Source: a virus. From it: a stretch of 64,000 nucleotides of DNA. Below, piece by piece: positions 1-64,000 of the stretch. The notes beneath the pieces were generated by a model. It was given only the letters and a program-made list of their open reading frames with translations. It was not told the origin of the DNA and searched no databases. The stretch spans positions 10,707-74,706 of IMG/VR virus record IMGVR_UViG_3300033463_000089. The stretch is one strand, 5' to 3'. The translations under genes and the position numbers were made by a program. The stretch's first letter is position 1. Every line of letters starts with the position of its first letter.

Positions 1-2250
1 ACCATCCATATCTGGGACATATTACACGGCATCGACGTCTATAAGAACGTCGTGGTGGAATGGCGTGAGCCCGAGCTGCTAAACGGACTTCGTGATAACG
101 ACGAGCTGTATCTGCCGGAGGTCTATGAGCCTGCAAGCGGCTTCGATGCAAGCGACACCGATACCAACCCGACAATAGGAACCAACGGACTTGCAATCGA
201 GTTCAAGGCAGCCTCGTCTGGCACTTATAGCTATAATGTGTACCCGTCTGGTTGCGCCGTATGCAGAATAGACACAATACAGAACATCGGCGGCCCATAT
301 ACAAAGAAACTCGTTGTCTTTGCGCTTGAAGAGGGTCTGACATATATAACTGTACGTTGCGACAGTGCTTCCGGAAACTCATGGTCTTCGCGCTTCATTC
401 TGCGTGTAGGACAAGCAGCGGCAGACACGCCTACGTTACAGTCGCCCGATATTTCCTTCTCTGATTTTTATTTCAAAGCTACATCAAGAGATCATGAGGG
501 TCGCTGTCCTATCCTCACAAATACAAGGTACCTTCCTGTTACGTATTCTTCATCCAACACTTCTGTGGCTACCGTAGACCGGACAACCGGGGCCGTAACG
601 TTTGTTGGAAACGGCACAACAATTATTTCGGCAGCTTTTGCTGGCAATGATACATATTACGCCTTTACTGCACAATACAGACTTGATGTCGATGTTGAAT
701 GGGGTGTTCAAGAGTTTACTGCCAATGACAGTGATGGTGTGTATTATTATAAAGGTACTATCGAAGGAGTTACTAACCCGATATTCATGTATGATTCGCT
801 CGGTACTGGTGCAGTCGTTCTCTTTACAAATTCAGACGGAGATTCTTTGTATTGCTATGATGAATCAGAAGAAGAGTATTATCTTGACACCCAGAATACC
901 GTCGATTCAACGGCATTAGGAAATATAGAAACGGCTGTCATGGACGCCCTCTCCAGATATGAGGTAAGTGTGAGCGCACATACATCAACCAATAGCGTGC
1001 CGTCCGAATACCCATCAGCCTATATTCTCCCCATCCCGTCAAGTATGCAGCCTACCGAAATATCCAACTCTGCACCAGACGGCCTGTATTACCTTAAAGG
1101 TACTGTCGGTTCAGTCGGCAGAATAACCAACCCTGTATTCAGCCTCTCAAATGGAACAATCACGCTGTTTACAGACTCGGACGGTGCGGCTACCTATGTA
1201 TATGACGAAACTACGGGTGAAGTCACAGCCTCATCGTCTGTCGGCTCAACGAACTTAGAGTATGCAATATGGTCTATTTACTACACGCTGTTGAGTTATG
1301 TCAGTGGGGCGTCATTCAACCGCCAGACGTCCGTCGGCACACCTTCCGGCACACCGACGCACTTTATTAATAAGGTTACACCGACACTCAACGGCAGCAC
1401 CTCGCGCAACGTTGTTATCAACGACTATAATACTATCAGTGTTAACAATGATGCCGTTTACAGTGCCTTGTCATCTGATGACAGCATAGCATCGGTGGAG
1501 GCAGACGTTGGTAGTGCCTTCGTTACTGCCCTCGCAACGGGTACGGCAACCATTACCATCGTGACACTCACCGGAGAACAGTTCACTATCACCTACACCG
1601 TTACAGCAACACTACTGCCCTCGATAGACGGCAATACATCGCGTAGTTTGACGGTGGGTAATACTGACACTATCTCTGTCAACAACGGCACTATATCATC
1701 CGTCAGCGTCAGCCCAAGCTCGGGCACATTGACAGCCAATCTGTCTAACGGCTCCGTGGTTGTTACGGGCGTCGGTGCTGGCTCTGCCACCGTTACCATC
1801 ACGACAACGGACAACACCACACTCACGGTCACTTATACCGTATCGGCAGCAGCGTCTAACACGATAACCGCCTATAGCGGACAGCGCAACGTGTTTGCGT
1901 ATCTGAATAAGACGGTAACTGTTGATGCAGGTATTCCGTTAACAGTTGAAAATCCGATTGTGTACATTGATAATGACGGGTATGTATATGCAGTGTCAGA
2001 CAATAGTAATTATCTCCTAAAATATAACACAAGTAGCAATCAGGTTGAGCAAGGCCCATACTGTCCAAGCAGCAACAATTCTCGCCCCCAAATTATATGT
2101 GATGCTGCAGTAGCTGATTATGGAACTCTTGTCGAGAAGAATAACGATTACAGGAAATATTTCGCCACATCTAACGTCCTCGTCCTTTACTCTATCAGCT
2201 CGTCACAGGGACAAGCCAACCCCGGAGGTAACGCTGGCGGCGGCGCTTAA
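1..2250 (+). CDS. Virion-associated protein with repeated bacterial Ig-like (Big_2-type) domains; 5' end cut by window edge
   Basis: Frame 1 is open from nt 1, and the ORF-track start at 52 is an internal GTG. Big_2-like signatures: SSSNTSVATVDRTTGAVTFVGNGTTIISAAFAG, SSDDSIASVEADVGSAFVTALATGTATITIVT and GSVVVTGVGAGSATVTITT. Confidence 0.6.
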   Translation, partial: TIHIWDILHGIDVYKNVVVEWREPELLNGLRDNDELYLPEVYEPASGFDASDTDTNPTIGTNGLAIEFKAASSGTYSYNVYPSGCAVCRIDTIQNIGGPYTKKLVVFALEEGLTYITVRCDSASGNSWSSRFILRVGQAAADTPTLQSPDISFSDFYFKATSRDHEGRCPILTNTRYLPVTYSSSNTSVATVDRTTGAVTFVGNGTTIISAAFAGNDTYYAFTAQYRLDVDVEWGVQEFTANDSDGVYYYKGTIEGVTNPIFMYDSLGTGAVVLFTNSDGDSLYCYDESEEEYYLDTQNTVDSTALGNIETAVMDALSRYEVSVSAHTSTNSVPSEYPSAYILPIPSSMQPTEISNSAPDGLYYLKGTVGSVGRITNPVFSLSNGTITLFTDSDGAATYVYDETTGEVTASSSVGSTNLEYAIWSIYYTLLSYVSGASFNRQTSVGTPSGTPTHFINKVTPTLNGSTSRNVVINDYNTISVNNDAVYSALSSDDSIASVEADVGSAFVTALATGTATITIVTLTGEQFTITYTVTATLLPSIDGNTSRSLTVGNTDTISVNNGTISSVSVSPSSGTLTANLSNGSVVVTGVGAGSATVTITTTDNTTLTVTYTVSAAASNTITAYSGQRNVFAYLNKTVTVDAGIPLTVENPIVYIDNDGYVYAVSDNSNYLLKYNTSSNQVEQGPYCPSSNNSRPQIICDAAVADYGTLVEKNNDYRKYFATSNVLVLYSISSSQGQANPGGNAGGGA

Positions 2251-2285
2251 ACAGGCTAACTCAAAACAACTAACATCATAAAGTT

Positions 2286-2882
2286 ATGAATACACTAACC
2301 CTTACCCTCAACAAAGAAAACATCATTTCTGCGGTCAAAGCTGATACCTACATCACAGGACGGGCTGACAAGTCAGTTGATGCAGTAAAGAACGCTGCCG
2401 TTGCCTACAACGAGCAGGCTGGTGACGATGCCTATCACGAAGTTAAGCTGTTCCGCACGCTCCGTGAAGCTCTCTCTAAGTTCGAGGCCAACCTCGCCGA
2501 GTACGTCGATACCTCAGACCCCAACGCACAGGTAACGAACACACTCAACAAGGACAACGAGACATTCACGGTCAGTATCACCGTAGGCTCTCGCTTCAAC
2601 AAGGCGTTTGCTCCTACGCTGTCTGCCCTCGCCGAAAGCTACATTATCAATATGATGCTGTACTCTTGGTGGCAGTCGCTCAAAACGTCTCTCGCCAAAG
2701 ACTACTACGGCTTTGCTAACGATTCACTCATCGCCGTGCAGCGTCTCTTGTCGAAGTCAGCACCATCGGTGTCTGCCAACAGCTATAACGCCCCGACTGG
2801 CGAGGTCGTTGATTCGTCGGCTTCGCAGACCTCCGGTAGCGACACGACCACCGAAGAGCAGACAGAAGTGACTAACCCCTAA
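2286..2882 (+). CDS. Structural-module protein, paralog family member 1 (function unknown)
   Basis: 198 aa. Shares VAYNEQAGDDAYHE and LSALAESYIINMMLYSWW motifs with the next gene. Tightly packed in the virion operon. Confidence 0.5.
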   Translation: MNTLTLTLNKENIISAVKADTYITGRADKSVDAVKNAAVAYNEQAGDDAYHEVKLFRTLREALSKFEANLAEYVDTSDPNAQVTNTLNKDNETFTVSITVGSRFNKAFAPTLSALAESYIINMMLYSWWQSLKTSLAKDYYGFANDSLIAVQRLLSKSAPSVSANSYNAPTGEVVDSSASQTSGSDTTTEEQTEVTNP

Positions 2883-2893
2883 CAATCTGACCT

Positions 2894-3670
2894 ATGTATA
2901 TCCGTCTAACCCTCATCAAGTCTCTCATCGTCGAGGCCATCAAGAATGAGACCTACCAACGTGGCAAGCTCGACAAGACACCTGCGGCCACGGGCACGCC
3001 CGGCAGCGCACAGGCTATCTCGCAGGCTTACCATGAGACAGCAGGCGACGAGACCTACCATGAGCGTATGATTGAGCGCTCCATCGTCTCTAACCTCGCC
3101 GACTTCAAGACACGTATCTCCGACTATCTCACCCAGACGGGACAGACAGCCGCGGATAACATCACGCAGACAACGGACGGCGATAACATCATCCTCACGC
3201 TCTCCGTGTCCGACCGCTTCAACACCTCGCACACCGACGACCTTGCGAAGCTGGCATCCGAGTATATCGTGAACGCCAGCCTTATGGACTGGTATCGCCC
3301 CATCGACGAGAAACGTTCTGCCCTCTATGCCTCATTCCTCGACCGAAACATTACTGCCGCACACCGATGCTTTACCAAAGTAGCCCCACAAGTCCCTTCG
3401 CCGGCCTATACAACCGGTCTCGACATCGACGGCTCTGCCATAGATATAGAGCCTGGAGAGGAAGCAACCGTAACCTACGCGCTATCGGATGGCGCTATAG
3501 ACGATATTGAGGCGCGTGTGGCTAACAAGTGTATCTGCACTATCGGACGTTCTGACGATGGCTTCACTATCAAGGGACGCAGACGCGGACACACGCTTGT
3601 GGAAATCTTCTCGCGTCACAACGACGAACTTTCGCGCACTATTCATGTATTCGTAACCGACCATAGCTAA
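2894..3670 (+). CDS. Structural-module protein, paralog family member 2 with C-terminal Ig-like segment
   Basis: 258 aa. QAYHETAGDETYHE and LAKLASEYIVNASLMDWY parallel the upstream gene. The C-terminus ATVTYALSDG...GHTLVEIFS looks Big_2-like. Confidence 0.5.
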   Translation: MYIRLTLIKSLIVEAIKNETYQRGKLDKTPAATGTPGSAQAISQAYHETAGDETYHERMIERSIVSNLADFKTRISDYLTQTGQTAADNITQTTDGDNIILTLSVSDRFNTSHTDDLAKLASEYIVNASLMDWYRPIDEKRSALYASFLDRNITAAHRCFTKVAPQVPSPAYTTGLDIDGSAIDIEPGEEATVTYALSDGAIDDIEARVANKCICTIGRSDDGFTIKGRRRGHTLVEIFSRHNDELSRTIHVFVTDHS

Positions 3671-3675
3671 ATATC

Positions 3676-4311
3676 ATGGATAAGGTAATACTTCACGAAC
3701 ACGGACGCTACCGCCCCGTCATGCCCGACCACCCCAAGCCGGACGACAACTGGCCGTATCACGGACACCCGACAACACCTTTCGACCCCGAGTTTGGTAT
3801 CAAGAACCCGAAAGTCGAAAGACATATCTTTGTGCGTCATGAGAACATCTTCTTTGCTATCGACGCGCAGTTAGGTATGATTGCCCGGGCACGACGCAAG
3901 CCGGACGGCACGGAAGATGAAACCATCGCCCATGCTACCGAGGCTTTCCGTCCCATGTTCTGCAGTTGGATAGATACACACATAGGCGAGGCAAAGACAA
4001 CCATGTCTGCCTTTGTCCTTGAACGTTTCCGCAAGGGGGTGGTGAACGACATCAAGGATTCCGAGGAAACGGACATCGCCTTACTCATGCCTAAGTGGTA
4101 CGACGATACAACCTTCAAGCAGCTAAAGGACGCCGTGAATAACTATGTCGTAGATGCAACGCTCTATGACTACTTCGCTATTACTTTGACTGCGAAAGAC
4201 CCCGTGACACAATCCAAGGAGGTGAGCAAAAACAACCTTCTCGGAGAGATTAAGAAGCTGGCTAACATGGCAAAGCCGGGTTCTGTCAAGAAGAAAATGA
4301 AACCATTCTGA
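3676..4311 (+). CDS. Structural-module protein, distant third member of the same family
   Basis: 211 aa. FKQLKDAVNNYVVDATLYDYF resembles the family C-terminal motif. The stop overlaps the next start (TGATG). Confidence 0.45.
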   Translation: MDKVILHEHGRYRPVMPDHPKPDDNWPYHGHPTTPFDPEFGIKNPKVERHIFVRHENIFFAIDAQLGMIARARRKPDGTEDETIAHATEAFRPMFCSWIDTHIGEAKTTMSAFVLERFRKGVVNDIKDSEETDIALLMPKWYDDTTFKQLKDAVNNYVVDATLYDYFAITLTAKDPVTQSKEVSKNNLLGEIKKLANMAKPGSVKKKMKPF

Positions 4312-4682
4312 TGAGAGACGTAGGACAAGATGTAAGGCGGAACCAAACCGCTTGTGTGAAGCTATCAAAGACCGTGCAGGGACTGATGGCAAACTGGACT
4401 GAGGACAATTTCGTGAACTTCCAAGAGACGATGGACCTCATACGAGAGGGTGCGCCCGTGCAGTGGGTAAAACTCTACATGGAAGCCGTCAAGATGGGTA
4501 TCATCAAGGAAACGAATGTCAATATCAATATCAACCGCCAGCAGGACCACGAAAACCTGCAGGCTCTCGTCCGCACACGAATACCTCAACTCCCCGAGTC
4601 TGGAACCTATACGCCTTACGAAGAGGTCAAGCCACAGGAATACGCTAAACTTACGGCCAACGACAAAACCAAAGAGCAATGA
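4311..4682 (+). CDS. Small structural-module protein (unknown function)
   Basis: 123 aa, translationally coupled on both sides (TGATG and ATGA overlaps). Residues about 33-70 are homologous to a gene remnant at 41839-41950. Confidence 0.45.
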   Translation: MRDVGQDVRRNQTACVKLSKTVQGLMANWTEDNFVNFQETMDLIREGAPVQWVKLYMEAVKMGIIKETNVNININRQQDHENLQALVRTRIPQLPESGTYTPYEEVKPQEYAKLTANDKTKEQ

Positions 4683-7207
4683 ACGAGAAACAGCAGCAGC
4701 TTACCTTTGAGAAGGGAATAACCACTATCCCCTCCGATTCTCTGTGTTCTGACAACGCCTTGGAGAACGAGACCAACCTTATCTATAGGGATGGTGAGCA
4801 TCATGTTATCCAATCGCCAGAGTATGAATTTGGCATTAACGGTACTCTGTTGTTTGTTCACAAGCTGCCCGGTGGTGGGGAGAAATATATCTATGAGGGT
4901 GCTAACGCTGATACTAACAACGCCTATCATCTGTTCATCTACGGCTCCCCTAATAGTATCGGCGGTAGTGCTCACACCAACAACTTAACTCCCAAGGATG
5001 TAACAGCCATCGGCAAGACGCTCATCGTGAACATGAGCGGGGACATCAAGTATTTCTTGTGGAACGGGACGGGGTATAAGAGCCTGGGAAAGATTAAGGA
5101 GCCCGATACGATGCAGTTTATTGTCGCCAACGATGGAGAGATAGGCGAGGCGGCCCCGTATTCTTCCGATCAATACAATACATATAATTATGGGCGTGCA
5201 GCATACGTCGTAAATCAGAAAGAATATGATAATCTGGTACTCGGTCTTTATAGCAAACTGGTTAAGAAAGCCGCCGAGAACAAGCGTTTCGTCAAGCCCT
5301 TTGTGATACGTTACGCCGTAGAGCTGTACGACGGTTCCTATACCTGTATCTCAAATCCCATCATCTGCTATGCAGGCGTGAGGTGTAATGCCCGTGCCGT
5401 GAGAAACGCAAGCGACGGAAATGCGGTATCAACATCCATGTTTCTGAGGACATTTCAACTGCGGTTCTTAGCCAAGTACGACTACACCGACTACCAGGAC
5501 ATCGTAAAAGATGTTGTTGTCTTCATGTCCGAGGGCGTCAACCTTTATAATCTTGCTACAAGTCAGACTATGATAGCGAAATGGAACGATAACGAATCTG
5601 GTATCTATGCTGATGAAGTTAGCGGAAACGTATATTCTTCTTATGACTGGAACTACTATCCTATTCGAAATGATGCCAATTTTCAACCGCTAACCCCTGC
5701 AGGAGAGAAAGCCATCGAGGACGGTCTGAAAGGTGCAAGCAACTTCTACAAGATAGCAGAGCTTGGCATGAAACAGGACACCGACGAATATAAGGATATA
5801 GACGAGTACATTGACACCAATATTCTGACTAACCTCACATCGCAGGAGAGGCTGACGCAGGACTACTTCACGCACAGCGTCATATCGAGCGACGAGATGC
5901 TGACGTACAACAACCGACTGCTGCTTACCAATGCCAAGCGCAGTTTCTTTAGCGGCTTCAAGTTCTTCTCGGCGTGGGGTGCTGGAAATATCAGCGCGTA
6001 CAAGATTTATGTCTATATCAAAACAGATTCCGGCGACCGCGTCGTATGCAGCGGCGAATGGCGGACAATGCGTAATATAGGACACTACATCTACTATCCG
6101 GACCCGAGAGCGTATAAAGCCGTCATATTCAAGAACGGTTCCTATTACGGAACGGTCAAGTTAAAAGAGCATCCCGGCCTGAACGGCGCGTATTACTATA
6201 GCGGCTTGCCTCGCGATTATTCCACAGGAACATCATTCGCGCCGCCGACAGAAGAAACTACACCTACTGAGCCGACGGTCAGCAACGAGCCGGAAACGCT
6301 TGTCGGGCGTATCTATGTGTCCGAGGTCAACAACCCGTTTACCTTTACCTCTCGCGGCGACATCACCGTGGGCAACGGTAAGATACTCGGTGCCGCGGCT
6401 TTGACGCAGGCCCTTTCACAAGGTCAGTTCGGTCAGTACCCGCTCATCGCGTTTTGTACTGATGGCATCTGGGCACTCTCGGTTAATAGTGAAGGTGTGT
6501 TTACGTCTGTTCATCCCATGTCGCGCGAGGTGGCCTTGGAGAGTAACCCGTGCATCACGCAGACGGACGGAGCGATATTCTTTGTCTCTAAGAAGGGATT
6601 GATGGTTGTTGTAGGTAACGATGTAAGATGTGTATCAGAACAGCTTAGTGGAAAGAGTGTCATCAACTTCGATGCTTATTTCTCCAATTGTATGATAGCC
6701 TATGACTACCGCGACTCTCTCCTTTGGATATTCAACGCTGACTATAATTCCCAGTATGCACTCGTCTACTCAATTAAGACGGGTACGTTTGCGTGGAAAA
6801 AGCTCGATTCAGAAGAGGCGAATAATGTCATCAACAATTACCCGGACTATCTCATACAGGACAATGTAGGTTCTGTTTACTCTCTGTATCATAGGGTTGC
6901 ACCAGTCAACGACACAATACCCTATAACGCTTCAATCAAGACACGCCCCATGAAGCTGGAGAATGCCTTGGCCTTGAAGTCCATCATGCAGATAAGACAT
7001 ATCTATGATTTCTACAAATATGCAACCATAGGTCTAAAGATTGAAGCGTCCAACAATATGAGAGAATGGGAAACGCTTCGTTCTCTCGGTGGAACACCTT
7101 GGAAGTACTACCGCTTCACATATAACTTTGATGGACTACAGGCCGCTGATACCTTCTCCGGCTCAATACTCATAACACAAGAACGCAGAACGAACAAGCT
7201 GAGATAA
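4679..7207 (+). CDS. Large virion structural protein (842 aa, unassigned; tail/baseplate- or portal-sized)
   Basis: Last and largest gene of the + strand structural operon. ATGA coupling to the upstream gene. No motif I can name. Followed by a hairpin. Confidence 0.55.
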   Translation: MNEKQQQLTFEKGITTIPSDSLCSDNALENETNLIYRDGEHHVIQSPEYEFGINGTLLFVHKLPGGGEKYIYEGANADTNNAYHLFIYGSPNSIGGSAHTNNLTPKDVTAIGKTLIVNMSGDIKYFLWNGTGYKSLGKIKEPDTMQFIVANDGEIGEAAPYSSDQYNTYNYGRAAYVVNQKEYDNLVLGLYSKLVKKAAENKRFVKPFVIRYAVELYDGSYTCISNPIICYAGVRCNARAVRNASDGNAVSTSMFLRTFQLRFLAKYDYTDYQDIVKDVVVFMSEGVNLYNLATSQTMIAKWNDNESGIYADEVSGNVYSSYDWNYYPIRNDANFQPLTPAGEKAIEDGLKGASNFYKIAELGMKQDTDEYKDIDEYIDTNILTNLTSQERLTQDYFTHSVISSDEMLTYNNRLLLTNAKRSFFSGFKFFSAWGAGNISAYKIYVYIKTDSGDRVVCSGEWRTMRNIGHYIYYPDPRAYKAVIFKNGSYYGTVKLKEHPGLNGAYYYSGLPRDYSTGTSFAPPTEETTPTEPTVSNEPETLVGRIYVSEVNNPFTFTSRGDITVGNGKILGAAALTQALSQGQFGQYPLIAFCTDGIWALSVNSEGVFTSVHPMSREVALESNPCITQTDGAIFFVSKKGLMVVVGNDVRCVSEQLSGKSVINFDAYFSNCMIAYDYRDSLLWIFNADYNSQYALVYSIKTGTFAWKKLDSEEANNVINNYPDYLIQDNVGSVYSLYHRVAPVNDTIPYNASIKTRPMKLENALALKSIMQIRHIYDFYKYATIGLKIEASNNMREWETLRSLGGTPWKYYRFTYNFDGLQAADTFSGSILITQERRTNKLR

Positions 7208-7212
7208 AAAAG

Positions 7213-7240
7213 CGGGGAAAAGAAAAATCCCCCGACTTTC
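7213..7240 (+). terminator. Weak hairpin terminator after the structural operon
   Basis: GGGGA (7214-7218) pairs with TCCCC (7228-7232), followed by a CTTTC-rich tail. Confidence 0.35.
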
Positions 7241-7398
7241 ATTCATAATGTAGCACCACCCACTTTACAAACGATTGCCACGTAGCAGCACGTCGGGGGA
7301 GATAAGTCCCGTTAAGCTGTTACGCGGCATTGTCGTCGTTATGGATGGTGCGGGTGCAAAGGTAATGAATTAAATCGAATCAACCAAAATTTGCACTT

Positions 7399-7641
7399 AT
7401 GAAAGTGGTCGAAATCTTGAAATTAGGTAGAAATTGGCTGGAATTGCTGCAAGATTCCTGCATTAAAGTCACCGATGTGCGTTTCCTGGATATGTACGAA
7501 GAGTATCTTTCCATGACTGACGAAGGACTAAAGATGTCGTATATCTCCGCCTGCCTCTCAGAGAAGTTCCGTATCTCTGAGCGTCAGTTCTTCTATCTCA
7601 TCAAACGTCTCTCGCAGGACTGCAAAATCGTTGCAGTGTGA
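7399..7641 (+). CDS. Small HTH protein, possible Mor-like late transcription activator
   Basis: 80 aa. The C-terminal half ISACLSEKFRISERQFFYLIKRL reads as a helix-turn-helix. The Mor-like resemblance is from memory only. Confidence 0.4.
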   Translation: MKVVEILKLGRNWLELLQDSCIKVTDVRFLDMYEEYLSMTDEGLKMSYISACLSEKFRISERQFFYLIKRLSQDCKIVAV

Positions 7642-7678
7642 ATTTCCCGTTTGTTGCCTCACCTTTGTTTCTATTGCC

Positions 7679-7686
7679 TATCTTTG
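7679..7686 (+). promoter_or_regulatory. Bacteroidota-type -7 promoter box TATCTTTG inside conserved 22-nt box GCCTATCTTTGCCCCTGTCAAT
   Basis: Matches TAnnTTTG. Lies about 60 nt upstream of the 7747 start. A near-identical box occurs at 42935-42955 and 41381-41401. Confidence 0.5.
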
Positions 7687-7746
7687 CCCCTGTCAATGCG
7701 CATGGCAAGGTAACTTATTTATTCACTCTCTAACACAAGAACAATT

Positions 7747-8292
7747 ATGGCATTAGACATGAACGATTTGGCTGCTTTGAAGAGTATGGGAATGTCGCCC
7801 TACGAGCAGTTCAAGACACAGCACATGCAGGCTAAGTCTCACACCTCCGGCATCGGAGTTACAGGACTTGTAACGGGTATCGTCGGCACGGTAGCAGGCG
7901 TGACGGCATGGATTTTCGCCCCGTTGTATAGCAACGCCAAGGCTTCGCAGGCCAAGGAAGCTGCCATCGCCGCCAAGGAGATTGCCGCTATCCAGAACGG
8001 TGCTACCCAGCGTCAACTCGACCAGCTCACTTCTCTGTTTGCAGCCGAGCGTCAGGAGCGTATCAACGGCGACATCACGCTTAACGCTACCATCAACGAC
8101 TCTGTAAGCGGTTCTCAGCAGGGACAGCTTACCGCTACACAGCAGGCAGAACTCGCCGCCTCGCAGGTGGCTACGCAGACCGTTATGACAGGCTTGATGA
8201 CAGGCAAGTATTCTGAGAACCCTCAGAAGGTTGCGCTCTATCGTGACGCCCAGCCTTGCAACTGCCCCAATAGTTGCGGCTGCATGGGTTAA
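7747..8292 (+). CDS. Membrane-anchored Gln/Ala-rich protein with C-terminal Cys cluster
   Basis: 181 aa. Hydrophobic helix GIGVTGLVTGIVGTVAGVTAWIFAPLY, coiled-coil-like middle, C-terminus PCNCPNSCGCMG. Confidence 0.5.
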   Translation: MALDMNDLAALKSMGMSPYEQFKTQHMQAKSHTSGIGVTGLVTGIVGTVAGVTAWIFAPLYSNAKASQAKEAAIAAKEIAAIQNGATQRQLDQLTSLFAAERQERINGDITLNATINDSVSGSQQGQLTATQQAELAASQVATQTVMTGLMTGKYSENPQKVALYRDAQPCNCPNSCGCMG

Positions 8293-8377
8293 GCGGTAAT
8301 TTTGGGAGGAATCCGCTTAATGTTTAGGAAACTATACAAACAAGCGGGTTCCAACCTTCTTAAAATCTAACACGGCA

Positions 8378-8731
8378 ATGTTATGGTTCAACACGAAAAA
8401 GAAACAGAAGATGGAGTTTATACAGAATTATGTGCCAACGAGTAAGGCGCAGTTGCTTCAAGTGGCAATGTACTTCAACAACGGGGATATGAAGAAGGCG
8501 CAGGAAATGTTCGACTTCTATTCAAAGAATCTCAACATCCCAGACTTCGACCCCGTATCGCCCAGCTTCATGCAGCAGGTAAAGACGGGCGCAAACGACT
8601 TATTCTCATGGATAAAAGAGAATCAAAGTGACATCATCAACGGCTATCAGTTCATTCAGTCCGTCATTCAGAACCGTGGAGTGATACCGCCCGTGACGGA
8701 GGAAGTGCCGTTGGAGCCTATTAACGACTAA
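8378..8731 (+). CDS. Hypothetical protein (117 aa; alternative start ATG 8411)
   Basis: Clean ORF in the operon. No recognisable motif. Confidence 0.45.
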   Translation: MLWFNTKKKQKMEFIQNYVPTSKAQLLQVAMYFNNGDMKKAQEMFDFYSKNLNIPDFDPVSPSFMQQVKTGANDLFSWIKENQSDIINGYQFIQSVIQNRGVIPPVTEEVPLEPIND

Positions 8732-8793
8732 TCAAAGATTTCACGGATTTCAAAAATATCAAACTTTTCACTGTCAAACTTTTCAAATTTATC

Positions 8794-8997
8794 ATGGAAA
8801 TCAAGAACATATCTTTCAATATCTACGCCAGCTCTGACGAAGAAGCGGAACGTGGCAGACAAGCTATCGTCAAGTTCATCAACATCATGGGACAGCACGG
8901 GGCGAGAGTAACTGGCAACAAGATCGCCGAAGCCGTGAGCAAGCTGAACTCCAATTCGTTTGTCACAAGCCAGATAATCAAATTCTTCAAAGGTTAA
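8794..8997 (+). CDS. Hypothetical small protein (67 aa)
   Basis: ORF in the same orientation with protein-like composition. Confidence 0.4.
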   Translation: MEIKNISFNIYASSDEEAERGRQAIVKFINIMGQHGARVTGNKIAEAVSKLNSNSFVTSQIIKFFKG

Positions 8998-9055
8998 AAA
9001 GGAATCAGAAATGACTTCCTTCCCACAAAAAGGAACGAAATAAAGGAATAGAACT

Positions 9056-9304
9056 ATGGAACAGGAACAGAAACAATTCAAATGTACGGGCGACTGCACC
9101 AAGTGCCACCCGGTACAACGTCAGTACTGCTCATCGCAGAAAGGCTACGACAACCAACGGCTATTGCTCGACCTCATGGGAGCCGTAGAGGAACTGAAAG
9201 CCAAGATAGAGGCCATACAGGACAATGAAGCCTTGGTGTTCGTGCCGGAAGAAAAATCGGAAATTCCGACTTTACCTACAGCGCAAGAAGGGGACGGCGC
9301 ATAG
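9056..9304 (+). CDS. Small protein with N-terminal Cys cluster
   Basis: 82 aa. FKCTGDCTKCHPVQRQYCSSQ followed by a coiled-coil-like helix. Confidence 0.45.
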   Translation: MEQEQKQFKCTGDCTKCHPVQRQYCSSQKGYDNQRLLLDLMGAVEELKAKIEAIQDNEALVFVPEEKSEIPTLPTAQEGDGA

Positions 9305-9347
9305 AATAGACTCCCCGAAATAACTAACAACACAAAAACTAAACTTT

Positions 9348-9797
9348 ATGAATGGTAACAATGGAAAGACATTCGTGGTCTCATTGACTACGGTGCCCGG
9401 CGGTACTGCCGCCAACGCCAACTATCTGCTGGCACTCGACCACTACACATGTGGAAACCGCAAGCTCTGCACGCAGGGCGAAATGTTCCCCGTCACGGCT
9501 GACCTAAAGGCAACGGCACTCGGTACTCCCGTAGATGTGGGCAACGGCTCGTTCTGCCAAGAGGTGCTTATCTCCGGCACTTGCACCTATATGCCCTACA
9601 AGTGCGGCTGTCAGTGCGGCGTCTGTCCTCAGACGGAAAACATCTATTGCGTGGTGTGTGTGCCCTGCTCGTCTAACGCTACGCCGACGCTTGCCATCGG
9701 TAACTCGGTAGCCTCTCCGACCAACGTACAGCCTTGCTGCAACGTGACTAACTGCATCGCCGTGACTACGACGCTGAACGTAACGACTGGAGCTTGA
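9348..9797 (+). CDS. Cysteine-rich protein (14 Cys in 149 aa)
   Basis: Dense Cys pattern YKCGCQCGVCPQTENIYCVVCVPC ... QPCCNVTNC. ATGA overlap with the next gene. Confidence 0.5.
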   Translation: MNGNNGKTFVVSLTTVPGGTAANANYLLALDHYTCGNRKLCTQGEMFPVTADLKATALGTPVDVGNGSFCQEVLISGTCTYMPYKCGCQCGVCPQTENIYCVVCVPCSSNATPTLAIGNSVASPTNVQPCCNVTNCIAVTTTLNVTTGA

Positions 9798-10189
9798 TGA
9801 ACTGGATAGATATTGCGAGTATAGTGTTCGTCTGTGTGACGGCAAACCATCTCGGACTGATAGGGACAATAGAGGAAATAATGGGGAAAATTCCCCTATT
9901 TAAGAAGTATGTTCCAAAATGGAACCACCTGCCTATTATCAGTTGCCCAAGGTGCTTTACACTCTGGTCTGTCCTCGCATACGGATTGTGGTCAGTCGGT
10001 TTTTCCGACATACCGCTGATACTCGCAGTATCTTTCCTCGCAAGCTATACCGCGATATGGCTTGAACTGCTTGAAGGATATATCGACACATTATACATGA
10101 AGCTATATGGGAAGATTACATCAGACAACACAGACGACACGACTGCCGCAGACCCCGACAAGGGTAATTCCGCAGGCTCCGTGTCCTAA
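9794..10189 (+). CDS. Integral membrane protein with CxxC (DUF1360-like impression)
   Basis: 131 aa, three to four hydrophobic helices, ISCPRCFTLWSVLAYGLW motif. Confidence 0.5.
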   Translation: MMNWIDIASIVFVCVTANHLGLIGTIEEIMGKIPLFKKYVPKWNHLPIISCPRCFTLWSVLAYGLWSVGFSDIPLILAVSFLASYTAIWLELLEGYIDTLYMKLYGKITSDNTDDTTAADPDKGNSAGSVS

Positions 10190-10231
10190 TTGTAGCAATC
10201 CTACAAAATCAGCAACTAAAACGAGAAGAAA

Positions 10232-10714
10232 ATGAATCAAGAAGAAATGAAGCAGGAGTTTCATGCCCTCTTTAACTTAATGGCGAACTCCAACAAAGTA
10301 GAGTTTATGCACGCCTTCGGACAAGTGCATAAGGAAATGATGGACTGGTTCATAGCCAACAAGCCGGAACTGGCACAGGAATGGCTGGAGAAACTGGAGT
10401 CTATCAAGTGGAAGAACTACCTCACTCCCAAGGAGGCACAGCGCATCGTTGACAAGATGGAGCCGAAAGCACCTTGGACGAAAGAGCAATGGGCCAACGC
10501 CATGCAGCAGAAAGGCTTTGAACTGGAGAAAGAGCCTTGCTACAACCGCTGTGCCCTGTGGGTGACAATGAACATGATAATGAGCGATTCTTCGGAAACT
10601 CTCAGCAAGTACGTCGAGGAAGGCTATATCTTCAAACTCGTCTACGACCTGGCCGTGGATAAGCTGACCGACGCTGATTCACGCTTCAACGTCCGCGCCT
10701 ATTTTGGTATCTGA
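10232..10714 (+). CDS. Hypothetical protein (160 aa)
   Basis: Clean ORF. Last + strand gene before the convergent terminator. Confidence 0.5.
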   Translation: MNQEEMKQEFHALFNLMANSNKVEFMHAFGQVHKEMMDWFIANKPELAQEWLEKLESIKWKNYLTPKEAQRIVDKMEPKAPWTKEQWANAMQQKGFELEKEPCYNRCALWVTMNMIMSDSSETLSKYVEEGYIFKLVYDLAVDKLTDADSRFNVRAYFGI

Positions 10715-10737
10715 CACCTGCCGTGTTGGTACAACAA

Positions 10738-10764
10738 GGGCTGACATCTTCGTGGTGCCAGCCC
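10738..10764. terminator. Hairpin between convergent genes (possible bidirectional terminator)
   Basis: GGGCTG (10738-10743) pairs with CAGCCC (10759-10764) around a 15-nt loop. Lies between the stop at 10714 (+) and the stop at 10792 (-). Confidence 0.5.
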
Positions 10765-10791
10765 CTATTATATTATAATGTACGCGCGAGG

Positions 10792-13700
10792 CTACTGAAT
10801 CTTATCGAGTCCTCTTACGGTGTTCTCCATAATCTGGTCCATACGCATCTGAGCGGCTTCTTTCTGGGATTCGGTCTTCTTTGGATCGTCACAAATCTTC
10901 TTTTGCTTATTGTAAGCCTTCAAAGAGTCGCTCATTATTTCCATTTTGGTAGCCTTAATACTGTCCGCAATAGAAATCTCCTTCATTTTTGCAATCGGGT
11001 CTTTGGCACCAAATTCCTTCAACGAGTTCATCTGTGTCTTGAAGTCTTGCAACTGGTCTTTGTAGTAATACCACTTGTTCCTTGTTCTCGCCTGCTTATT
11101 CTGTTCTGTAGGAGAGTAATGAAACTTTCTTAGGATGGGAGTCTTGTCGCTTGATACGACATCTCTTAAAGTCGAGTTATCTTCTTTTATCATTCTATAG
11201 ACGTGGGCGAGGTTTCCGGCAGTCTTACCAAGTCCTGCAAAGTAACTTTCCACAATGTGCTGAGCAATTGACGGGTCCGTCAGCCATCCATCCAAGCCTT
11301 TCTGGTTGTAATCGGCCTCAGAAATCATTTCCTCGTCAACTCCAAGCTTCTTCAACTTTTCCTCTGAGTAATCGTTGGTTGCTGCATTCCACTTCTTTGC
11401 AAGGCTCATATAAGCCTTGTTTACACTTCTATAAGCGCGTGTATGTCTTGGCTTTGAATCATTACCATAGTTTTCTTTCTCTATCGGTCTGCCATAATAA
11501 TTCTCGTTAAAACCTATCTCCAGAATTGGCCTTGCTGCACTTGGAGTAAAGTTGACAAGCGGGTTTCCTGGATGCTCACCCATGAAGTCAATAGGCAGTA
11601 TCTGCGTCAACTGCGTAGTCACATCCTTCCAAACAGGCTTCTCTGATTTTAGGTCTGGATATTCGGTGTATCCTGCTGCCATATCTCCAATACCATACAT
11701 TGCTCTCAGTTCGATTGGAAGAGCGCAATACAAGAATTGTCCCTTGCCTATATACAGGCAGAGATTATTTCTTCTGATATATTCAGGAAGTTCGGCATAA
11801 GGATTCTTGATACCACCACGCTTGTCTTCGTCCTCCGAATCAATAAGACCTTGATTAATCCAACTCATAATGAAGGCACCAAGAGCAAAGCCGGTGAATA
11901 CCGTGCTTGCCTTGATGGTGTGGTCTCTAAATAGCTTTGCGGCATTGTTCAATCCTTGCACTCCTGCATTATAGAACATGATGTAGTCTTGACCATACTG
12001 TGCGGTTCTTGCAGCTACAAGAGCATTCATCCTCTGCAGGACGCTTCCATCTTTATTTACATCGCGTGTCTTGTATCCGGCACCCTTGCGGTTGAAGTTT
12101 ACGCTTACCTCCTTGGCATCACTGACGGAGCGTGTTATAGAGCGTCCCATCTGTCTTGATGTCATATAGGTGGCGAATCGTGCCATATTCTCGGCTCGCT
12201 CATTCATTACCTCAATGGCGTGTGGCAATAGGTCGAATATATCCTTGCCGCCTCTAACCAGCTTTCTGCCGACATCCGAAGCGGTAAGTTTGCCACTCTT
12301 CAAACTTTGCCAATCTTCCTTGGTTACGCGGTTTCTGATTGTATTCACGTTCTCCTTTACCAGCTTCTTCCACTTGTCGATGTTCTTACTTTCTACCCAA
12401 CCAGTCTCACCGCCATTCTTCATAAATTCACTGAAATAGCGGTCAGTTGGGTTGGACATATTTAATTCGCCTTTCTTGTAACGATTAAATAGATTGGTTT
12501 TCATTAACGGAACCCCTGCGGCTACTCGACCGAAACCTCTACCAAAATAGTTAACCACCCATTGTGCAAAGTATTTTGAACTTTCTTTTATACCAATAGC
12601 AGATGCAGAGAATATCGCATCGCGCTCAGCGTTACTAATTATAAAGTCTGGGTTATATGAAGTGGCTAACTTTGCAATGACATTCTTTATACTCGACATA
12701 TACGCAAAGTTACCTCTGCGCTCTGCCTTCAACTGTCCGTTGATGGCTTGTGCTGCTCTCGGACTACCATTGATGATGAACGAATGCTTTTCACCGTTTA
12801 TCCACACATCAACGATATGCTGTGCTTTATGCTCTCTGTCCGCAGGACGGAAAGGAATGTTGCTATTCTGACGAACACGCTTTGCATCGCCAGCGGCCTG
12901 CTTGGTTTTCATGTCCTGATTATACTGCTCAATTATCTGTGCAATATCATCGGCCTTGGCTCCCTCGGGAATATCGGGGAACTTTTCTACCCATATTTCG
13001 TTGCCTGCTGGATTGTACTGCTTCTCTGCCCACAGATAAGACAACTCGGTTACAAGTCTGTTGTCTGCCTCCACTTCGTTATAGTGGTTACGGACAAATC
13101 TTGCAAACGCCTGCTTCATCTGATTTCTCAAAGCGCGATTGATGGCATTACTACTCATGGCACCCAAGGCTGCAAATACGTCTATATCTGCAAGGCTCTC
13201 GCGTCCCTTGGCATTCATCAGAACGGGGCCTGCCCACTTGCGGTCGCTTCCGTGTTCTTCCAAATAGTCGTAGACCTCTTCGGCGGTCTTTTCGTTATAA
13301 CCCCTCAGAGGAACATACCACTCGAACATCTGACTTACCTTGTCGTGCTTCTCCTTGGAATCAATACCGCCCTCATATTCAGTGTCAAGCCCGAACTGAG
13401 AAACGGCCTTTGTCTTATCCCAAAGATTCTTGACACGCGCATCGCCAAGCATAGATTCTATGCTCATCACTTCGTCTATAGCATCTGAGTCTACTGTCTG
13501 GTCCCAAACGCCGTATAAGTCTGTAAGACCAGAGTAATCTTTATCTCCAACCTTATACTCCGGCAAGTTGTGCTTTATCCAGTTGTCGACCTCTTCAAAG
13601 TACTCACGGAGGTCTATATCTCCCCTTCGCAATTCGTCTCTGAGGTCATTCATGGTAACGAGATAGTCCTGCTCTAATTGGTCGGCCTTTGTTTTGTCTG

Positions 13701-16700
13701 TATTCCTAATGTCGCGCAGGGAGTCTCTGACGAACAACACGCGGTTGCGCTCCAAACCATGTTTCTTAATCATGTAGAGCTGCAGGTTTTTCAACTGCTC
13801 ATCAACGCCCTTACCCATATCAGGAAGGATGGCGGCTACGGCCTTATCCAAAGGCTCCATATAGTCACGGTTGAAGAGGAAGTCAAGCTGCTCTTCCTTG
13901 CTCGACATTTGGTTTTCCAACAACACAAAGTTTTCTGCTGACGGAATATCTTCTATCTTCTTTACACCACTGATTGAGCGCATCAACTCTATAGCGCTTT
14001 GCATAGCGTCGATATGCGCCTCTTTCCATACATATCCTATGCGCTTCAATGAACGCTCATAGTTCCTGCGCTGGTTCTTGACGGATGGGGTGTGTCTGAA
14101 CAAAGTCTTTCCGCTACCGGGGAAGTATGGCACATAACTCTCCGTGTTGTCGGCAGCACCTTCACTATCATAGGCAAACTCGCCATTCTTCACCTTGGCT
14201 TCGTATTTCTCCTGTCCGAGTTTGTATAGCAAAGCTTCGCGCTCAATCTGATTCATGACATTGCCCTTTTCAAGATTGTGCTTACTCAGCCACACCATAT
14301 ACTTAACGTCTGATATACTCGGACTCATGGTGAAGCCTACACTTCTCAAAGCATCGGTCATAACGTTCTTCACCTTCTGCCACATCGACAAATCGCCGTA
14401 GCCCTTTTCTGCTGCATCAGCAAGGAACTCGTCAATAGTGCGGTATGTATCGAAACCGTTCTTGGCAAGGTTCTCTTCCATGTACTTGCTTAACTCTTCG
14501 TTCTTCAAGTCAAAGAGCAAAGAGCGCATATAACTCTTATACGCCTTCTCTCCAAGCAATTCACGGAAACCATAATGTCCTATAGTCTCGTGGGCAATAG
14601 TCTTCTCTGCATCGTAGGTATCTTTGACGTGAGGAAGATACAGGTAAATCTTCTTCTTGCCATCCTCACCAATCTCTACCCAACCGGGAACTTCTTTGCC
14701 AGCCGCGATAGCGTCCTTGACATCCTTATTCTTAATCTGGTCGGGAGAGGTAATAGCCTCAAAGTCAACATTCAGCTTCTTGGCAAGCTTTCGTCCTGCC
14801 TCTTCCTTTCGACGGAAATCAGCGTCAATAGTATTCTCGCTGCCACGGCTACGCATACGGGTTTCTGTTTCTTCGACATCTTCGAGCATGAAGCCGTCTT
14901 TTCCGTAAACATCACCCTTGTATTGTTCGTTATACTTGGCGTTGGCGTCAATAACGACAACGGAGCCATCTTTCTGCTCTACAATATTCCCATGATGGGT
15001 ATCTTTGACATAATACTTTTCGTTTCCAAACTCCAACCCGTCGCCGTAAATGTCGGACATACCCCTTTCTTCAAAGTATTGTTCAACCTTCTTGTCGATG
15101 CCATTCTGGAAATACTCTTCCATACTATACTGCTTGCCTTGGATAAAAGGCTGCTCGACAACAACATTAAACCTACCTTCCTTGTCACGGGAGAATCCGA
15201 CAACCTTATAAGCTGATTCAGGGAAAAGCTTATTAAAGACTTCGATATTTCTTAAAGCCTTTAATAAACCGCCATCGTTACGCTGGTATGGGTCGTTGAA
15301 TTTTGTGATAGTCTTTCCGTCGGGCGAGAGATAAACACGGCTCTCACCACCCTTGGTAAGCATCTTTCCGTCGTAGGAAGATTTGGCAAACTCGTCCTCT
15401 TCCTTCCAATAGCCGGATGCCTTAGCCCAGTCTTCTACGGATTTTTCTATCTGCGCTCTTACAGGTTTGTCTGCATCATGCTCCGCGCGAATTGAAGCTG
15501 CTGCTGGAACTCCTCCCTTGTCTGCGGATATGATTTCTGCACCGATATGCGCCGCTGTAAGGCCTGTGCGCCCGCTTTCCGTATCTTCTCGTCCAAGGCG
15601 TGCTCGCCCGGAAACGACTCTTGATGCAAGTTCGTTGACTGTCTCATTGTACTGCTCTCCTTCTTTTTGGGGCAAAGATAAGAATAAATCCTCAGACTTC
15701 TCGTCTTTGCGCTCGTTATTTAACTTTTGTTCGGTTTTCTCTCGCTTGCGGAATCTTGTTGTCGGCTTATCCTCCAACTGCATGGTCTCGGCATTGAACT
15801 CCTTGCCACTCTCGCGGTCAAAATCATACTCTACCTTCTGGTCGGGGTGTTCCTCGTTCCAATCGTCGATAACCTTTCTCGCCTCACGATCGCTCATGAT
15901 ACGATTAGCCTTGAAAGCACCGGCAACATACCAACCGATACGGTCGGCCTGCGAAGCTTCCTTGTTGGCATTGGTTGCCTTCATGTAGAAACCATCCTCG
16001 GGGATATGTGTCGGTATGTCCTTGTCGGGATTCATGTTGGCCTCGTTCTGATAGTTCTTGTCGGCAGGCACTTCGCCCTCAACCCAAACAAATTTGTCAT
16101 CACGAAGGTTTCTGTCCCTACCCTTGCCTATCTGACGCATGGAAGGTAATGAGCCGGCGTGCCAACCTGGGCGCATAGCGAACTCGCCAACTTGACCACT
16201 TCCATTGATACCAATGTTCATATACTTGCGGTTCTCGCCCTCATATCTGCGCTGACCTCTCTCGGTGGCTGATATTCTCACAAAACGCTGCCCGTTGGCG
16301 GCTGCTTCGTTAATCATGTCAACAGACGGGTTCTTTCCAACCTTAACGCCTTTCTCTTTTGCATACTCTTCCAGCGTCTTATAAGTTCCATTGGCATAAT
16401 CGACAATGAAAGTACCCTCCGGCATCTTCTTCAAGATGCTCATGTCGGGACTATCTGCATCGTACCACTTACCCAACTCCGTGGGATTTGCTGAATCAAT
16501 AAACAGAGGATAAAGCTTGCCGTCTTCCCCTAATCTCATCAGCTTATAGACCTTCTGTGTCTTCTTTGGCTCTTCTTTCTCTCTCAGACGGAAACGGGTG
16601 GTAGTTCCCGGCTCCTGCGTCGTACCATTCAGACTGTCAGCAAACTTTCTTGCATCTTCCTCGGTCTTGAAGTGGAAAGCTTTCTTGAATCGGTTATAGT

Positions 16701-19700
16701 AACCGTCATACGCCTTTGCTCTACGCTCTACGGCGCGGTAGTCGTTATCGCTCAATCTTGCGCCATTGTAGCTAACAAGGTGCATATCATCGCCAGTACG
16801 GGTGTTCTTGTCAAGCTTATACTGATAGTCGCTCTTAGGCTGTGCCCCTCTTTGCGCAATATCTCTTATCTGCTCAACGACGGTTGATGTCCGAGCATTT
16901 ACGGGCTCATTCAAATCTAACTTCTCGCCAGTCTGCCAATCAATACCTGCATTTCTGAGGATATTCTTTGAGCGCTCCGACAGTCTGAAATCATTGCTGT
17001 GTGCGGCAACAATATTCATTCTGATACCATCCTCAGTTAGACTTGAATTGTTCGGATTCTCTCTGACTGCTGTTTCGGCAATAGTATTAATGCGCTCTCT
17101 CTTCTCTTGACGAATACGCTCGGTCTCGGCTTCTCGCTCTTGTATCCTGCGCCTGGTCTCCTCGTCACGCTCGCGTACCATCCTATCCATTTGGTCGGCG
17201 GTAACGCCCATCACGTTCTCCAGAGTCTTAATAGCTTGCTGGCAATAATCCTTGATAGCATCAATGGCAGGAATCTTGTCTTTTCCTCTGCCATACGTCT
17301 TATTATTGTATTTTCCGTATTCAAGCTCTTCAGGATTCTCCATCGTCTGTTTGAGGTTCTTATACCAGATAAGAGCGCTCTGCATACTCGGATTGTTGAG
17401 GTCGAGGCGTATTTCTGCCACATCATAGCGAGACCTACTGCGTACAACCAACAAATCGCCATAGATATTGAAATCGCTTGTAAACGGGTTGCTCTCCAGA
17501 GCTTTTTTAGTTTTCAGCGCCTTCTTTGTATTAATAGCCACTTGGTCAATGGTTCGCTCTGGCATACGGACAGTTCTCAACTGCTCGAACATATCCTCCA
17601 CGGTCTTGGCGTTGCTAATATCAAACGTAACCTTTTGCGGAGCTTTCCTCCTCATTTCCTCTCTCGATACTTTATCAATAACAAGTATGCGAGTCCGAAC
17701 GCTTGTTCCTGCTCTTCCAAATGCGACATCAGGAAGTTTTACCTCGCCAATTACTACGGCAGAACCATTTACTCCGTCATAGCCGGTTGAGGCAAGCCAA
17801 GCGTCAACACGTTTTTCTGTTGCTGGGCCGTCTGGGATGATAGCAATCAGTCGGCCACCCTCATTAAGATGCTTAAATGCTTTGCCAACGTGTTCCATGG
17901 CAGTCTTGCCACCAACGCCATACGGCGGGTTCATCAGAATAGCATCGTGCTTATTCTGCAAAGGATAGTCCTCAAATGTCTTTTCTTCAAACTTTCTGCC
18001 GGGGCCGCCAGCTCGCATCTGCAAGCGAGAGAACAAAGCAGCACTTGGCTCTACGGCAGTCAAGGGGTTCGTCTCAGGCACATATCTCGCAATGGCTCCA
18101 TGACCGGCACTCGGCTCCAAAACGCTTTCTTCGTCAAGAAGCTGTGCCCATTCCACCATCTTCCAACCTATAGGCTCAGGTGTCGGGAAGTAGTCAACAC
18201 CCTCGCGGTTATCACGGCCTCTCTTCATCTTCTGATTGCCGTAGTAATCACTAATAGCGACATCGAAGCCGTCTTTCACACCTCGGCTGGCGACCTGTCC
18301 GTCCATATCTTTACCACCAAATCCCTGACGCTCGTAGTCTATCTCGCCACTGTTCTCCAATACGGCATTGGCAATACTCTGGCGCAGGTTTCTTGCCTTG
18401 CTTCCAAGGGCAAGATTCTCGGTGGTTCCTAAAGCACTATTAAACTTCTGTGCAAACAGACTGGTTTCAAGATCAAGGCCAAGGAGAGGATACTCAAAGA
18501 CGGCGTTACTCTTCTGACCTATTCTATATATACGACCTTCTATCTGAATAAATGCAATAGGACTCTGAGGTAAAGCAAGGTTGATTTCCACTCTCTGATG
18601 CTCACCGGTTTGGTCGTGCAAAGAGATACCTTCCTTACCGCTGGCTTCTTGAATGACGATAATATCTTTACCGCCATTATCTTTCATAAAGTCCTCTACG
18701 CTTGTATGCTTAGTCTTTTTGTTTTCAGCACCAGAGAAGAATCCTATGTTCTTCTCACCGAACACCTTTGCTATCTGGTCTCTTGGGAGGGTATAGTCCA
18801 GCGTTTGCTCCCACTGCAACATATCCTTAAAGTCTGTCTCGAAGGCATGAATAGCAGAAAGAAGCTCCGATTTCTTATGCTGGTCTTGCATAGCCTCGGC
18901 CTCTATTCTTGCCATTGTCAATGCTCTTTCAAACGGTGGCTCCAAATCTCCGCTGGTTCTTCTGCGATGGAACACAACCACTTTCTGCCCTCTCTTCAAA
19001 TGCTCTTTGATGCGGTCAATGACAAGCGAGGTTTTCATGGCCTCAAACAGAGCCGTTGAATAGTTGTAATCAAACGCCTTGCGGAATGTCTCTGCAAGAG
19101 GCTGATACTTCTTGTTGCGATACACCTCGCTCATGGCCTGGTTAAATCGGCCTGCATGGTCAAGAGTTAATACGGGGAAGTCTCTTGAATAGTCCCATTC
19201 GGAGTCAATCATGCGACCACTCATGGTCTGTAGATTGTTCTGCAAGTAGTCAGAGAAATCTATCTCCTGCCTACCAAGTGCTTCTTGGTTACTGATGTGA
19301 CTCTCCAAACGTCCGTATCTCCAACGATAACCGCCTGGGAATGTCTGCTCCAAGAAAGCTTCCTCGGGTGAGCGATGATTGTATGTACCGATAGTTTCTT
19401 TGTCTTCCTCGGGATAGCTGAAAATATAACCCTCTGCGTACTTCAAATTTTCGCGGGTATTGAACGGTGTTGCAGAAAGGAACACGGTTTTTGTTACCTT
19501 AGAATCTATCTCTGCCTGTGCTCGTTTACTCTCACGAATAGGCTGCTGCTCAGCAGGAATCTCTGCCAGACGCTGCTGCACCTCCAACTGACGTTTGTTG
19601 AGGCGGTCTTTCAGGGCCTCATCTTCTTTTGAAAGATAATCCTTGTCGTCAAGTTCTTCTATCTTGGCGGCATTTTCCTCAAACTCTTTTCTAAGATTGC

Positions 19701-22700
19701 GCTGCTCTACCCACAACGGCAGGTAGTACGTCTGACGATCAATAGACTTCTCTACATCTTTGTTGGTGAGCATCTGGTGAAACTTGAACATCTCACCTTC
19801 TGCAGCCTCCTTACCTTCCGTAATCTTATGACTCTCGTCATAGATAACAAGGTCAAAGCAATCTTCCAACAAAGCAAGGTTCTGACGAGCGTTCGCATAG
19901 GTTGTAACAACAACACCCTTGCCTTTGGCTTTTGTGGCCGAAGTTCCGGCTGCTTTTGCGGCAGTGTCAAGATCTTCGATGTTTAGGCCAAGATTCAAAC
20001 CATCCTTTTTCCAGTCTGACACCTTCTCCTGACTCGGCGTAAGGATAAGTACTCTACCCTTTCCCTGCTTTACAAAACGCTTGGCAATTCCAAGGCCGGT
20101 ATATGTCTTACCCGTACCCGTGCCATTGGTAAACATATATCCCTTTCCGTTGCCGTGCTCGCGGTCTTGGTGAGTCTCGTCAAAGAACTGCGTCTCAGAC
20201 CTAAGCACGTCTTCGTGCTGCTCTGGCAAAAGATACGGTAATGTCTCGCGGATATTATCAACATCTCCGGTCTTGACTTCGATACTTTCGGCAGCCTTCT
20301 GCTTCTCAAACTTAGTGCCCAAGTCCTCGCGGACAACCTCTCTCAGCTTCTCTTCACCGATAAAAGATGCCCACTCGCGGATGGTGCGTGTAACTCCGTC
20401 TATATTATATTCGCAATTCCATACTTCATTAAGGTATTCATCTATTTCTGCATCGCTCCATTTCATATCCTCCTGGAGCCAGTCGTGGAAGTCTTCAAGC
20501 ATCTGCTTGCGCCAACCATCAAACTCACGAATACCTTTGACAAGATACTGATAACCGAGGTTGGCACTCTCAGTGGTAATATCCATGAGAATACCAATCT
20601 GCTCGTTATTCATGCCGACAAGGGAGATAGTTGATTCTCCGTTGCGGCCTGCTTTCTTGAAACGTTCTCTTAGCTCTGCGAGTCGCTGCTTGCTGGCTGC
20701 GATGGCGGCATCACTTCCTGCTGCAAGCTTTTGAGTATTTCCGTCGCTTCGTCCACTTCCTCTGGACTTACCCAGTTGATTTCCCTCGACACCAGGTCGC
20801 ACGCCTCCTCCGGCCAGTACACCTCCGGAAGAAAGCCCAGCCAATTCGGATGACGATTCAGAAACTCCGCTATCGCCTCCCTCTCCAGATATACCGGGTA
20901 AGCGTCCCTCACTATTCTCCACACGTTGCTGTGTGGGTTGCTCTTGTCTTTCTCCAATGCCTGCACCTTCGGTTTCAACCACGCTGCTATCTGGTCCTCC
21001 AGCTCGTCCAGGTCGTCGCCCTGCAGAATCCTCTCCGCTATCCAACTGTGTTCCACGTTCGGGTAGCTGGCCATTTCCCTCAATTCTTTCTCTGGTAGTT
21101 CTAACATCGTTATAAGTGTTTAAGTATGCTGCTTTTTGTAATACGCCTTGGTTCCCGTTGAGGTAAGCCTTGGCGAGTGTCTTTTGCACATCAGAGACGG
21201 ATGAACCATCTATCTCGTCAATGGTAAGCGGCGTGTCTGCAAACGCATCGGCCTGCTCCTTGTCTGCCATCTGCTGAGGTGTCTCGTTGTGGGTAACGCC
21301 GATGGCCTCGTCCTGCTCCTTTCTGAACTCCGTTGCCGTTTCATCTATCTTTTTCATTGGGTCTACCTCGGCTTTCTCTGAGAACTTTTTCATCGCCTCT
21401 CTTGCAGCCTCGGCATTTTCTTTGGGAATAGTCCAGCCTTTTCCGGACTCCCATTCGCCACCCATTTTTTTGAACTCGTTGTAAAGGTCTGTATAATCGT
21501 CAGAAGTGACCTTACCATCTTGGATAACATTCTCATCCGTGATAGTTATCGAGCCATTCTTGTTCTCTTTTACAGAGAAGATGTTTGGTTTTTCTTCGCC
21601 GGTATCGAAACTCGTCTGCTTACGCTCGTTATCCAAAGCACCGCGAACACGGCTGTCATGCTCTTCTTGCGATTTCAGCCTTTCAAGCCTCTGCTCTGCA
21701 TCTGCTACGGCATCGCGCTCTGCCTTGGTTCGCTTTTCAACTCCCTCTGCAGAAGTGTCGAGACCCATTTCTTCGGAAGAGAAGATTTGGTCTTCACTCT
21801 CAAAGGCCTTGTCGTTGGCAAACATATCGGTGGCCCGCTCACTCTCTTTGTTCTGAGCCTTTGCAAGCGCACTCTTTGCTTGTCTTACCTCTTCCTCGGC
21901 AGCTTTGACTTCCTCGGCAAGCTTCGCTTCAACGTCGGAAACAATCTTTTCTTCCTTCTCGTTGCGTGGCTTTAGGTATTCGTCTCGCTCTGAGGATTCG
22001 GATTCTCGGCTTGATTCAGCACGTCCTTCACCTTGGCCATCATTGCCTCTTTCTGCGCTTTCTTGGCCAGGTTCTTTTCCTTCACCATCTGCGGGAACTC
22101 GCGCATGCTCCATATCTTGCGCTTCGTCCCGTCTTTCTCCGTTACTTCTATCATTGATATAATCCTTTATTGTTTGTACTCTCTTTCTCAGCTCTTCGGG
22201 AGTTAGGTCGCCGGAGTAAACGGTAATCTTGCCGGTTTCTTCATCGAAGAACACTCCCTCTTCAAGAGCATATCGCTTTACAGCTTCTATTTCTTCTTCT
22301 CCGATAAAGGCTCCGTCGTTGGCTTTTTCAGCAAGTTCTCTCCAAGTGTCTGCCGATACTCTGTCTGTATCAACAATCTTAATCTCTGGAGTACCTTCTT
22401 CTTTCATCAAAGCCTCTGCTTCTTTGAGTAGCTTGGTGATGGGCGCGTCGGGAATATCTTCGTCTGTAGACTGAGCAAACGGCATTTCTTCTTCAATCTT
22501 TGCCACCTCTTCTGCTGACAGTTCTATTCTCTCGTTGCGCTCTGCCTCTTCCTTTAGTCTGGCTTGCTCGGCTTCCCATGCCTTCTGTGCTTTTTCGACG
22601 CGGTTGCGAAGAACATATTCGGTAATATCTTTTCCGCTTTCTGCTGACAAGAAGAGGTCGATGATTGCGTCGCCGATTTGCCGCTCGTCGAATCGCTTTC

Positions 22701-25700
22701 TATCTTCACCGTCTAAACCGTGAATAGTGTTCTCGTCGCTACGCCATACCTTATCAACAAACTCGTCGAAGCCCATGCCGGTGGTATCATCCTTACCTTT
22801 GAAAAGATGTGCAAAGGCGTGGCCCTCGCTACCTCTTCTTCCACCAAACTCGGTATTGATACCTAACGCAGTCTTGAAGCCTCTGATGACGCCTCCAGCT
22901 CCATTTGGCTTGTCTTCCCAACTGAATTGTCTGCCAGTTCCAATGTTCAATGCAACAAGTTCTGTGGCATCGCCAGGAACATCTATATCATCATTGAACG
23001 AAGGGCCGTACTTCTTCTTGTATCGTTCTACAAGCTGCTGCAGGCGTGACTTCAAAGAAGGCTTCTTTTCGGCCTCCGGCTGCTCACTTGCAACCTTTGG
23101 TTGCAAAGGTACAACATTTTGAGGTTCGTTGTTCTCTACAGGCGCAACATTTAAGTTAGTTTCAGGCTTGTTTGCTTTCTCTAACTCTTTCTTGGCAGAA
23201 GTCCAATAGTCCACCTTCTGCTGTGCCTCAGCTTTCTGTGCGTCTATATTGTCCTGCTCTTTGGCTCTCTTAATGGGGTCGCTGCTCTTCGGTGTCAGCT
23301 TCTCTGCGGCCTTAACATCTTTCTCTGAGGCCTTAATCTTAGCGTCGACGGCATCAATCACGCGCTTCTTGTCGCCGTGATTAATCTCGTCCAATGCGGA
23401 TAATGTATCTTCTACGGGTGCTTGCTCCCACTGGTACTGAGGGTCGCCCTCTTCGTTAAGAACGTCCGCACCTTGTTCGTCTTTCAAGGTGGGTATCTTG
23501 GAAATAGCAGTCTCTTGTTCTGGCACTACAGCACCTTCTTCTTGCCCTGGAGCCGGTTGCAAAACCTCATTTGTATTCTGTTCGCTTTCGCCCTGCTTTT
23601 CTTCTTCGGGGTTGACAAGGCCAGCTTCTACAGCTGTGTTGGAAGATTCCACCTGCAACTGCTCACGCACTCTGTTTGCGTACTCTTCTTTTGCCTCACG
23701 GCCTGCAATTGACATGGTGGCATCTGGCTTGGTAGGTAAAAATCGTCCATCCTTTGCTCTGAGGATAATCTGACCGCTTGACTTATCCGGGTCTACACTT
23801 ACTCCGTCTCGCGTACCTATATTACCATTCACAAGGATAAAGTTCTCTCCGTCTTTTGTAATGGTAATAATGTTTGCCTGGTCTGCTTCCTCGTCAATAG
23901 TTCCATGGAAAGACTTCTCGGTTACGTCTTGGGAAACCTGCTCGTCGATGTTCGCGCCGGTCTGTTCAATGTAACCGTCTTTCTTGGCTTTTGCATTAGC
24001 ATAGTCAGCCAGCTTTTCAAGGAAGTTGTCAACCTCCGGCCCGCTAAAGTTGTCGCGGATATACATATATATATCGTCCAGACGTGCGGATTCGCCAAGG
24101 GCTTCAAGTGCTTGTTGAATTTCCTCACTACGGGAGGCTGAGAGATAAGCATCGCGTGCGGCGTTATACTCTTGTGCCACCTGTGCAGCAGTCTCGGGAT
24201 TCATAACACCACTACCGCCTGCAAGTGTTTCTCCGTCAATTCTTGATTGCTCGGTGTGCTTTTCACCTACGGGATAGGCGGCATCGTGAAGACGCTTTGC
24301 AAGCTCATTCATAAGGTCTTGTTCATCGTCTACACGTTCAATGGGTTTCTTGTGCATGATGTCGAGAACTTCCTCTACCGTCATATTGCACTCGTTAGCA
24401 AACTCAGCCACTATCTCGTTACCCCAATTTGCTTTCTCTCTTGCTCGGTCAAGAACAATATCGTAGCTCTTACCACCCGGCTCTACGTCTTGCGGACGAA
24501 GGCCCGGATTTACCTGCAGAAGTTCTTGTGCCGACTGACGAATCATTTCTTCGGTCGGGTCTGATACCTTAATCTTACTCAGTACACCATAGTCAGAAAT
24601 CATATCATCGTTAGCGCGACGATCTTCAATCTGCTGGCGAATCTGCATGAGTTCGTTGACATCAGAATACTTGTGTACCTCTATCAATTCTCCCGTAGCA
24701 GAACGCTCGCTAATGGTCTTGTCTGTGCCGTTAATATTGATGTCCTTGGTACGAGGGCGGCTTGACTCACAGGCATTTTGCACCTGTGCAGACACCTTCA
24801 TGCGAGTAGTCCAAGGTATGTTTTGTCTATCAGACAGAATCTTGCCTACATTGTTAATATCCGATGCTATCTCTGCGAAATCCATACCGGCGAAAGCACG
24901 CTGTATAGATTCCCTATCCATATCATTGAGTTGTATAGGCGCGTTCTTCGACTGCTTAACGGAGAATATATCTTTCAGTTCGCGTCCTACGCCTTTAAGT
25001 CCGTGGCCGGACGAGAACTTAGAACCTATCTGCATATAGAAAGCGTCTGCTGCACTATCTACCCAATTAAAATTCTCTGGGTCAGATATATAGTCCAGGC
25101 CGGTGAAAATCTGGTTCTCCACCAAGAATGAACCACCATAGAAAGCCGCCTTTTTACCGATATTCTTCTGTCCTACCGTTCCTATCCTGCCTCCTAATTC
25201 ATGTGCAGCTACGCCAAATGCACCAGTGGCAAAACCGAACTTAGCACCTTCCCATGCTCCTTCAAGTGCAGCGTGACCGATTGACGAAAGTGTGCCATCG
25301 CCCGTTGACATTTCCTGCAAGGCACTTGAACCTCCCATGAATGTTGACATTGAGCCAGCACCTCTTAACATGGCATTGGTATAGATACCACCATATTTAA
25401 CTACCTTGCTAACGTTTGCGGCAAGGAACGGGCTTCCCGTTGCAACTATATGGCCAAGTTCCTTCTGTCCCAAACTTGCTATGGCGGAACCTATGGCTTT
25501 AGTACCAAACTCGCCTACCGTGCCGGTTACCATAAGAACAGGTGCATCTGGTGCGAACATAGCAACACTACCAGCCATTCTTGCACCAATACCGGCGTTA
25601 TAATGCTTTCCTTTTCCTTCTTCCGTCTTAAATAGTTCCTCATTGCGCATCCTGCGCTCCATCTTTGACATGGTAGACATTCCTGCAAGTGTTCCTATTA

Positions 25701-26853
25701 CGGAGTTGCTCATCTTGCGAGTAAGGTAGTCTGCCACGTCCTTGACAGAATACTTCTCTTCCATGTGCTTCTGGAATCCCTGCGCAATACCTTCGCTTAC
25801 CTGCGGTATAAACTCCTGCCATACGAAGTCTTCTACAGGCATACCAAGACGTGCGGCACTTGCTTCTATCAAGTCTCTGTTTTGTTCTACAAGTCCGTTG
25901 GCAAAGTCCGTTGCCTCGCCAGTGCTATTGCCGAAGAAATCGGGTCTTGAATCAAGCTTTGCACCATAACGCTTGTTTAGTGCATCCAAAAGGCTTTCTG
26001 GGCTTGTGATACTAGAAGTCTTCGCCAATTCCGGCGACATAACATTAGTGTCGAGGTTCTTTCCTTCAAGGCCCTTTTTCAATATGTCACGACCTTGCTT
26101 TTCAAGTTCATCTTGAAGTCCAAGGATTGCACCATTTACTGCAGGGTTGATGGCCTGTTTCTGCAACTGCTTGCGGATAACCTCTCTTTCTTGTTGCTGA
26201 TACTGCGCCACACGCTGCTCGTCAGTGGTCTGCCCCATCAGCATTTGCCCGCTTTCGTCTCTTACGGCGGTAGGTGCTGTCACGGGTGTATTGACGATGT
26301 TTGCAAGCGGTTTTCCTGTAGCTTCGTAGTACTCGCGCTCTTGCTGCATACGCTGAACGGCAGTATCAAGACCGCTTTCCTTGGCGGCTTTCTTGTCGCC
26401 CTTGATGGCCTTATCTAACTGCTGAACGGTGTTTTTCTTTTGCTCAACGGCTTTACCTGTCTGCGGGTTAATGGGCTGGCCTTTTGCAGTACCCCACGAC
26501 GAAGCACCTTTGCCCATAGCCATTTGGTTGGCCTGCTGCAAATCCAACTCACCGAAACCTTCCGGAATTGGCGAAGGCTTCTGTTGGGTAGCTTGTGGTT
26601 TCTGCTGAGGCTTCGCCGGTTGCTGTGGTTTGGTTGCGAAATCGGTGCTTATGCTACCGAAGAAATCGTCCTCGGAGCCTATCTCATTCTCGTCAAAGAT
26701 ACCGCTTTTGATTAGATTTTGATGGAATTGTCTTGATGATTTCTCATCTTTAATGGCATTCTTAAAGTCGTTAAGACTGCCGATCTGACTTTCATCAACC
26801 TTTCCAGAACCAATAAGGTTGCGATACAACTGCTCTCTCTTATCTTGTGCCAT
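10792..26853 (-). CDS. Giant polyvalent virion protein (5,353 aa): Gly-rich hydrophobic N-region, SF2/SNF2-like helicase, N6-adenine DNA methyltransferase, protein-kinase-like domain, HExxGH module, long unassigned C-terminus
   Basis: Uninterrupted 16,062-nt ORF. Walker A GTGTGKT (20104-20124), DESH (19828-19839), QIEGRIYRIGQ (about 18514-18546), LEPSAGHG (about 18094-18120), NPPY (17920-17931), GGESRVY...DTHHGN...VIDA (14947-15352), HETIGH (14575-14592). Confidence 0.9.
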   Translation of the reverse strand: MAQDKREQLYRNLIGSGKVDESQIGSLNDFKNAIKDEKSSRQFHQNLIKSGIFDENEIGSEDDFFGSISTDFATKPQQPAKPQQKPQATQQKPSPIPEGFGELDLQQANQMAMGKGASSWGTAKGQPINPQTGKAVEQKKNTVQQLDKAIKGDKKAAKESGLDTAVQRMQQEREYYEATGKPLANIVNTPVTAPTAVRDESGQMLMGQTTDEQRVAQYQQQEREVIRKQLQKQAINPAVNGAILGLQDELEKQGRDILKKGLEGKNLDTNVMSPELAKTSSITSPESLLDALNKRYGAKLDSRPDFFGNSTGEATDFANGLVEQNRDLIEASAARLGMPVEDFVWQEFIPQVSEGIAQGFQKHMEEKYSVKDVADYLTRKMSNSVIGTLAGMSTMSKMERRMRNEELFKTEEGKGKHYNAGIGARMAGSVAMFAPDAPVLMVTGTVGEFGTKAIGSAIASLGQKELGHIVATGSPFLAANVSKVVKYGGIYTNAMLRGAGSMSTFMGGSSALQEMSTGDGTLSSIGHAALEGAWEGAKFGFATGAFGVAAHELGGRIGTVGQKNIGKKAAFYGGSFLVENQIFTGLDYISDPENFNWVDSAADAFYMQIGSKFSSGHGLKGVGRELKDIFSVKQSKNAPIQLNDMDRESIQRAFAGMDFAEIASDINNVGKILSDRQNIPWTTRMKVSAQVQNACESSRPRTKDININGTDKTISERSATGELIEVHKYSDVNELMQIRQQIEDRRANDDMISDYGVLSKIKVSDPTEEMIRQSAQELLQVNPGLRPQDVEPGGKSYDIVLDRAREKANWGNEIVAEFANECNMTVEEVLDIMHKKPIERVDDEQDLMNELAKRLHDAAYPVGEKHTEQSRIDGETLAGGSGVMNPETAAQVAQEYNAARDAYLSASRSEEIQQALEALGESARLDDIYMYIRDNFSGPEVDNFLEKLADYANAKAKKDGYIEQTGANIDEQVSQDVTEKSFHGTIDEEADQANIITITKDGENFILVNGNIGTRDGVSVDPDKSSGQIILRAKDGRFLPTKPDATMSIAGREAKEEYANRVREQLQVESSNTAVEAGLVNPEEEKQGESEQNTNEVLQPAPGQEEGAVVPEQETAISKIPTLKDEQGADVLNEEGDPQYQWEQAPVEDTLSALDEINHGDKKRVIDAVDAKIKASEKDVKAAEKLTPKSSDPIKRAKEQDNIDAQKAEAQQKVDYWTSAKKELEKANKPETNLNVAPVENNEPQNVVPLQPKVASEQPEAEKKPSLKSRLQQLVERYKKKYGPSFNDDIDVPGDATELVALNIGTGRQFSWEDKPNGAGGVIRGFKTALGINTEFGGRRGSEGHAFAHLFKGKDDTTGMGFDEFVDKVWRSDENTIHGLDGEDRKRFDERQIGDAIIDLFLSAESGKDITEYVLRNRVEKAQKAWEAEQARLKEEAERNERIELSAEEVAKIEEEMPFAQSTDEDIPDAPITKLLKEAEALMKEEGTPEIKIVDTDRVSADTWRELAEKANDGAFIGEEEIEAVKRYALEEGVFFDEETGKITVYSGDLTPEELRKRVQTIKDYINDRSNGERRDEAQDMEHARVPADGEGKEPGQESAERGNDGQGEGRAESSRESESSERDEYLKPRNEKEEKIVSDVEAKLAEEVKAAEEEVRQAKSALAKAQNKESERATDMFANDKAFESEDQIFSSEEMGLDTSAEGVEKRTKAERDAVADAEQRLERLKSQEEHDSRVRGALDNERKQTSFDTGEEKPNIFSVKENKNGSITITDENVIQDGKVTSDDYTDLYNEFKKMGGEWESGKGWTIPKENAEAAREAMKKFSEKAEVDPMKKIDETATEFRKEQDEAIGVTHNETPQQMADKEQADAFADTPLTIDEIDGSSVSDVQKTLAKAYLNGNQGVLQKAAYLNTYNDVRTTRERIEGNGQLPERGTQLDSGEDSAGRRPGRAGGPDSSVVETEGAGIGERQEQPTQQRVENSEGRLPGISGEGGDSGVSESSSELAGLSSGGVLAGGGVRPGVEGNQLGKSRGSGRSDGNTQKLAAGSDAAIAASKQRLAELRERFKKAGRNGESTISLVGMNNEQIGILMDITTESANLGYQYLVKGIREFDGWRKQMLEDFHDWLQEDMKWSDAEIDEYLNEVWNCEYNIDGVTRTIREWASFIGEEKLREVVREDLGTKFEKQKAAESIEVKTGDVDNIRETLPYLLPEQHEDVLRSETQFFDETHQDREHGNGKGYMFTNGTGTGKTYTGLGIAKRFVKQGKGRVLILTPSQEKVSDWKKDGLNLGLNIEDLDTAAKAAGTSATKAKGKGVVVTTYANARQNLALLEDCFDLVIYDESHKITEGKEAAEGEMFKFHQMLTNKDVEKSIDRQTYYLPLWVEQRNLRKEFEENAAKIEELDDKDYLSKEDEALKDRLNKRQLEVQQRLAEIPAEQQPIRESKRAQAEIDSKVTKTVFLSATPFNTRENLKYAEGYIFSYPEEDKETIGTYNHRSPEEAFLEQTFPGGYRWRYGRLESHISNQEALGRQEIDFSDYLQNNLQTMSGRMIDSEWDYSRDFPVLTLDHAGRFNQAMSEVYRNKKYQPLAETFRKAFDYNYSTALFEAMKTSLVIDRIKEHLKRGQKVVVFHRRRTSGDLEPPFERALTMARIEAEAMQDQHKKSELLSAIHAFETDFKDMLQWEQTLDYTLPRDQIAKVFGEKNIGFFSGAENKKTKHTSVEDFMKDNGGKDIIVIQEASGKEGISLHDQTGEHQRVEINLALPQSPIAFIQIEGRIYRIGQKSNAVFEYPLLGLDLETSLFAQKFNSALGTTENLALGSKARNLRQSIANAVLENSGEIDYERQGFGGKDMDGQVASRGVKDGFDVAISDYYGNQKMKRGRDNREGVDYFPTPEPIGWKMVEWAQLLDEESVLEPSAGHGAIARYVPETNPLTAVEPSAALFSRLQMRAGGPGRKFEEKTFEDYPLQNKHDAILMNPPYGVGGKTAMEHVGKAFKHLNEGGRLIAIIPDGPATEKRVDAWLASTGYDGVNGSAVVIGEVKLPDVAFGRAGTSVRTRILVIDKVSREEMRRKAPQKVTFDISNAKTVEDMFEQLRTVRMPERTIDQVAINTKKALKTKKALESNPFTSDFNIYGDLLVVRSRSRYDVAEIRLDLNNPSMQSALIWYKNLKQTMENPEELEYGKYNNKTYGRGKDKIPAIDAIKDYCQQAIKTLENVMGVTADQMDRMVRERDEETRRRIQEREAETERIRQEKRERINTIAETAVRENPNNSSLTEDGIRMNIVAAHSNDFRLSERSKNILRNAGIDWQTGEKLDLNEPVNARTSTVVEQIRDIAQRGAQPKSDYQYKLDKNTRTGDDMHLVSYNGARLSDNDYRAVERRAKAYDGYYNRFKKAFHFKTEEDARKFADSLNGTTQEPGTTTRFRLREKEEPKKTQKVYKLMRLGEDGKLYPLFIDSANPTELGKWYDADSPDMSILKKMPEGTFIVDYANGTYKTLEEYAKEKGVKVGKNPSVDMINEAAANGQRFVRISATERGQRRYEGENRKYMNIGINGSGQVGEFAMRPGWHAGSLPSMRQIGKGRDRNLRDDKFVWVEGEVPADKNYQNEANMNPDKDIPTHIPEDGFYMKATNANKEASQADRIGWYVAGAFKANRIMSDREARKVIDDWNEEHPDQKVEYDFDRESGKEFNAETMQLEDKPTTRFRKREKTEQKLNNERKDEKSEDLFLSLPQKEGEQYNETVNELASRVVSGRARLGREDTESGRTGLTAAHIGAEIISADKGGVPAAASIRAEHDADKPVRAQIEKSVEDWAKASGYWKEEDEFAKSSYDGKMLTKGGESRVYLSPDGKTITKFNDPYQRNDGGLLKALRNIEVFNKLFPESAYKVVGFSRDKEGRFNVVVEQPFIQGKQYSMEEYFQNGIDKKVEQYFEERGMSDIYGDGLEFGNEKYYVKDTHHGNIVEQKDGSVVVIDANAKYNEQYKGDVYGKDGFMLEDVEETETRMRSRGSENTIDADFRRKEEAGRKLAKKLNVDFEAITSPDQIKNKDVKDAIAAGKEVPGWVEIGEDGKKKIYLYLPHVKDTYDAEKTIAHETIGHYGFRELLGEKAYKSYMRSLLFDLKNEELSKYMEENLAKNGFDTYRTIDEFLADAAEKGYGDLSMWQKVKNVMTDALRSVGFTMSPSISDVKYMVWLSKHNLEKGNVMNQIEREALLYKLGQEKYEAKVKNGEFAYDSEGAADNTESYVPYFPGSGKTLFRHTPSVKNQRRNYERSLKRIGYVWKEAHIDAMQSAIELMRSISGVKKIEDIPSAENFVLLENQMSSKEEQLDFLFNRDYMEPLDKAVAAILPDMGKGVDEQLKNLQLYMIKKHGLERNRVLFVRDSLRDIRNTDKTKADQLEQDYLVTMNDLRDELRRGDIDLREYFEEVDNWIKHNLPEYKVGDKDYSGLTDLYGVWDQTVDSDAIDEVMSIESMLGDARVKNLWDKTKAVSQFGLDTEYEGGIDSKEKHDKVSQMFEWYVPLRGYNEKTAEEVYDYLEEHGSDRKWAGPVLMNAKGRESLADIDVFAALGAMSSNAINRALRNQMKQAFARFVRNHYNEVEADNRLVTELSYLWAEKQYNPAGNEIWVEKFPDIPEGAKADDIAQIIEQYNQDMKTKQAAGDAKRVRQNSNIPFRPADREHKAQHIVDVWINGEKHSFIINGSPRAAQAINGQLKAERRGNFAYMSSIKNVIAKLATSYNPDFIISNAERDAIFSASAIGIKESSKYFAQWVVNYFGRGFGRVAAGVPLMKTNLFNRYKKGELNMSNPTDRYFSEFMKNGGETGWVESKNIDKWKKLVKENVNTIRNRVTKEDWQSLKSGKLTASDVGRKLVRGGKDIFDLLPHAIEVMNERAENMARFATYMTSRQMGRSITRSVSDAKEVSVNFNRKGAGYKTRDVNKDGSVLQRMNALVAARTAQYGQDYIMFYNAGVQGLNNAAKLFRDHTIKASTVFTGFALGAFIMSWINQGLIDSEDEDKRGGIKNPYAELPEYIRRNNLCLYIGKGQFLYCALPIELRAMYGIGDMAAGYTEYPDLKSEKPVWKDVTTQLTQILPIDFMGEHPGNPLVNFTPSAARPILEIGFNENYYGRPIEKENYGNDSKPRHTRAYRSVNKAYMSLAKKWNAATNDYSEEKLKKLGVDEEMISEADYNQKGLDGWLTDPSIAQHIVESYFAGLGKTAGNLAHVYRMIKEDNSTLRDVVSSDKTPILRKFHYSPTEQNKQARTRNKWYYYKDQLQDFKTQMNSLKEFGAKDPIAKMKEISIADSIKATKMEIMSDSLKAYNKQKKICDDPKKTESQKEAAQMRMDQIMENTVRGLDKIQ

Positions 26854-26866
26854 AGCTTTCTGTTAT

Positions 26867-27865
26867 TTATTTCTTGGGAAGAAGTGAACCGCCTTGTTTG
26901 TTTCCACTTGGAAGGAGGCTTTTCTTTGGTGTTGTGGTCTTTGTTTTGCTACTGCTTTGAGTACCCGTAGAACCTCTCCTACTCTTTTGAGAAGTCCATG
27001 TGACAGTTCCATCCGGATTCTCTTTCTTTGTCCTTGTTTCAGTAACGTCATAATCGGAAAGACCACCCCTTCGGCCGCCACCACCACCGCTTCTACCGCC
27101 TCCTGTGCGGTTGTTGCGTGCGATAACACTCTCTTCTTTCTGCGGCAAATACTTGTTGACAATCTCTTTTCGCTCGTTCTCAGTAATCTGCCCCTTTGCT
27201 TTCAATTCGTTCAAATAGGTCAGTACGTTCTGTGTCTGGATACGTGCCTCATTGAGATTTGCCCTTGCGTCTGATTCGTTCTTCTTCAATTCATAATCAC
27301 GTGCATCCTTCGCCTGGTTGTATCTGAACTGCTGCTCCCACTTCTCCATCGCGGCGTCCTGCTGTGCTTTCTGCTGCTGGTAGTTGTAGTAAATCTGATT
27401 CGCCCTGTCTCTGAGTGCCTTGCCTTGCTGATAGCGGGCATACTCTTCATTGACGGGGTTATTGAACTGCTGGGCCGGTGCGCCCTTGGTCGTGTTGTAG
27501 ATATTACCGATATGTCTGAGCGCGTCGCCAATAGCCAAGATACGCTGATTCATCACACTGGCCTTCCTCAGTTTCTCTTCATCTTCTGGAGAGGTATAGA
27601 GGGAGTTAAGGTAGTCCAATGCACCCTGCGGATTGTTCGAGCCGCCCGTGTATTGCTTCGGTTGAGAAGAAACCGCAGGGGTTTTCACTACGGGTGTAGG
27701 CTGAATAGGCTGTGATACTGCGCCCGTCTCAGAGTTGGCAGCTTGCTTACCTGCTGCAAACTGCTCAGGCGTCTCACCCTGCACTTGGCCGGGTGTGTTC
27801 TGCTGAACGGTGTCTGCATTGGGGTAATACTTCTGCTTCTGTTGAGCAAATAAATTATATTCCAT
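26867..27865 (-). CDS. Gln/Asn-rich coiled-coil protein with Gly/Arg tract (unknown function)
   Basis: 332 aa. Contains GGGRSGGGGGRRGG and a basic C-terminus. Its stop is 13 nt before the giant ORF start, so the two are probably co-transcribed. Confidence 0.6.
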   Translation of the reverse strand: MEYNLFAQQKQKYYPNADTVQQNTPGQVQGETPEQFAAGKQAANSETGAVSQPIQPTPVVKTPAVSSQPKQYTGGSNNPQGALDYLNSLYTSPEDEEKLRKASVMNQRILAIGDALRHIGNIYNTTKGAPAQQFNNPVNEEYARYQQGKALRDRANQIYYNYQQQKAQQDAAMEKWEQQFRYNQAKDARDYELKKNESDARANLNEARIQTQNVLTYLNELKAKGQITENERKEIVNKYLPQKEESVIARNNRTGGGRSGGGGGRRGGLSDYDVTETRTKKENPDGTVTWTSQKSRRGSTGTQSSSKTKTTTPKKSLLPSGNKQGGSLLPKK

Positions 27866-27960
27866 AAAAATAACGTTATTTCTTCGGGCAAATATAGCGC
27901 ATACGCGCGTACCTTCTTCCTCGTCTCGGATTGTGCATTTGTTATATTTTATTAATTGTA

Positions 27961-27984
27961 TTTGCTATCTTTTGCTATCTTTTG
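27961..27984. repeat. Tandem 10-bp repeat TTTGCTATCT x2 (+TTTG) in a divergent intergenic region
   Basis: Read directly. It resembles the conserved promoter box core CTATCTTTG with one extra T. Confidence 0.6.
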
Positions 27985-28026
27985 TCGCCGAATTGTGCTT
28001 TATTTGCATTTTTCAGACGAAATTCC

Positions 28027-28034
28027 TATATTTG
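28027..28034 (+). promoter_or_regulatory. TAnnTTTG promoter box (TATATTTG) 8 nt upstream of ATG 28042
   Basis: The spacing implies a leaderless or near-leaderless mRNA for the 28042 gene. Confidence 0.4.
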
Positions 28035-28041
28035 CAGCATT

Positions 28042-28560
28042 ATGAAGCAAGATTATAGTCTATCAAAACAGATGCAGGACGACCTCATCAAAGCCTATAA
28101 CGAGGTCGCAAAGCATTGCTGGTATCAGAAGGATGCCTACAGGAGAACGGTCGAGCACCCGGCTCCGAGGTATTATGTGTCGCCGCATCATGCAGCAGAA
28201 ATCCTCTCTCCCATGCTACGGGGTGATTTCAGTCGTGTGGACAAGATGCACCCGAACAAACGGAGATTGTACTATTCTCTCTACAAAGAGGTGGCTAAGA
28301 TGTCAGAAGAGAGGGAGTTCGTAGGCAAGTCGCTTACTTACGTCGCTCAGTTCGCCGTCTTACGCCCTGCCCCCGAGTTCTTTTTATCAGTCAGTCAGTT
28401 CCAGGACATGAGGCTATGGATAAAGAGGGGACTGATACGCGACGATGGCAGTTACACTCCCCTCCCTCATCTTGTTCGCTCACATGAGAGGCTGACGAAG
28501 AAACGCGCGAGGGCGAAAGCCAGAAGAGAAGCGTTGGAGAAAAAGGACTTAGAAGCTTGA
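28042..28560 (+). CDS. Hypothetical protein (172 aa)
   Basis: Start set at ATG 28042, because the longer ORF-track start at 27931 runs through the promoter box and a hydrophobic junk-like leader. Basic C-terminus. The 3' end overlaps the TerL 3' end by 12 nt (convergent). Confidence 0.5.
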   Translation: MKQDYSLSKQMQDDLIKAYNEVAKHCWYQKDAYRRTVEHPAPRYYVSPHHAAEILSPMLRGDFSRVDKMHPNKRRLYYSLYKEVAKMSEEREFVGKSLTYVAQFAVLRPAPEFFLSVSQFQDMRLWIKRGLIRDDGSYTPLPHLVRSHERLTKKRARAKARREALEKKDLEA

Positions 28561-30726
28561 CTCCGTTTTCAGAACGTTCTCCCTCGGCTTCTTGTACTCG
28601 CTCTTCCATGCAGGGGCGTAGGCCGGCGCGTTAAAGGCTATCCACAGGCCGATGGCCGTAGACATCAGCACGTCGTCATGCTTGCCAGAGCCGGGTTTGT
28701 TACCCATCGTGCCGTCATCCCTTCTCTCATACCAGCCTAATTCCCTATACATTTCCTCGTCGGGTTCTTCCCACAGCTTATCATCCACACAGGCAGTAAG
28801 GTTGTCTATTATCCAACCCTTAGTCAGTTTGTTGGTTTGGAAACCGTAGATAGGCTTCACACCTTCTGTCGTACTCTCGGGTTCTTTCGTCCTCTGATAG
28901 AGGTTAGGATAATAGCCTGCTATCTCTTCGATAATCGTTCCGAAGTGATCGCCCTCGGTGTTGTTCTCCCTCTCTCGGTCTGCGGTGTTACTCTCGATAA
29001 CCAATATAGCATTATCGTAGTAATGTGCTAAAGCGGCTGCAGTCCACGCCAAGATGTCATGTCTGATATGTCCTCGCCACCTTGCAACCACTCTTGGTCT
29101 ACCTTGTACCTCGGGACATAAACCCATGAGGTCTAAGACAGTCATCACGGTATAGTCGCTCGTTACTGACTTACCGCCAATATCTACAGAGACAAGGTAT
29201 CTGTTCTTGACCTTGAAGATATGGTTATTAGGCTCTGCCCACACCTTCAACTCTCCCTGCCCGTCATCACGGACTTTAATATCCGCGTTAAGGAAAACAT
29301 TCTTGTTCCTTCTCTCAAAGGGTGGTAGGTTGATGTTCGCAGTGTATTGAGGCGGACGGGGTTTACAATCTTCCCTTAAAGCGTCGATTGAATAGGGGTC
29401 GAACACAAGGTTACCCGAGTTTCTAAACGCCTCTACGGGGTCTATAGGGGCCTCGGTAGCCATATAAGCATGGTTCTTGTGCTTATTTCTTGTGTGTCTG
29501 TACCAGTTAATAGCTTCAAAGCAAGCACCTAACTTCCACATCTTCCAGAAGAACCTGCCAGCCTCGCGGAATCCTGCAGGGCACCGGTCATATTCCCTAT
29601 TCTCAAACAACCACTTGGCGAACTCAATCTCTTCCTCTGGAGAGAAACCGACCTCACCCTTCGGCTCCATGTCGTTCTCAATCATATAGAAGGGGATGAA
29701 GAGGAACTTATAAGCACTTGTTGAGTCCTCTTTCATCGCGTCTTGACACAAATCGTAGAAGAATCCCGAGTTACCCATACCAGTACTTTCAAACACCTCT
29801 ATCTCGTCTGGTAAGCCAATCAGACCACCGGACGCAGAAGAGATAACCGATTCGGGGTCGTGCTCAGGGGTTTTCTTCCACAGAGCGACCTCGGAATAGT
29901 GAATACACTTGAAGTTATCACCTCTCAGCTTCTCATAGTTCTCAAACGAAGCGACACTAAGAGTAGTACTTCTTACAGCAAATCTACCATCAGTAACCAC
30001 GAAGTCAGAGTCCGAGCCTTCATAGGGATTCATCTTGAACTTCGTTCCGGGCATCCCCAGCGTCCACCCTGCTTGATTCTCGATGGCTTTTCGGTACATG
30101 GCCTTAATCTTCTTAGACGTAGAGCCGACTTGCGCAAGGATAGCGGCGTTCCAACCATTCGGGTGTCTAAAGTCCTGCATCCACTTGATATACATCTGCA
30201 CCAACGTACTTCCACCCCACTGACGAGCCTTTAACAGAGCGATGAGGATAGGTTTGTTCTCATGCCTCAAATCCTCCATCAAGTTCAAGAGTACTCTTTG
30301 GGCGTATCTCAGCCTAAAGGGGATAAGCTGGCCGGTTGTCTTATCCACGATAACGTCAGTGACGTACATCGCAAACTCGGGATCGTCGATGAATCTTGCT
30401 TGGAAAAGGGCTTCTTCCACTTCTTGGTGGTATTCCTGGTCGTACTCCCTTCCACCCATAAAACCCTTCTCGATATATTTCTTGATACTCCCGTATTTCA
30501 AGACCTCACTATAAATCAAGGTCTGTAATGTCTCTTTCGGCACCCACATCTCGGGAATCATACAGTCCTTTATCTTGATATGGATTCGCTTTCCTTCCTT
30601 GAAACCATAACAGCCAACTCCAGTCAAAGGCTCATACGGGCCGTATATCTCCTGCCTCCTTCGGTGATTCTCGGCGATAATCTCCTTTACACCGTCATCT
30701 AACACTAACTTCTCTTCTTCTTTCAT
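28549..30726 (-). CDS. terL: Terminase large subunit
   Basis: 725 aa. Walker-A-like ARQWGGST, Walker-B-like CIHYSEVALW. RNaseH-fold nuclease acidic residues in LVSVDIGGKSVTSDYTV and GKHDDVLMSTAIGLW. Confidence 0.85.
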   Translation of the reverse strand: MKEEEKLVLDDGVKEIIAENHRRRQEIYGPYEPLTGVGCYGFKEGKRIHIKIKDCMIPEMWVPKETLQTLIYSEVLKYGSIKKYIEKGFMGGREYDQEYHQEVEEALFQARFIDDPEFAMYVTDVIVDKTTGQLIPFRLRYAQRVLLNLMEDLRHENKPILIALLKARQWGGSTLVQMYIKWMQDFRHPNGWNAAILAQVGSTSKKIKAMYRKAIENQAGWTLGMPGTKFKMNPYEGSDSDFVVTDGRFAVRSTTLSVASFENYEKLRGDNFKCIHYSEVALWKKTPEHDPESVISSASGGLIGLPDEIEVFESTGMGNSGFFYDLCQDAMKEDSTSAYKFLFIPFYMIENDMEPKGEVGFSPEEEIEFAKWLFENREYDRCPAGFREAGRFFWKMWKLGACFEAINWYRHTRNKHKNHAYMATEAPIDPVEAFRNSGNLVFDPYSIDALREDCKPRPPQYTANINLPPFERRNKNVFLNADIKVRDDGQGELKVWAEPNNHIFKVKNRYLVSVDIGGKSVTSDYTVMTVLDLMGLCPEVQGRPRVVARWRGHIRHDILAWTAAALAHYYDNAILVIESNTADRERENNTEGDHFGTIIEEIAGYYPNLYQRTKEPESTTEGVKPIYGFQTNKLTKGWIIDNLTACVDDKLWEEPDEEMYRELGWYERRDDGTMGNKPGSGKHDDVLMSTAIGLWIAFNAPAYAPAWKSEYKKPRENVLKTESSF

Positions 30727-31153
30727 ACAATCCGAACAAATAACCGACTAACATACAATAGATATGCAACAAACCATTCACATGAGGCAAGAATAAGGGG
30801 ATAACCAGAAACCACTTGTTCCTCCAAACCATATCCCTAAACTTCCCTATCCTGCCCCAAGAGATTCCTACAATAGCAAAAAGCACTCCGCTCATCCCTA
30901 CCGTCTCTTCACTACAAAAACACGGCAAGAACGAACAGAGTACCCCAATCAAGTATGAAGACAACAAAAACAATCTACATGGTATCAGCCAAAAACATAA
31001 CAGGTTGGCTAATAAATGGAAAATGTTCGCATGACTGAACACATAAACGAAATGACCTGATAAATCACCCGGATAACCGTGCTTCGGCAAAAAGACGTAC
31101 CAAAGGACGATTACCAGACTGACTATAATCTTCTGAATATAATGATTCATCAT
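30695..31153 (-). CDS. Compact rhomboid-family intramembrane serine protease-like protein
   Basis: 152 aa, about six hydrophobic helices. FSHANIFHLLANLL (TM2 H/H/N motif), VGMSGVLFAIVG (GxSG), LLHIYCMLVGYLFG (His plus GxxxG). Confidence 0.6.
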   Translation of the reverse strand: MMNHYIQKIIVSLVIVLWYVFLPKHGYPGDLSGHFVYVFSHANIFHLLANLLCFWLIPCRLFLLSSYLIGVLCSFLPCFCSEETVGMSGVLFAIVGISWGRIGKFRDMVWRNKWFLVIPLFLPHVNGLLHIYCMLVGYLFGLYERRREVSVR

Positions 31154-31395
31154 GTCTTACGGATATTATGCTTGTAATTCCTCGTATATCGGTTGGCATA
31201 CTTGTGACAATCCCAGCCCGGCGCACGCTCAAAACCCTTTGACTTAACAAGATTCCTAATAGTCGGAGCAGAAACACCTAACTGGTCTGCTATATCCGAA
31301 CAACTCTCGGTCTTATACAACTCCCTAATAGTCTCTAACTCTTCGTCAGAGAAAACTATCCTACCCTTCTGGATTCCACTTAACTTCGTCGGCAT
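31150..31395 (-). CDS. Small HTH protein (possible small terminase subunit or regulator)
   Basis: 81 aa. CSDIADQLGVSAPTIRNLVKSKG is a clear HTH. Located upstream of terL in the same operon. Confidence 0.5.
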   Translation of the reverse strand: MPTKLSGIQKGRIVFSDEELETIRELYKTESCSDIADQLGVSAPTIRNLVKSKGFERAPGWDCHKYANRYTRNYKHNIRKT

Positions 31396-31397
31396 AA

Positions 31398-31685
31398 CTA
31401 TAACTCACTAAATACTTTTATATACTCACTCGCAAAATCTATCGCTCTGCCTAACTCCCTAACATCGGGCATACGATAAATACTCGGAACACTCTGAACC
31501 CTCCTGTAACGGTTGGCTTGAATCAATACAGCCCTAAAGTGCCTCATGGCCTTCTTGGAGACAAACTTCAAAGGCAACCTGCATCGGTCATCACACTTGC
31601 TCATGTCATAAACAAGGAAAGGACAAAAACCGTAACCGTCAGTATCCTCACCATGAAACCAACAACATTCTCCACAATAATTCAT
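31398..31685 (-). CDS. Cys-rich small protein (95 aa)
   Basis: The N-terminus MNYCGECCWFHGEDTDGYGFCPF suggests a zinc-binding module. Confidence 0.45.
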   Translation of the reverse strand: MNYCGECCWFHGEDTDGYGFCPFLVYDMSKCDDRCRLPLKFVSKKAMRHFRAVLIQANRYRRVQSVPSIYRMPDVRELGRAIDFASEYIKVFSEL

Positions 31686-31823
31686 AGGACGTTTCAGTAT
31701 CTTGTAAAGGGTTCCTATACCCCCGGGGGTGACAAAGAAAACAGAATGTGTATGTGTGTCTTATTCCGCTGTACCTTGCTCGGGTGGTCAACACCCCCAC
31801 CCCCTTGGGGTCGGTTCGATTCG

Positions 31824-32549
31824 TCACGACTTCCGGCCAAACACATCGGTCTGCACCTTCGCGGCATTGGCACGCATCCCCTTTACCGCTTCCTCCGCGT
31901 TGACTGCGGTAGCATATTCGCGTGTCGTTGGTGCGGTCGTACCATTATTATTACCACCTTGCAGGCTTGTAGGCTTCGTAGTTGCTTGGTCTATCGCCCC
32001 TGCTGCACTCATTATCGCGTTACTGGCTCCTTGTGCCGCTTGTGTGATGTTCTGTGCCTTGGCTTGCTCCCTTTGCATATCCATTTGGGCGAAATTGGCT
32101 TCCTGCTGACGATGCAAGTTATCCACTTGTGCCTTTCTCTGCTCGTCTGTGGCGGCAATATTGGCAATTGTGTCGCCCATCATCTTGTTAGACGCTTCCT
32201 TGGCTTGTGCTACGCTTGCATCAGTTCCACCGGCAACCGCTTGCGCCCCTGCTGCTTTCTTCCATTGGTTGTCAGCCAGTTCCTTGGCACGTCTCACAAG
32301 GTTCTGCCCTGCTGCGGTGTCGAGATAGTCCTCATGGTATCGTCTGTTATACCATGCTTCTTCCTTGGCTTCCTGCTCTCTCTGCCGTCTCTCGGCTCGT
32401 TTCGCAGCCTTAGACGCACTAATTCCACCAATAAGTGATGTTGCAAGGCCTACGCCTGCACCGATGGCAGACGCAATCCATTCCTTGCGTTGAGGAACTA
32501 AGCTATTCCCCATGCCCAAAGGCTGATTTGTGTACTTTGTCGCTTTCAT
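31824..32549 (-). CDS. Membrane-anchored Ala/Gln-rich coiled-coil protein (241 aa)
   Basis: Hydrophobic helix WIASAIGAGVGLATSLIGGISA followed by low-complexity helical sequence. First gene after a 610-nt non-coding region. Confidence 0.55.
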   Translation of the reverse strand: MKATKYTNQPLGMGNSLVPQRKEWIASAIGAGVGLATSLIGGISASKAAKRAERRQREQEAKEEAWYNRRYHEDYLDTAAGQNLVRRAKELADNQWKKAAGAQAVAGGTDASVAQAKEASNKMMGDTIANIAATDEQRKAQVDNLHRQQEANFAQMDMQREQAKAQNITQAAQGASNAIMSAAGAIDQATTKPTSLQGGNNNGTTAPTTREYATAVNAEEAVKGMRANAAKVQTDVFGRKS

Positions 32550-32627
32550 ATCTTACCTTGTTTGAAATGTTAAAATCGCGTTCTATTTAGCATAATCGCT
32601 GTTATGTGTGTTAAAATCGCCCTTTTC

Positions 32628-32655
32628 CTGCATATCCATGCAAAAAACTGCATAT
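32628..32655. promoter_or_regulatory. Direct repeat CTGCATAT x2 (20-bp spacing) upstream of the late - strand operon
   Basis: Copies at 32628-32635 and 32648-32655. No TAnnTTTG box is visible for this operon, so these may be an activator-binding site. Confidence 0.3.
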
Positions 32656-33161
32656 TCGGGAGATTCTTTGACATTTCTCGTCACTCTCCGGCAATACTGG
32701 GCAACATCGCTCACACGCCGCAAATATAAGGGGTTTGGAAAAACACTCTTCCCCGTCTCGGATAGTACATTCCCGATTTAAGGTACTTTAACGGGGTTTT
32801 TTGGCCATTTTTCCCCTCTCTCACTCTCTCATTTCCCTTTGTTGTATTTCTTTACTTTTCGCCTTATTTTCTATCTCCTTAGCTTTCAGCATTTTAGTCT
32901 CGACCGTACACTAAGGGAGATAAAGAGAAAGTGTTGGGGTTTTTTACCTTGCCCGATTTAGTACAGAAAACTATCTGATTCGGCAAAGTTTTGTTAAAAG
33001 GCACACGGATTTAGTTCGATATATGCAATTATCGTGCTATATCGTTACGGAAATGTTAAAATGTGGGTTTAGTGTGCACAAATAGTTCACAAATAGGGGT
33101 TTTGCATGGTTTTATGGCTTAGGAACTGGATAAGAAAGACTGATAGTGCGCACTTATTCAT

Positions 33162-33764
33162 CTAATAGTCTTCATCAACCTCTTTTATCTGCGATATGTC
33201 ATATACGCCGTTGTTAATCTTGTAGTAAATAAAATCTACATATTCTCTATCTACGCAATCTTCGCAAGTTGTTTCTATTGATTCAATATCCCTAAAGTTT
33301 AATCTTGTTGTTGTTCCCTCTATTCCAGAACAATTGCCACTAATGTGTAGTTTACCAGGATATTCCATATAAACATACAACTTACTAAAATCAGCTTCGT
33401 TATTATACAAGAGGTCAACCCACGCTTTTCTCTCTTCCCAGTAGAAGTTCACTTTCTTTCTCTCGCGTAATTCTTGGTTGTATTTCTTTTGTTCTTCTGC
33501 GGTATAACAGAACTTGCACATCTTCTTTTCCTTGTAGTTCGCATCTTTTTTGCTTATCCTGCTTATCTTATAATCTCTTTCTTTCGCTATCTTTACGAAT
33601 CTGCATTTATTTGGATTGTTTGTAGAGTGGATATAGTTTGTTTTTTCCACAAGATACTCCTTTCCCCAATCTCTTGAAGAATAGCCGACATATAAAATAA
33701 CTGCTAATATTAGTATCTCGGTTAGGCAGCAGCCAAAGTCTTTCATTTTGGATTCATTATTCAT
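33162..33764 (-). CDS. AT-rich membrane-anchored protein with zinc-ribbon-like C-terminal motif (moron candidate)
   Basis: 200 aa, N-terminal TM helix. YPGKLHISGNCSGIEG...TTCEDCVD motif is shared with the upstream neighbour. GC is visibly lower than in flanking DNA. Confidence 0.5.
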   Translation of the reverse strand: MNNESKMKDFGCCLTEILILAVILYVGYSSRDWGKEYLVEKTNYIHSTNNPNKCRFVKIAKERDYKISRISKKDANYKEKKMCKFCYTAEEQKKYNQELRERKKVNFYWEERKAWVDLLYNNEADFSKLYVYMEYPGKLHISGNCSGIEGTTTRLNFRDIESIETTCEDCVDREYVDFIYYKINNGVYDISQIKEVDEDY

Positions 33765-33768
33765 AAGG

Positions 33769-34056
33769 CTACCATGTGCAGTTTAGAAGTTCGTAGGCTC
33801 TATCATTCACGCATTTGGTACAGAAAGACCAATCAGAAGTGTTTATGGACTTTACTTGTTCGCTTTCAATCCATTTCACATCTCCGCTTATCATGCTGCA
33901 ATCTTTCTTTGCATGGCAGACGTTTTCAGTATTTTTCCATCTGTTGTAATGTTCCAGATACACATATTTACCCAAAGGGAAGTAATAGCGATAAACGGCG
34001 ATGGCCAGTAATACCACAAATAGCGATATTACGCCTGATGTGATGTATCTTTTCAT
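33769..34056 (-). CDS. AT-rich membrane-anchored small protein, paralogous motif to 33162-33764
   Basis: 95 aa, N-terminal TM helix, CHAKKDCSMISGD...FCTKCVND. Confidence 0.5.
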   Translation of the reverse strand: MKRYITSGVISLFVVLLAIAVYRYYFPLGKYVYLEHYNRWKNTENVCHAKKDCSMISGDVKWIESEQVKSINTSDWSFCTKCVNDRAYELLNCTW

Positions 34057-34157
34057 GCGATAGGTTATTTATTTGTCGCGTCAAAGATACGGAAATATTC
34101 TGTTGGTTGTAACGATGTGCCGGAAGATTTAGGATAAATTAAAGGAAGAGAGCCAGT

Positions 34158-34427
34158 TTAACCCTCTTCCTCCGCTACGAAAGGAGTAACTTTGATTCGT
34201 ATCTCCTTGCCACAATGAGGGCACGTTAATGTGCCATCTCCAAATAATTCGGGAACACTAACATTTAATGCGTCTGCAATTCGTTTAAGGTAATTCATAT
34301 CGAAATTGTTTCTCGCAATTGCTTGGCTGAACGATACCGGCTTAATGCCTATCTTTTTCGCCAGTTCTGCTTGTGTTATCCCCCTCTCTTTACAGAGGTC
34401 TTTAATGCGTAAATCTGATTTCGCCAT
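34158..34427 (-). CDS. XRE-family HTH transcriptional regulator with C-terminal zinc-ribbon half-site
   Basis: 89 aa from ATG 34427. ITQAELAKKIGIKPVSFSQAI is a classic Cro/CI-type HTH. CPHCGKE near the C-terminus. The promoter box lies inside the longer ORF-track version. Confidence 0.75.
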   Translation of the reverse strand: MAKSDLRIKDLCKERGITQAELAKKIGIKPVSFSQAIARNNFDMNYLKRIADALNVSVPELFGDGTLTCPHCGKEIRIKVTPFVAEEEG

Positions 34428-34451
34428 ATCGCTATATTTTGAAACTCCCTG

Positions 34452-34459
34452 CAAATATA
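34452..34459 (-). promoter_or_regulatory. TAnnTTTG box (TATATTTG on - strand) for the XRE gene
   Basis: Reverse complement of CAAATATA. Lies 25 nt upstream of ATG 34427. Confidence 0.45.
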
Positions 34460-34463
34460 CAAC

Positions 34464-34485
34464 AATTTCGTTTCTCTGCGAAATT
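34464..34485. promoter_or_regulatory. Perfect 7-bp inverted repeat AATTTCG-N8-CGAAATT, candidate operator
   Basis: Lies between divergent promoter boxes at 34452-34459 (-) and 34582-34589 (+). Confidence 0.4.
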
Positions 34486-34581
34486 ATTTAAGAAATGTTA
34501 TGTATTAAGACGAAAGTTTTAATTTTCCTTAAATATAGCACCAAAACATAACTTTTCCTTGGAAGTTTAGCATAAATGCTA

Positions 34582-34589
34582 TATCTTTG
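34582..34589 (+). promoter_or_regulatory. TAnnTTTG box (TATCTTTG) for the + strand accessory operon
   Basis: Context GCTATATCTTTGCAGC. The first ORF starts about 290 nt downstream, which implies a long structured leader. Confidence 0.45.
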
Positions 34590-34882
34590 CAGCGCAAACC
34601 CACCTCAACGATGCGACGCCGGAAGTTTGTCAAAGGCGAGGGAACGGAAGTGAAAGGTTTGCGTGAGGTCTTACCGATGACGTTTCTTTGGCTTACTGGT
34701 ACACTTAATTAGATGCAGGGAGAAAGGAGACGTAGTAGAGGAAGACGAAAGCGTTATTTAGGCTATCCTGCATGAGTTTTAGGGCACGATGTCACACCTT
34801 ATATATAAGGGAGTAGGCTGCAATTGAATTGGTCGTGCTTCACTAATTATTGTTTTACTTAAAATTATAGGAGAAAATCATT

Positions 34883-35029
34883 ATGAAAGGCGAACACGTT
34901 TATGTACTATCGTACAATGCAGGCGTTCTTGGTGTCTACGCTGACAAGAGAGACGCGAACAAGGCAAAGTTTGTATATCAAGTAGCAGACTACAAAGGTC
35001 TGAAGGTTGAGGAACATTTAGTAGGTTAG
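34883..35029 (+). CDS. Small ORF (48 aa)
   Basis: ATG preceded by TATAGGAGAAAATCATT. Below the ORF-track size cut-off; found by reading the sequence. Confidence 0.3.
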   Translation: MKGEHVYVLSYNAGVLGVYADKRDANKAKFVYQVADYKGLKVEEHLVG

Positions 35030-35031
35030 CT

Positions 35032-35169
35032 ATGAATGAACTGAAACGACTGGTTGAGCGAGGGGAGATTTCTCTTCGTTCAGCCGCTTACAGACTGATG
35101 AGGATGGGGAAATGTTCGTTTCTTCCCTCGGATAGAGAAGTTATTAGATTGTTACACATTATAATTTGA
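35032..35169 (+). CDS. Small ORF (45 aa)
   Basis: Starts 3 nt after the upstream stop. Confidence 0.25.
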   Translation: MNELKRLVERGEISLRSAAYRLMRMGKCSFLPSDREVIRLLHIII

Positions 35170-35340
35170 ATGATTATGGAAGGAAGAAATATTGGTTATA
35201 GGATAGGTTATCGAAGCAGACATTTCGTTAACTGGGTAAATGACACGTTTTACCCGACTATTGAAGAAGCGGTAGCAGACAAGAAGAAGTTGCAGCCGCA
35301 GTACAAGCAGACTTTATTTGTTGAACTTGATTACGAATAG
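35170..35340 (+). CDS. Small ORF (56 aa; alternative start 35176)
   Basis: Starts immediately after the upstream stop, with protein-like composition. Confidence 0.3.
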   Translation: MIMEGRNIGYRIGYRSRHFVNWVNDTFYPTIEEAVADKKKLQPQYKQTLFVELDYE

Positions 35341-35344
35341 AGTT

Positions 35345-35443
35345 ATGACACATCTTACACAATTTGAGATAGCCGGAGTGATTCTTTCGGCTATCTGCTA
35401 TTTATCAGCGATTATCAGTTTAGCTAAGAACAAAGTGATTTAG
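35345..35443 (+). CDS. Tiny ORF with one hydrophobic helix (32 aa)
   Basis: MTHLTQFEIAGVILSAICYLSAIISLAKNKVI. Confidence 0.2.
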   Translation: MTHLTQFEIAGVILSAICYLSAIISLAKNKVI

Positions 35444-35532
35444 GGCATATCCGTTAAAGGCGGTGCGAGGTAGTTCGAAGCCTACCTTGCCCACAAACAT
35501 TATTTATTCACAAAATTATAGGAGATTCAATT

Positions 35533-36027
35533 ATGAAAGAATTACTGATTGTTGATTTGGCTTTCAACGACATCTTTACTACTTGTAAAGAGGGAGAAAC
35601 CACAAACGCTATTAAGAGGGCGAAAACGTTCTACAAGAGCGATTTGGATTTGGTGCGCTCTCACAAGGAGAACTACCCACAGGACGCGGAGTACTGGCAG
35701 ACACAGATTGACAAGTACTCTAAAATCCTTTCAGCCGGATTCGAAGCTATCACGTTTGAGGAGTTTGAGAAGCGACAGAGAGAAAGGTGGCTGAATAAGC
35801 CTATCAAAGAGGTTACGGGGAAAGAGTACGATGATATGTTGTGTGTCCTGCCCCCTATTGAGTGGTACGATAACGACAAATACTCTATCTTCATGGTCGG
35901 GGAGTGCTACACGATGACATATTACTCCCAGTATCTCTACAACAAGGAGAACAAGAAGTATTATTCAGCCTTGGTTGACAGATTCGACAAAGAAACATGG
36001 ATTGACAAGAGATTAGGTTTAGTATAG
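35533..36027 (+). CDS. Hypothetical protein (164 aa)
   Basis: ATG preceded by TATAGGAGATTCAATT. Clean ORF. Confidence 0.55.
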   Translation: MKELLIVDLAFNDIFTTCKEGETTNAIKRAKTFYKSDLDLVRSHKENYPQDAEYWQTQIDKYSKILSAGFEAITFEEFEKRQRERWLNKPIKEVTGKEYDDMLCVLPPIEWYDNDKYSIFMVGECYTMTYYSQYLYNKENKKYYSALVDRFDKETWIDKRLGLV

Positions 36028-36038
36028 GAGGGTTTATT

Positions 36039-36395
36039 ATGCTTAAAATCACGTTTAACGAACATCTTCCCCTTGATGGTGCAGGAACACTTATCAGTCC
36101 TGCCCACAAGTGGTTGGTAAAAGAAAGAACCGAGTATTGCGACAACATCAGCAAGGTTGGTAATATATGGTATATGTGGCGTGGCGGATTCGTCTACAAA
36201 TCAGTTGAGCCGGAAAAGATAACGCGCCTTGATGGTTTGCATGGTACGATAGCCAGTATTACACACTATATTGGTTCGCCTTATCCGTTCTCCTGCAGAT
36301 ATACGAATAAGTTTGGTAAGGAGTTCGGTGCAGGATATGCAGAGTTTTCGGAACTGGTTAGGGATTTCTATTTTTATAAGAAATGCGGAATATGA
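36039..36395 (+). CDS. Hypothetical protein (118 aa)
   Basis: ATG preceded by TATAGGAGGGTTTATT. Confidence 0.5.
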   Translation: MLKITFNEHLPLDGAGTLISPAHKWLVKERTEYCDNISKVGNIWYMWRGGFVYKSVEPEKITRLDGLHGTIASITHYIGSPYPFSCRYTNKFGKEFGAGYAEFSELVRDFYFYKKCGI

Positions 36396-36419
36396 GAATA
36401 TTAAACAATACAGATAATT

Positions 36420-36806
36420 ATGAGTACACAAGTAATTGAAACCAATCTTGACTTGATGAAGCAGGATTTGGTTGAGCATATTAACGATGAAATATTTGAT
36501 ATGCTTGAAAGGTTTGAGGATGAAGAGATAGCCGACTGCGTACTGGCTATTGCTTCTCGTCTGTTATTACCTGCAAAGGTGGTGGAACAACCATTAACGT
36601 CATGTGGCGGTGTTTGGAACTATCAGATTAAGGTAAACAATAATCATGGTGGCTTTGTTTCTGTCTCCTGCGAAGAGACTGGATGCACGGGCGTTAGCAG
36701 GACAGAATTTTTCCCGTTCTTCGAAGATGATGAGGATGGCTATTATTCCGGCCTTTGCTCTTTGGCTGATATGATTAATGAAGCATGGTATTTCTGTAAC
36801 AACTAA
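36420..36806 (+). CDS. Hypothetical acidic protein (128 aa)
   Basis: Clean ORF in the operon. Confidence 0.5.
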   Translation: MSTQVIETNLDLMKQDLVEHINDEIFDMLERFEDEEIADCVLAIASRLLLPAKVVEQPLTSCGGVWNYQIKVNNNHGGFVSVSCEETGCTGVSRTEFFPFFEDDEDGYYSGLCSLADMINEAWYFCNN

Positions 36807-36812
36807 CAATTA

Positions 36813-37019
36813 ATGGTTATATGGATTTTGGATTGTGCAACCACCTATTGCACTAAGGTAAACCTTTCTCCGGAAAGGGAAAAGGAACTGAATGAAAAGT
36901 ACGATAGTAACGTAGAAGAGTTCCTTAACGACCACAGAGAGGAATTGCGCTTTTCTTCTATGGACTACGTTTCATGGATGAGCGCAAACGATGAGAACTT
37001 TGACATCATCAATTATTAA
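36813..37019 (+). CDS. Hypothetical small protein (68 aa)
   Basis: ORF in the operon. Confidence 0.4.
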   Translation: MVIWILDCATTYCTKVNLSPEREKELNEKYDSNVEEFLNDHREELRFSSMDYVSWMSANDENFDIINY

Positions 37020-37038
37020 CCCTTTAATACTTATCATT

Positions 37039-37308
37039 ATGGAAGCAATAAAATTGATTATCTCGTTATGCGACATGACAGAGGATTTGAACAAGTTCGT
37101 GCGGATGAATGACAGAAACGACAGCCTTGTGGACTATATGGAAGATTTCGCGGTAGGATATAGGCTTATCTGTGGCGACCCGACACCATGTCACTTGTAT
37201 TTAATCGTTGATATGCCGCTGAACGGACTTGTGCCGGAACTGATGTTTGAGCATAAGGATGCAAAGGCATCGCAGTACTTCTACGGCTACCGCATTGACG
37301 AAGAGTAA
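37039..37308 (+). CDS. Hypothetical protein (89 aa from ATG 37039)
   Basis: The ORF-track start at 36991 overlaps the upstream gene. The internal ATG gives a compact arrangement. Confidence 0.45.
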   Translation: MEAIKLIISLCDMTEDLNKFVRMNDRNDSLVDYMEDFAVGYRLICGDPTPCHLYLIVDMPLNGLVPELMFEHKDAKASQYFYGYRIDEE

Positions 37309-37423
37309 GCACCACCCACTATTCCAGTACGTTGGGATTCTCCCCTATCCGCCAATTTATGTTGGCTACCCTCGAAAGGAGATAGGGGAACAAACATTGT
37401 TTCACTTAATTAAATTATAGCGT

Positions 37424-37546
37424 ATGAAAGATTATGGTTTAGACTATTCCAAGCCGCATTGGACTGAAACGGCATGGTATTTGTGTGTTGTTATTTGCGC
37501 TCTAATAGCCGCAGGGTATTTCACGTATAAACTCTTCACGTTATGA
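37424..37546 (+). CDS. Tiny membrane ORF (40 aa)
   Basis: One hydrophobic helix WYLCVVICALIAAGYF. ATGA overlap with the next ORF. Confidence 0.3.
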   Translation: MKDYGLDYSKPHWTETAWYLCVVICALIAAGYFTYKLFTL

Positions 37547-37695
37547 GCGTTAAAGACCAGTTTATGAATATGACCTACGCGGTAACGTCTGACTATTCAG
37601 AAGTTCTCCCGTATGTTGACGATGAGCGTTATTTGGTAGCCAATACCTATCACGCTAACGGGTTATTCGACAAGTATTATATAGGACTAAAATGA
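37543..37695 (+). CDS. Small ORF (50 aa)
   Basis: ATGA overlaps at both ends link it to 37424-37546 and 37692-38027. Confidence 0.3.
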   Translation: MSVKDQFMNMTYAVTSDYSEVLPYVDDERYLVANTYHANGLFDKYYIGLK

Positions 37696-38027
37696 TGGAT
37701 ATTATGGATTCAAGCAAATTTCAAATCGTAGAGGACATGAACGAGGTACGTTCTGTGTTCAAGGAGATTTTTGAGGGCAAGACCATCGGCACAGACGATG
37801 TGAAGATGGGCACGTTCTCTAATTCTGTGTGTGCCGCCAAGGTTGAGGGGAATCAGATTACTTTCTCCCTGCCTTTCAACGGCCCGATAGTTCTCTTGTG
37901 CGAGATACTAAAGAAGCACAAGTATAACCGCTCTAATACAATCTTCTGTGAGACGGAGATTAATGACGATAACACGATAGTTATTGCCAAGTACTACACC
38001 AAGGAATTTAAGATGTTCGACATTTAA
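37692..38027 (+). CDS. Hypothetical protein (111 aa)
   Basis: Clean ORF, translationally coupled upstream. Confidence 0.5.
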   Translation: MMDIMDSSKFQIVEDMNEVRSVFKEIFEGKTIGTDDVKMGTFSNSVCAAKVEGNQITFSLPFNGPIVLLCEILKKHKYNRSNTIFCETEINDDNTIVIAKYYTKEFKMFDI

Positions 38028-38038
38028 TCATTTGAGTT

Positions 38039-38389
38039 ATGGATTTCAAAGAGATAATCAAAGACCATTTGGATAAGATGGCACAACAAGACGCAGCATT
38101 TGCGGAGCGTTACAAGTTAGAGACTAAGAATCTTGACGATTGCATCAAGTACATCACGTCAGAAGCAAGGAAGCAAGCAAAGAACAATTGCGCGGCTATC
38201 CAAGATGCAGTCGTGTTCGGGTGGGCGGTTCACTATTACCAGGAAGATAATGTCAAGGTAGATAATGTGAAAGCCAAGGTCGTTACTCCCAAGGCAGAGA
38301 AGCCAAAGGAGATTAAGCCTATCAAGGCTCTTGTCAAGGGCAAGAAGACTACGTGTGTTGAGATTGATATGTTTGCAGGAATGTTTTGA
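38039..38389 (+). CDS. PcfK-like protein
   Basis: 116 aa. FKEIIKDHLDKMAQQDAAFAERYKLETKNLDDCIKYITSEARK...FGWAVHYYQEDNV matches my memory of the PcfK-like family of Bacteroidales conjugative elements. Confidence 0.55.
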   Translation: MDFKEIIKDHLDKMAQQDAAFAERYKLETKNLDDCIKYITSEARKQAKNNCAAIQDAVVFGWAVHYYQEDNVKVDNVKAKVVTPKAEKPKEIKPIKALVKGKKTTCVEIDMFAGMF

Positions 38390-38393
38390 GACT

Positions 38394-39605
38394 ATGAGAC
38401 CGAGAAATAAGTATGAGAAGAGGGTGGCTGAACTTAACGCCACTCTCTCCGAAGATATTGCCGCCACAAATGTGGAATGGGTTAAGGAAGCGTGTAAGTC
38501 ATGGGATATGGCGCACTTCTGTTACTTCTGTGTTCACTCCAACATGGCAGAGTTTAGGGTGCGTAGGCTTTACCGCGTCTACAAGTTCCCCGATAAGAGT
38601 ACCGTACACTTCTTTTTCGTGGAGATTATGCGCGAGTTCAAGGATGGTTCCACAAAGCTTTACTTCGGTAAGCAAAGGACTATGGGTTATTACTTTGACT
38701 GCTTCATCTATAATTCTGATTTGGAGTTACGCGGTGTCAGCAAGAACTACGCAGGGTACGACATTACTCAACTCTTCGACCTCTCTATGGATTCTGTGCC
38801 GGAGGATAACGTGTCAGAGCGTATTGACTGCGTACACATCGACCCCAAGGAGTTAGGCAGGGTTATTCGGAACAATCCAGTAGCCGAGACCTTATACAAG
38901 ACTGGCGACCCGTTGTTTGTTCATCTTCTGTGGGGTTCTTACCCCAAGCAGATTTGCAGAGCCATTACACTGGCAAAGCGACATGGTTTTGTATTCACAG
39001 AGCAAAGCACACCTATTTGGTTTGATATGGTTCGTTCTATCTGTTACTGCAAGAAAGACTTCCACAATCCGGTCTACATTGCCCCCGACGACCTCATGGC
39101 AACACATCAGATGTTTACCACCATGCTTTTCCGTAAGCAGAGAAAGAACAGAGAACAAAGGGCACGTAGACGCGAGGAACTGCGGTTGCAGCGTGAATAT
39201 GAGTATATCCACAAGCAGCTTGAAGAGGACAAGACTATCAATGAAAAGTACATCAAGCGCAGGAAGAGGTTCTACGACATGGTGCTTACTGATGGTCTGA
39301 TAGAGTGCAGGGTTCTGCGTGACGTTAAGGAGTTTGAGGAAGAGGGCAAGGCTATGTGCCATTGCGTTTACAAGTGCGAGTATTTCAAGAAGCCTTACTC
39401 GCTGATTCTCTCCGCAAGGATAGGGGATAAGCGCATCGAGACTATTGAGGTTGATTTGAGCCACTATTCCATCAAGCAATGCTACGGCAAGCACGACCAG
39501 TTTACGATGTATCACGACCGCATCGTGAGCCTTGTCGCATCGCAGATGGAAACGATTAAGGCTTATAACAGAAGACGTACAACTAAAATCAAGATTGCAG
39601 TATGA
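38394..39605 (+). CDS. PcfJ-like protein
   Basis: 403 aa from ATG 38394. Located directly downstream of the PcfK-like gene, as in conjugative elements. The C-terminal MCHCVYKCEYFKKPYSLILSARIGDKRIETIEV...IKQCYG resembles the PcfJ domain (from memory). Confidence 0.5.
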   Translation: MRPRNKYEKRVAELNATLSEDIAATNVEWVKEACKSWDMAHFCYFCVHSNMAEFRVRRLYRVYKFPDKSTVHFFFVEIMREFKDGSTKLYFGKQRTMGYYFDCFIYNSDLELRGVSKNYAGYDITQLFDLSMDSVPEDNVSERIDCVHIDPKELGRVIRNNPVAETLYKTGDPLFVHLLWGSYPKQICRAITLAKRHGFVFTEQSTPIWFDMVRSICYCKKDFHNPVYIAPDDLMATHQMFTTMLFRKQRKNREQRARRREELRLQREYEYIHKQLEEDKTINEKYIKRRKRFYDMVLTDGLIECRVLRDVKEFEEEGKAMCHCVYKCEYFKKPYSLILSARIGDKRIETIEVDLSHYSIKQCYGKHDQFTMYHDRIVSLVASQMETIKAYNRRRTTKIKIAV

Positions 39606-39761
39606 AACGCTTAGTATTAACCATAATTTTCATCATCCTATTCCTAATAGGTTTATTAGGATAGGTCGGGAGGGGTTTTCCTATAATTTTCCCCCTACCC
39701 TTTTTTCCCTCGGTTCGTGAGAATAGAGGGTTTTGTTTGAACTATACTTTATCTGATAGGA

Positions 39762-39796
39762 GGGGAGGGACTTTCGCGGTCTCTCCCCTTTTTTGT
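39762..39796 (+). terminator. Rho-independent terminator of the accessory operon
   Basis: GGGGAGGG (39762-39769) pairs with CTCTCCCC (39781-39788), followed by TTTTTTG. Confidence 0.7.
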
Positions 39797-39797
39797 T

Positions 39798-40940
39798 TTA
39801 TACTCTCTCATAGTTAACCATACTATCTACGATTGTCTTATCCAGTACCTTCGCGTAGGTGCGTTCAGTCTCTCGGATTGTCGAGTGCCCCAAGATATGT
39901 TGAACGATGTGCATGGGTACGTTTCCTTCATTCAGTAAGAGCGTAGCACCAGTATGCCTTGCCCAATGGGTGGTTACCGCCTTGTCTATCTGTGCGTAGT
40001 TGACTGCGATTTTCAGATAGGCGTTGTACTTGACGTTACTGATGATGGGCAGCTTGTTCTTGTACTTCTTCAAGATTTGAATCGCCGGTTCAAGCAAGAC
40101 CACCATAAACTCCTGCCCCGTCTTTGTCCTCTTGGATTTGTAGACCTTTCTCCCGTTCACGGAGATACATTTCTTGTAGTCAAACTCCGCTAAGTCTGAA
40201 TAACTCATCATCGTGTACGTCTGGAACACGAACACATCTCTTACCCTCTCCAAGCACTTGTCCTTGATTATGCAGGTTTCAAAGCGGTGGAACTCTTCGG
40301 GTGTCAGATACCTCGTCAGTCCGCTTTCATTCCCTCGCTTGATGTCTAACCGGCTATAAGGATTGCGCTTGATTAGACCATCTTCCATAGCCTGCAGGAT
40401 AAAGTACTTCATGAACTTGTGGTAGTTCCACCTTGATTGCTCTTTCAGACCTTTCTTCTTCAAGACCTTATCCATGTTAAGGATATTGTTCTCCGTCACG
40501 TCTGAAAAGTACACAATCCCTTTCCAGTCCTCTAAGAACCGCAGGAATAGTTCGTAGTGTTCCTTTGTTCCTGCCGAGATACTACTATACTTCCACCTCG
40601 CCCTTTCTCGGGCAAAGTCGATGAAGTTGTCTGTCCTCTGCAGTTCCTCCGCCAGTATCTTCGGGAGTGCGTCAAGGTTCAAGGCGTTCTCGCTAATCAT
40701 GCGCGTTATTATCTCCCTCGTCTTGCGCTTGACCATGCGTAACTGCTCGTTCAGTTCCTCATAGTCCTCCCTGCAGGCACTAACTTCCCCGTGAGACCAT
40801 TCCTTGGGGAATAGCTTCACGCCAGTTGTGATGTACTTACGCTTCTTGTCTGCGTACACTACTAACTCTACTTGTGCAGCCGTTGTCTTGCTGCCGCGAC
40901 CTCTTCGGTCATAAACAAATGTTAAACTCGGTATAACCAT
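39798..40940 (-). CDS. int: Tyrosine recombinase / phage integrase (IntDOT-like active-site layout)
   Basis: 380 aa. HWARHTGATLLL and HILGHSTIRETERTYAKV supply H-x-x-R, His and the Tyr nucleophile. The box I position reads TMMSYSDL (Ser instead of Arg), with an Arg 12 residues upstream (RVRDVF). Confidence 0.9.
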   Translation of the reverse strand: MVIPSLTFVYDRRGRGSKTTAAQVELVVYADKKRKYITTGVKLFPKEWSHGEVSACREDYEELNEQLRMVKRKTREIITRMISENALNLDALPKILAEELQRTDNFIDFARERARWKYSSISAGTKEHYELFLRFLEDWKGIVYFSDVTENNILNMDKVLKKKGLKEQSRWNYHKFMKYFILQAMEDGLIKRNPYSRLDIKRGNESGLTRYLTPEEFHRFETCIIKDKCLERVRDVFVFQTYTMMSYSDLAEFDYKKCISVNGRKVYKSKRTKTGQEFMVVLLEPAIQILKKYKNKLPIISNVKYNAYLKIAVNYAQIDKAVTTHWARHTGATLLLNEGNVPMHIVQHILGHSTIRETERTYAKVLDKTIVDSMVNYERV

Positions 40941-40976
40941 TGCTTTTGAAATGTTAAATTAATAATATTTAAGTCT

Positions 40977-41061
40977 TTTGGTAGCATTGTCATTTTTTGG
41001 TAGCACATTTGGTAGCACAAAAGCAGCAAATGATAGCAAAAGATAACAAAAGATAGCAAAT
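40977..41061. repeat. Short direct repeats upstream of int: TTTGGTAGCA x3 and tandem GATA[G/A]CAAA[A/T] x3
   Basis: TTTGGTAGCA at 40977-40986, 40996-41005 and 41008-41017. Perfect tandem 10-mers at 41032-41061. Confidence 0.8.
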
Positions 41062-41266
41062 AGACTTTTTTTTAATTAGACACTCGAAAAGCCCTTTAAT
41101 TAAGCGGTTTTCCACGAATTACACTCTCTTTCAACGAATTAGGAGAGCCGTTATTAATCGACTCTCCTACTCCCCTTTGTGATTCCGGCGGGGTCGGTGT
41201 CGATTTTCAACCTTGTGTATTGTGTATCAACCACTTAGGACTTTAATTTTTGTTCGTTTTTCTGCC

Positions 41267-41276
41267 TTTGGTAGCA
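41267..41276. repeat. Fourth copy of TTTGGTAGCA
   Basis: Exact match 250 nt from the cluster. ACGAATTA x2 (41114-41121, 41134-41141) and the palindrome AGGAGAG/CTCTCCT (41141-41168) lie between them. Confidence 0.7.
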
Positions 41277-41383
41277 AGAATGTATCACGTTTTTTCAGAT
41301 ATTTTCTTACAAAATTTTCTTACCATGCTCTTTACTCGGTTTAATAAAACTTAATGTGGTATTGCCCTATCCGGCTTTTAGCC

Positions 41384-41391
41384 TATCTTTG
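41384..41391 (+). promoter_or_regulatory. TAnnTTTG box (TATCTTTG) in conserved box GCCTATCTTTGCACCCGACAA
   Basis: Third copy of the conserved promoter box. About 110 nt upstream of a strong terminator. Confidence 0.45.
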
Positions 41392-41396
41392 CACCC

Positions 41397-41510
41397 GACA
41401 AGCTGAGTTGTCTGTGGAACAATGTGAGAATCTTCATACCTCAGATAACATCGAAAGATGTTGGGATGCCCCCGTCAGTAACCTCAGCTAACGCTGACGG
41501 GGGTTTTCTT
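41397..41510 (+). ncRNA. Candidate ~110-nt small RNA (promoter box to intrinsic terminator)
   Basis: Bounded by the promoter box at 41384-41391 and the terminator at 41468-41510. Contains GAAA-capped hairpin ACATC-GAAA-GATGT (41448-41461). The overlapping ORF has only a GTG start and poor composition. Confidence 0.35.
41468..41510 (+). terminator. Rho-independent terminator
   Basis: CCCCCGTCAG (41469-41478) pairs with CTGACGGGGG (41494-41503), followed by TTTTCTT. Confidence 0.7.
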
Positions 41511-41838
41511 CCACCAAATACTTACTGGAAGCAGTTAATCACCGTACTGCGTCAGACTTACCAACTGACAGATAAACAACGGCAGTCTTTTTGGAAACGG
41601 AGAGCCAAATCCTGAAACGAGACACCCAATAACAGGTCTGCAAGGTCGAAAAACGACTTATTTTACTCCGATAAGAGCTGTTCAGTATCAGTGTTCCAAA
41701 AAAGGCTTAGAACGTAGAAGAAAACTTAGCAATAAGAGGTAATAAATAATCTTCGAGTTCTCCCCTGCAACCCCTATCTTGCAGTATTGGGTGGACTATA
41801 TATATAACCAATCAACATCATGTCAAAGAACGTATAGT

Positions 41839-41950
41839 ATGAATCAGATTGAACGTTTTTCAGAACTAATGGATAGTGTCAGAAGAGAAAACCCTGCAGA
41901 ATGGGTTAAACTCTATTGTTTGGCCGGCAGAATGGGTCTCATGCCTACCC
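41839..41950 (+). pseudogene. Remnant of a paralog of gene 4311-4682
   Basis: MNQIERFSELMDSVRRENPAEWVKLYCLAGRMGLM aligns with NFVNFQETMDLIREGAPVQWVKLYMEAVKMGII, and the DNA is also similar. Downstream the frame becomes Arg/Leu/Phe-rich antisense of the 71-aa gene. Confidence 0.45.
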
Positions 41951-42160
41951 ATTATTCTTTTTTCGGGCGTTGTAAGCTGCGATTACGACATCTGATAGTT
42001 CGTCTCTTAGGCTTTCGGGTATTTTTTCGACTATATCAGAGGTTATATCCGTGTTAATCGCCCACTCGTTTATCTGTTCGCGCGTCATCCCGTAGCTTTC
42101 CGGATTGCCTATCGCATCCTTTAGCATTTGAAGTTTTTGTTCTAACACTTTCTTATCCAT
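41945..42160 (-). CDS. Hypothetical acidic protein (71 aa) co-transcribed with the repressor
   Basis: Starts 2 nt after the repressor stop. Confidence 0.45.
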   Translation of the reverse strand: MDKKVLEQKLQMLKDAIGNPESYGMTREQINEWAINTDITSDIVEKIPESLRDELSDVVIAAYNARKKNNG

Positions 42161-42161
42161 A

Positions 42162-42848
42162 TCACAATATCCTTAGTACTCCTACACATCTGTAAAATGC
42201 GTGAATCATGTCGCGCTCAATGAGAAAATCGGGGAACTCTTCTTTGTTATAAGATACACATCTGACGTACTCCTTGCCTTTCTCTTCGTGCGGATAGATT
42301 CGTTTGAACTTCGGGCCATCGTCAGTATCAAGTAGAAAATCGTTGCCCCACTCTGGGAAGTTAGCCTTTTTGAAGAATATCTCATCACCCCTATCGTACT
42401 TAGGCGACATTCTGTTGTTTTTTAGAATCAGCGAGAAATCATAGTCAGAGAATTGTGTGATGATTGGCTTTTCCATACATAACTTTCGCTTCATGCCCTC
42501 GCCATAGTACTGTTCGATATGCCCCTCGGACATGAACTTGGGCAGACGTGGGCGTGTAGGCAGTTTATCCATGTGCTTCTGCAGTTCTGTCACGTCTGCC
42601 AGTTCCTGCTCTTGTCTGAACATTTCTCCCGTTCCGAACAAAAGCCATTCCTTTCTGACATCAGGGTAAACGGCAAGCAGCTTTGGGATAAATGTCTGTG
42701 TCGGGATCTTCCTATTGCCGGTCGTTATCTTAGTTAAAGAGGAATAGTCGAAATCTATCTTCTCTGCAAACTCTCTTTGGCTCAAACCTAATGTTTCAAG
42801 CAACATTCTTAGCCTTACTCTTCTCTCTTTGTCTTGATTCTCTTCCAT
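42162..42848 (-). CDS. CI-like repressor: XRE HTH plus S24/LexA-like C-terminal domain
   Basis: 228 aa from ATG 42848. HTH LSQREFAEKIDFDYSSLTKITTG. NNRMSPKYDRGDEIFF and PKFKRIY are candidates for the Ser-Lys dyad. The operator repeats overlap the longer ORF-track start. Confidence 0.7.
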   Translation of the reverse strand: MEENQDKERRVRLRMLLETLGLSQREFAEKIDFDYSSLTKITTGNRKIPTQTFIPKLLAVYPDVRKEWLLFGTGEMFRQEQELADVTELQKHMDKLPTRPRLPKFMSEGHIEQYYGEGMKRKLCMEKPIITQFSDYDFSLILKNNRMSPKYDRGDEIFFKKANFPEWGNDFLLDTDDGPKFKRIYPHEEKGKEYVRCVSYNKEEFPDFLIERDMIHAFYRCVGVLRIL

Positions 42849-42874
42849 AGTTGGCAATCCTTTCCTTAAATTCT

Positions 42875-42921
42875 GCAAAGTTTTCACAATGTACGCTAAA
42901 ATATTTGGCAAAGTTTTCACA
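42875..42921. promoter_or_regulatory. Two exact 14-bp direct repeats GCAAAGTTTTCACA, candidate operators
   Basis: Copies at 42875-42888 and 42908-42921 (33-bp spacing), between the repressor start and the early promoter box. Confidence 0.5.
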
Positions 42922-42937
42922 TTTGGAAAATAATGCC

Positions 42938-42945
42938 TATCTTTG
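42938..42945 (+). promoter_or_regulatory. Early promoter box TATCTTTG within GCCTATCTTTGCCCCGTCAAT
   Basis: Matches TAnnTTTG. Divergent from the repressor gene and upstream of the long + strand early operon. Confidence 0.55.
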
Positions 42946-43104
42946 CCCCGTCAATCAATTAGTTTTGAAATGACAAAGGCTTCGGCTGGTGCGAGGGTTA
43001 AAAACCTCTCCAAACCGCTTGAACACCGCAAAGATAGGGAATTATCCTCAACCATCCAAGCCTTAACCATGATTATTTAATTTAATTAATAAATTTTAGT
43101 GTGT

Positions 43105-43329
43105 ATGAATGTATCAACAGACGCAATCAGAGCCATCAAGCCGGGCACAATCGAGCCTTTTCATTGTGACGGAGATAAGATGTTTTCCGTTGCCACAACG
43201 CTCTCCTGTTTGAAGCGCAAAGGTCTTCCGGAGGGTGTCGTGGACTACGAACATCAGAAGTTTTTCGACAAGAATATCATCATCATCCATGCCCTTGGAG
43301 AGAATGATTCCTATGTATTAAACCAGTAA
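43105..43329 (+). CDS. First early-operon protein (74 aa, unknown)
   Basis: Start set at ATG 43105, because the ORF-track start is a GTG 6 nt upstream. No HTH is evident. Confidence 0.45.
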   Translation: MNVSTDAIRAIKPGTIEPFHCDGDKMFSVATTLSCLKRKGLPEGVVDYEHQKFFDKNIIIIHALGENDSYVLNQ

Positions 43330-43345
43330 CTAAAACCATAAAGGT

Positions 43346-44137
43346 ATGAAGACAGAAATGATTAAGTTTGGCGAAAGCCAAAAGATGAGCAGCTTGGAAA
43401 TTGCAAAGCTGACGGGTAAGCCACACAATGACGTGATGAAGGCCATTCGCAAGATGGAGCCTGCTTGGGAGAAAGTGCATGAGGGAAAATTTTCCCTAAT
43501 GTTCCGAGAGACTGAAATCGGTAACGGGGCAACAAGGAAAGACCCTTACTACGAATTAACCAAGACCGAGTGCCTTTACGTTGCCACCAAGTTCAACGAT
43601 GAAGCAAGAGCAAAACTTGTTCTTCGTTGGGAGGAACTGGAAACAAAGCAGCACACTTCCATGACGGCACTACCAGACTTTACGAATCCGGCAGAAGCCG
43701 CCCGTGCCTGGGCAGAGCAGTTTGAGCAGAAGCAGATTGAAGCAAAGCGTGCTGATGAAGCAGAAGCGCAGGTATTGTCTCTTACGCAGGAGATAGCCAC
43801 CATGCAGCCAAAGGTCAGCTATTACGACAATATCCTTGCCAACAAGTCTACGGTACTCACTACGCAGATTGCGCAGGACTACGGAATGTCGGCCAAGGCT
43901 CTTAACAAAACCCTTAACGAGTTAGGTATTCAGCGCAAGGTAAACGACCAATGGATTCTGTACGCCCCGTATATCGGTATGGGTTATGTTCAATCTAAGC
44001 AAGTCACGATTACCCATAGCAACGGCTTCCAGTCTGTTAAGCTAAATACCGAATGGACGCAGAAAGGCCGTCTCTTCCTCTACGAAGAACTGAAAAAGCA
44101 CAATATACTTCCACTTATTGAAACTAACAATAAGTAA
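43346..44137 (+). CDS. Antirepressor (Rha-like N-terminal domain plus KilAC/ANT-like C-terminal domain)
   Basis: [23 protein letters not shown]...[32 protein letters not shown], then [36 protein letters not shown]. Confidence 0.75.
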
Positions 44138-44138
44138 T

Positions 44139-44378
44139 ATGAAAATAAAAGGTTACGAAGCAAAGAGAGTGAGCCTTGTCGTTGAAGTGTTCGATAATGG
44201 AATCACGACAAAGTGGAGGGATCTGTCCGGCGGTGTTGACCCGTCAAGTTCTGTCGCCGTAGAAGGTGGAGAATCGCAAGCCATAGGCGATGAGATATGG
44301 AGTGACATTAAAGCCTTCATGAGCAACTGCGATGCGAAGAAGGTAAAGGCGGTAATCACTTATACTAAGGAGGGGTGA
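44139..44378 (+). CDS. Hypothetical protein (79 aa)
   Basis: ATG 44139 lies 1 nt after the upstream stop. Confidence 0.45.
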   Translation: MKIKGYEAKRVSLVVEVFDNGITTKWRDLSGGVDPSSSVAVEGGESQAIGDEIWSDIKAFMSNCDAKKVKAVITYTKEG

Positions 44379-44380
44379 GT

Positions 44381-44494
44381 ATGAAACAGAAATGGTACAA
44401 TACTGACTGGTTCGTCTGCACGTCTGCGGCTCTTGGGTTTATTGCTATGGTTGTTGCCAATTACATCTATCACCATGGGCATTTGGTATGGTAA
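44381..44494 (+). CDS. Tiny membrane ORF (37 aa)
   Basis: WFVCTSAALGFIAMVVANYIY helix. Overlaps the next ORF by 7 nt. Confidence 0.3.
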   Translation: MKQKWYNTDWFVCTSAALGFIAMVVANYIYHHGHLVW

Positions 44495-44658
44495 GGGACT
44501 ACATATCCGTAGCAGAGGCGGCAGAGATACTTAGCCTGTCTATAAGCCGCGTGTATCACATCAAGAACAAACTGCCGCATATCAAGTGCGGTAACAAGAA
44601 GCAGTCAAGGATTCTGTTTGTTCGGGATGAGTTGCTTGAAGCATATCAGAATATATAG
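44488..44658 (+). CDS. Small excisionase-like / HTH_17-type DNA-binding protein (56 aa)
   Basis: YISVAEAAEILSLSISRVYHIKNKLPHIK...ILFVRDELLEAY resembles MerR/Xis-type winged-helix proteins. Found by reading; below the ORF-track cut-off. Confidence 0.5.
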   Translation: MVRDYISVAEAAEILSLSISRVYHIKNKLPHIKCGNKKQSRILFVRDELLEAYQNI

Positions 44659-44930
44659 TTATTTATTTGTTTTTATGTAATTCTTTCATTAATCCCTTGG
44701 CGAAGGGGCTGAACTCATTTCTATTTGTAGATGTTTTCATAGTGTTCTTTAATTATTTGTCGTGAGACAAAACCCGGTTAATAGATTGTTTTAATAAGAT
44801 TTTTCATTTCCCCTGCCAGCCGTGAGGTTCGCAGGTTTTACAAGGGAACTGGAAGGCAGAATAGTTATCCCGATGATGTATTATAGTTTTTATTGTCCCA
44901 TTCTGCCGGCCATGCCCGTGAGGGTTAAAG

Positions 44931-44955
44931 AAAGGTTCGAATCCTTTCGTTCCCA
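44931..44955 (+). other. tRNA 3'-half-like element (T-arm plus acceptor 3' strand)
   Basis: AAAGG-TTCGAAT-CCTTT is a canonical 5-bp T-stem with a 7-nt TTCGAAT loop. It is followed by 7 nt CGTTCCC and A. No complete cloverleaf could be built. Confidence 0.4.
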
Positions 44956-45229
44956 CTACTTCTACACAAACGTCGGCGGTAATCTTTGGCGCGTCGTGGC
45001 CTGTTGTGGAGTTGTTCTTTGGCTTATTGGAACAAGAAGAGATAATAGGGGGTGTGGTATGCCCACATAGGAGGGATATAGATGTGTAACAATCCTTTAG
45101 AATTTGCCATAATGTCCGAGAGCAGGGTAACGCCTGCCGCCCCCAACCTTAATGCGGCTACCTATATATAATAAGGTACGTGTACCAAGCCACTAACGCA
45201 GAGGTAGGTAAACTAAAAACTTTTTGTCT

Positions 45230-45421
45230 ATGATAGTACTTCCAACAAAACAACGGCTCGTCAGACGGCGTGATAGCGTCTACGAAATGCTTTACCATGC
45301 TCTTCAACATTGTGCCGTGGAATATGTTGAGGAGAAAATGAGACAGATACATATTATTAACGGCAAGCTAATAACGTACATGGAGCGTGAACGCGAACCT
45401 AAAGAAATCTTTAACGACTAA
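45230..45421 (+). CDS. Hypothetical protein (63 aa)
   Basis: ATG 45230. The stop overlaps the next start. Confidence 0.4.
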   Translation: MIVLPTKQRLVRRRDSVYEMLYHALQHCAVEYVEEKMRQIHIINGKLITYMEREREPKEIFND

Positions 45422-45954
45422 TGGTACTAAGAAGAAAAACTCCGCTTCGCTCTAAGAAACCGAAGAGCAAGTTTGAAATATCAGAGGTTAAGACGAAGAC
45501 AAAACCTTTAGAGGACAAACGCAAGCATATTGATGAACTCGACAAGGTTTTCCAGTTCTATGTCAGGTTGCGCGACTCTCGTAGCGATGGCCGTTGTCAA
45601 TGTATAAGTTGTGGCAAGATCGTTCCATTTGATAAGATTCAAGCCGGACACTATCGCTCACGCAAGAATCTTAGCACCAGATGGAGCGAACTTAATGTGA
45701 ACGGCGAGTGTTTTTTGTGCAACTGCATGGAGGGCGACCATCTAATCAACTATCGCAAGAATCTGATAAAGAAGATAGGAGAAAGCAAGGTTAACTGGCT
45801 TGACGCCTATTGTAACGAGACCTACAAATGGAGCGACTTTGAGTTAGTAATCATGATTAAGGAATACTGCAAGAAGTGTTCAGAACTCTCAAAGGAAAAA
45901 GGAATACCGATAAGTCAGACTGTTCAAAGAATAATAAAGAAATATAATAAGTAA
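45421..45954 (+). CDS. NinG/Rap-like recombination endonuclease
   Basis: 177 aa. LDKVFQFYVRLRDSRSDGRCQCISCGKIVPFDKIQAGHYRSRKNLSTRWSELNVNGECFLCNC matches the lambda NinG family pattern. Confidence 0.7.
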   Translation: MVLRRKTPLRSKKPKSKFEISEVKTKTKPLEDKRKHIDELDKVFQFYVRLRDSRSDGRCQCISCGKIVPFDKIQAGHYRSRKNLSTRWSELNVNGECFLCNCMEGDHLINYRKNLIKKIGESKVNWLDAYCNETYKWSDFELVIMIKEYCKKCSELSKEKGIPISQTVQRIIKKYNK

Positions 45955-45971
45955 TACCAAATCAAATAGTT

Positions 45972-46196
45972 ATGGATGCAAGAAAACACATTACACTACT
46001 CGACATCATGGTTGATGGTCGATTCTTATGCCAGCTTCGCTACACCAAGCGAGGACTGCCAAAGATGCAAGACGGAGAGATTGTAGAGGTGCATAACCAC
46101 AAAGACCTCGAAGCCTTTGTGCTGGAACAACGCCCTTCGTTAAAGGGTAAGAAGTTCTCCATTGAGGTTGCCAACCAACAAGTGTTTAACAGATAA
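45972..46196 (+). CDS. Hypothetical protein (74 aa)
   Basis: Clean ORF. Confidence 0.45.
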   Translation: MDARKHITLLDIMVDGRFLCQLRYTKRGLPKMQDGEIVEVHNHKDLEAFVLEQRPSLKGKKFSIEVANQQVFNR

Positions 46197-46207
46197 ATTT
46201 CAAAAGT

Positions 46208-46597
46208 ATGTTTGGATTCAGTTTAATTAAGACAGCCAAGTATGAGAAACTTCTCAACGAACTGGTTGCATTAGAGAAAAAGAACGTTGACTTGTATAAC
46301 CTGCGCAACGGACTTGACAGGGATATTCTGGACTTGCGTAATCAGAACACCGCCATGCGTCTTGCCAATAACAAGCACATTAAAGACCTCGACCTTCTGC
46401 GCAAGGACTACAAGAAGCTGCAGAAGAAGATTATTGACTTCGGCAGAAGAAATGTTATGTTCGATGATTTCTTCTCGGTCGTAGATTCCAAGTCTACGTG
46501 TGAAGAGTGTTCATTAAAGCAGAAGAACTGTAAGAGGATTGCCTGTGGCAGCAAGGAGGTCTGCATTATTCCCAAGTACTTTCAATATAAAAAGTAA
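46208..46597 (+). CDS. Coiled-coil protein with C-terminal Cys motif (129 aa)
   Basis: Heptad-like N-half. CEECSLKQKNCKRIACGSKEVC at the C-terminus. Confidence 0.5.
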   Translation: MFGFSLIKTAKYEKLLNELVALEKKNVDLYNLRNGLDRDILDLRNQNTAMRLANNKHIKDLDLLRKDYKKLQKKIIDFGRRNVMFDDFFSVVDSKSTCEECSLKQKNCKRIACGSKEVCIIPKYFQYKK

Positions 46598-46601
46598 GGC
46601 T

Positions 46602-47477
46602 ATGAATCTGATAGACATCGCAATATTCAAACACTTCATACGGTCGCGCGACTTGCGCCACAACTTCATTAAGAAGTATAAGAAGAGCCGCACGATGACG
46701 AAGAACCCGGAGAGTATAGAGGCTTATCTGAGTAATGTGGAGCCGGAGAGTGTCATTACCAAGGCCATAACCCTGTTTCATCCTAATGAAACCTTTGGCT
46801 TCGACTTCTGGAACAACCTCGACAACAACTGGCAGAACTTCTACAAGCACATGAAGGCCGACCATGCAACAGACCAAGAGGTTAAGATACTCTCTTTGGC
46901 CGGAGTTTACCAAGTATTGTGCGAGAATTGGGACACCGACAAGCCACATCTGTATGAGACCCGTGAGCAGACTATTAAGAGATTAGGACTTGCTTATATG
47001 CTGCATCCGATAAAGGAAGAAGAGCCTGTAAAGGTTGAAGAGCAGACAAAGGAAGAAGAAAAACCTTTGGTGGATTCCTCTAACGATTCAGATCCTCTGT
47101 CTGACTTTGATTTCTTCGACGATGTTGTTCCAAGGTCGCACAAGTTGAAGTCTAACGAGGTTTCACTGAACTACAAAGACTCCTACAAGATTACATTCAA
47201 CACGCAGGAATCGGAGTGCATCAAGAAAAGCGGTCTCACTTTGGCAAGACTGGCAAAGAAGAATAACGACTTCTATCTTATCATCAACAACGAGAAGGGA
47301 AGTAACATATCCAACCTTGCAGGCAGGAAGTCAAAGCAGAACATCACCATCAACTCTAAAGACATCTGTGTGCGTCTGCGTGTTTTCCTCTCTATCAAGG
47401 AAACATATTCTAAATTTACTATTGAGAAACTCCAATCTACAAGTGATTACATTATCTACAAACTCATTAAACAATGA
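46602..47477 (+). CDS. Hypothetical protein (291 aa from ATG 46602)
   Basis: The internal ATG follows the upstream stop. Acidic central linker. Confidence 0.5.
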   Translation: MNLIDIAIFKHFIRSRDLRHNFIKKYKKSRTMTKNPESIEAYLSNVEPESVITKAITLFHPNETFGFDFWNNLDNNWQNFYKHMKADHATDQEVKILSLAGVYQVLCENWDTDKPHLYETREQTIKRLGLAYMLHPIKEEEPVKVEEQTKEEEKPLVDSSNDSDPLSDFDFFDDVVPRSHKLKSNEVSLNYKDSYKITFNTQESECIKKSGLTLARLAKKNNDFYLIINNEKGSNISNLAGRKSKQNITINSKDICVRLRVFLSIKETYSKFTIEKLQSTSDYIIYKLIKQ

Positions 47478-49462
47478 ATATTAAAATTCAAGGCTTATCC
47501 CTTAACAACTTCAAATGTTTCAAGGGATTTAACATGTTTGATTTTGACGGCAAACAGATTATTACCGTCAAAGGGCGTAACGGCGCAGGAAAGACCACTA
47601 TTGCCGACGCTATCCTGTGGTGTCTTTTCGGTAAGAACTCGCAAGGCCAGTCTGACTTCGACCTAAAGACACACGGAGAAGACGGCAAGCCTATTCCTCA
47701 CCTCGACCACTCCGTAGAACTCTTATTATCTATTGATGGCAAAGAGGTTTCTCTGAAACGAACCATCAAAGAGACGTGGATAAAGAAGCGTGGTGCAGAC
47801 GAGCAGGTGTTCAAGAACAACACCACCGAGTATATGGTTAATGGAGATGCCTACACAGCAGCCGACTATAAGAAGTATATCGCTTCCCTCATCAGCGAAG
47901 ATGTGTTCCGGGCCATCACCAACCCAACCTACTTCCCGTCTCTCAAATGGCAGGAACAAAGAAAGTTCCTTGAACTCATTGCCGATGATGTAAAGCAGCC
48001 GGACGGCGAAGAGTTTGCCGACCTCTTGAAGCAACTGAATGATTCTGACGAGGACATCATTGCCCACCGCAAGCACCTCTCTTATCAGATTAAGGAGATA
48101 AAGAAGAAACTCGACCTCATCCCCACCCGTCTGGAAGAGCAGCACAAAGCCTTGCCGGAAAAGGTTGATTCCGACAATATCAATAGTGACTTGCTTGCCA
48201 AGAAGAATCAGATTGAAGAGATAGAGAAGAATATCCTATCTATCAAGACTGGCTCCGGTGCTGACGTGAAGCGTGATGAACTGCGCAAGGAGATTGATTC
48301 TAAGCAGGCTATCTTGGTTGGTTTCAAGAAGCAAGCAATGGTTGAGCAGAGTACCTATGAAGCGGCCCACAACAAGAAAGTGTCCGACCTTGCCTTGAAG
48401 TTCAACAACGAACTGAACAATCAGAAGCTGATGGAGCAGACGATTGAAGCAGACAAGCGGCTGATCGAAAGGTGCAAAGAAGTGGACTACGAAGCCGAAC
48501 TGCAGAAACTGCGCGACCAATGGCCCACGTCTAAGTTCGTCGTTGACCCCAATCTTTCCTATTGCCCCACCTGCGGCCAGCCTATACCGCAAGAGCAATA
48601 CCAGGAGAAGGTCGAGGAAATGCGCAAGAACTTCAACCTGCAGCGCGAGGCTAAGATTAAGGAACTCAACGAAAAGGCTGCAAAGATTAAGCAGCAGCAG
48701 GCAGATGCAGGCGTAGAACTTCATAGTTTGGAAAGTAAACTGGCTGACGACACGAAGCAGCTTGAAAAAATCAAGGAAGCTATCAACAATATCTTCGCAG
48801 AGAAATCAAAAGCCGAGAAAGTGCCTGTGCCTACGCAAGAAGAGATTCTTTCCTCTAACGTGGAGTATGTTGACTTGTCTAAGCAGGTTCTTGAACTCGA
48901 AGACAATCTCGCTAACATTACCGATTCAGACGAGGATAAAGACAGGCTGACGGAACTTGAAGGCAATTTGTTTACGCTCAAAGCGGAGGTTGAGAACCTG
49001 CAGCAGCAGCTTGCATCAGTTAAGCAGTATGAGAGAGGTATTTCCCTTATCGAAGCTATCCAAGCAGAAGAAAAAGGTCTTATCGCACAACTCTCTGAAC
49101 TTGAACGTCTCGACGATATAGCACGCCGCTACCAAGAGCGTCAGAACGAGATACTTGAAGAGTGTATCAACAAACACTTTAACCTTGTCCGCTGGAAGAT
49201 GTTTAGGACGGTCAACAATGGCGGCGACCCCTTCGACGAGCCTTTCTGCGAGTGTTATGTGGATGGTGTAGCCTACCACGACGGACTGAACCAAGCTGCA
49301 CGGCTGAATGCCGGCCTCGACATAATCAACACTCTAAGTAAATACTACCAAGTATCTGCGCCTATCTGCCTTGATAACGCCGAGAGTACGATTAATATCA
49401 TCGAAACGCTCGGGCAGCAGATACGCTTCGTAGTTAGCGATTGTGACTTGCAGTTATGGTAG
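47474..49462 (+). CDS. SMC/SbcC/RecF-like AAA ATPase with long coiled-coil
   Basis: 662 aa. N-terminal GRNGAGKTTIADAILWCLFGK (Walker A), central coiled-coil with CPTCGQ zinc-hook-like motif, C-terminal ICLDNAES (Walker B-like). Confidence 0.75.
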   Translation: MNIKIQGLSLNNFKCFKGFNMFDFDGKQIITVKGRNGAGKTTIADAILWCLFGKNSQGQSDFDLKTHGEDGKPIPHLDHSVELLLSIDGKEVSLKRTIKETWIKKRGADEQVFKNNTTEYMVNGDAYTAADYKKYIASLISEDVFRAITNPTYFPSLKWQEQRKFLELIADDVKQPDGEEFADLLKQLNDSDEDIIAHRKHLSYQIKEIKKKLDLIPTRLEEQHKALPEKVDSDNINSDLLAKKNQIEEIEKNILSIKTGSGADVKRDELRKEIDSKQAILVGFKKQAMVEQSTYEAAHNKKVSDLALKFNNELNNQKLMEQTIEADKRLIERCKEVDYEAELQKLRDQWPTSKFVVDPNLSYCPTCGQPIPQEQYQEKVEEMRKNFNLQREAKIKELNEKAAKIKQQQADAGVELHSLESKLADDTKQLEKIKEAINNIFAEKSKAEKVPVPTQEEILSSNVEYVDLSKQVLELEDNLANITDSDEDKDRLTELEGNLFTLKAEVENLQQQLASVKQYERGISLIEAIQAEEKGLIAQLSELERLDDIARRYQERQNEILEECINKHFNLVRWKMFRTVNNGGDPFDEPFCECYVDGVAYHDGLNQAARLNAGLDIINTLSKYYQVSAPICLDNAESTINIIETLGQQIRFVVSDCDLQLW

Positions 49463-49601
49463 ATGTTAAGAGAGATAACAAGAGTGAGGATAACTGGATA
49501 GTAACCAAGACGGATTCAGAAGGGTTTCATTGTCAGTTAAACCTTACTCTTGATGAAATGAACCAAATCGTAAATTATTGGATAAACAAAATTCTTTAAC
49601 T

Positions 49602-50495
49602 ATGGCAGAAAATCAAGCACAAACAACGGCTCTCGCACAGCCGACGAAAAAGCAGGAAGTGATTCTTGCTTTCAACAAAGTAGTGAACGGCGGTTATATC
49701 CAAAACCAGCTCACAAAAATCATGGGAAAGAACGCAGGCTCGTTCACGTCATCCATGATCGAATTATTCTCGCAGGATTCTGGACTGCAAGAGTGCAACC
49801 CGAAAGATGTTGTCATGGAAGCAATGAAGGCTGCATCACTTCACTTACCCCTCGCACGCCCTCTTGGGCGAGCCTATGTTTTACCATTCAAAAACAAAGG
49901 TGTGGCAACCCCGACATTCGTAATAGGGTGGAAAGGATTAGTGGATTTAGCTGTCCGTACTGGTCAGTATGAGACTATCAACGCTATCTGTGTTTACAAG
50001 GGAGAAATCTCTGAACAGGACAGACTTTCCGGTTTTATCAAGCTCGACGGTGTCAGAGAGTCTAATGAGGTGGTAGGCTATCTTGGATATTTCAAGCTGA
50101 CTACCGGCTTCGTGAAGATGGTTTACATGAGCGTCGAACAGATGGCACACTACGGAAAGACCTACGCCCCTACCTTGAAGTTCAACAAGATTACAGAAGA
50201 TGAACTTATCAAGAAAGCACAAGAACAAGCCGAACATGGCCCACAAGCCGGCGCAGTCGGTTGGTTCGGAGATTTCAACGCTATGGGTTTGAAGACCGTA
50301 GTCCGTAAGGTTCTTTCCTGGGGCCCGATGTCGATTGAACTCCAAAATGCTATTGCCAATGATGGCGATTACGACATTCCTGCAGAGCAGAAGCGCGACG
50401 AAGACAACGCCCAGCCTCGCACGGTCATCAGCGTAAACGCTATCTCTACACCTGTTGAGCCGGAAGAAGAAAAGGAAGATAAACCAAACTTCTAA
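49602..50495 (+). CDS. recT: RecT-family single-strand annealing protein
   Basis: 297 aa from ATG 49602. ECNPKDVVMEAMKAASLHLPL...AYVLPF...VIGWKGLVDLAVRTGQY is typical RecT. Confidence 0.8.
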   Translation: MAENQAQTTALAQPTKKQEVILAFNKVVNGGYIQNQLTKIMGKNAGSFTSSMIELFSQDSGLQECNPKDVVMEAMKAASLHLPLARPLGRAYVLPFKNKGVATPTFVIGWKGLVDLAVRTGQYETINAICVYKGEISEQDRLSGFIKLDGVRESNEVVGYLGYFKLTTGFVKMVYMSVEQMAHYGKTYAPTLKFNKITEDELIKKAQEQAEHGPQAGAVGWFGDFNAMGLKTVVRKVLSWGPMSIELQNAIANDGDYDIPAEQKRDEDNAQPRTVISVNAISTPVEPEEEKEDKPNF

Positions 50496-50498
50496 CCT

Positions 50499-51224
50499 AT
50501 GACTCGTCTGATTACTATCGGCAGTTCTTCTGCCGGAAACTCTTACGCTATTGATACTGGCTCCGAGATATTACTTCTCGAAGCTGGTATCAAAATGGCA
50601 GAGGTGAAAAGGGCAATAGATTTCCGGCTTGCCGATGTCGTGGGTTGTGTGTGTTCCCATGTTCATGGAGACCATGCTAAGTACGCTACGGAGTATGCAA
50701 AGTTTGGTGTCAAGGTCTACGGCCCGCAGGACATAGCAGACAAAAAACTATTTCCTTACGAAAAGTTTTCTGTCATGAAAGCAGGCAAGACGTACCGCAT
50801 CGGCTCGTTTGATGTCGTACCATTTGAAAACTTCCATGATGTTCCCTGCTATGGTTACATCGTCAGACACAAGGACTTCGGCACTTTACTCTTCTCGACG
50901 GACACCTATAAGATAGATGTTGCAGTCCGGGGTATCAACCATTTCTTGATTGAAGCCAACTATTCTGACGAAATCTTGAAGCAGAACGTCTGGAGTGGTA
51001 AGATAGACAAGGCACAGGCTGACCGCGTTATGCTTTCTCACATGAGTATTGAGTATTGTGTCAAGTATCTGCAGGATTGTGAAGCTAAGAAAGCACATAC
51101 CATCACGCTTTGCCACCTCTCTGAAAGGAACTCTAACCCTATGGCTTTCCATGAGGTTGTGGCAGGTACTTTCGGTGTGCCGGTATATGTCGCAAGGAAA
51201 TGTAGTATAATAAATTTGGTGTAA
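50499..51224 (+). CDS. Metallo-beta-lactamase-fold hydrolase (probable recombination nuclease)
   Basis: 241 aa with the HxHxDH motif CSHVHGDHAKY. Adjacent to recT. Confidence 0.75.
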   Translation: MTRLITIGSSSAGNSYAIDTGSEILLLEAGIKMAEVKRAIDFRLADVVGCVCSHVHGDHAKYATEYAKFGVKVYGPQDIADKKLFPYEKFSVMKAGKTYRIGSFDVVPFENFHDVPCYGYIVRHKDFGTLLFSTDTYKIDVAVRGINHFLIEANYSDEILKQNVWSGKIDKAQADRVMLSHMSIEYCVKYLQDCEAKKAHTITLCHLSERNSNPMAFHEVVAGTFGVPVYVARKCSIINLV

Positions 51225-51664
51225 TGGCACGATTCTCACCTTCCGACCCAAGGGACTATTTGGAAATCCTTGACTTCTTGAACAAGGCCAAGGAGCAAGG
51301 CTTTGACGTGGAACTAAAGAAGTTCTATAAGAAACGCTCTAACCCTCAGAACAGGTATCTTTATCTGGCCTTGGGTTACTTTGCACATTGCTACGGCTGC
51401 TCTTTGGTTGAGGCGAAAGAAATCTACCTAAAGAAGTACGCCTGCCGCGACATCTTTGAGGTTGTAACGACCGACAAGAACGGACGCGAGGTGAACTACT
51501 ATCGCTCTACCGCAGATCTCAACACCGTAGAAATGTCAAATGCTATCAGCAATTTCGTCGCCTACGCTTCCTGTAACGGGATTGAGATACCTGCGCCGGA
51601 CGATGAATTAGGAATAAGATATTGTGAACGACAAATCGAAAAGACATCAGTATATGGAACTTAA
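51224..51664 (+). CDS. NinB/Orf-like recombination mediator (tentative)
   Basis: 146 aa. KKRSNPQNRYLYLALGYFA resembles the lambda NinB RSLDQNRKLWACLGDV motif. Confidence 0.45.
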   Translation: MARFSPSDPRDYLEILDFLNKAKEQGFDVELKKFYKKRSNPQNRYLYLALGYFAHCYGCSLVEAKEIYLKKYACRDIFEVVTTDKNGREVNYYRSTADLNTVEMSNAISNFVAYASCNGIEIPAPDDELGIRYCERQIEKTSVYGT

Positions 51665-52010
51665 TGGAGTTATTATCGCTGTACTACCTGCTAAGTCGGG
51701 GGTATCAGCACGAACAGGAAAACCTTGGTTTACACAAGAGTATGTAATCGAGACATCTGGACAACACCCTAAGAAGTGTTGCTTTGAAGTCTTTGGTGAG
51801 GATAGAATCAAACAATTCAATCTTCAACAAGGGCAGACGGTATCAATTCAGATTGACATTGATGCCAGCGAGTATCAGGGGCGTTGGTATAACAGCATAA
51901 AGTGCTACAACGTGACGCACACCGACCTCTTCGGTCAGCAGCCTGCACCCGAACCTCAGCCTGTCGTGCAAGAGGTTAATGAAGCTGGCACCGACGATTT
52001 GCCCTTCTGA
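51654..52010 (+). CDS. OB-fold single-stranded DNA-binding protein (DUF3127-like) with SSB-type acidic tail
   Basis: 118 aa from ATG 51654. The body resembles DUF3127 (from memory). The C-terminus ends in GTDDLPF, like the canonical SSB tip DDDIPF. Confidence 0.55.
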   Translation: MELNGVIIAVLPAKSGVSARTGKPWFTQEYVIETSGQHPKKCCFEVFGEDRIKQFNLQQGQTVSIQIDIDASEYQGRWYNSIKCYNVTHTDLFGQQPAPEPQPVVQEVNEAGTDDLPF

Positions 52011-52013
52011 TGT

Positions 52014-52208
52014 ATGGCTAAAAAGAAACCTATCATCCTGCATATATGTGGAGAGTGCGCAAACGTGACACCAGTAACTGACAAGTTCCATCTTCTCAGT
52101 ATAAAAGGAGAACCTACACTTGGTACTTGTCCTTATTGGAAAGAGTCACGCTGCGTACTCCTTAGCTGGAAATCTGAATGTAAACATTACAAACCGAAAC
52201 GTCTATGA
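52014..52208 (+). CDS. Small zinc-ribbon protein (64 aa)
   Basis: CGEC...C...C pattern. Confidence 0.45.
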   Translation: MAKKKPIILHICGECANVTPVTDKFHLLSIKGEPTLGTCPYWKESRCVLLSWKSECKHYKPKRL

Positions 52209-52696
52209 CAAAAGAAGAAATAAATTTGGCTTTTGAAAACCGCTGGCGAATCAAGGGTAAGTTCGGACAGATGAACCAAAACTCTGCCACCATGTCCTTC
52301 GACGAGTTCTTTGAATACATCAAAGGCTTGTGTAAGGACTTCTTTGAGACCGGCATACTCCTCGCCGAAAAAGCCTCTCCTTCTGGTCAAGAGAATCCGA
52401 CAATAGAGGTGGTATGTCACGACTTCGACTACTGGTGGGGCCTCTACGACCTAAAGGTGGGCAAAGAGAATTGTCAGAAGAAATGGGCTAAGATGTCTGT
52501 TAAAGACCGTGAAGCCTGCATCGCCGGCACACCTGCCTACGTCTCAGCCACCCCAAATAAACAATTTCGTAAACGCCCTCTCACCTTCCTTAATCAGAAA
52601 GCGTGGAAGGATGAGATAATACCACAGAACAATGGAACAAAGATTGCCTTCGACGAGCAACGTCTCAACAAACTCGCTGACATACTCACAGACTAA
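52205..52696 (+). CDS. Hypothetical protein (163 aa)
   Basis: ATGA coupling upstream. The FDYWWGLYDLKVGKENCQKKWAKM motif is common in phage replication-region proteins (from memory; no function known). Confidence 0.5.
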   Translation: MTKEEINLAFENRWRIKGKFGQMNQNSATMSFDEFFEYIKGLCKDFFETGILLAEKASPSGQENPTIEVVCHDFDYWWGLYDLKVGKENCQKKWAKMSVKDREACIAGTPAYVSATPNKQFRKRPLTFLNQKAWKDEIIPQNNGTKIAFDEQRLNKLADILTD

Positions 52697-53276
52697 CCTG
52701 CCTCAGTCCTCTCTTTTGAGTGCTGACAAGATAGCTTCTGCCATAGCACGCTTCGGTGAGGACTACCGCCCGTTAGTTTTTGAGCGGTACAAGAAAGGTG
52801 GCGGTATTCAGCAGGCGGTAAGAGATAAAGCACCCACGTTCAGAGACATTACAAACTTCTTCACGGAAGAGGCTACCGCTTTCTGGCTACGTTTCCATAT
52901 TGCCGAGACCTTTGCTTTCCTTGGTATCTACGACACAGCATCCAAGTACCAGGTACAGCAGACGGCCGATCTGATTCTTACTCACGAAATCTACGGTCAG
53001 CTAACACTCTCGGAGTTCCTTTGCTTCTTGACGAGGTTCAAACGCGGAGATTATGGGAAGATATATCAATCCTCCCGGCCAAACCCGCAGGAGTTCTTAG
53101 CCTGCCTGCAGCCGTTCTGGAATGAACTATCTCGGGAACGAATCAGACGCGAGGAATCAGAGCGCGTGGAAAAGCTATCAAAGAACGCTCACGATTCAGA
53201 AGCTATGTCCCGTGAAGAATGGATAGAGATTAAGACAATAACTGCAATGTATAACTCAGAATACACGGTAAGATGA
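52632..53276 (+). CDS. Hypothetical protein (about 190-214 aa; start uncertain)
   Basis: The ORF-track start overlaps the upstream gene by 65 nt. The true start is probably a downstream non-ATG codon. Confidence 0.4.
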   Translation: MEQRLPSTSNVSTNSLTYSQTNLPQSSLLSADKIASAIARFGEDYRPLVFERYKKGGGIQQAVRDKAPTFRDITNFFTEEATAFWLRFHIAETFAFLGIYDTASKYQVQQTADLILTHEIYGQLTLSEFLCFLTRFKRGDYGKIYQSSRPNPQEFLACLQPFWNELSRERIRREESERVEKLSKNAHDSEAMSREEWIEIKTITAMYNSEYTVR

Positions 53277-53384
53277 AAACAAAAGGACATACAGAGAAGA
53301 TGCGGCTCACGATTGAGTTTGCGGACAACGGAATCATCCTGCGCAACCCGGACTGCGAGGATATTGTAGAACTGGCACTGACGC
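53273..53384 (+). repeat. Copy 1 of a ~112-bp direct repeat (partner 57232-57343)
   Basis: DNA is roughly 85 percent identical by eye across the two gene 5' ends. Confidence 0.75.
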
Positions 53385-53671
53385 GCCGGATAGGATTGTT
53401 CAGCCTCAGTGACCTGAGAAAGATTGCGCCCATCGGCGATTTGGGCTACGCTAACGGGTGGGAAACATTTTATGGTACTGGCTGGATGAATGGCGGTTTA
53501 GAGAACGCCATTGGTGCGACTACATCGAGCACGGCACCCAGCAGGGCGGTGGCAGTCAGGACACGGGCGGGGGGCTGGAGCCGTAAAGGATTGACTCTAC
53601 CACAAGGCCCTGGGAAGCCAACAGATAAGTTGAACGTGAGAGCATCCGATGGGTGTTCCTCTTTTAATTGA
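53273..53671 (+). CDS. Divergent paralog of 57232-57531 (first 37 aa conserved, remainder GC-rich and low-complexity; possibly degenerate)
   Basis: MKTKGHTEKMRLTIEFADNGIILRNPDCEDIVELALT versus MATKGPTEKMRLTIEFADNGIILRDPDCEDSVELALT. The C-terminal 95 aa are Gly/Ala/Thr/Arg-rich. Confidence 0.4.
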   Translation: MKTKGHTEKMRLTIEFADNGIILRNPDCEDIVELALTRRIGLFSLSDLRKIAPIGDLGYANGWETFYGTGWMNGGLENAIGATTSSTAPSRAVAVRTRAGGWSRKGLTLPQGPGKPTDKLNVRASDGCSSFN

Positions 53672-53680
53672 CGAAGAATT

Positions 53681-53929
53681 ATGCCACTTTACAAATGCGA
53701 AAAATGCGGATGCGTAGAAAACACAGCTCTCGGGCTGTATTGGATGCGGAGTCATCCAGAATCATACGACTGGTCAGAAGTCGGAGAGGAGTTCAAAGGC
53801 AAAGCCCTCTGTTCGGAGTGCGCCCCAAAGCGATACATAAACGGAGAGCCTACGAAGTACGGCAAATGGCATGGACGATTCCCCAAGGAACCATTCGATG
53901 AAAGTAAACATGAACATACTAAGTTATAG
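53681..53929 (+). CDS. Zinc-ribbon protein (82 aa)
   Basis: YKCEKCGC...CSEC motifs. Confidence 0.5.
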   Translation: MPLYKCEKCGCVENTALGLYWMRSHPESYDWSEVGEEFKGKALCSECAPKRYINGEPTKYGKWHGRFPKEPFDESKHEHTKL

Positions 53930-53934
53930 GAACT

Positions 53935-54174
53935 ATGAAAGAGAAAAAGCAAATCGCCGTTATAGTTGACGGCAAAAAGTACGAGTATCTGAATAGTAAG
54001 CACGACGGGGCAACCAAGACGTGCGAGGATTGTGCGCTGCGTGAAATGTGCAACGATTACGAGGATGGAATCATCTGCGGAGCGTTTGGCATTGACTCTG
54101 ACAGCAGCAGCAACTTCCAGTATGTGGGCGAAGAAATACCAGCCGACGAGCCGCAAAGCCGTGGGACATCTTAG
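53935..54174 (+). CDS. Hypothetical Cys-containing protein (79 aa)
   Basis: TCEDCALREMC motif and acidic tail. Confidence 0.45.
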   Translation: MKEKKQIAVIVDGKKYEYLNSKHDGATKTCEDCALREMCNDYEDGIICGAFGIDSDSSSNFQYVGEEIPADEPQSRGTS

Positions 54175-54221
54175 CATGTTACAATTAACTTAATATTAAC
54201 CCCTAAAAACAAACAGCATTT

Positions 54222-54464
54222 ATGAACAAACAAGAGATTAAGAAGAAAGTCACAGCGATTATTGTCGACAAGCTGGGCGTAGAACCCGACGTAGTGAAAG
54301 ACGATGCTAAGTTCGGAGACGATCTCGGCGGCGACAGCATTGACTTCGTAGACGCAGAGATAGCCTTTGAGAGAGAGTTTGGTATCACCATCCACGATGA
54401 TAGGTTTTGCAAGTGTGAGACCATCGGGGAAATGTGTGACTTCATCGAGAAGCAGATGCAATAA
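54222..54464 (+). CDS. Acyl carrier protein
   Basis: 80 aa. LGVEPDVVKDDAKFGDDLGGDSIDFVDAEIAFEREFGITI carries the DSxD phosphopantetheine-attachment signature (Ser codon 54336-54338). Confidence 0.7.
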   Translation: MNKQEIKKKVTAIIVDKLGVEPDVVKDDAKFGDDLGGDSIDFVDAEIAFEREFGITIHDDRFCKCETIGEMCDFIEKQMQ

Positions 54465-54497
54465 CCCATTTATATTCATCCTTAAAACAAAGCAATT

Positions 54498-54788
54498 ATG
54501 TATTCTGAAATGTTAAACAAGAAAGTCCTGGTTCGCAGTTATGACGCAGGCGTGTATTTTGGTACACTCACAAAGGTAGAAGGTGATGTTGCTCGCCTTG
54601 AAAATGTTCGTAACATCTGGCGATGGGAAGGTGCCTCGTGTCTCTCGCAAATTGCCAACGATGGCATTAAGGGAGGTAATGTATCTCCTGTCGTATCAAG
54701 CATGGTGCTGAATAGGGTATGTCAGATTATCCCCTGCACAGAAAGCGCAATCAAGAACTTAGAAGGTCAGAGTGTATGGCAGTATTAG
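54498..54788 (+). CDS. Hypothetical protein (96 aa), widespread phage family of unknown function
   Basis: VLVRSYDAGVYFGTLTKVEGDVARLENVRNIWRWEGA pattern recalled from other phages. Confidence 0.5.
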   Translation: MYSEMLNKKVLVRSYDAGVYFGTLTKVEGDVARLENVRNIWRWEGASCLSQIANDGIKGGNVSPVVSSMVLNRVCQIIPCTESAIKNLEGQSVWQY

Positions 54789-55531
54789 AAGATAAGATAA
54801 TAGCATTCCTTGATGTTGGCTACGGCAACGGCTACGGCAACGGCTACGGCAACGGCGACGGCGACGGCTACGGCTACGGCAACGGCTACGGCAACGGCAA
54901 CGGCTACGGCAACGGCTACGGCAACGGCAACGGCTACGGCAACGGCGACGGCTACGGCGACGGCTACGGCGACGGCTACGGCTACGGCTACGGCTACGGC
55001 AACGGCGACGGCTACGGCGACGGCTACGGCGACGGCTACGGCTACGGCTACGGCTACGGCATTGCTGAAATCAACGGAAAGAAAGTCTATAAGGTCGATG
55101 GTGTACCAACGATTATCGAGTCTATCAAGGGTAATATCGCCAAAGGCTACACCATTCGCCACAACGTTGAACTTGTACCTTGTTATGTCGCCAAGGTTGG
55201 CAATTACTTTGCTCACGGCGAGACCTCTCACGAAGCCCTGCAAGCTGCACAAGAGAAATATGACGAGAACAGACCTTTGTCAGAACGGATAGCTGATACT
55301 ATCAGGAAGTACCCAACCCTTGATACAAAGGTGTCTCACTCTGAGTTATACTCACTGCACCATATACTCACTGGCAGCTGCAAGTTCGGGCGTGATGAGT
55401 TTGCGCGAGCACACGGGATTGACACGAAGAACGGAGAAATGACTATGCGTGAGTTCATCGAACTAACCAAGGATGCCTACGACTCTGAAGCTATCGAGCA
55501 ACTGGCCGGGGCCTACAATATTAACATTTAA
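54776..55531 (+). CDS. Gly-Tyr/Asn/Asp dipeptide-repeat protein with conserved C-terminal domain
   Basis: 251 aa from ATG 54776. About 40 G-[YND] dipeptides, followed by a 155-aa globular domain (GETSHEALQAAQEKY...LTGSCKFGRDEF). Confidence 0.6.
   Translation: MAVLEDKIIAFLDVGYGNGYGNGYGNGDGDGYGYGNGYGNGNGYGNGYGNGNGYGNGDGYGDGYGDGYGYGYGYGNGDGYGDGYGDGYGYGYGYGIAEINGKKVYKVDGVPTIIESIKGNIAKGYTIRHNVELVPCYVAKVGNYFAHGETSHEALQAAQEKYDENRPLSERIADTIRKYPTLDTKVSHSELYSLHHILTGSCKFGRDEFARAHGIDTKNGEMTMREFIELTKDAYDSEAIEQLAGAYNINI
54818..55060. repeat. Tandem hexamer repeat GGC-[T/A/G]AC (about 40 units), including a perfect 60-bp tandem duplication
   Basis: 54941-55000 is identical to 55001-55060. All frames on both strands are open across it. 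Confidence 0.95.
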
Positions 55532-55541
55532 CAAAACAATT

Positions 55542-55745
55542 ATGGCAAACAAAACAAATTCTTCGACTGGAGGTATTGGATTCCTCGGACTTCTCACGAT
55601 TGTATTTATCGTGCTCAAACTATGTAACGTGATTTCATGGTCATGGTGGTGGGTACTCTCCCCGTTCTGGATTCCTATTGCTGTGGCAGTAATCATTGGA
55701 GTGGTGTGTTTAGGCATAGGCATAGCACGGAAGGAACAATACTAA
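55542..55745 (+). CDS. Small membrane protein (67 aa)
   Basis: Two hydrophobic helices GIGFLGLLTIVFIVL and WWVLSPFWIPIAVAVIIGVVCLGI. Confidence 0.45.
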   Translation: MANKTNSSTGGIGFLGLLTIVFIVLKLCNVISWSWWWVLSPFWIPIAVAVIIGVVCLGIGIARKEQY

Positions 55746-55834
55746 CTCATCGGGCAGGGCGACACGGAAAATAACTAAAAACAATAAATTCAAAATAGGG
55801 AAACTCCACCGCCCTGCCCTTAACTCTCTCAACA

Positions 55835-56023
55835 ATGAAACAATACTGCGTAACAGGCGTATCAAAGCTGTCAGGACAGCGTGAAACACTCACACCGCCA
55901 TGTTCACGACAAAACGCCTTGCATATCCTCAACCGGGAAAAGGCAAAGCGACTGCGCGACAGGGACTACACCCTCCTGCGGATGGAGTCTTACCCACCCC
56001 AACAAATGACAATACAATTGTAA
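55835..56023 (+). CDS. Hypothetical small protein (62 aa)
   Basis: ORF only; weak support. Confidence 0.3.
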   Translation: MKQYCVTGVSKLSGQRETLTPPCSRQNALHILNREKAKRLRDRDYTLLRMESYPPQQMTIQL

Positions 56024-56043
56024 CTAACAAACCCCAATCAACA

Positions 56044-56502
56044 ATGAGAACAAGAACAGCAAACTGGTTCGTATGCCGAGTATCATACGAGAAGACAATG
56101 GATGACGGCCTCCTGAAGAAAGTGAAAGAGCTGTACGTCGTTGATGCCCTTAGCTTCACCGAGGCCGAGGCCCGCATCATGGAAGAAATGGCATCGTACA
56201 TCAGCGGCGAGTATGACATTCAGGAGATTGACCGCGCCCCCTACAAGGAAATCTTCTTCTCTGACATGGATTCTGCCGACAAGTGGTACAAGTCCAAGGT
56301 GCAGTTTGTCACCATCGACGAGAAGACCGCCAAGGAGCATAAGACCACCGTGAACTATCTCGTTCAGGGCAGCAGCCTGGAGAACGCCCGTAAGAACATC
56401 GACGAGGTCATGGGAGCCACCATGATTAACTACACCATTGCTGCCGTGGCCGAGACCACCATCATGGACGTGTTTGAACATAGTAAGACATTAGCTAAGT
56501 GA
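56044..56502 (+). CDS. DUF4494-like protein
   Basis: 152 aa from ATG 56044. NWFVCRVSYEKTMDDGLLKKVKELYVVDALSFTEAEARIMEEM...ETTIMDVF matches my memory of this Bacteroidales family. Confidence 0.6.
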   Translation: MRTRTANWFVCRVSYEKTMDDGLLKKVKELYVVDALSFTEAEARIMEEMASYISGEYDIQEIDRAPYKEIFFSDMDSADKWYKSKVQFVTIDEKTAKEHKTTVNYLVQGSSLENARKNIDEVMGATMINYTIAAVAETTIMDVFEHSKTLAK

Positions 56503-56516
56503 ATTGTGCGGAGAAA

Positions 56517-56888
56517 ATGAAGATTGGACTCGTTGACATAGACGGACACGCGAAGAAAAAGAAATGGGGAGCGACGATCTACCCGAACCTCGCGCTTTGC
56601 AAGATTGCGAGATACCACAAGCAGCATGGCGACGATGTAGAGTGGGCTTTCCCATTCGAGCACTATGACGTGGTGTATATGTCGAAGGTGTTCAACTTCT
56701 CGCCCGACGATCCACAGGCTTTCGCCTTCTTCCAGCTCGTTGAGGCTTGGCGCAACAAGTGGCATCAGTACTTCGCCTATCGCCGGGACGCTAAGAGCGA
56801 CAAGCGCGTCCTGCAGATGATGCGCAACCAGTGCTTTGCCTACGAAAGAGAGATAGACAAATATGTAACTAACGCTATAGGATTATGA
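56517..56888 (+). CDS. Protein whose first ~60 aa resemble the N-terminus of phage radical-SAM/B12-binding-domain proteins; no Cys motif follows (truncated or fused remnant?)
   Basis: MKIGLVDIDGH...YPNLALCKIARYHKQHGDDVEW...YDVVYMSKVFNFSPDD, then unrelated sequence and a stop at 123 aa. Confidence 0.4.
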   Translation: MKIGLVDIDGHAKKKKWGATIYPNLALCKIARYHKQHGDDVEWAFPFEHYDVVYMSKVFNFSPDDPQAFAFFQLVEAWRNKWHQYFAYRRDAKSDKRVLQMMRNQCFAYEREIDKYVTNAIGL

Positions 56889-57163
56889 AATACAAAATTC
56901 TAGCAAAAGGAGTATTAGATGTAGAGTTTACTCCGGAAGAATCGTTTCTATTCAAGCCTTACTTAGGGTTGTACTTTCTGAGAGACGGAGATTTACATCC
57001 CGAAAGGATAGACAAGTTTTCTTTGATGAGGTATCAATATACAGATACATTTCTAGACAACTTGTGGAGAAATGGGTTACTCTTTAAGACATTGGAAGAC
57101 GCTGAAAAGGCTAGAGAGTGTATGCTGAAAGCTCTGCATAATAATCTAACAGTAAAGCTATGA
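56885..57163 (+). CDS. Hypothetical protein (92 aa)
   Basis: ATGA overlap upstream. Confidence 0.45.
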   Translation: MKYKILAKGVLDVEFTPEESFLFKPYLGLYFLRDGDLHPERIDKFSLMRYQYTDTFLDNLWRNGLLFKTLEDAEKARECMLKALHNNLTVKL

Positions 57164-57231
57164 CCGTCTACATCCATCGGCCTCAGCGTCATCTTCGAAG
57201 ATTTTGATAACCGAATTAAATTTGAATAATT

Positions 57232-57343
57232 ATGGCAACAAAAGGACCAACAGAGAAGATGCGGCTCACGATTGAGTTCGCTGACAACGGCATTATCTTG
57301 CGCGACCCGGACTGCGAGGATAGTGTAGAACTAGCGCTGACGG
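57232..57343 (+). repeat. Copy 2 of the ~112-bp direct repeat (partner 53273-53384)
   Basis: See copy 1. Confidence 0.75.
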
Positions 57344-57531
57344 GCAATGGCACGATGATGTCAATGGGCGGCGAATACTACGACCCCGACCACAGCCAAG
57401 AGTATGAGGCTATCGGCAAGAAGGTGTACGACTGGCTGACCGAGGTAGTGGTTTGCGACCACAGGGACGAGATAATAGCCACAGGCGCAGAGATTGAAGT
57501 TATAGCAACGTTAACAGGACGTAAACGATAA
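57232..57531 (+). CDS. Hypothetical protein (99 aa), intact paralog of 53273-53671
   Basis: Shares its N-terminal 37 aa with 53273-53671. Normal composition throughout. Confidence 0.5.
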   Translation: MATKGPTEKMRLTIEFADNGIILRDPDCEDSVELALTGNGTMMSMGGEYYDPDHSQEYEAIGKKVYDWLTEVVVCDHRDEIIATGAEIEVIATLTGRKR

Positions 57532-57542
57532 ACAATAAGACT

Positions 57543-57851
57543 ATGGATAAACTCTTAGAAATCCTACAAGGTCAGCGCAAAGAGGTACTACAATACCTCG
57601 TGTTGAAACTCATGGAAAGCGGCAGTATCTCCTTCGCAGAGATAGCAGAGCTTCACGTTCAGTATTTAGAGAAGCTAAAGAAAGCTGAAAAGGAAGAGCT
57701 GATGACGCTCAGAGGCAAGGTAATCTCTACGTGGTGTGACTATAAGAATCAGGTTGGCAAGCATCTTGTCTCGCTCATGCAAGAGGCAAAGGATAAGGGG
57801 TGGGCTAACATTTCACAAGAACAGATTGATAACTCTAAATGGAATAGATAA
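57543..57851 (+). CDS. Hypothetical protein (102 aa)
   Basis: Clean ORF. Confidence 0.5.
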   Translation: MDKLLEILQGQRKEVLQYLVLKLMESGSISFAEIAELHVQYLEKLKKAEKEELMTLRGKVISTWCDYKNQVGKHLVSLMQEAKDKGWANISQEQIDNSKWNR

Positions 57852-57907
57852 TTACGAAGTTTACATTAAGACTATAAGATTATGACAAAACATAAATAAG
57901 AAAGCGT

Positions 57908-58147
57908 ATGAAGAGTATCAAAGAAAGAGCAGAAGAATATGCTCCATATACAAGAGAGGATTCTTGGAGTAGGACGCAAAAATGTATTATCGCGCAAACA
58001 TCCTTTGAGGCAGGTGCGAACTATGTGCTTGAAGAGATAGAAAGTGTTCTTAAAGAAGACGAATGTAATGATAGACCTTGGTTACTTAAAGGAGAACGTT
58101 TATATAACAAATTAGCAACAAAGATTAAAGAACTTAAAGGGGAATAA
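57908..58147 (+). CDS. Hypothetical protein (79 aa)
   Basis: Clean ORF at the start of an AT-rich block. Confidence 0.45.
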   Translation: MKSIKERAEEYAPYTREDSWSRTQKCIIAQTSFEAGANYVLEEIESVLKEDECNDRPWLLKGERLYNKLATKIKELKGE

Positions 58148-58149
58148 CT

Positions 58150-58335
58150 ATGCCGTACTATCAAGGAGATATAATGCACTGTCGCAATGAAAAGTGTGCA
58201 TCCAAACTATTATGTTATCGTTATTGGCTCGGACAACGTGCCAAGTTCTACGGTGGTATCGTGACTATGTTTACTTTAGACGAAAAAACGAACAAAGATA
58301 AGTGTGAGAATTTTTTGTATATAAAAAACTATTAA
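58150..58335 (+). CDS. Small Cys-containing protein (61 aa)
   Basis: Starts 3 nt after the upstream stop. Confidence 0.4.
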   Translation: MPYYQGDIMHCRNEKCASKLLCYRYWLGQRAKFYGGIVTMFTLDEKTNKDKCENFLYIKNY

Positions 58336-58347
58336 ACAAAATAAATT

Positions 58348-59466
58348 ATGGACTACGAAAAGGAATACAAAGAACTCGTTGCCAAGTTGACAAATGCTTA
58401 CAACGATGAAAGTGTGAACGATGACCGTTTCTGCTGCGTGATGAATGGTATCATGCCCGAACTCGCAGAGAGCGAGGATGAGAATATCAGGAAAGAGCTG
58501 CTATCACTATTCAAAGATGGTAGGGATGGTGTAAGTCATATATATTATGACTCTGATTGTGAAAGGTACATTGCTTGGCTTGAAAAGCAAGGCGAGCAGA
58601 AGCCTTTGGTTGTTCATAAGTTTAATGTTGGTGATGTTATTGTAAATGACTATTGTATGGGTAGAGTGATTGAACTCACAAACGATGCCTATTTGTTAGA
58701 TACTGAACAGGGTATTCCATTCTCTCATGAGCATAATGCACATCTTTGGACTATCAAAGATGCAAAGGATGGCGATGTGCTTTATTTACAAAAAGACGGT
58801 AAAGAACATATAATCATATATAAAGGAGTAATCAAAGAAAGATTTAGGACTTTCGTAAGTGCATATTGTGCATATAATGGCATAGTTGATGCTTTCTGTT
58901 TTGCGGATGTCAGTAGATATGTAGATATAGCATACGAAGGTATTATGCCAGCAACCAAAGAACAGCGTGACCTCTTATTCCAAAAGATGAAAGAAGAAGG
59001 ATATGAGTGGGATGCTGATAAGAAAGAATTGAAGAAGATTGAACAGAACCCTACTTGGAGTGAAGAGGATGAAATCATGGTTGCAAGAATAATAGATGAG
59101 TTAGTAGCAATGCAGCATAAGTCTAAAACTGTCATCGAAAAGAATTTTTGCCAAGAAAAAATTGATTGGCTTAATTCTATCAAAGACAGAGTTCTTCCAC
59201 AGCCAAAGCAAGAGTGGAGCGAAGAAGATGAAAAACACTTAAAAGGTATTTCATTATGTCTTTCATCTATTGATAATCTTGAAGACCCTGAAACATGGAT
59301 TAATTGGTTTAAAAATCTCAAAGACAGAGTACAATCGAAACCAAAACAGTGGAAGCCAACGGAGATGCAATTAACTTGCTTAGAAGATGCCATAAACGCA
59401 TATCATAGAGATGGTCATCCTGCAAAATGTTTAACATCACTTTTGAACGACTTAAAAGCATTATAG
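58348..59466 (+). CDS. Repeat-containing protein (372 aa) with K-P-x-x-E-W-S-E-E-D-E modules
   Basis: Internal repeats NPTWSEEDEIM, PKQEWSEEDEKHL and KPKQWKPTEMQL, each preceded by W[LF]..[IL]KDRV. Confidence 0.55.
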   Translation: MDYEKEYKELVAKLTNAYNDESVNDDRFCCVMNGIMPELAESEDENIRKELLSLFKDGRDGVSHIYYDSDCERYIAWLEKQGEQKPLVVHKFNVGDVIVNDYCMGRVIELTNDAYLLDTEQGIPFSHEHNAHLWTIKDAKDGDVLYLQKDGKEHIIIYKGVIKERFRTFVSAYCAYNGIVDAFCFADVSRYVDIAYEGIMPATKEQRDLLFQKMKEEGYEWDADKKELKKIEQNPTWSEEDEIMVARIIDELVAMQHKSKTVIEKNFCQEKIDWLNSIKDRVLPQPKQEWSEEDEKHLKGISLCLSSIDNLEDPETWINWFKNLKDRVQSKPKQWKPTEMQLTCLEDAINAYHRDGHPAKCLTSLLNDLKAL

Positions 59467-59468
59467 TT

Positions 59469-59684
59469 ATGAAAGCGAACGCGCCAGAAAAGATTTGGGT
59501 TCACGAACTATCCGCAATGGAATTAAATGTACCATTGAAAGAGTGTCATGTGGAGTACACCCGTACTGATGTCTTTATTGAGAAGGCATATAAGTTTTTT
59601 GCACCATATATTCAAGATAACAGTGGTGGGTATGATAGGGCTTATATGTATGAGAGATTCAAAAACTATATGAAAGGAGAGTAA
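59469..59684 (+). CDS. Hypothetical protein (71 aa)
   Basis: ATG 59469 follows the upstream stop. Confidence 0.4.
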   Translation: MKANAPEKIWVHELSAMELNVPLKECHVEYTRTDVFIEKAYKFFAPYIQDNSGGYDRAYMYERFKNYMKGE

Positions 59685-59687
59685 GGT

Positions 59688-60008
59688 ATGAAGATAGAAG
59701 CATTTGAAACCGAATATAGTGTAGAAGATGTCGTTTGGTTTATGTATAAAAACAAACCAACAAGAGGTCTTGTATATAAAGTTGAAGTTCGGTTTGAAGA
59801 AGAAGCCAATTTGTCTTGGACTGAAAAATGCAAGAACATTGTTAAGAAACTAAAATCCTATTTTGACGAGCATTCTTTTGAAAAGCATGTGTCTTATCGT
59901 GTGCTTAAAATAAATAATGACGATACATATTACGGTGTAGGAGGCTTTAGTTACAAAACAGCAGATGAATTATTCCATACAAAAGAAGAATTGTTAAAAT
60001 CTTTATAA
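59688..60008 (+). CDS. Hypothetical protein (106 aa)
   Basis: ATG preceded by AAAGGAGAGTAAGGT. Confidence 0.45.
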   Translation: MKIEAFETEYSVEDVVWFMYKNKPTRGLVYKVEVRFEEEANLSWTEKCKNIVKKLKSYFDEHSFEKHVSYRVLKINNDDTYYGVGGFSYKTADELFHTKEELLKSL

Positions 60009-60010
60009 TC

Positions 60011-60445
60011 ATGGCACAGTACATAGACAAAGACGCTTTAATAGCGGAGATTGAGAAAAGACAAAAAGAAGAAGTGTTTTATGATGAAGATGGTTCATTT
60101 GCTTCATGGGCAGACCAGAATCACTATTCTACTTTGGTGTCTATTAAAAATTTTATTAACACCTTTGAAGTGAAAGAGGTGGACTTGGAGAAAGAAATTG
60201 ACAACTATCTTCAACCATTAGCGGCATGGGAAATTCAAGAGGCACCATTTACTTCAATGGAAAATATCGCCAAACATTTCTTTGAACTTGGTGTATGGGT
60301 TAACAATCCTATCACAGCAGCAGATAGAGGTACGGCAGAGGAAATCATCATCAACCTTAAACGAGTAGAGAATGATTATAGAATAAACCTTACAAAAGAA
60401 ATTGAATGGTTAAGAAATAAAGTCAAGAAAGGAGAAGAAATATGA
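60011..60445 (+). CDS. Hypothetical protein (144 aa)
   Basis: Shares the VDLEKEI...HFFELGVW pattern with 60778-61416 (SEDLEEAA...FFWGAQW). Confidence 0.5.
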   Translation: MAQYIDKDALIAEIEKRQKEEVFYDEDGSFASWADQNHYSTLVSIKNFINTFEVKEVDLEKEIDNYLQPLAAWEIQEAPFTSMENIAKHFFELGVWVNNPITAADRGTAEEIIINLKRVENDYRINLTKEIEWLRNKVKKGEEI

Positions 60446-60552
60446 TTTGGATTACATTATCTTGTATTATGATAGCCATTACTGTAGGAGGCTTGTTTTA
60501 TATAATAGAACAAAATAATAAAGCACAGAAAGGAGAAAAGTATGTTAAATAG
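60442..60552 (+). CDS. Tiny membrane ORF (36 aa)
   Basis: ATGA overlap. Helix IWITLSCIMIAITVGGLFYII. Confidence 0.3.
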   Translation: MIWITLSCIMIAITVGGLFYIIEQNNKAQKGEKYVK

Positions 60553-60640
60553 TAATTCTGGATTCTGTTTGTCCGATGGTTCAAACTGTTTCAAATGTGC
60601 CCTCTTACGTTGGTGTGGGGGCAGACGAAGAAGAAACTAA
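60542..60640 (+). CDS. Tiny Cys-rich basic ORF (32 aa)
   Basis: Preceded by AAAGGAGAAAAGT. Sequence MLNSNSGFCLSDGSNCFKCALLRWCGGRRRRN. Confidence 0.25.
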   Translation: MLNSNSGFCLSDGSNCFKCALLRWCGGRRRRN

Positions 60641-60651
60641 ATATAAAAGTT

Positions 60652-60750
60652 ATGGAAAATAGAATTGCATTGGTAATCATTGCTGTTTTAATAGTAGCAG
60701 CACCATTTATATTGTATTTTTGGCAAGGAAGAAATGGAGGTATCGGATGA
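60652..60750 (+). CDS. Tiny membrane ORF (32 aa)
   Basis: Helix IALVIIAVLIVAAPFILYFW. Confidence 0.25.
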   Translation: MENRIALVIIAVLIVAAPFILYFWQGRNGGIG

Positions 60751-60777
60751 TAGGCAAAGCACAGAAAGGAGAATAGT

Positions 60778-61416
60778 ATGACAGACAAAGTACAGAAAAT
60801 CCGTGAAGAGGTTGAAAGACTAATGTACGGTTTCAATTTGGAGGCAGACATAGCATCGTGTGAAGATGCTGAAACCGAAAAATTCGCAGATATAAAGTAT
60901 CAGTTATGTAAGAAAATACTTGACTATATAGACAAGGCTCAAGAAGAGCCTGTAAGCGAGGACTTGGAGGAGGCGGCAATACAATTTGCTACTGATACTG
61001 TAACCGGGAAGGTTGATGTTGTAAAACAGGGTTCATTCTTCTGGGGTGCTCAGTGGAAAGAGCGGCAGTTTGAAAAGAATCGCTTGAAACATTGTGATAG
61101 CATAACCAATGAACAGGCAGAGTTGGAGCAAGGTTTTATTGACCAGCATATTGATAAGCATCAGCGTATGCCAACATTCTTGGATGCTATCGAGTATGGA
61201 ATGAGGTTGCAGAAAGAGAAAATGATGGCAAATACTGCCGACGCTATGATTGGTTTGCCTTACGAAAACAAGGATACTGAAACTTGTAAAAGCTGCAAGC
61301 GCAGATACGATGATGCTCATCTTTCTTTTCCAGACTGCTGGGATGGGCATAAGGAAGAAAACAAGAGGAGAGGAACTGGGTGCAAATATTATGTATTTGA
61401 CGAAAACATTTTATAG
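60778..61416 (+). CDS. Hypothetical protein (212 aa), last gene of the early operon
   Basis: ATG preceded by AAAGGAGAATAGT. C-terminal Cys cluster CKSCKRRYDD...CWDGH...GCKYY. Confidence 0.5.
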   Translation: MTDKVQKIREEVERLMYGFNLEADIASCEDAETEKFADIKYQLCKKILDYIDKAQEEPVSEDLEEAAIQFATDTVTGKVDVVKQGSFFWGAQWKERQFEKNRLKHCDSITNEQAELEQGFIDQHIDKHQRMPTFLDAIEYGMRLQKEKMMANTADAMIGLPYENKDTETCKSCKRRYDDAHLSFPDCWDGHKEENKRRGTGCKYYVFDENIL

Positions 61417-61460
61417 GATGAATGTATTAGATAAAAAAACATGATTATCTTGCAGAACAA

Positions 61461-61500
61461 CCCCGACCATTCATCTCGAGTGGCCGGGGCTTTTTCTTTC
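61461..61500 (+). terminator. Rho-independent terminator of the early operon
   Basis: CCCCGACCA (61461-61469) pairs with TGGCCGGGG (61481-61489) with one mismatch, followed by CTTTTTCTTTC. Confidence 0.7.
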
Positions 61501-61643
61501 TCCTTTCATCTTCACAGACTTTCCAAGAAATCAACAATAACTTAGCTTTTAGTTACTAATCGTGATGAAAAAACTAATCTACAAACACTATGTACCTAAA
61601 ACAAATTTAATAACCTAATAACATATAGAAACTGTAAAACTAT

Positions 61644-61673
61644 GAAAAAAAACTACGTTGCCATCGCTATGGC
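61644..61673 (-). terminator. Weak - strand terminator after the lysis cassette
   Basis: GCCAT/ATGGC hairpin (61660-61673), then a run of T on the - strand (A-run 61644-61652 on +). Confidence 0.35.
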
Positions 61674-61700
61674 TCCCAAAATTAACGAAAACACACATTA

Positions 61701-62237
61701 TTAATTATGTTTGAACCTAATCGGAATGGAATACTGAACACCCACGCCTATTCCCGGTTGTAGTCCCTTGGGCGTAGCATATAGTCCGCCCTGCAAGCCT
61801 ACAGACCATTGTGACGGCTGGACGGTGTTCGTGATGACGGTGTTCGTCTGATAGACCTCTATACTCTCCAGCCTTGGATCGTAACCCGATACCACGGCCT
61901 TATATGTCGAACTGTCCGTGTACGTCTTCAAGCTGATGGGTATCACTGCCACACCATCCTCCACCCTGATAATGGTGTCGTGCTTGACAAACGTGTCCGG
62001 CGCAACGCTGATGGGCACATACTTATACCTCACCACCTCCTGCGTCACTACCTGCGTCTCCAGCTTCTCAAACGGAATCTTCACTGTATCTCTCACCGTC
62101 ACCGTGTCGGAGTGCGCTATCAGCCCCTCGTCTGCGCCCATCTGTCCTGTGCACCGTCCGAGACAGAAAGCTGCCACCATCAGCACCACAAGGATAGCCA
62201 ACGCTATCAGCAAGTCCTTTATGTCCTTTGTATTCAT
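61701..62237 (-). CDS. Membrane-anchored beta-rich protein, lysis accessory (spanin-like?)
   Basis: 178 aa. N-terminal TM LLIALAILVVLMVAAFCLG, then a beta-strand-like C-terminus GLQGGLYATPKGLQPGIGVGVQYSIPIRF. Last gene of the lysis cassette. Confidence 0.45.
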   Translation of the reverse strand: MNTKDIKDLLIALAILVVLMVAAFCLGRCTGQMGADEGLIAHSDTVTVRDTVKIPFEKLETQVVTQEVVRYKYVPISVAPDTFVKHDTIIRVEDGVAVIPISLKTYTDSSTYKAVVSGYDPRLESIEVYQTNTVITNTVQPSQWSVGLQGGLYATPKGLQPGIGVGVQYSIPIRFKHN

Positions 62238-62395
62238 TATCTTATTTCTTTTACATCTATCTCTTCGATGGTGGTCTGCCCACTCTCAATCCCTTTCAGG
62301 TTCATCGCCAGTCGCTCCACGTCCCTGGTTATCTCCCTGTCGGTCATTCTCGATGTCAGCACCTCCAGCTCTATTGTAACTATTCTCTTCTCCAT
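62237..62395 (-). CDS. Small ORF (52 aa) between endolysin and the membrane protein
   Basis: MEKRIVTIELEVLTSRMTDREITRDVERLAMNLKGIESGQTTIEEIDVKEIR. The stop overlaps the next start by 1 nt (TAATG). Confidence 0.3.
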   Translation of the reverse strand: MEKRIVTIELEVLTSRMTDREITRDVERLAMNLKGIESGQTTIEEIDVKEIR

Positions 62396-62398
62396 AGA

Positions 62399-62932
62399 CT
62401 ATACTCCAAATACGGTCTTAGCCACTCGCGTATAGTACGCCCGCTGGCTGTAGCCGTTATATCCACCGTTAATCTTCTTTGTCACACCTCTGCAGTCGTC
62501 GGCATCGGCATACTTATTCAGATTGTTCCGCTTCCAGAACCACATCGACGCTTTCTGACACCCCGGCTGCTTTGCCAGCCATTCCGGGTGACCCATAAGG
62601 TCGCCCACACAATAGCCGCTGTCCTGATACGCTTGGTAGTTTGCGCGGCCTGTGCATTGCAGGTAGCCACGTCCCTTGAACCTCATGCCGTCGCCCGGCT
62701 TCACGTTTCCCAAGTCTTTACGGCCTTCGTACTGCTTACCGCTGGCGATCTCTTCCAGCCATTTCAGTTGCCCAGTCTCATGGGCCACCTGTGCTATGTA
62801 GTGCGCCACCCTCATCGGCGTGTTGATACCGAATGTCTCTGCGTAGTCGTTGAACGACTTCACAAACTCCTTCACGCGCTCACTCATTGCCTGCGGCATG
62901 ATGCGCCTTATCTGTTGCTCTGTTATCTTCAT
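62399..62932 (-). CDS. Endolysin, glycoside hydrolase family 19 (chitinase-like lysozyme)
   Basis: 177 aa. HYIAQVAHETGQLKWLEE and FKGRGYLQCTGRANY are GH19 catalytic-core signatures. Confidence 0.85.
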   Translation of the reverse strand: MKITEQQIRRIMPQAMSERVKEFVKSFNDYAETFGINTPMRVAHYIAQVAHETGQLKWLEEIASGKQYEGRKDLGNVKPGDGMRFKGRGYLQCTGRANYQAYQDSGYCVGDLMGHPEWLAKQPGCQKASMWFWKRNNLNKYADADDCRGVTKKINGGYNGYSQRAYYTRVAKTVFGV

Positions 62933-63476
62933 TGCTTCTTCCCTTTCTTTTTTTACCGTGCACCTCGGCGGCGTTCTCGCCGTCGCTACTCCCGCCGACG
63001 TTACCCTTCTCCTTCTCTATCTCCTTGCGTATCGTCTCGTAAAGCAGCTCTATCTTGTGCGCGTCCTTAATCCCGATGCTCTTCGCCATCGCCTTTGCCA
63101 CGTTCAGCGGGTCTGCCTTGCCATCCTTGATGCGCTTGCGGTTCTCCCACACGCTCACCGCCTCGATAGCAATCTCGCCCACGGCCACAAGGACACAGGC
63201 AATAGGTATCTTTAGCCACAAGCTCAGACAAGCATCTATGAACGCCGCCAAGAAGTACAGCATCAGATACGTCACGTCCTTCTCCGCCGTGGCACGCAGG
63301 CCGTAGCTCGTTGTCTTGAACTGTCCTGCCGCCCTTGATGCCTTGATACCAAAGTATAAGTCCATGAGGCTGGCCGCCAGCACCATTACTGCCATCATGC
63401 CGATAGCCAGTCCCCAGAGCTTGGCGGCCTCAACGTCGCCTGAGATAATGTGCCCAATAAACAATAACTGTTCCAT
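62880..63476 (-). CDS. Holin-like membrane protein with long charged C-terminal tail
   Basis: 198 aa, three to four hydrophobic helices. Located directly upstream of the endolysin and overlapping it by 53 nt. Confidence 0.55.
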   Translation of the reverse strand: MEQLLFIGHIISGDVEAAKLWGLAIGMMAVMVLAASLMDLYFGIKASRAAGQFKTTSYGLRATAEKDVTYLMLYFLAAFIDACLSLWLKIPIACVLVAVGEIAIEAVSVWENRKRIKDGKADPLNVAKAMAKSIGIKDAHKIELLYETIRKEIEKEKGNVGGSSDGENAAEVHGKKRKGRSNEDNRATDKAHHAAGNE

Positions 63477-63486
63477 GTTTTATGTC

Positions 63487-64000
63487 TTAAAGATTAAACA
63501 CCAGCTTTTCCGGGTAGTCAGCCGTAATGTCATAAGAGAGAATATCCGACCTTTTGTTCAAGGCTTCTATCTCTGCCTTATGCTGTTCTGTCACGGCATA
63601 GCAGCTCATGGCATAGTCCTCCACGTCATCCAGTATCTGCCTGATGACCGTGATAGGCAGCGTCACAGGCTGCCCGTTGAAATATACGGTGTAATCATCA
63701 TGGCCCTTCTTCTCACGCACGTCGCAGCTGTTCACGAGACCTACACGTGTCTCTTTGTCAAGCCAAGCCTTCTCGCCTCCAAACAAGAAGCAGTTCACCT
63801 CGTCGCTCTTGTCATACTCCTTCTGAAGCTGCACCAGCATCTCCTTAGCTATGACTGTCATTCTATCAATATTTTTCTCGTCAGCAGAAATAGTAATATT
63901 AGCAGCAATCTGGTTGAATTGCTTTTTATATACATACACTTCATACCACTCACCAAGGTTATCATCTATAGCCTTGTAACTATAGCTGAATATTATACGA
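63487..64000 (-). CDS. Hypothetical protein, N-terminus beyond window edge
   Basis: The reading frame stays open from 63939 (a GTG in the ORF track) to nt 64000. Confidence 0.5.
   Translation of the reverse strand, partial: RIIFSYSYKAIDDNLGEWYEVYVYKKQFNQIAANITISADEKNIDRMTVIAKEMLVQLQKEYDKSDEVNCFLFGGEKAWLDKETRVGLVNSCDVREKKGHDDYTVYFNGQPVTLPITVIRQILDDVEDYAMSCYAVTEQHKAEIEALNKRSDILSYDITADYPEKLVFNL

Follow-up and report, generated by a model that had tools for sequence, protein, structure and literature searches.

A stretch of 64,000 nucleotides of viral DNA (the window; positions 10,707 to 74,706 of the IMG/VR record IMGVR_UViG_3300033463_000089) carries a giant open reading frame (ORF) at 10792..26853 on the minus strand which, judged from its sequence, is a single genuine gene belonging to a temperate phage that infects Bacteroidales-type bacteria. 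Its product is one more, rather divergent, member of the class described as polyvalent proteins, a class already known, whose giants are common in gut phages and sometimes larger than this one. The explanation we favour, and consider likely, is that this modular LPD38-family polyvalent protein is packed in the capsid and injected together with the DNA. By comparison with relatives the protein could be shown to be modular: a variable middle lies between two conserved modules, one N-terminal (aa ~100-1100) and one C-terminal, the latter composed of a putative HExxH domain and a core of ~1,000 aa ending in LPD38. The predicted cassettes of this middle are an SF2 helicase with an adjoining N6-adenine methylase, domain X and Kinase-PolyVal. 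Close relatives exchange cassettes, and the last ones in this protein have on either side a short basic-aromatic junction motif, which may represent a processing site.

As the first-pass annotation of this DNA had reported, the ORF runs uninterrupted for 5,353 codons from an ATG start; its only stop codon is the terminal one and N bases are absent from the window. Given the base composition of the window, a run of 5,353 codons without a stop has a chance probability of ~10^-132. A 5,330-aa orthologue, collinear and 62% identical overall, was identified on the IMG/VR contig IMGVR_UViG_3300028886_003639, and a frameshift artefact is therefore ruled out. Megablast with the gene DNA matched none of 50,697 phage records.

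The phage genes found in the window comprise a large terminase, an integrase, RecT, an SbcC-like protein and Ant. Those directly upstream of the giant gene are:
26867..27865, minus strand: upstream neighbour of 332 aa, Q/G/R-rich, conserved next to giant genes
28063..28389, plus strand: homologue of BKO1-TP3 gp49, between the terminase and the 332-aa ORF
28549..30726, minus strand: large terminase subunit (phrog_2, 3e-17)

The 332-aa ORF is separated from the giant ORF by the 13 nt that had been noted before, and a counterpart is also located upstream of the giant gene on the IMG/VR contig (65% identity), in BKO1-TP3 (gp56) and in L057. The large terminase, which shows 35% identity to its BKO1-TP3 and BS-TP4 homologues, lies 1.7 kb upstream of the giant gene on the same strand and provides the packaging-gene neighbourhood expected of polyvalent proteins. 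The proposal of a late operon fits this arrangement in part; however, the gp49 homologue on the plus strand intervenes, and the contiguous unit is therefore composed of the 332-aa ORF and the giant ORF. In related phages a portal gene adjoins the giant gene, but none was recognised in the window when a homologue of BKO1-TP3 gp54 was sought.

Membership in the polyvalent class, as first proposed from the motifs, is borne out by two of the signature families of Iyer et al. 2017 found far above their cut-offs. Tiling of the protein through Pfam, a check suggested in the first-pass annotation, placed Kinase-PolyVal (PF18762; 1e-24, 87.7 bits), LPD38 (aa 5017-5226; 3e-28, 99.8 bits), ResIII and AAA_34 (28.1 bits) above cut-offs, the cut-off being 27 for Kinase-PolyVal, LPD38 and AAA_34. 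Helicase_C was borderline (20.5-24.1 bits, with 24.1 in one tile, vs a cut-off of 23.5), and MTS, on the methylase, was just under its cut-off of 23 (20-22 bits). Several unrelated effector domains are present in one chain, as in the class at large, whose polypeptides often exceed 2,000 aa; here they are helicase, methylase, kinase, HExxH module, LPD38 and domain X. All occurrences of LPD38 reported by Iyer et al. are in phage polyvalent proteins whose genes lie close to virion genes (PMC5512222). Relatives of the C-terminal core were found at 341 places in GTDB genomes, mostly Bacteroidales.

The cassettes of the variable middle, together with the motifs at their borders, are located as follows:
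18484..20190, minus strand: SF2 helicase, aa 2222-2790, with motifs I, II and VI (ResIII, 1e-13)
17638..18198, minus strand: predicted N6-adenine methyltransferase, aa 2886-3072 (motifs and PHROG)
16582..16605, minus strand: junction motif 1, TTTRFRLR, aa 3417-3424, before domain X
15766..16581, minus strand: domain X, aa 3425-3696, beta-rich, conserved in relatives
15742..15765, minus strand: junction motif 2, PTTRFRKR, aa 3697-3704, start of the block swapped in the orthologue
14869..15741, minus strand: swappable cassette, aa 3705-3995, carrying Kinase-PolyVal at aa 3803-3973
14845..14868, minus strand: junction motif 3, TETRMRSR, aa 3996-4003, end of the block swapped in the orthologue

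All motifs quoted in the first-pass annotation were located in the translation. Those of the helicase agree with SF2 (GTGTGKT at aa 2244, motif I; DESH at 2339, motif II; QIEGRIYRIGQ at 2770, motif VI), and this cassette also matches phrog_10691 and phrog_5143; the NCBIfam tiles gave weak helicase-type matches and nothing more. The putative methylase was called from its motifs, LEPSAGHG at aa 2912 (AdoMet-binding motif I) and the catalytic NPPY at aa 2975, and from matches to PHROG DNA methyltransferase families (8e-31 and 2e-19). In the kinase a Gly-rich loop (GGESRVY, aa 3835), DTHHGN (3951) and VIDA (3967) supply the catalytic residues, with a D3951-x4-N3956 loop and D3969. Helicase, methylase and kinase activities are accordingly predictions from motifs and profile scores. 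The cassettes show 70-89% identity to the orthologue, in which an LPD3 cassette takes the place of the kinase cassette and the first ~70 aa differ too. The relative P0025 keeps both end modules and the kinase, and has neither helicase nor methylase.

Domain X was found in at least 1,291 protein clusters by an exhaustive profile search. Its identity among ~67 related giants is 51-68% for most and 41-44% for the most divergent. It matches no Pfam family, and its profile matched none of the PDB sequences. An AF2 model (pLDDT 75) has no neighbour in the PDB (best E 0.29, TM at most 0.13), and in BFVD it retrieved uncharacterised viral proteins only.

The junction motif, [RK][FY][SR]x[RK], occurs three times in the protein vs 0.1 expected, exactly at cassette borders. 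A longer form can be written as [DEGN]-x-[RK]-[FY]-[SR]-[LIV]-[RK], represented here by TTRFRLR, TTRFRKR and ETRMRSR. In relatives 285 occurrences were counted vs 43 expected; nearly all relatives keep the motif upstream of domain X, its density is 15-30x higher flanking domain X than elsewhere, and in ~180 proteins domain X is bracketed by junction sites. In the three relatives that were checked (3/3) the motif always lies between Pfam domains. A DNA-level recombination repeat was rejected as the origin of the motif, because the three sites use different synonymous codons.

The N-terminal half of the protein contains the following features:
26644..26832, minus strand: pair of ~31-aa repeats, aa 8-70, read from the sequence
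23554..26556, minus strand: N-terminal conserved module, aa ~100-1100, kept among relatives
22174..23127, minus strand: orphan conserved island, aa 1243-1560, recognised by identity to the orthologue
20254..21276, minus strand: pre-helicase conserved region, aa 1860-2200, co-conserved with helicase and methylase

The two repeats announced for the N-terminus, QLYRNLIGSGKVDESQIGSLNDF and QFHQNLIKSGIFDENEIGSEDDF, were both located, with a weak match to Pfam DUF6103 (E 0.034) as their only one, and the Gly-rich hydrophobic segments described earlier correspond to a stretch at aa ~380-620 with 16-18% Gly. The N-terminal module is also found at the N-terminus of P0001, P0002, P0025, P0085, P0120 and the IMG/VR orthologue; it has no match in Pfam, PHROG or NCBIfam, and a scan of IMG/VR with this module found no relative. 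More broadly, aa 1-2170 match nothing in Pfam (E up to 5) or PHROGs (E up to 0.05), and aa 1-2200 gave no tblastn match among 50,697 phage records. A word-indexed search of 5.8 billion proteins retrieved only two relatives of aa 1-2200, a search that scores only candidates sharing exact words and may miss distant relatives. The orphan island, which shows 39% identity to P0001 and, per 100-aa block, up to 93% to the orthologue, gave zero matches in a dedicated word-indexed search of the same 5.8 billion proteins. The region at aa 1860-2200 is kept together with helicase and methylase in P0002, P0004, P0006 and P0085.

At the other end of the protein two features were delimited:
14254..14814, minus strand: HExxH module, aa 4014-4200, with H4088, E4089 and H4092, putative metallopeptidase
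11074..14070, minus strand: C-terminal core, aa 4262-5260, with LPD38 and a hydrophobic helix

The HETIGH module of the first-pass annotation was found at aa 4088 and is kept in ~25 relatives, with the consensus TIxHExIGHxGxR and with two copies in P0030, but it matches neither MPTase-PolyVal, the zincin-like peptidase embedded in polyvalent proteins, nor any peptidase or other Pfam family (E up to 5). In its structure model the HExxH helix comes after two strands (pLDDT 66-87). Homology of this module to Pfam MuF_C was considered and rejected, MuF_C being located elsewhere in P0030 and P0043. The region at aa 4100-5353 had been put forward as possible ground for undescribed effectors; instead, no other part of the protein is conserved as widely and LPD38 lies within it, so that it is probably the core of the protein. 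The C-terminal core is matched by phrog_14770, contains a hydrophobic helix at aa 4982-5004 according to hydropathy, and is the sole part common across phyla. For the C-terminal module, structure prediction gave a poor model (pLDDT 59.7, pTM 0.39) with Foldseek matches at noise level, the profile of the module matched no PDB sequence, and a sequence search of the PDB with both halves of the protein retrieved nothing. Pfam revealed neither a MuF nor a DarA-N nor a portal-binding domain in the giant protein.

We infer packaging, ejection, processing and every enzymatic activity of the window protein from its sequence and from analogy. According to the model of Iyer et al. 2017, and by analogy with virion-borne homologues, the protein would be made late and packed inside the capsid, and at infection it would leave the capsid together with the DNA. 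The conserved end modules may serve packaging and ejection, and the enzymatic cassettes would act in the newly infected cell. There, if P1 DarB is a guide, incoming DNA could be protected from restriction by the methylase and helicase, and the kinase could modify host proteins.

The same C-terminal core can also be read as belonging to a protein that is mainly a structural ejection protein, the ends of which form or extend a channel through the envelope for the DNA and carry the cassettes as secondary passengers. We regard this as possible, although clearly less probable than our preferred explanation. Knock-down of an LPD38-only protein impaired infection by phage PTXU04, which needs this protein for efficient infection, and for phi24B gp47, detected in virions and proposed as an ejection protein, a role as conduit has been suggested by its authors (bioRxiv 10.64898/2026.04.10.717836). 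The hydrophobic helix, the Gly-rich hydrophobic stretch and the restriction of cross-phylum conservation to the C-terminal core point in the same direction. However, neither fold nor sequence searches linked the protein to a known ejection protein, its hydrophobic peaks are only weak, and the cassettes are clearly constrained, as their identity to the orthologue indicates. The channel reading and the reading as an injected polyvalent protein overlap, and they differ in emphasis only.

A stronger form of the packed-and-injected explanation, to which we attach only tentative belief, is that of a true polyprotein: cleavage at the junction motifs, by the HExxH module or the head protease, may free the cassettes as effectors after injection. 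In that case the junctions would delimit the exchanged units, and domain X would represent a so far undescribed effector whose fold is absent from the PDB.

Many phage methylases act late in the producing cell, and such a mode would suit an unpackaged protein that, for example, methylates the DNA of the progeny ahead of packaging, without being injected itself; the lack of a recognised capsid-targeting domain (MuF, DarA-N) in the Pfam search agrees with it. This seems improbable, as homologues of the C-terminal core are virion-associated, the gene adjoins packaging genes, with the portal gene adjacent in related phages, and the reported distribution of LPD38 is limited to phage polyvalent proteins near virion genes. 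Finally, an assembly or sequencing artefact in which several shorter genes were fused, for which the unusual length alone speaks, deserves practically no credence in view of the orthologue of equal length and order, the 42 of 55 related GTDB ORFs that exceed 4,000 aa and continue past the upstream limit of the sequence retrieved, and the comparably long genes carried by GenBank phages.

For the packed-and-injected polyvalent protein, the junction motif offers concrete candidate sites for asking whether and where proteins of this class are processed, and the exchange of kinase for LPD3 together with the architecture of P0025 gives a clear map of chassis versus cargo. Domain X and the first 2,170 residues represent the unannotated parts that call for explanation. 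Comparable giants are present in GenBank phage genomes and occur frequently in prophages from genome collections dominated by Bacteroidales; the human gut commonly harbours such phages, whose injected proteins therefore bear on phage-host conflict in Bacteroidales.

Among the named phages, BKO1-TP3 gp55 (5,553 aa) and BS-TP4 gp3 (5,391 aa) belong to the same size class and host order (PMC12694917; PQ571269, PQ571277). Their C-terminal ~1,280 aa are 28-30% identical to the window protein (tblastn), and their upstream neighbours (gp56, gp57), terminase and rhomboid-like gene are homologous to those of the window. They carry another cargo, namely ddrB-ParB, InPase and an SNF2-type helicase; no N-terminal module in common with the window protein is detectable, and their giant gene is followed by the portal gene, which is not so in the window. 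With these proteins and metagenomic relatives of up to 7,703 aa, the size of the window protein, rightly described as more than twice that of DarB (5,353 vs 2,255 aa), is not exceptional.

Outside this host order, tblastn with the C-terminal core retrieved the ”DarB-like” protein of Bcep22 (E 6e-16), Ralstonia GP4 (9e-16) and phi24B (4e-13), these matches having ~24% identity over 61-85% of a 781-aa query and being restricted to aa ~4490-5160. Bcep22 gp75 and JC1 gp69 each occupy ~22-25% of a ~60-kb phage genome, similar to the 25% of the window filled by its giant gene, and like the window protein combine methylase and helicase with a C-terminal LPD38. JC1 gp69 (4,515 aa, with LPD38) is annotated as a DarB-like antirestriction protein with 79% identity to Bcep22 gp75, and 51 unique peptides of it were detected by mass spectrometry in CsCl-purified virions (PMC9144972). 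It has an N-terminal lytic transglycosylase domain and LPD3, and is likened here to the window protein by its description (PMC9144972). The window protein is set apart from those of Bcep22 and JC1 by its kinase, domain X and another N-terminal module, and the host phyla differ. Gp47 of the Stx phage phi24B has a homologous C-terminal core but, with 2,811 aa, is half the size and carries LPD5, LPD1, LPD38 and MuF-C, without helicase, methylase or kinase.

P1 DarB is packaged and protects DNA from type I restriction, and its packaging depends on DarA and Hdf. Like the window protein, it has an N6A methylase and an SF2 helicase in one protein, and its gene lies beside the portal gene; however, its order is methylase followed by helicase, whereas the window protein has helicase followed by methylase, and it is without LPD38, kinase and domain X. 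BLASTP aligned aa 2886-3072 with DarB 88-284 (24% identity, E 6e-4) and the helicase motif at aa 2728-2785 with DarB 1470-1523 (E 0.011), and no P1-type phage was among the tblastn matches listed. DarB had been named as the classic comparison, and this holds for the combination of helicase and methylase; given the marginal E values and the inverted domain order, orthology was rejected, and DarB is an analogue rather than a relative.

Compared with the polyvalent proteins that Iyer et al. described from phages and conjugative elements (PMC5512222), the window protein is alike in uniting unrelated enzymatic domains in one very large polypeptide encoded beside packaging genes; its predicted helicase and N6A methylase, with the HExxH module as a putative peptidase, recall the core combination of helicase, N6A methylase and HExxH given for the phage side of that class. 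None of the families defined there covers its aa 1-2170 (~40%) or domain X, and the junction motif is not described in that work (PMC5512222).

The giant ORF was located at 10792..26853 (-) in the ORF listing of the window, with 5,353 codons and an ATG start, and a gap of 13 nt separates it from the stop codon of the preceding 332-aa ORF, which is encoded on the same strand. The proposal of the first-pass annotation that this is one uninterrupted gene was borne out, as the sole stop in the translation is the terminal one, the window holds no ambiguous bases, and a stop-free run of 5,353 codons has a probability of ~10^-132 given the base composition of the window. A 5,330-aa orthologue on IMG/VR contig IMGVR_UViG_3300028886_003639 (loci L003 and L004) is collinear with the giant protein (62% identity overall), and since the frame stays intact despite 38% amino-acid divergence, neither a chance ORF nor an artefactual fusion can account for it. 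Comparable genes are present in the cultured Bacteroides phages BKO1-TP3 (gp55, 5,553 aa) and BS-TP4 (gp3, 5,391 aa), and 42 of 55 related ORFs from GTDB genomes were already >4,000 aa long where the retrieved sequence (at most 10 kb per locus) ended on the upstream side.

At 5,353 aa the protein is large, but no record: an exhaustive profile search with one of its domains, here named domain X, returned at least 1,291 clusters at the 50% identity level, most of them lying in giants that reach 7,703 aa (also 6,845, 6,024 and 6,007 aa). With the alignment of the C-terminal part as query, 341 encoded relatives were identified across GTDB, each species being represented by one genome. Among the 80 loci listed of these 341, most belong to Bacteroidales (Segatella/Prevotella, Bacteroides, Phocaeicola, Muribaculaceae and Rikenellaceae), the closest GTDB relatives showing 38-39% identity.

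All motifs quoted in the first-pass annotation, together with its two N-terminal repeats and Gly-rich hydrophobic stretch, were found in the translation. Modules were delimited by BLAST comparison of the giant protein with 90 relatives, which two protein searches had supplied.

Modules and motifs of the giant protein (all on the - strand of the window)
aa 8-38 and aa 42-72: N-terminal repeats, read from the sequence
aa ~100-1100: N-terminal module, always N-terminal in the related proteins P0001, P0002, P0025, P0085 and P0120 and in the orthologue
aa ~380-620: Gly-rich hydrophobic stretch, from composition
aa 1243-1560, window 22174-23127 (-): orphan island
aa 1860-3240: helicase and methylase block, including a conserved region preceding the helicase
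aa 2244, 2339 and 2770: helicase motifs GTGTGKT, DESH and QIEGRIYRIGQ
aa 2222-2349: Pfam ResIII, E 1e-13
aa 2226-2345: Pfam AAA_34, 28.1 bits against a cut-off of 27
aa 2700-2779: Pfam Helicase_C, 24.1 bits against a cut-off of 23.5, in one tile
aa 2912 and 2975: methylase motifs LEPSAGHG and NPPY
aa 2910-3006: Pfam MTS, 20-22 bits, below the cut-off of 23
aa 3419, window 16582-16605 (-): junction 1, TTRFRLR, start of domain X
aa 3425-3696, window 15766-16581 (-): domain X, ~270 aa
aa 3699, window 15742-15765 (-): junction 2, TTRFRKR, border of domain X and kinase cassette
window 14869-15741 (-): kinase cassette, with motifs GGESRVY (aa 3835), DTHHGN (3951) and VIDA (3967) and Pfam Kinase-PolyVal (aa 3803-3973, E 1e-24)
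aa 3998, window 14845-14868 (-): junction 3, ETRMRSR, border of kinase cassette and HExxH module
aa 4014-4200: HExxH module, with HETIGH at aa 4088
aa 4262-5260: C-terminal core, with Pfam LPD38 at aa 5017-5226 (E 3e-28)

PHROG methyltransferase families gave matches up to 8e-31 and phrog_14770 spans aa 4067-5333, while aa 1-2170 are without a match in Pfam, PHROGs or NCBIfam. The orphan island is common only to P0001 and the orthologue, with one 100-aa block 93% identical to the latter, and no relative of it emerged when 5.8 billion proteins were searched specifically with this region. The related protein P0025 (3,478 aa) combines the N-terminal module, kinase and C-terminal module without helicase or methylase, an architecture consistent with variable cargo flanked by conserved ends. 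Hydrophobicity peaks at aa 4982-5004 (window 11842-11910, -; FTGFALGAFIMSWINQGLI), just N-terminal of LPD38, and this segment could be a membrane-inserting helix.

Comparison with the orthologue revealed a cassette exchange. Across the helicase, the methylase, domain X and the beginning of the C-terminal module, most blocks of 100 aa show 70-89% identity, and identity falls to 14-29% across aa 3701-4000. Where the giant protein carries its kinase, the orthologue has an LPD3 domain (Pfam 9.5e-9); within two proteins that are collinear elsewhere, an LPD3 cassette (orthologue aa 3767-4001) takes the place of the Kinase-PolyVal cassette, and the swapped block extends exactly from junction 2 to junction 3. 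Three copies of the short basic-aromatic pattern T-[RK]-[FYM]-[RS]-x-[RK] are present in the giant protein, compared to 0.1 expected from shuffles. A DNA repeat was rejected as its origin, since synonymous codons differ among the three sites, which places the signal at the protein level.

In relatives the junction motif reads [RK][FY]S[LIV][RK]. Among 164 relatives at least 2,000 aa long, the broader form [RKTQVIN][FY]S[LIVM][RKS] was counted 285 times against 43 expected (about 7-fold), although these proteins are mutually related and the counts are therefore not independent. The three proteins inspected for its position (P0024, P0053 and P0075) carry it exclusively in the intervals that separate Pfam domains, and the median motif-to-motif spacing is 233 aa. 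Per 1,000 aa, its density is 17 in the 30 residues preceding domain X and 9 in the 30 residues after it, compared to 0.6 within domain X and 0.5 elsewhere, so that the flanks are 15-30-fold richer. Embedded peptidases have been proposed to release domains of polyvalent proteins by Iyer et al. (PMC5512222), where a cleavage site is not described. The most attractive reading is that the junction motif may be such a processing site; alternatively, it would be a conserved linker element that is not cleaved.

The HExxH module next to junction 3 is conserved in about 25 relatives, with two copies in P0030. It shows the consensus TIxHExIGHxGxR and a nearly invariant D..E ~50 residues downstream, and in the predicted model the HExxH helix is preceded by two strands (pLDDT 66-87). 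No Pfam family matches the module in the giant protein, P0030 or P0043, and the motif and modelled topology are the basis on which we consider it a putative metallopeptidase.

Domain X is 51-68% identical in most of its ~67 carriers (41-44% in the most divergent), while the C-terminal cores of the same carriers are only 22-40% identical to that of the giant protein. Its many invariant polar residues include H3565, D3585 in a conserved R3584-D-D triad, D3598 and E3657, and this conservation pattern suggests that it may be an enzyme. The domain has no Pfam match and a partial PHROG match only (phrog_30118, function not assigned), and a profile search of PDB sequences was empty. Its AlphaFold model, built from 15 sequences, is beta-rich (mean pLDDT 75); Foldseek gave no neighbour in the PDB (best E 0.29), and the matches in BFVD are uncharacterised viral proteins only.

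The window represents a temperate phage, which also encodes a rhomboid-like protein, an SbcC-like protein, RecT and an Ant-like regulator.

Phage genes
26867..27865 (-): Q/G/R-rich 332-aa ORF, immediately upstream of the giant gene
28063-28389 (+): homologue of BKO1-TP3 gp49
28549..30726 (-): large terminase, phrog_2
39798..40940: tyrosine integrase with Bacteroidota-type Arm-DNA-bind_5 and SAM_5 domains

Homologues in BKO1-TP3 and BS-TP4 exist for the terminase, for the rhomboid-like gene and for two small genes, one of them the 332-aa neighbour. This neighbour keeps its position in the IMG/VR contig, in BKO1-TP3 (gp56) and in locus L057, and might assist the giant protein. The giant gene had been assigned to a late operon, which is only partly right: the 332-aa ORF precedes it on the same strand, but the gp49 homologue on the + strand separates the terminase from that ORF. 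The gene order here (28063-28389 +; 28549-31153 -) is rearranged compared to the Bacteroides phages. A portal gene adjoins the giant gene in BKO1-TP3 and BS-TP4, as it does DarB in P1, and no homologue of the BKO1-TP3 or BS-TP4 portal was recognised in the window. BKO1-TP3 gp51 (L001 21151-23265) and BS-TP4 gp7 (L002 20340-22436) are annotated in GenBank as "tail spike protein"; both share 35% identity with the window ORF matching the PHROG large-terminase family and are therefore probably large terminase genes. Three adjoining + ORFs (2286-2882, 2894-3670 and 3676-4311) match phrog_19255 (function not assigned) and look like a tandem paralogue set. The G+C content is 0.36-0.39 at 58001-62000, compared to 0.41-0.52 in the remainder (0.51 at 62-64 kb), and this stretch could be foreign cargo or a prophage end.

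The interpretation as a polyvalent protein, a class defined by Iyer et al. 2017 (PMC5512222), was supported by the Kinase-PolyVal (1e-24) and LPD38 (3e-28) matches. LPD38 is reported there as limited to phage-type members, and a truncated kinase of the Kinase-PolyVal type mainly in prophages of Bacteroidetes and Verrucomicrobia. The C-terminal region, previously described as carrying no nameable motif, is not unexplored and was reclassified as a conserved core. In tblastn searches this core matched BS-TP4 (E 2e-91, 32.6% identity) and, at ~24% identity each, Burkholderia phage Bcep22 ("DarB-like antirestriction", E 6e-16), Ralstonia phage GP4 (E 9e-16) and Stx phage phi24B (E 4e-13), while a longer query (aa 3852-5353) matched BKO1-TP3 gp55 (E 4e-116, 28% identity). 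JC1 gp69, a close homologue of Bcep22 gp75, has 4,515 aa (22% of the genome) with lytic transglycosylase, methylase, helicase, LPD3 and LPD38 domains (PMC9144972); 51 unique peptides were detected in purified virions (PMC9144972), a result tied to the giant protein only via Bcep22. The phi24B protein gp47 (2,811 aa, LPD38) is abundant in virions and has been proposed as an ejection protein (bioRxiv 10.64898/2026.04.10.717836), and infection by phage PTXU04 was impaired when an LPD38-only protein of this phage was knocked down. Because of these experiments, the LPD38 giant family is already known, is packaged where tested, and appears to matter for infection. The best reading of the homology is that the giant protein would likewise be packaged and relevant to infection. 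It is a new, rather divergent member of a described class, and the features that deserve follow-up are domain X, the exchange of cassettes and the junction motif.

Over its full length, the helicase and methylase block has relatives (~36% identity) in Klebsiella phage vB_KpnP_ZX1, where the protein is named "PLxRFG protein", and in Ruegeria phage 45A6. P1 DarB (2,255 aa), previously cited as the classic member of the same kind, aligned with the giant protein over two short stretches only, the methylase (24% identity, pairwise E 6e-4) and the helicase C-terminal motif (E 0.011), and the domain order is inverted between the two. DarB was therefore rejected as a family member; sharing the same two enzyme types, it is a functional analogue of the giant protein.
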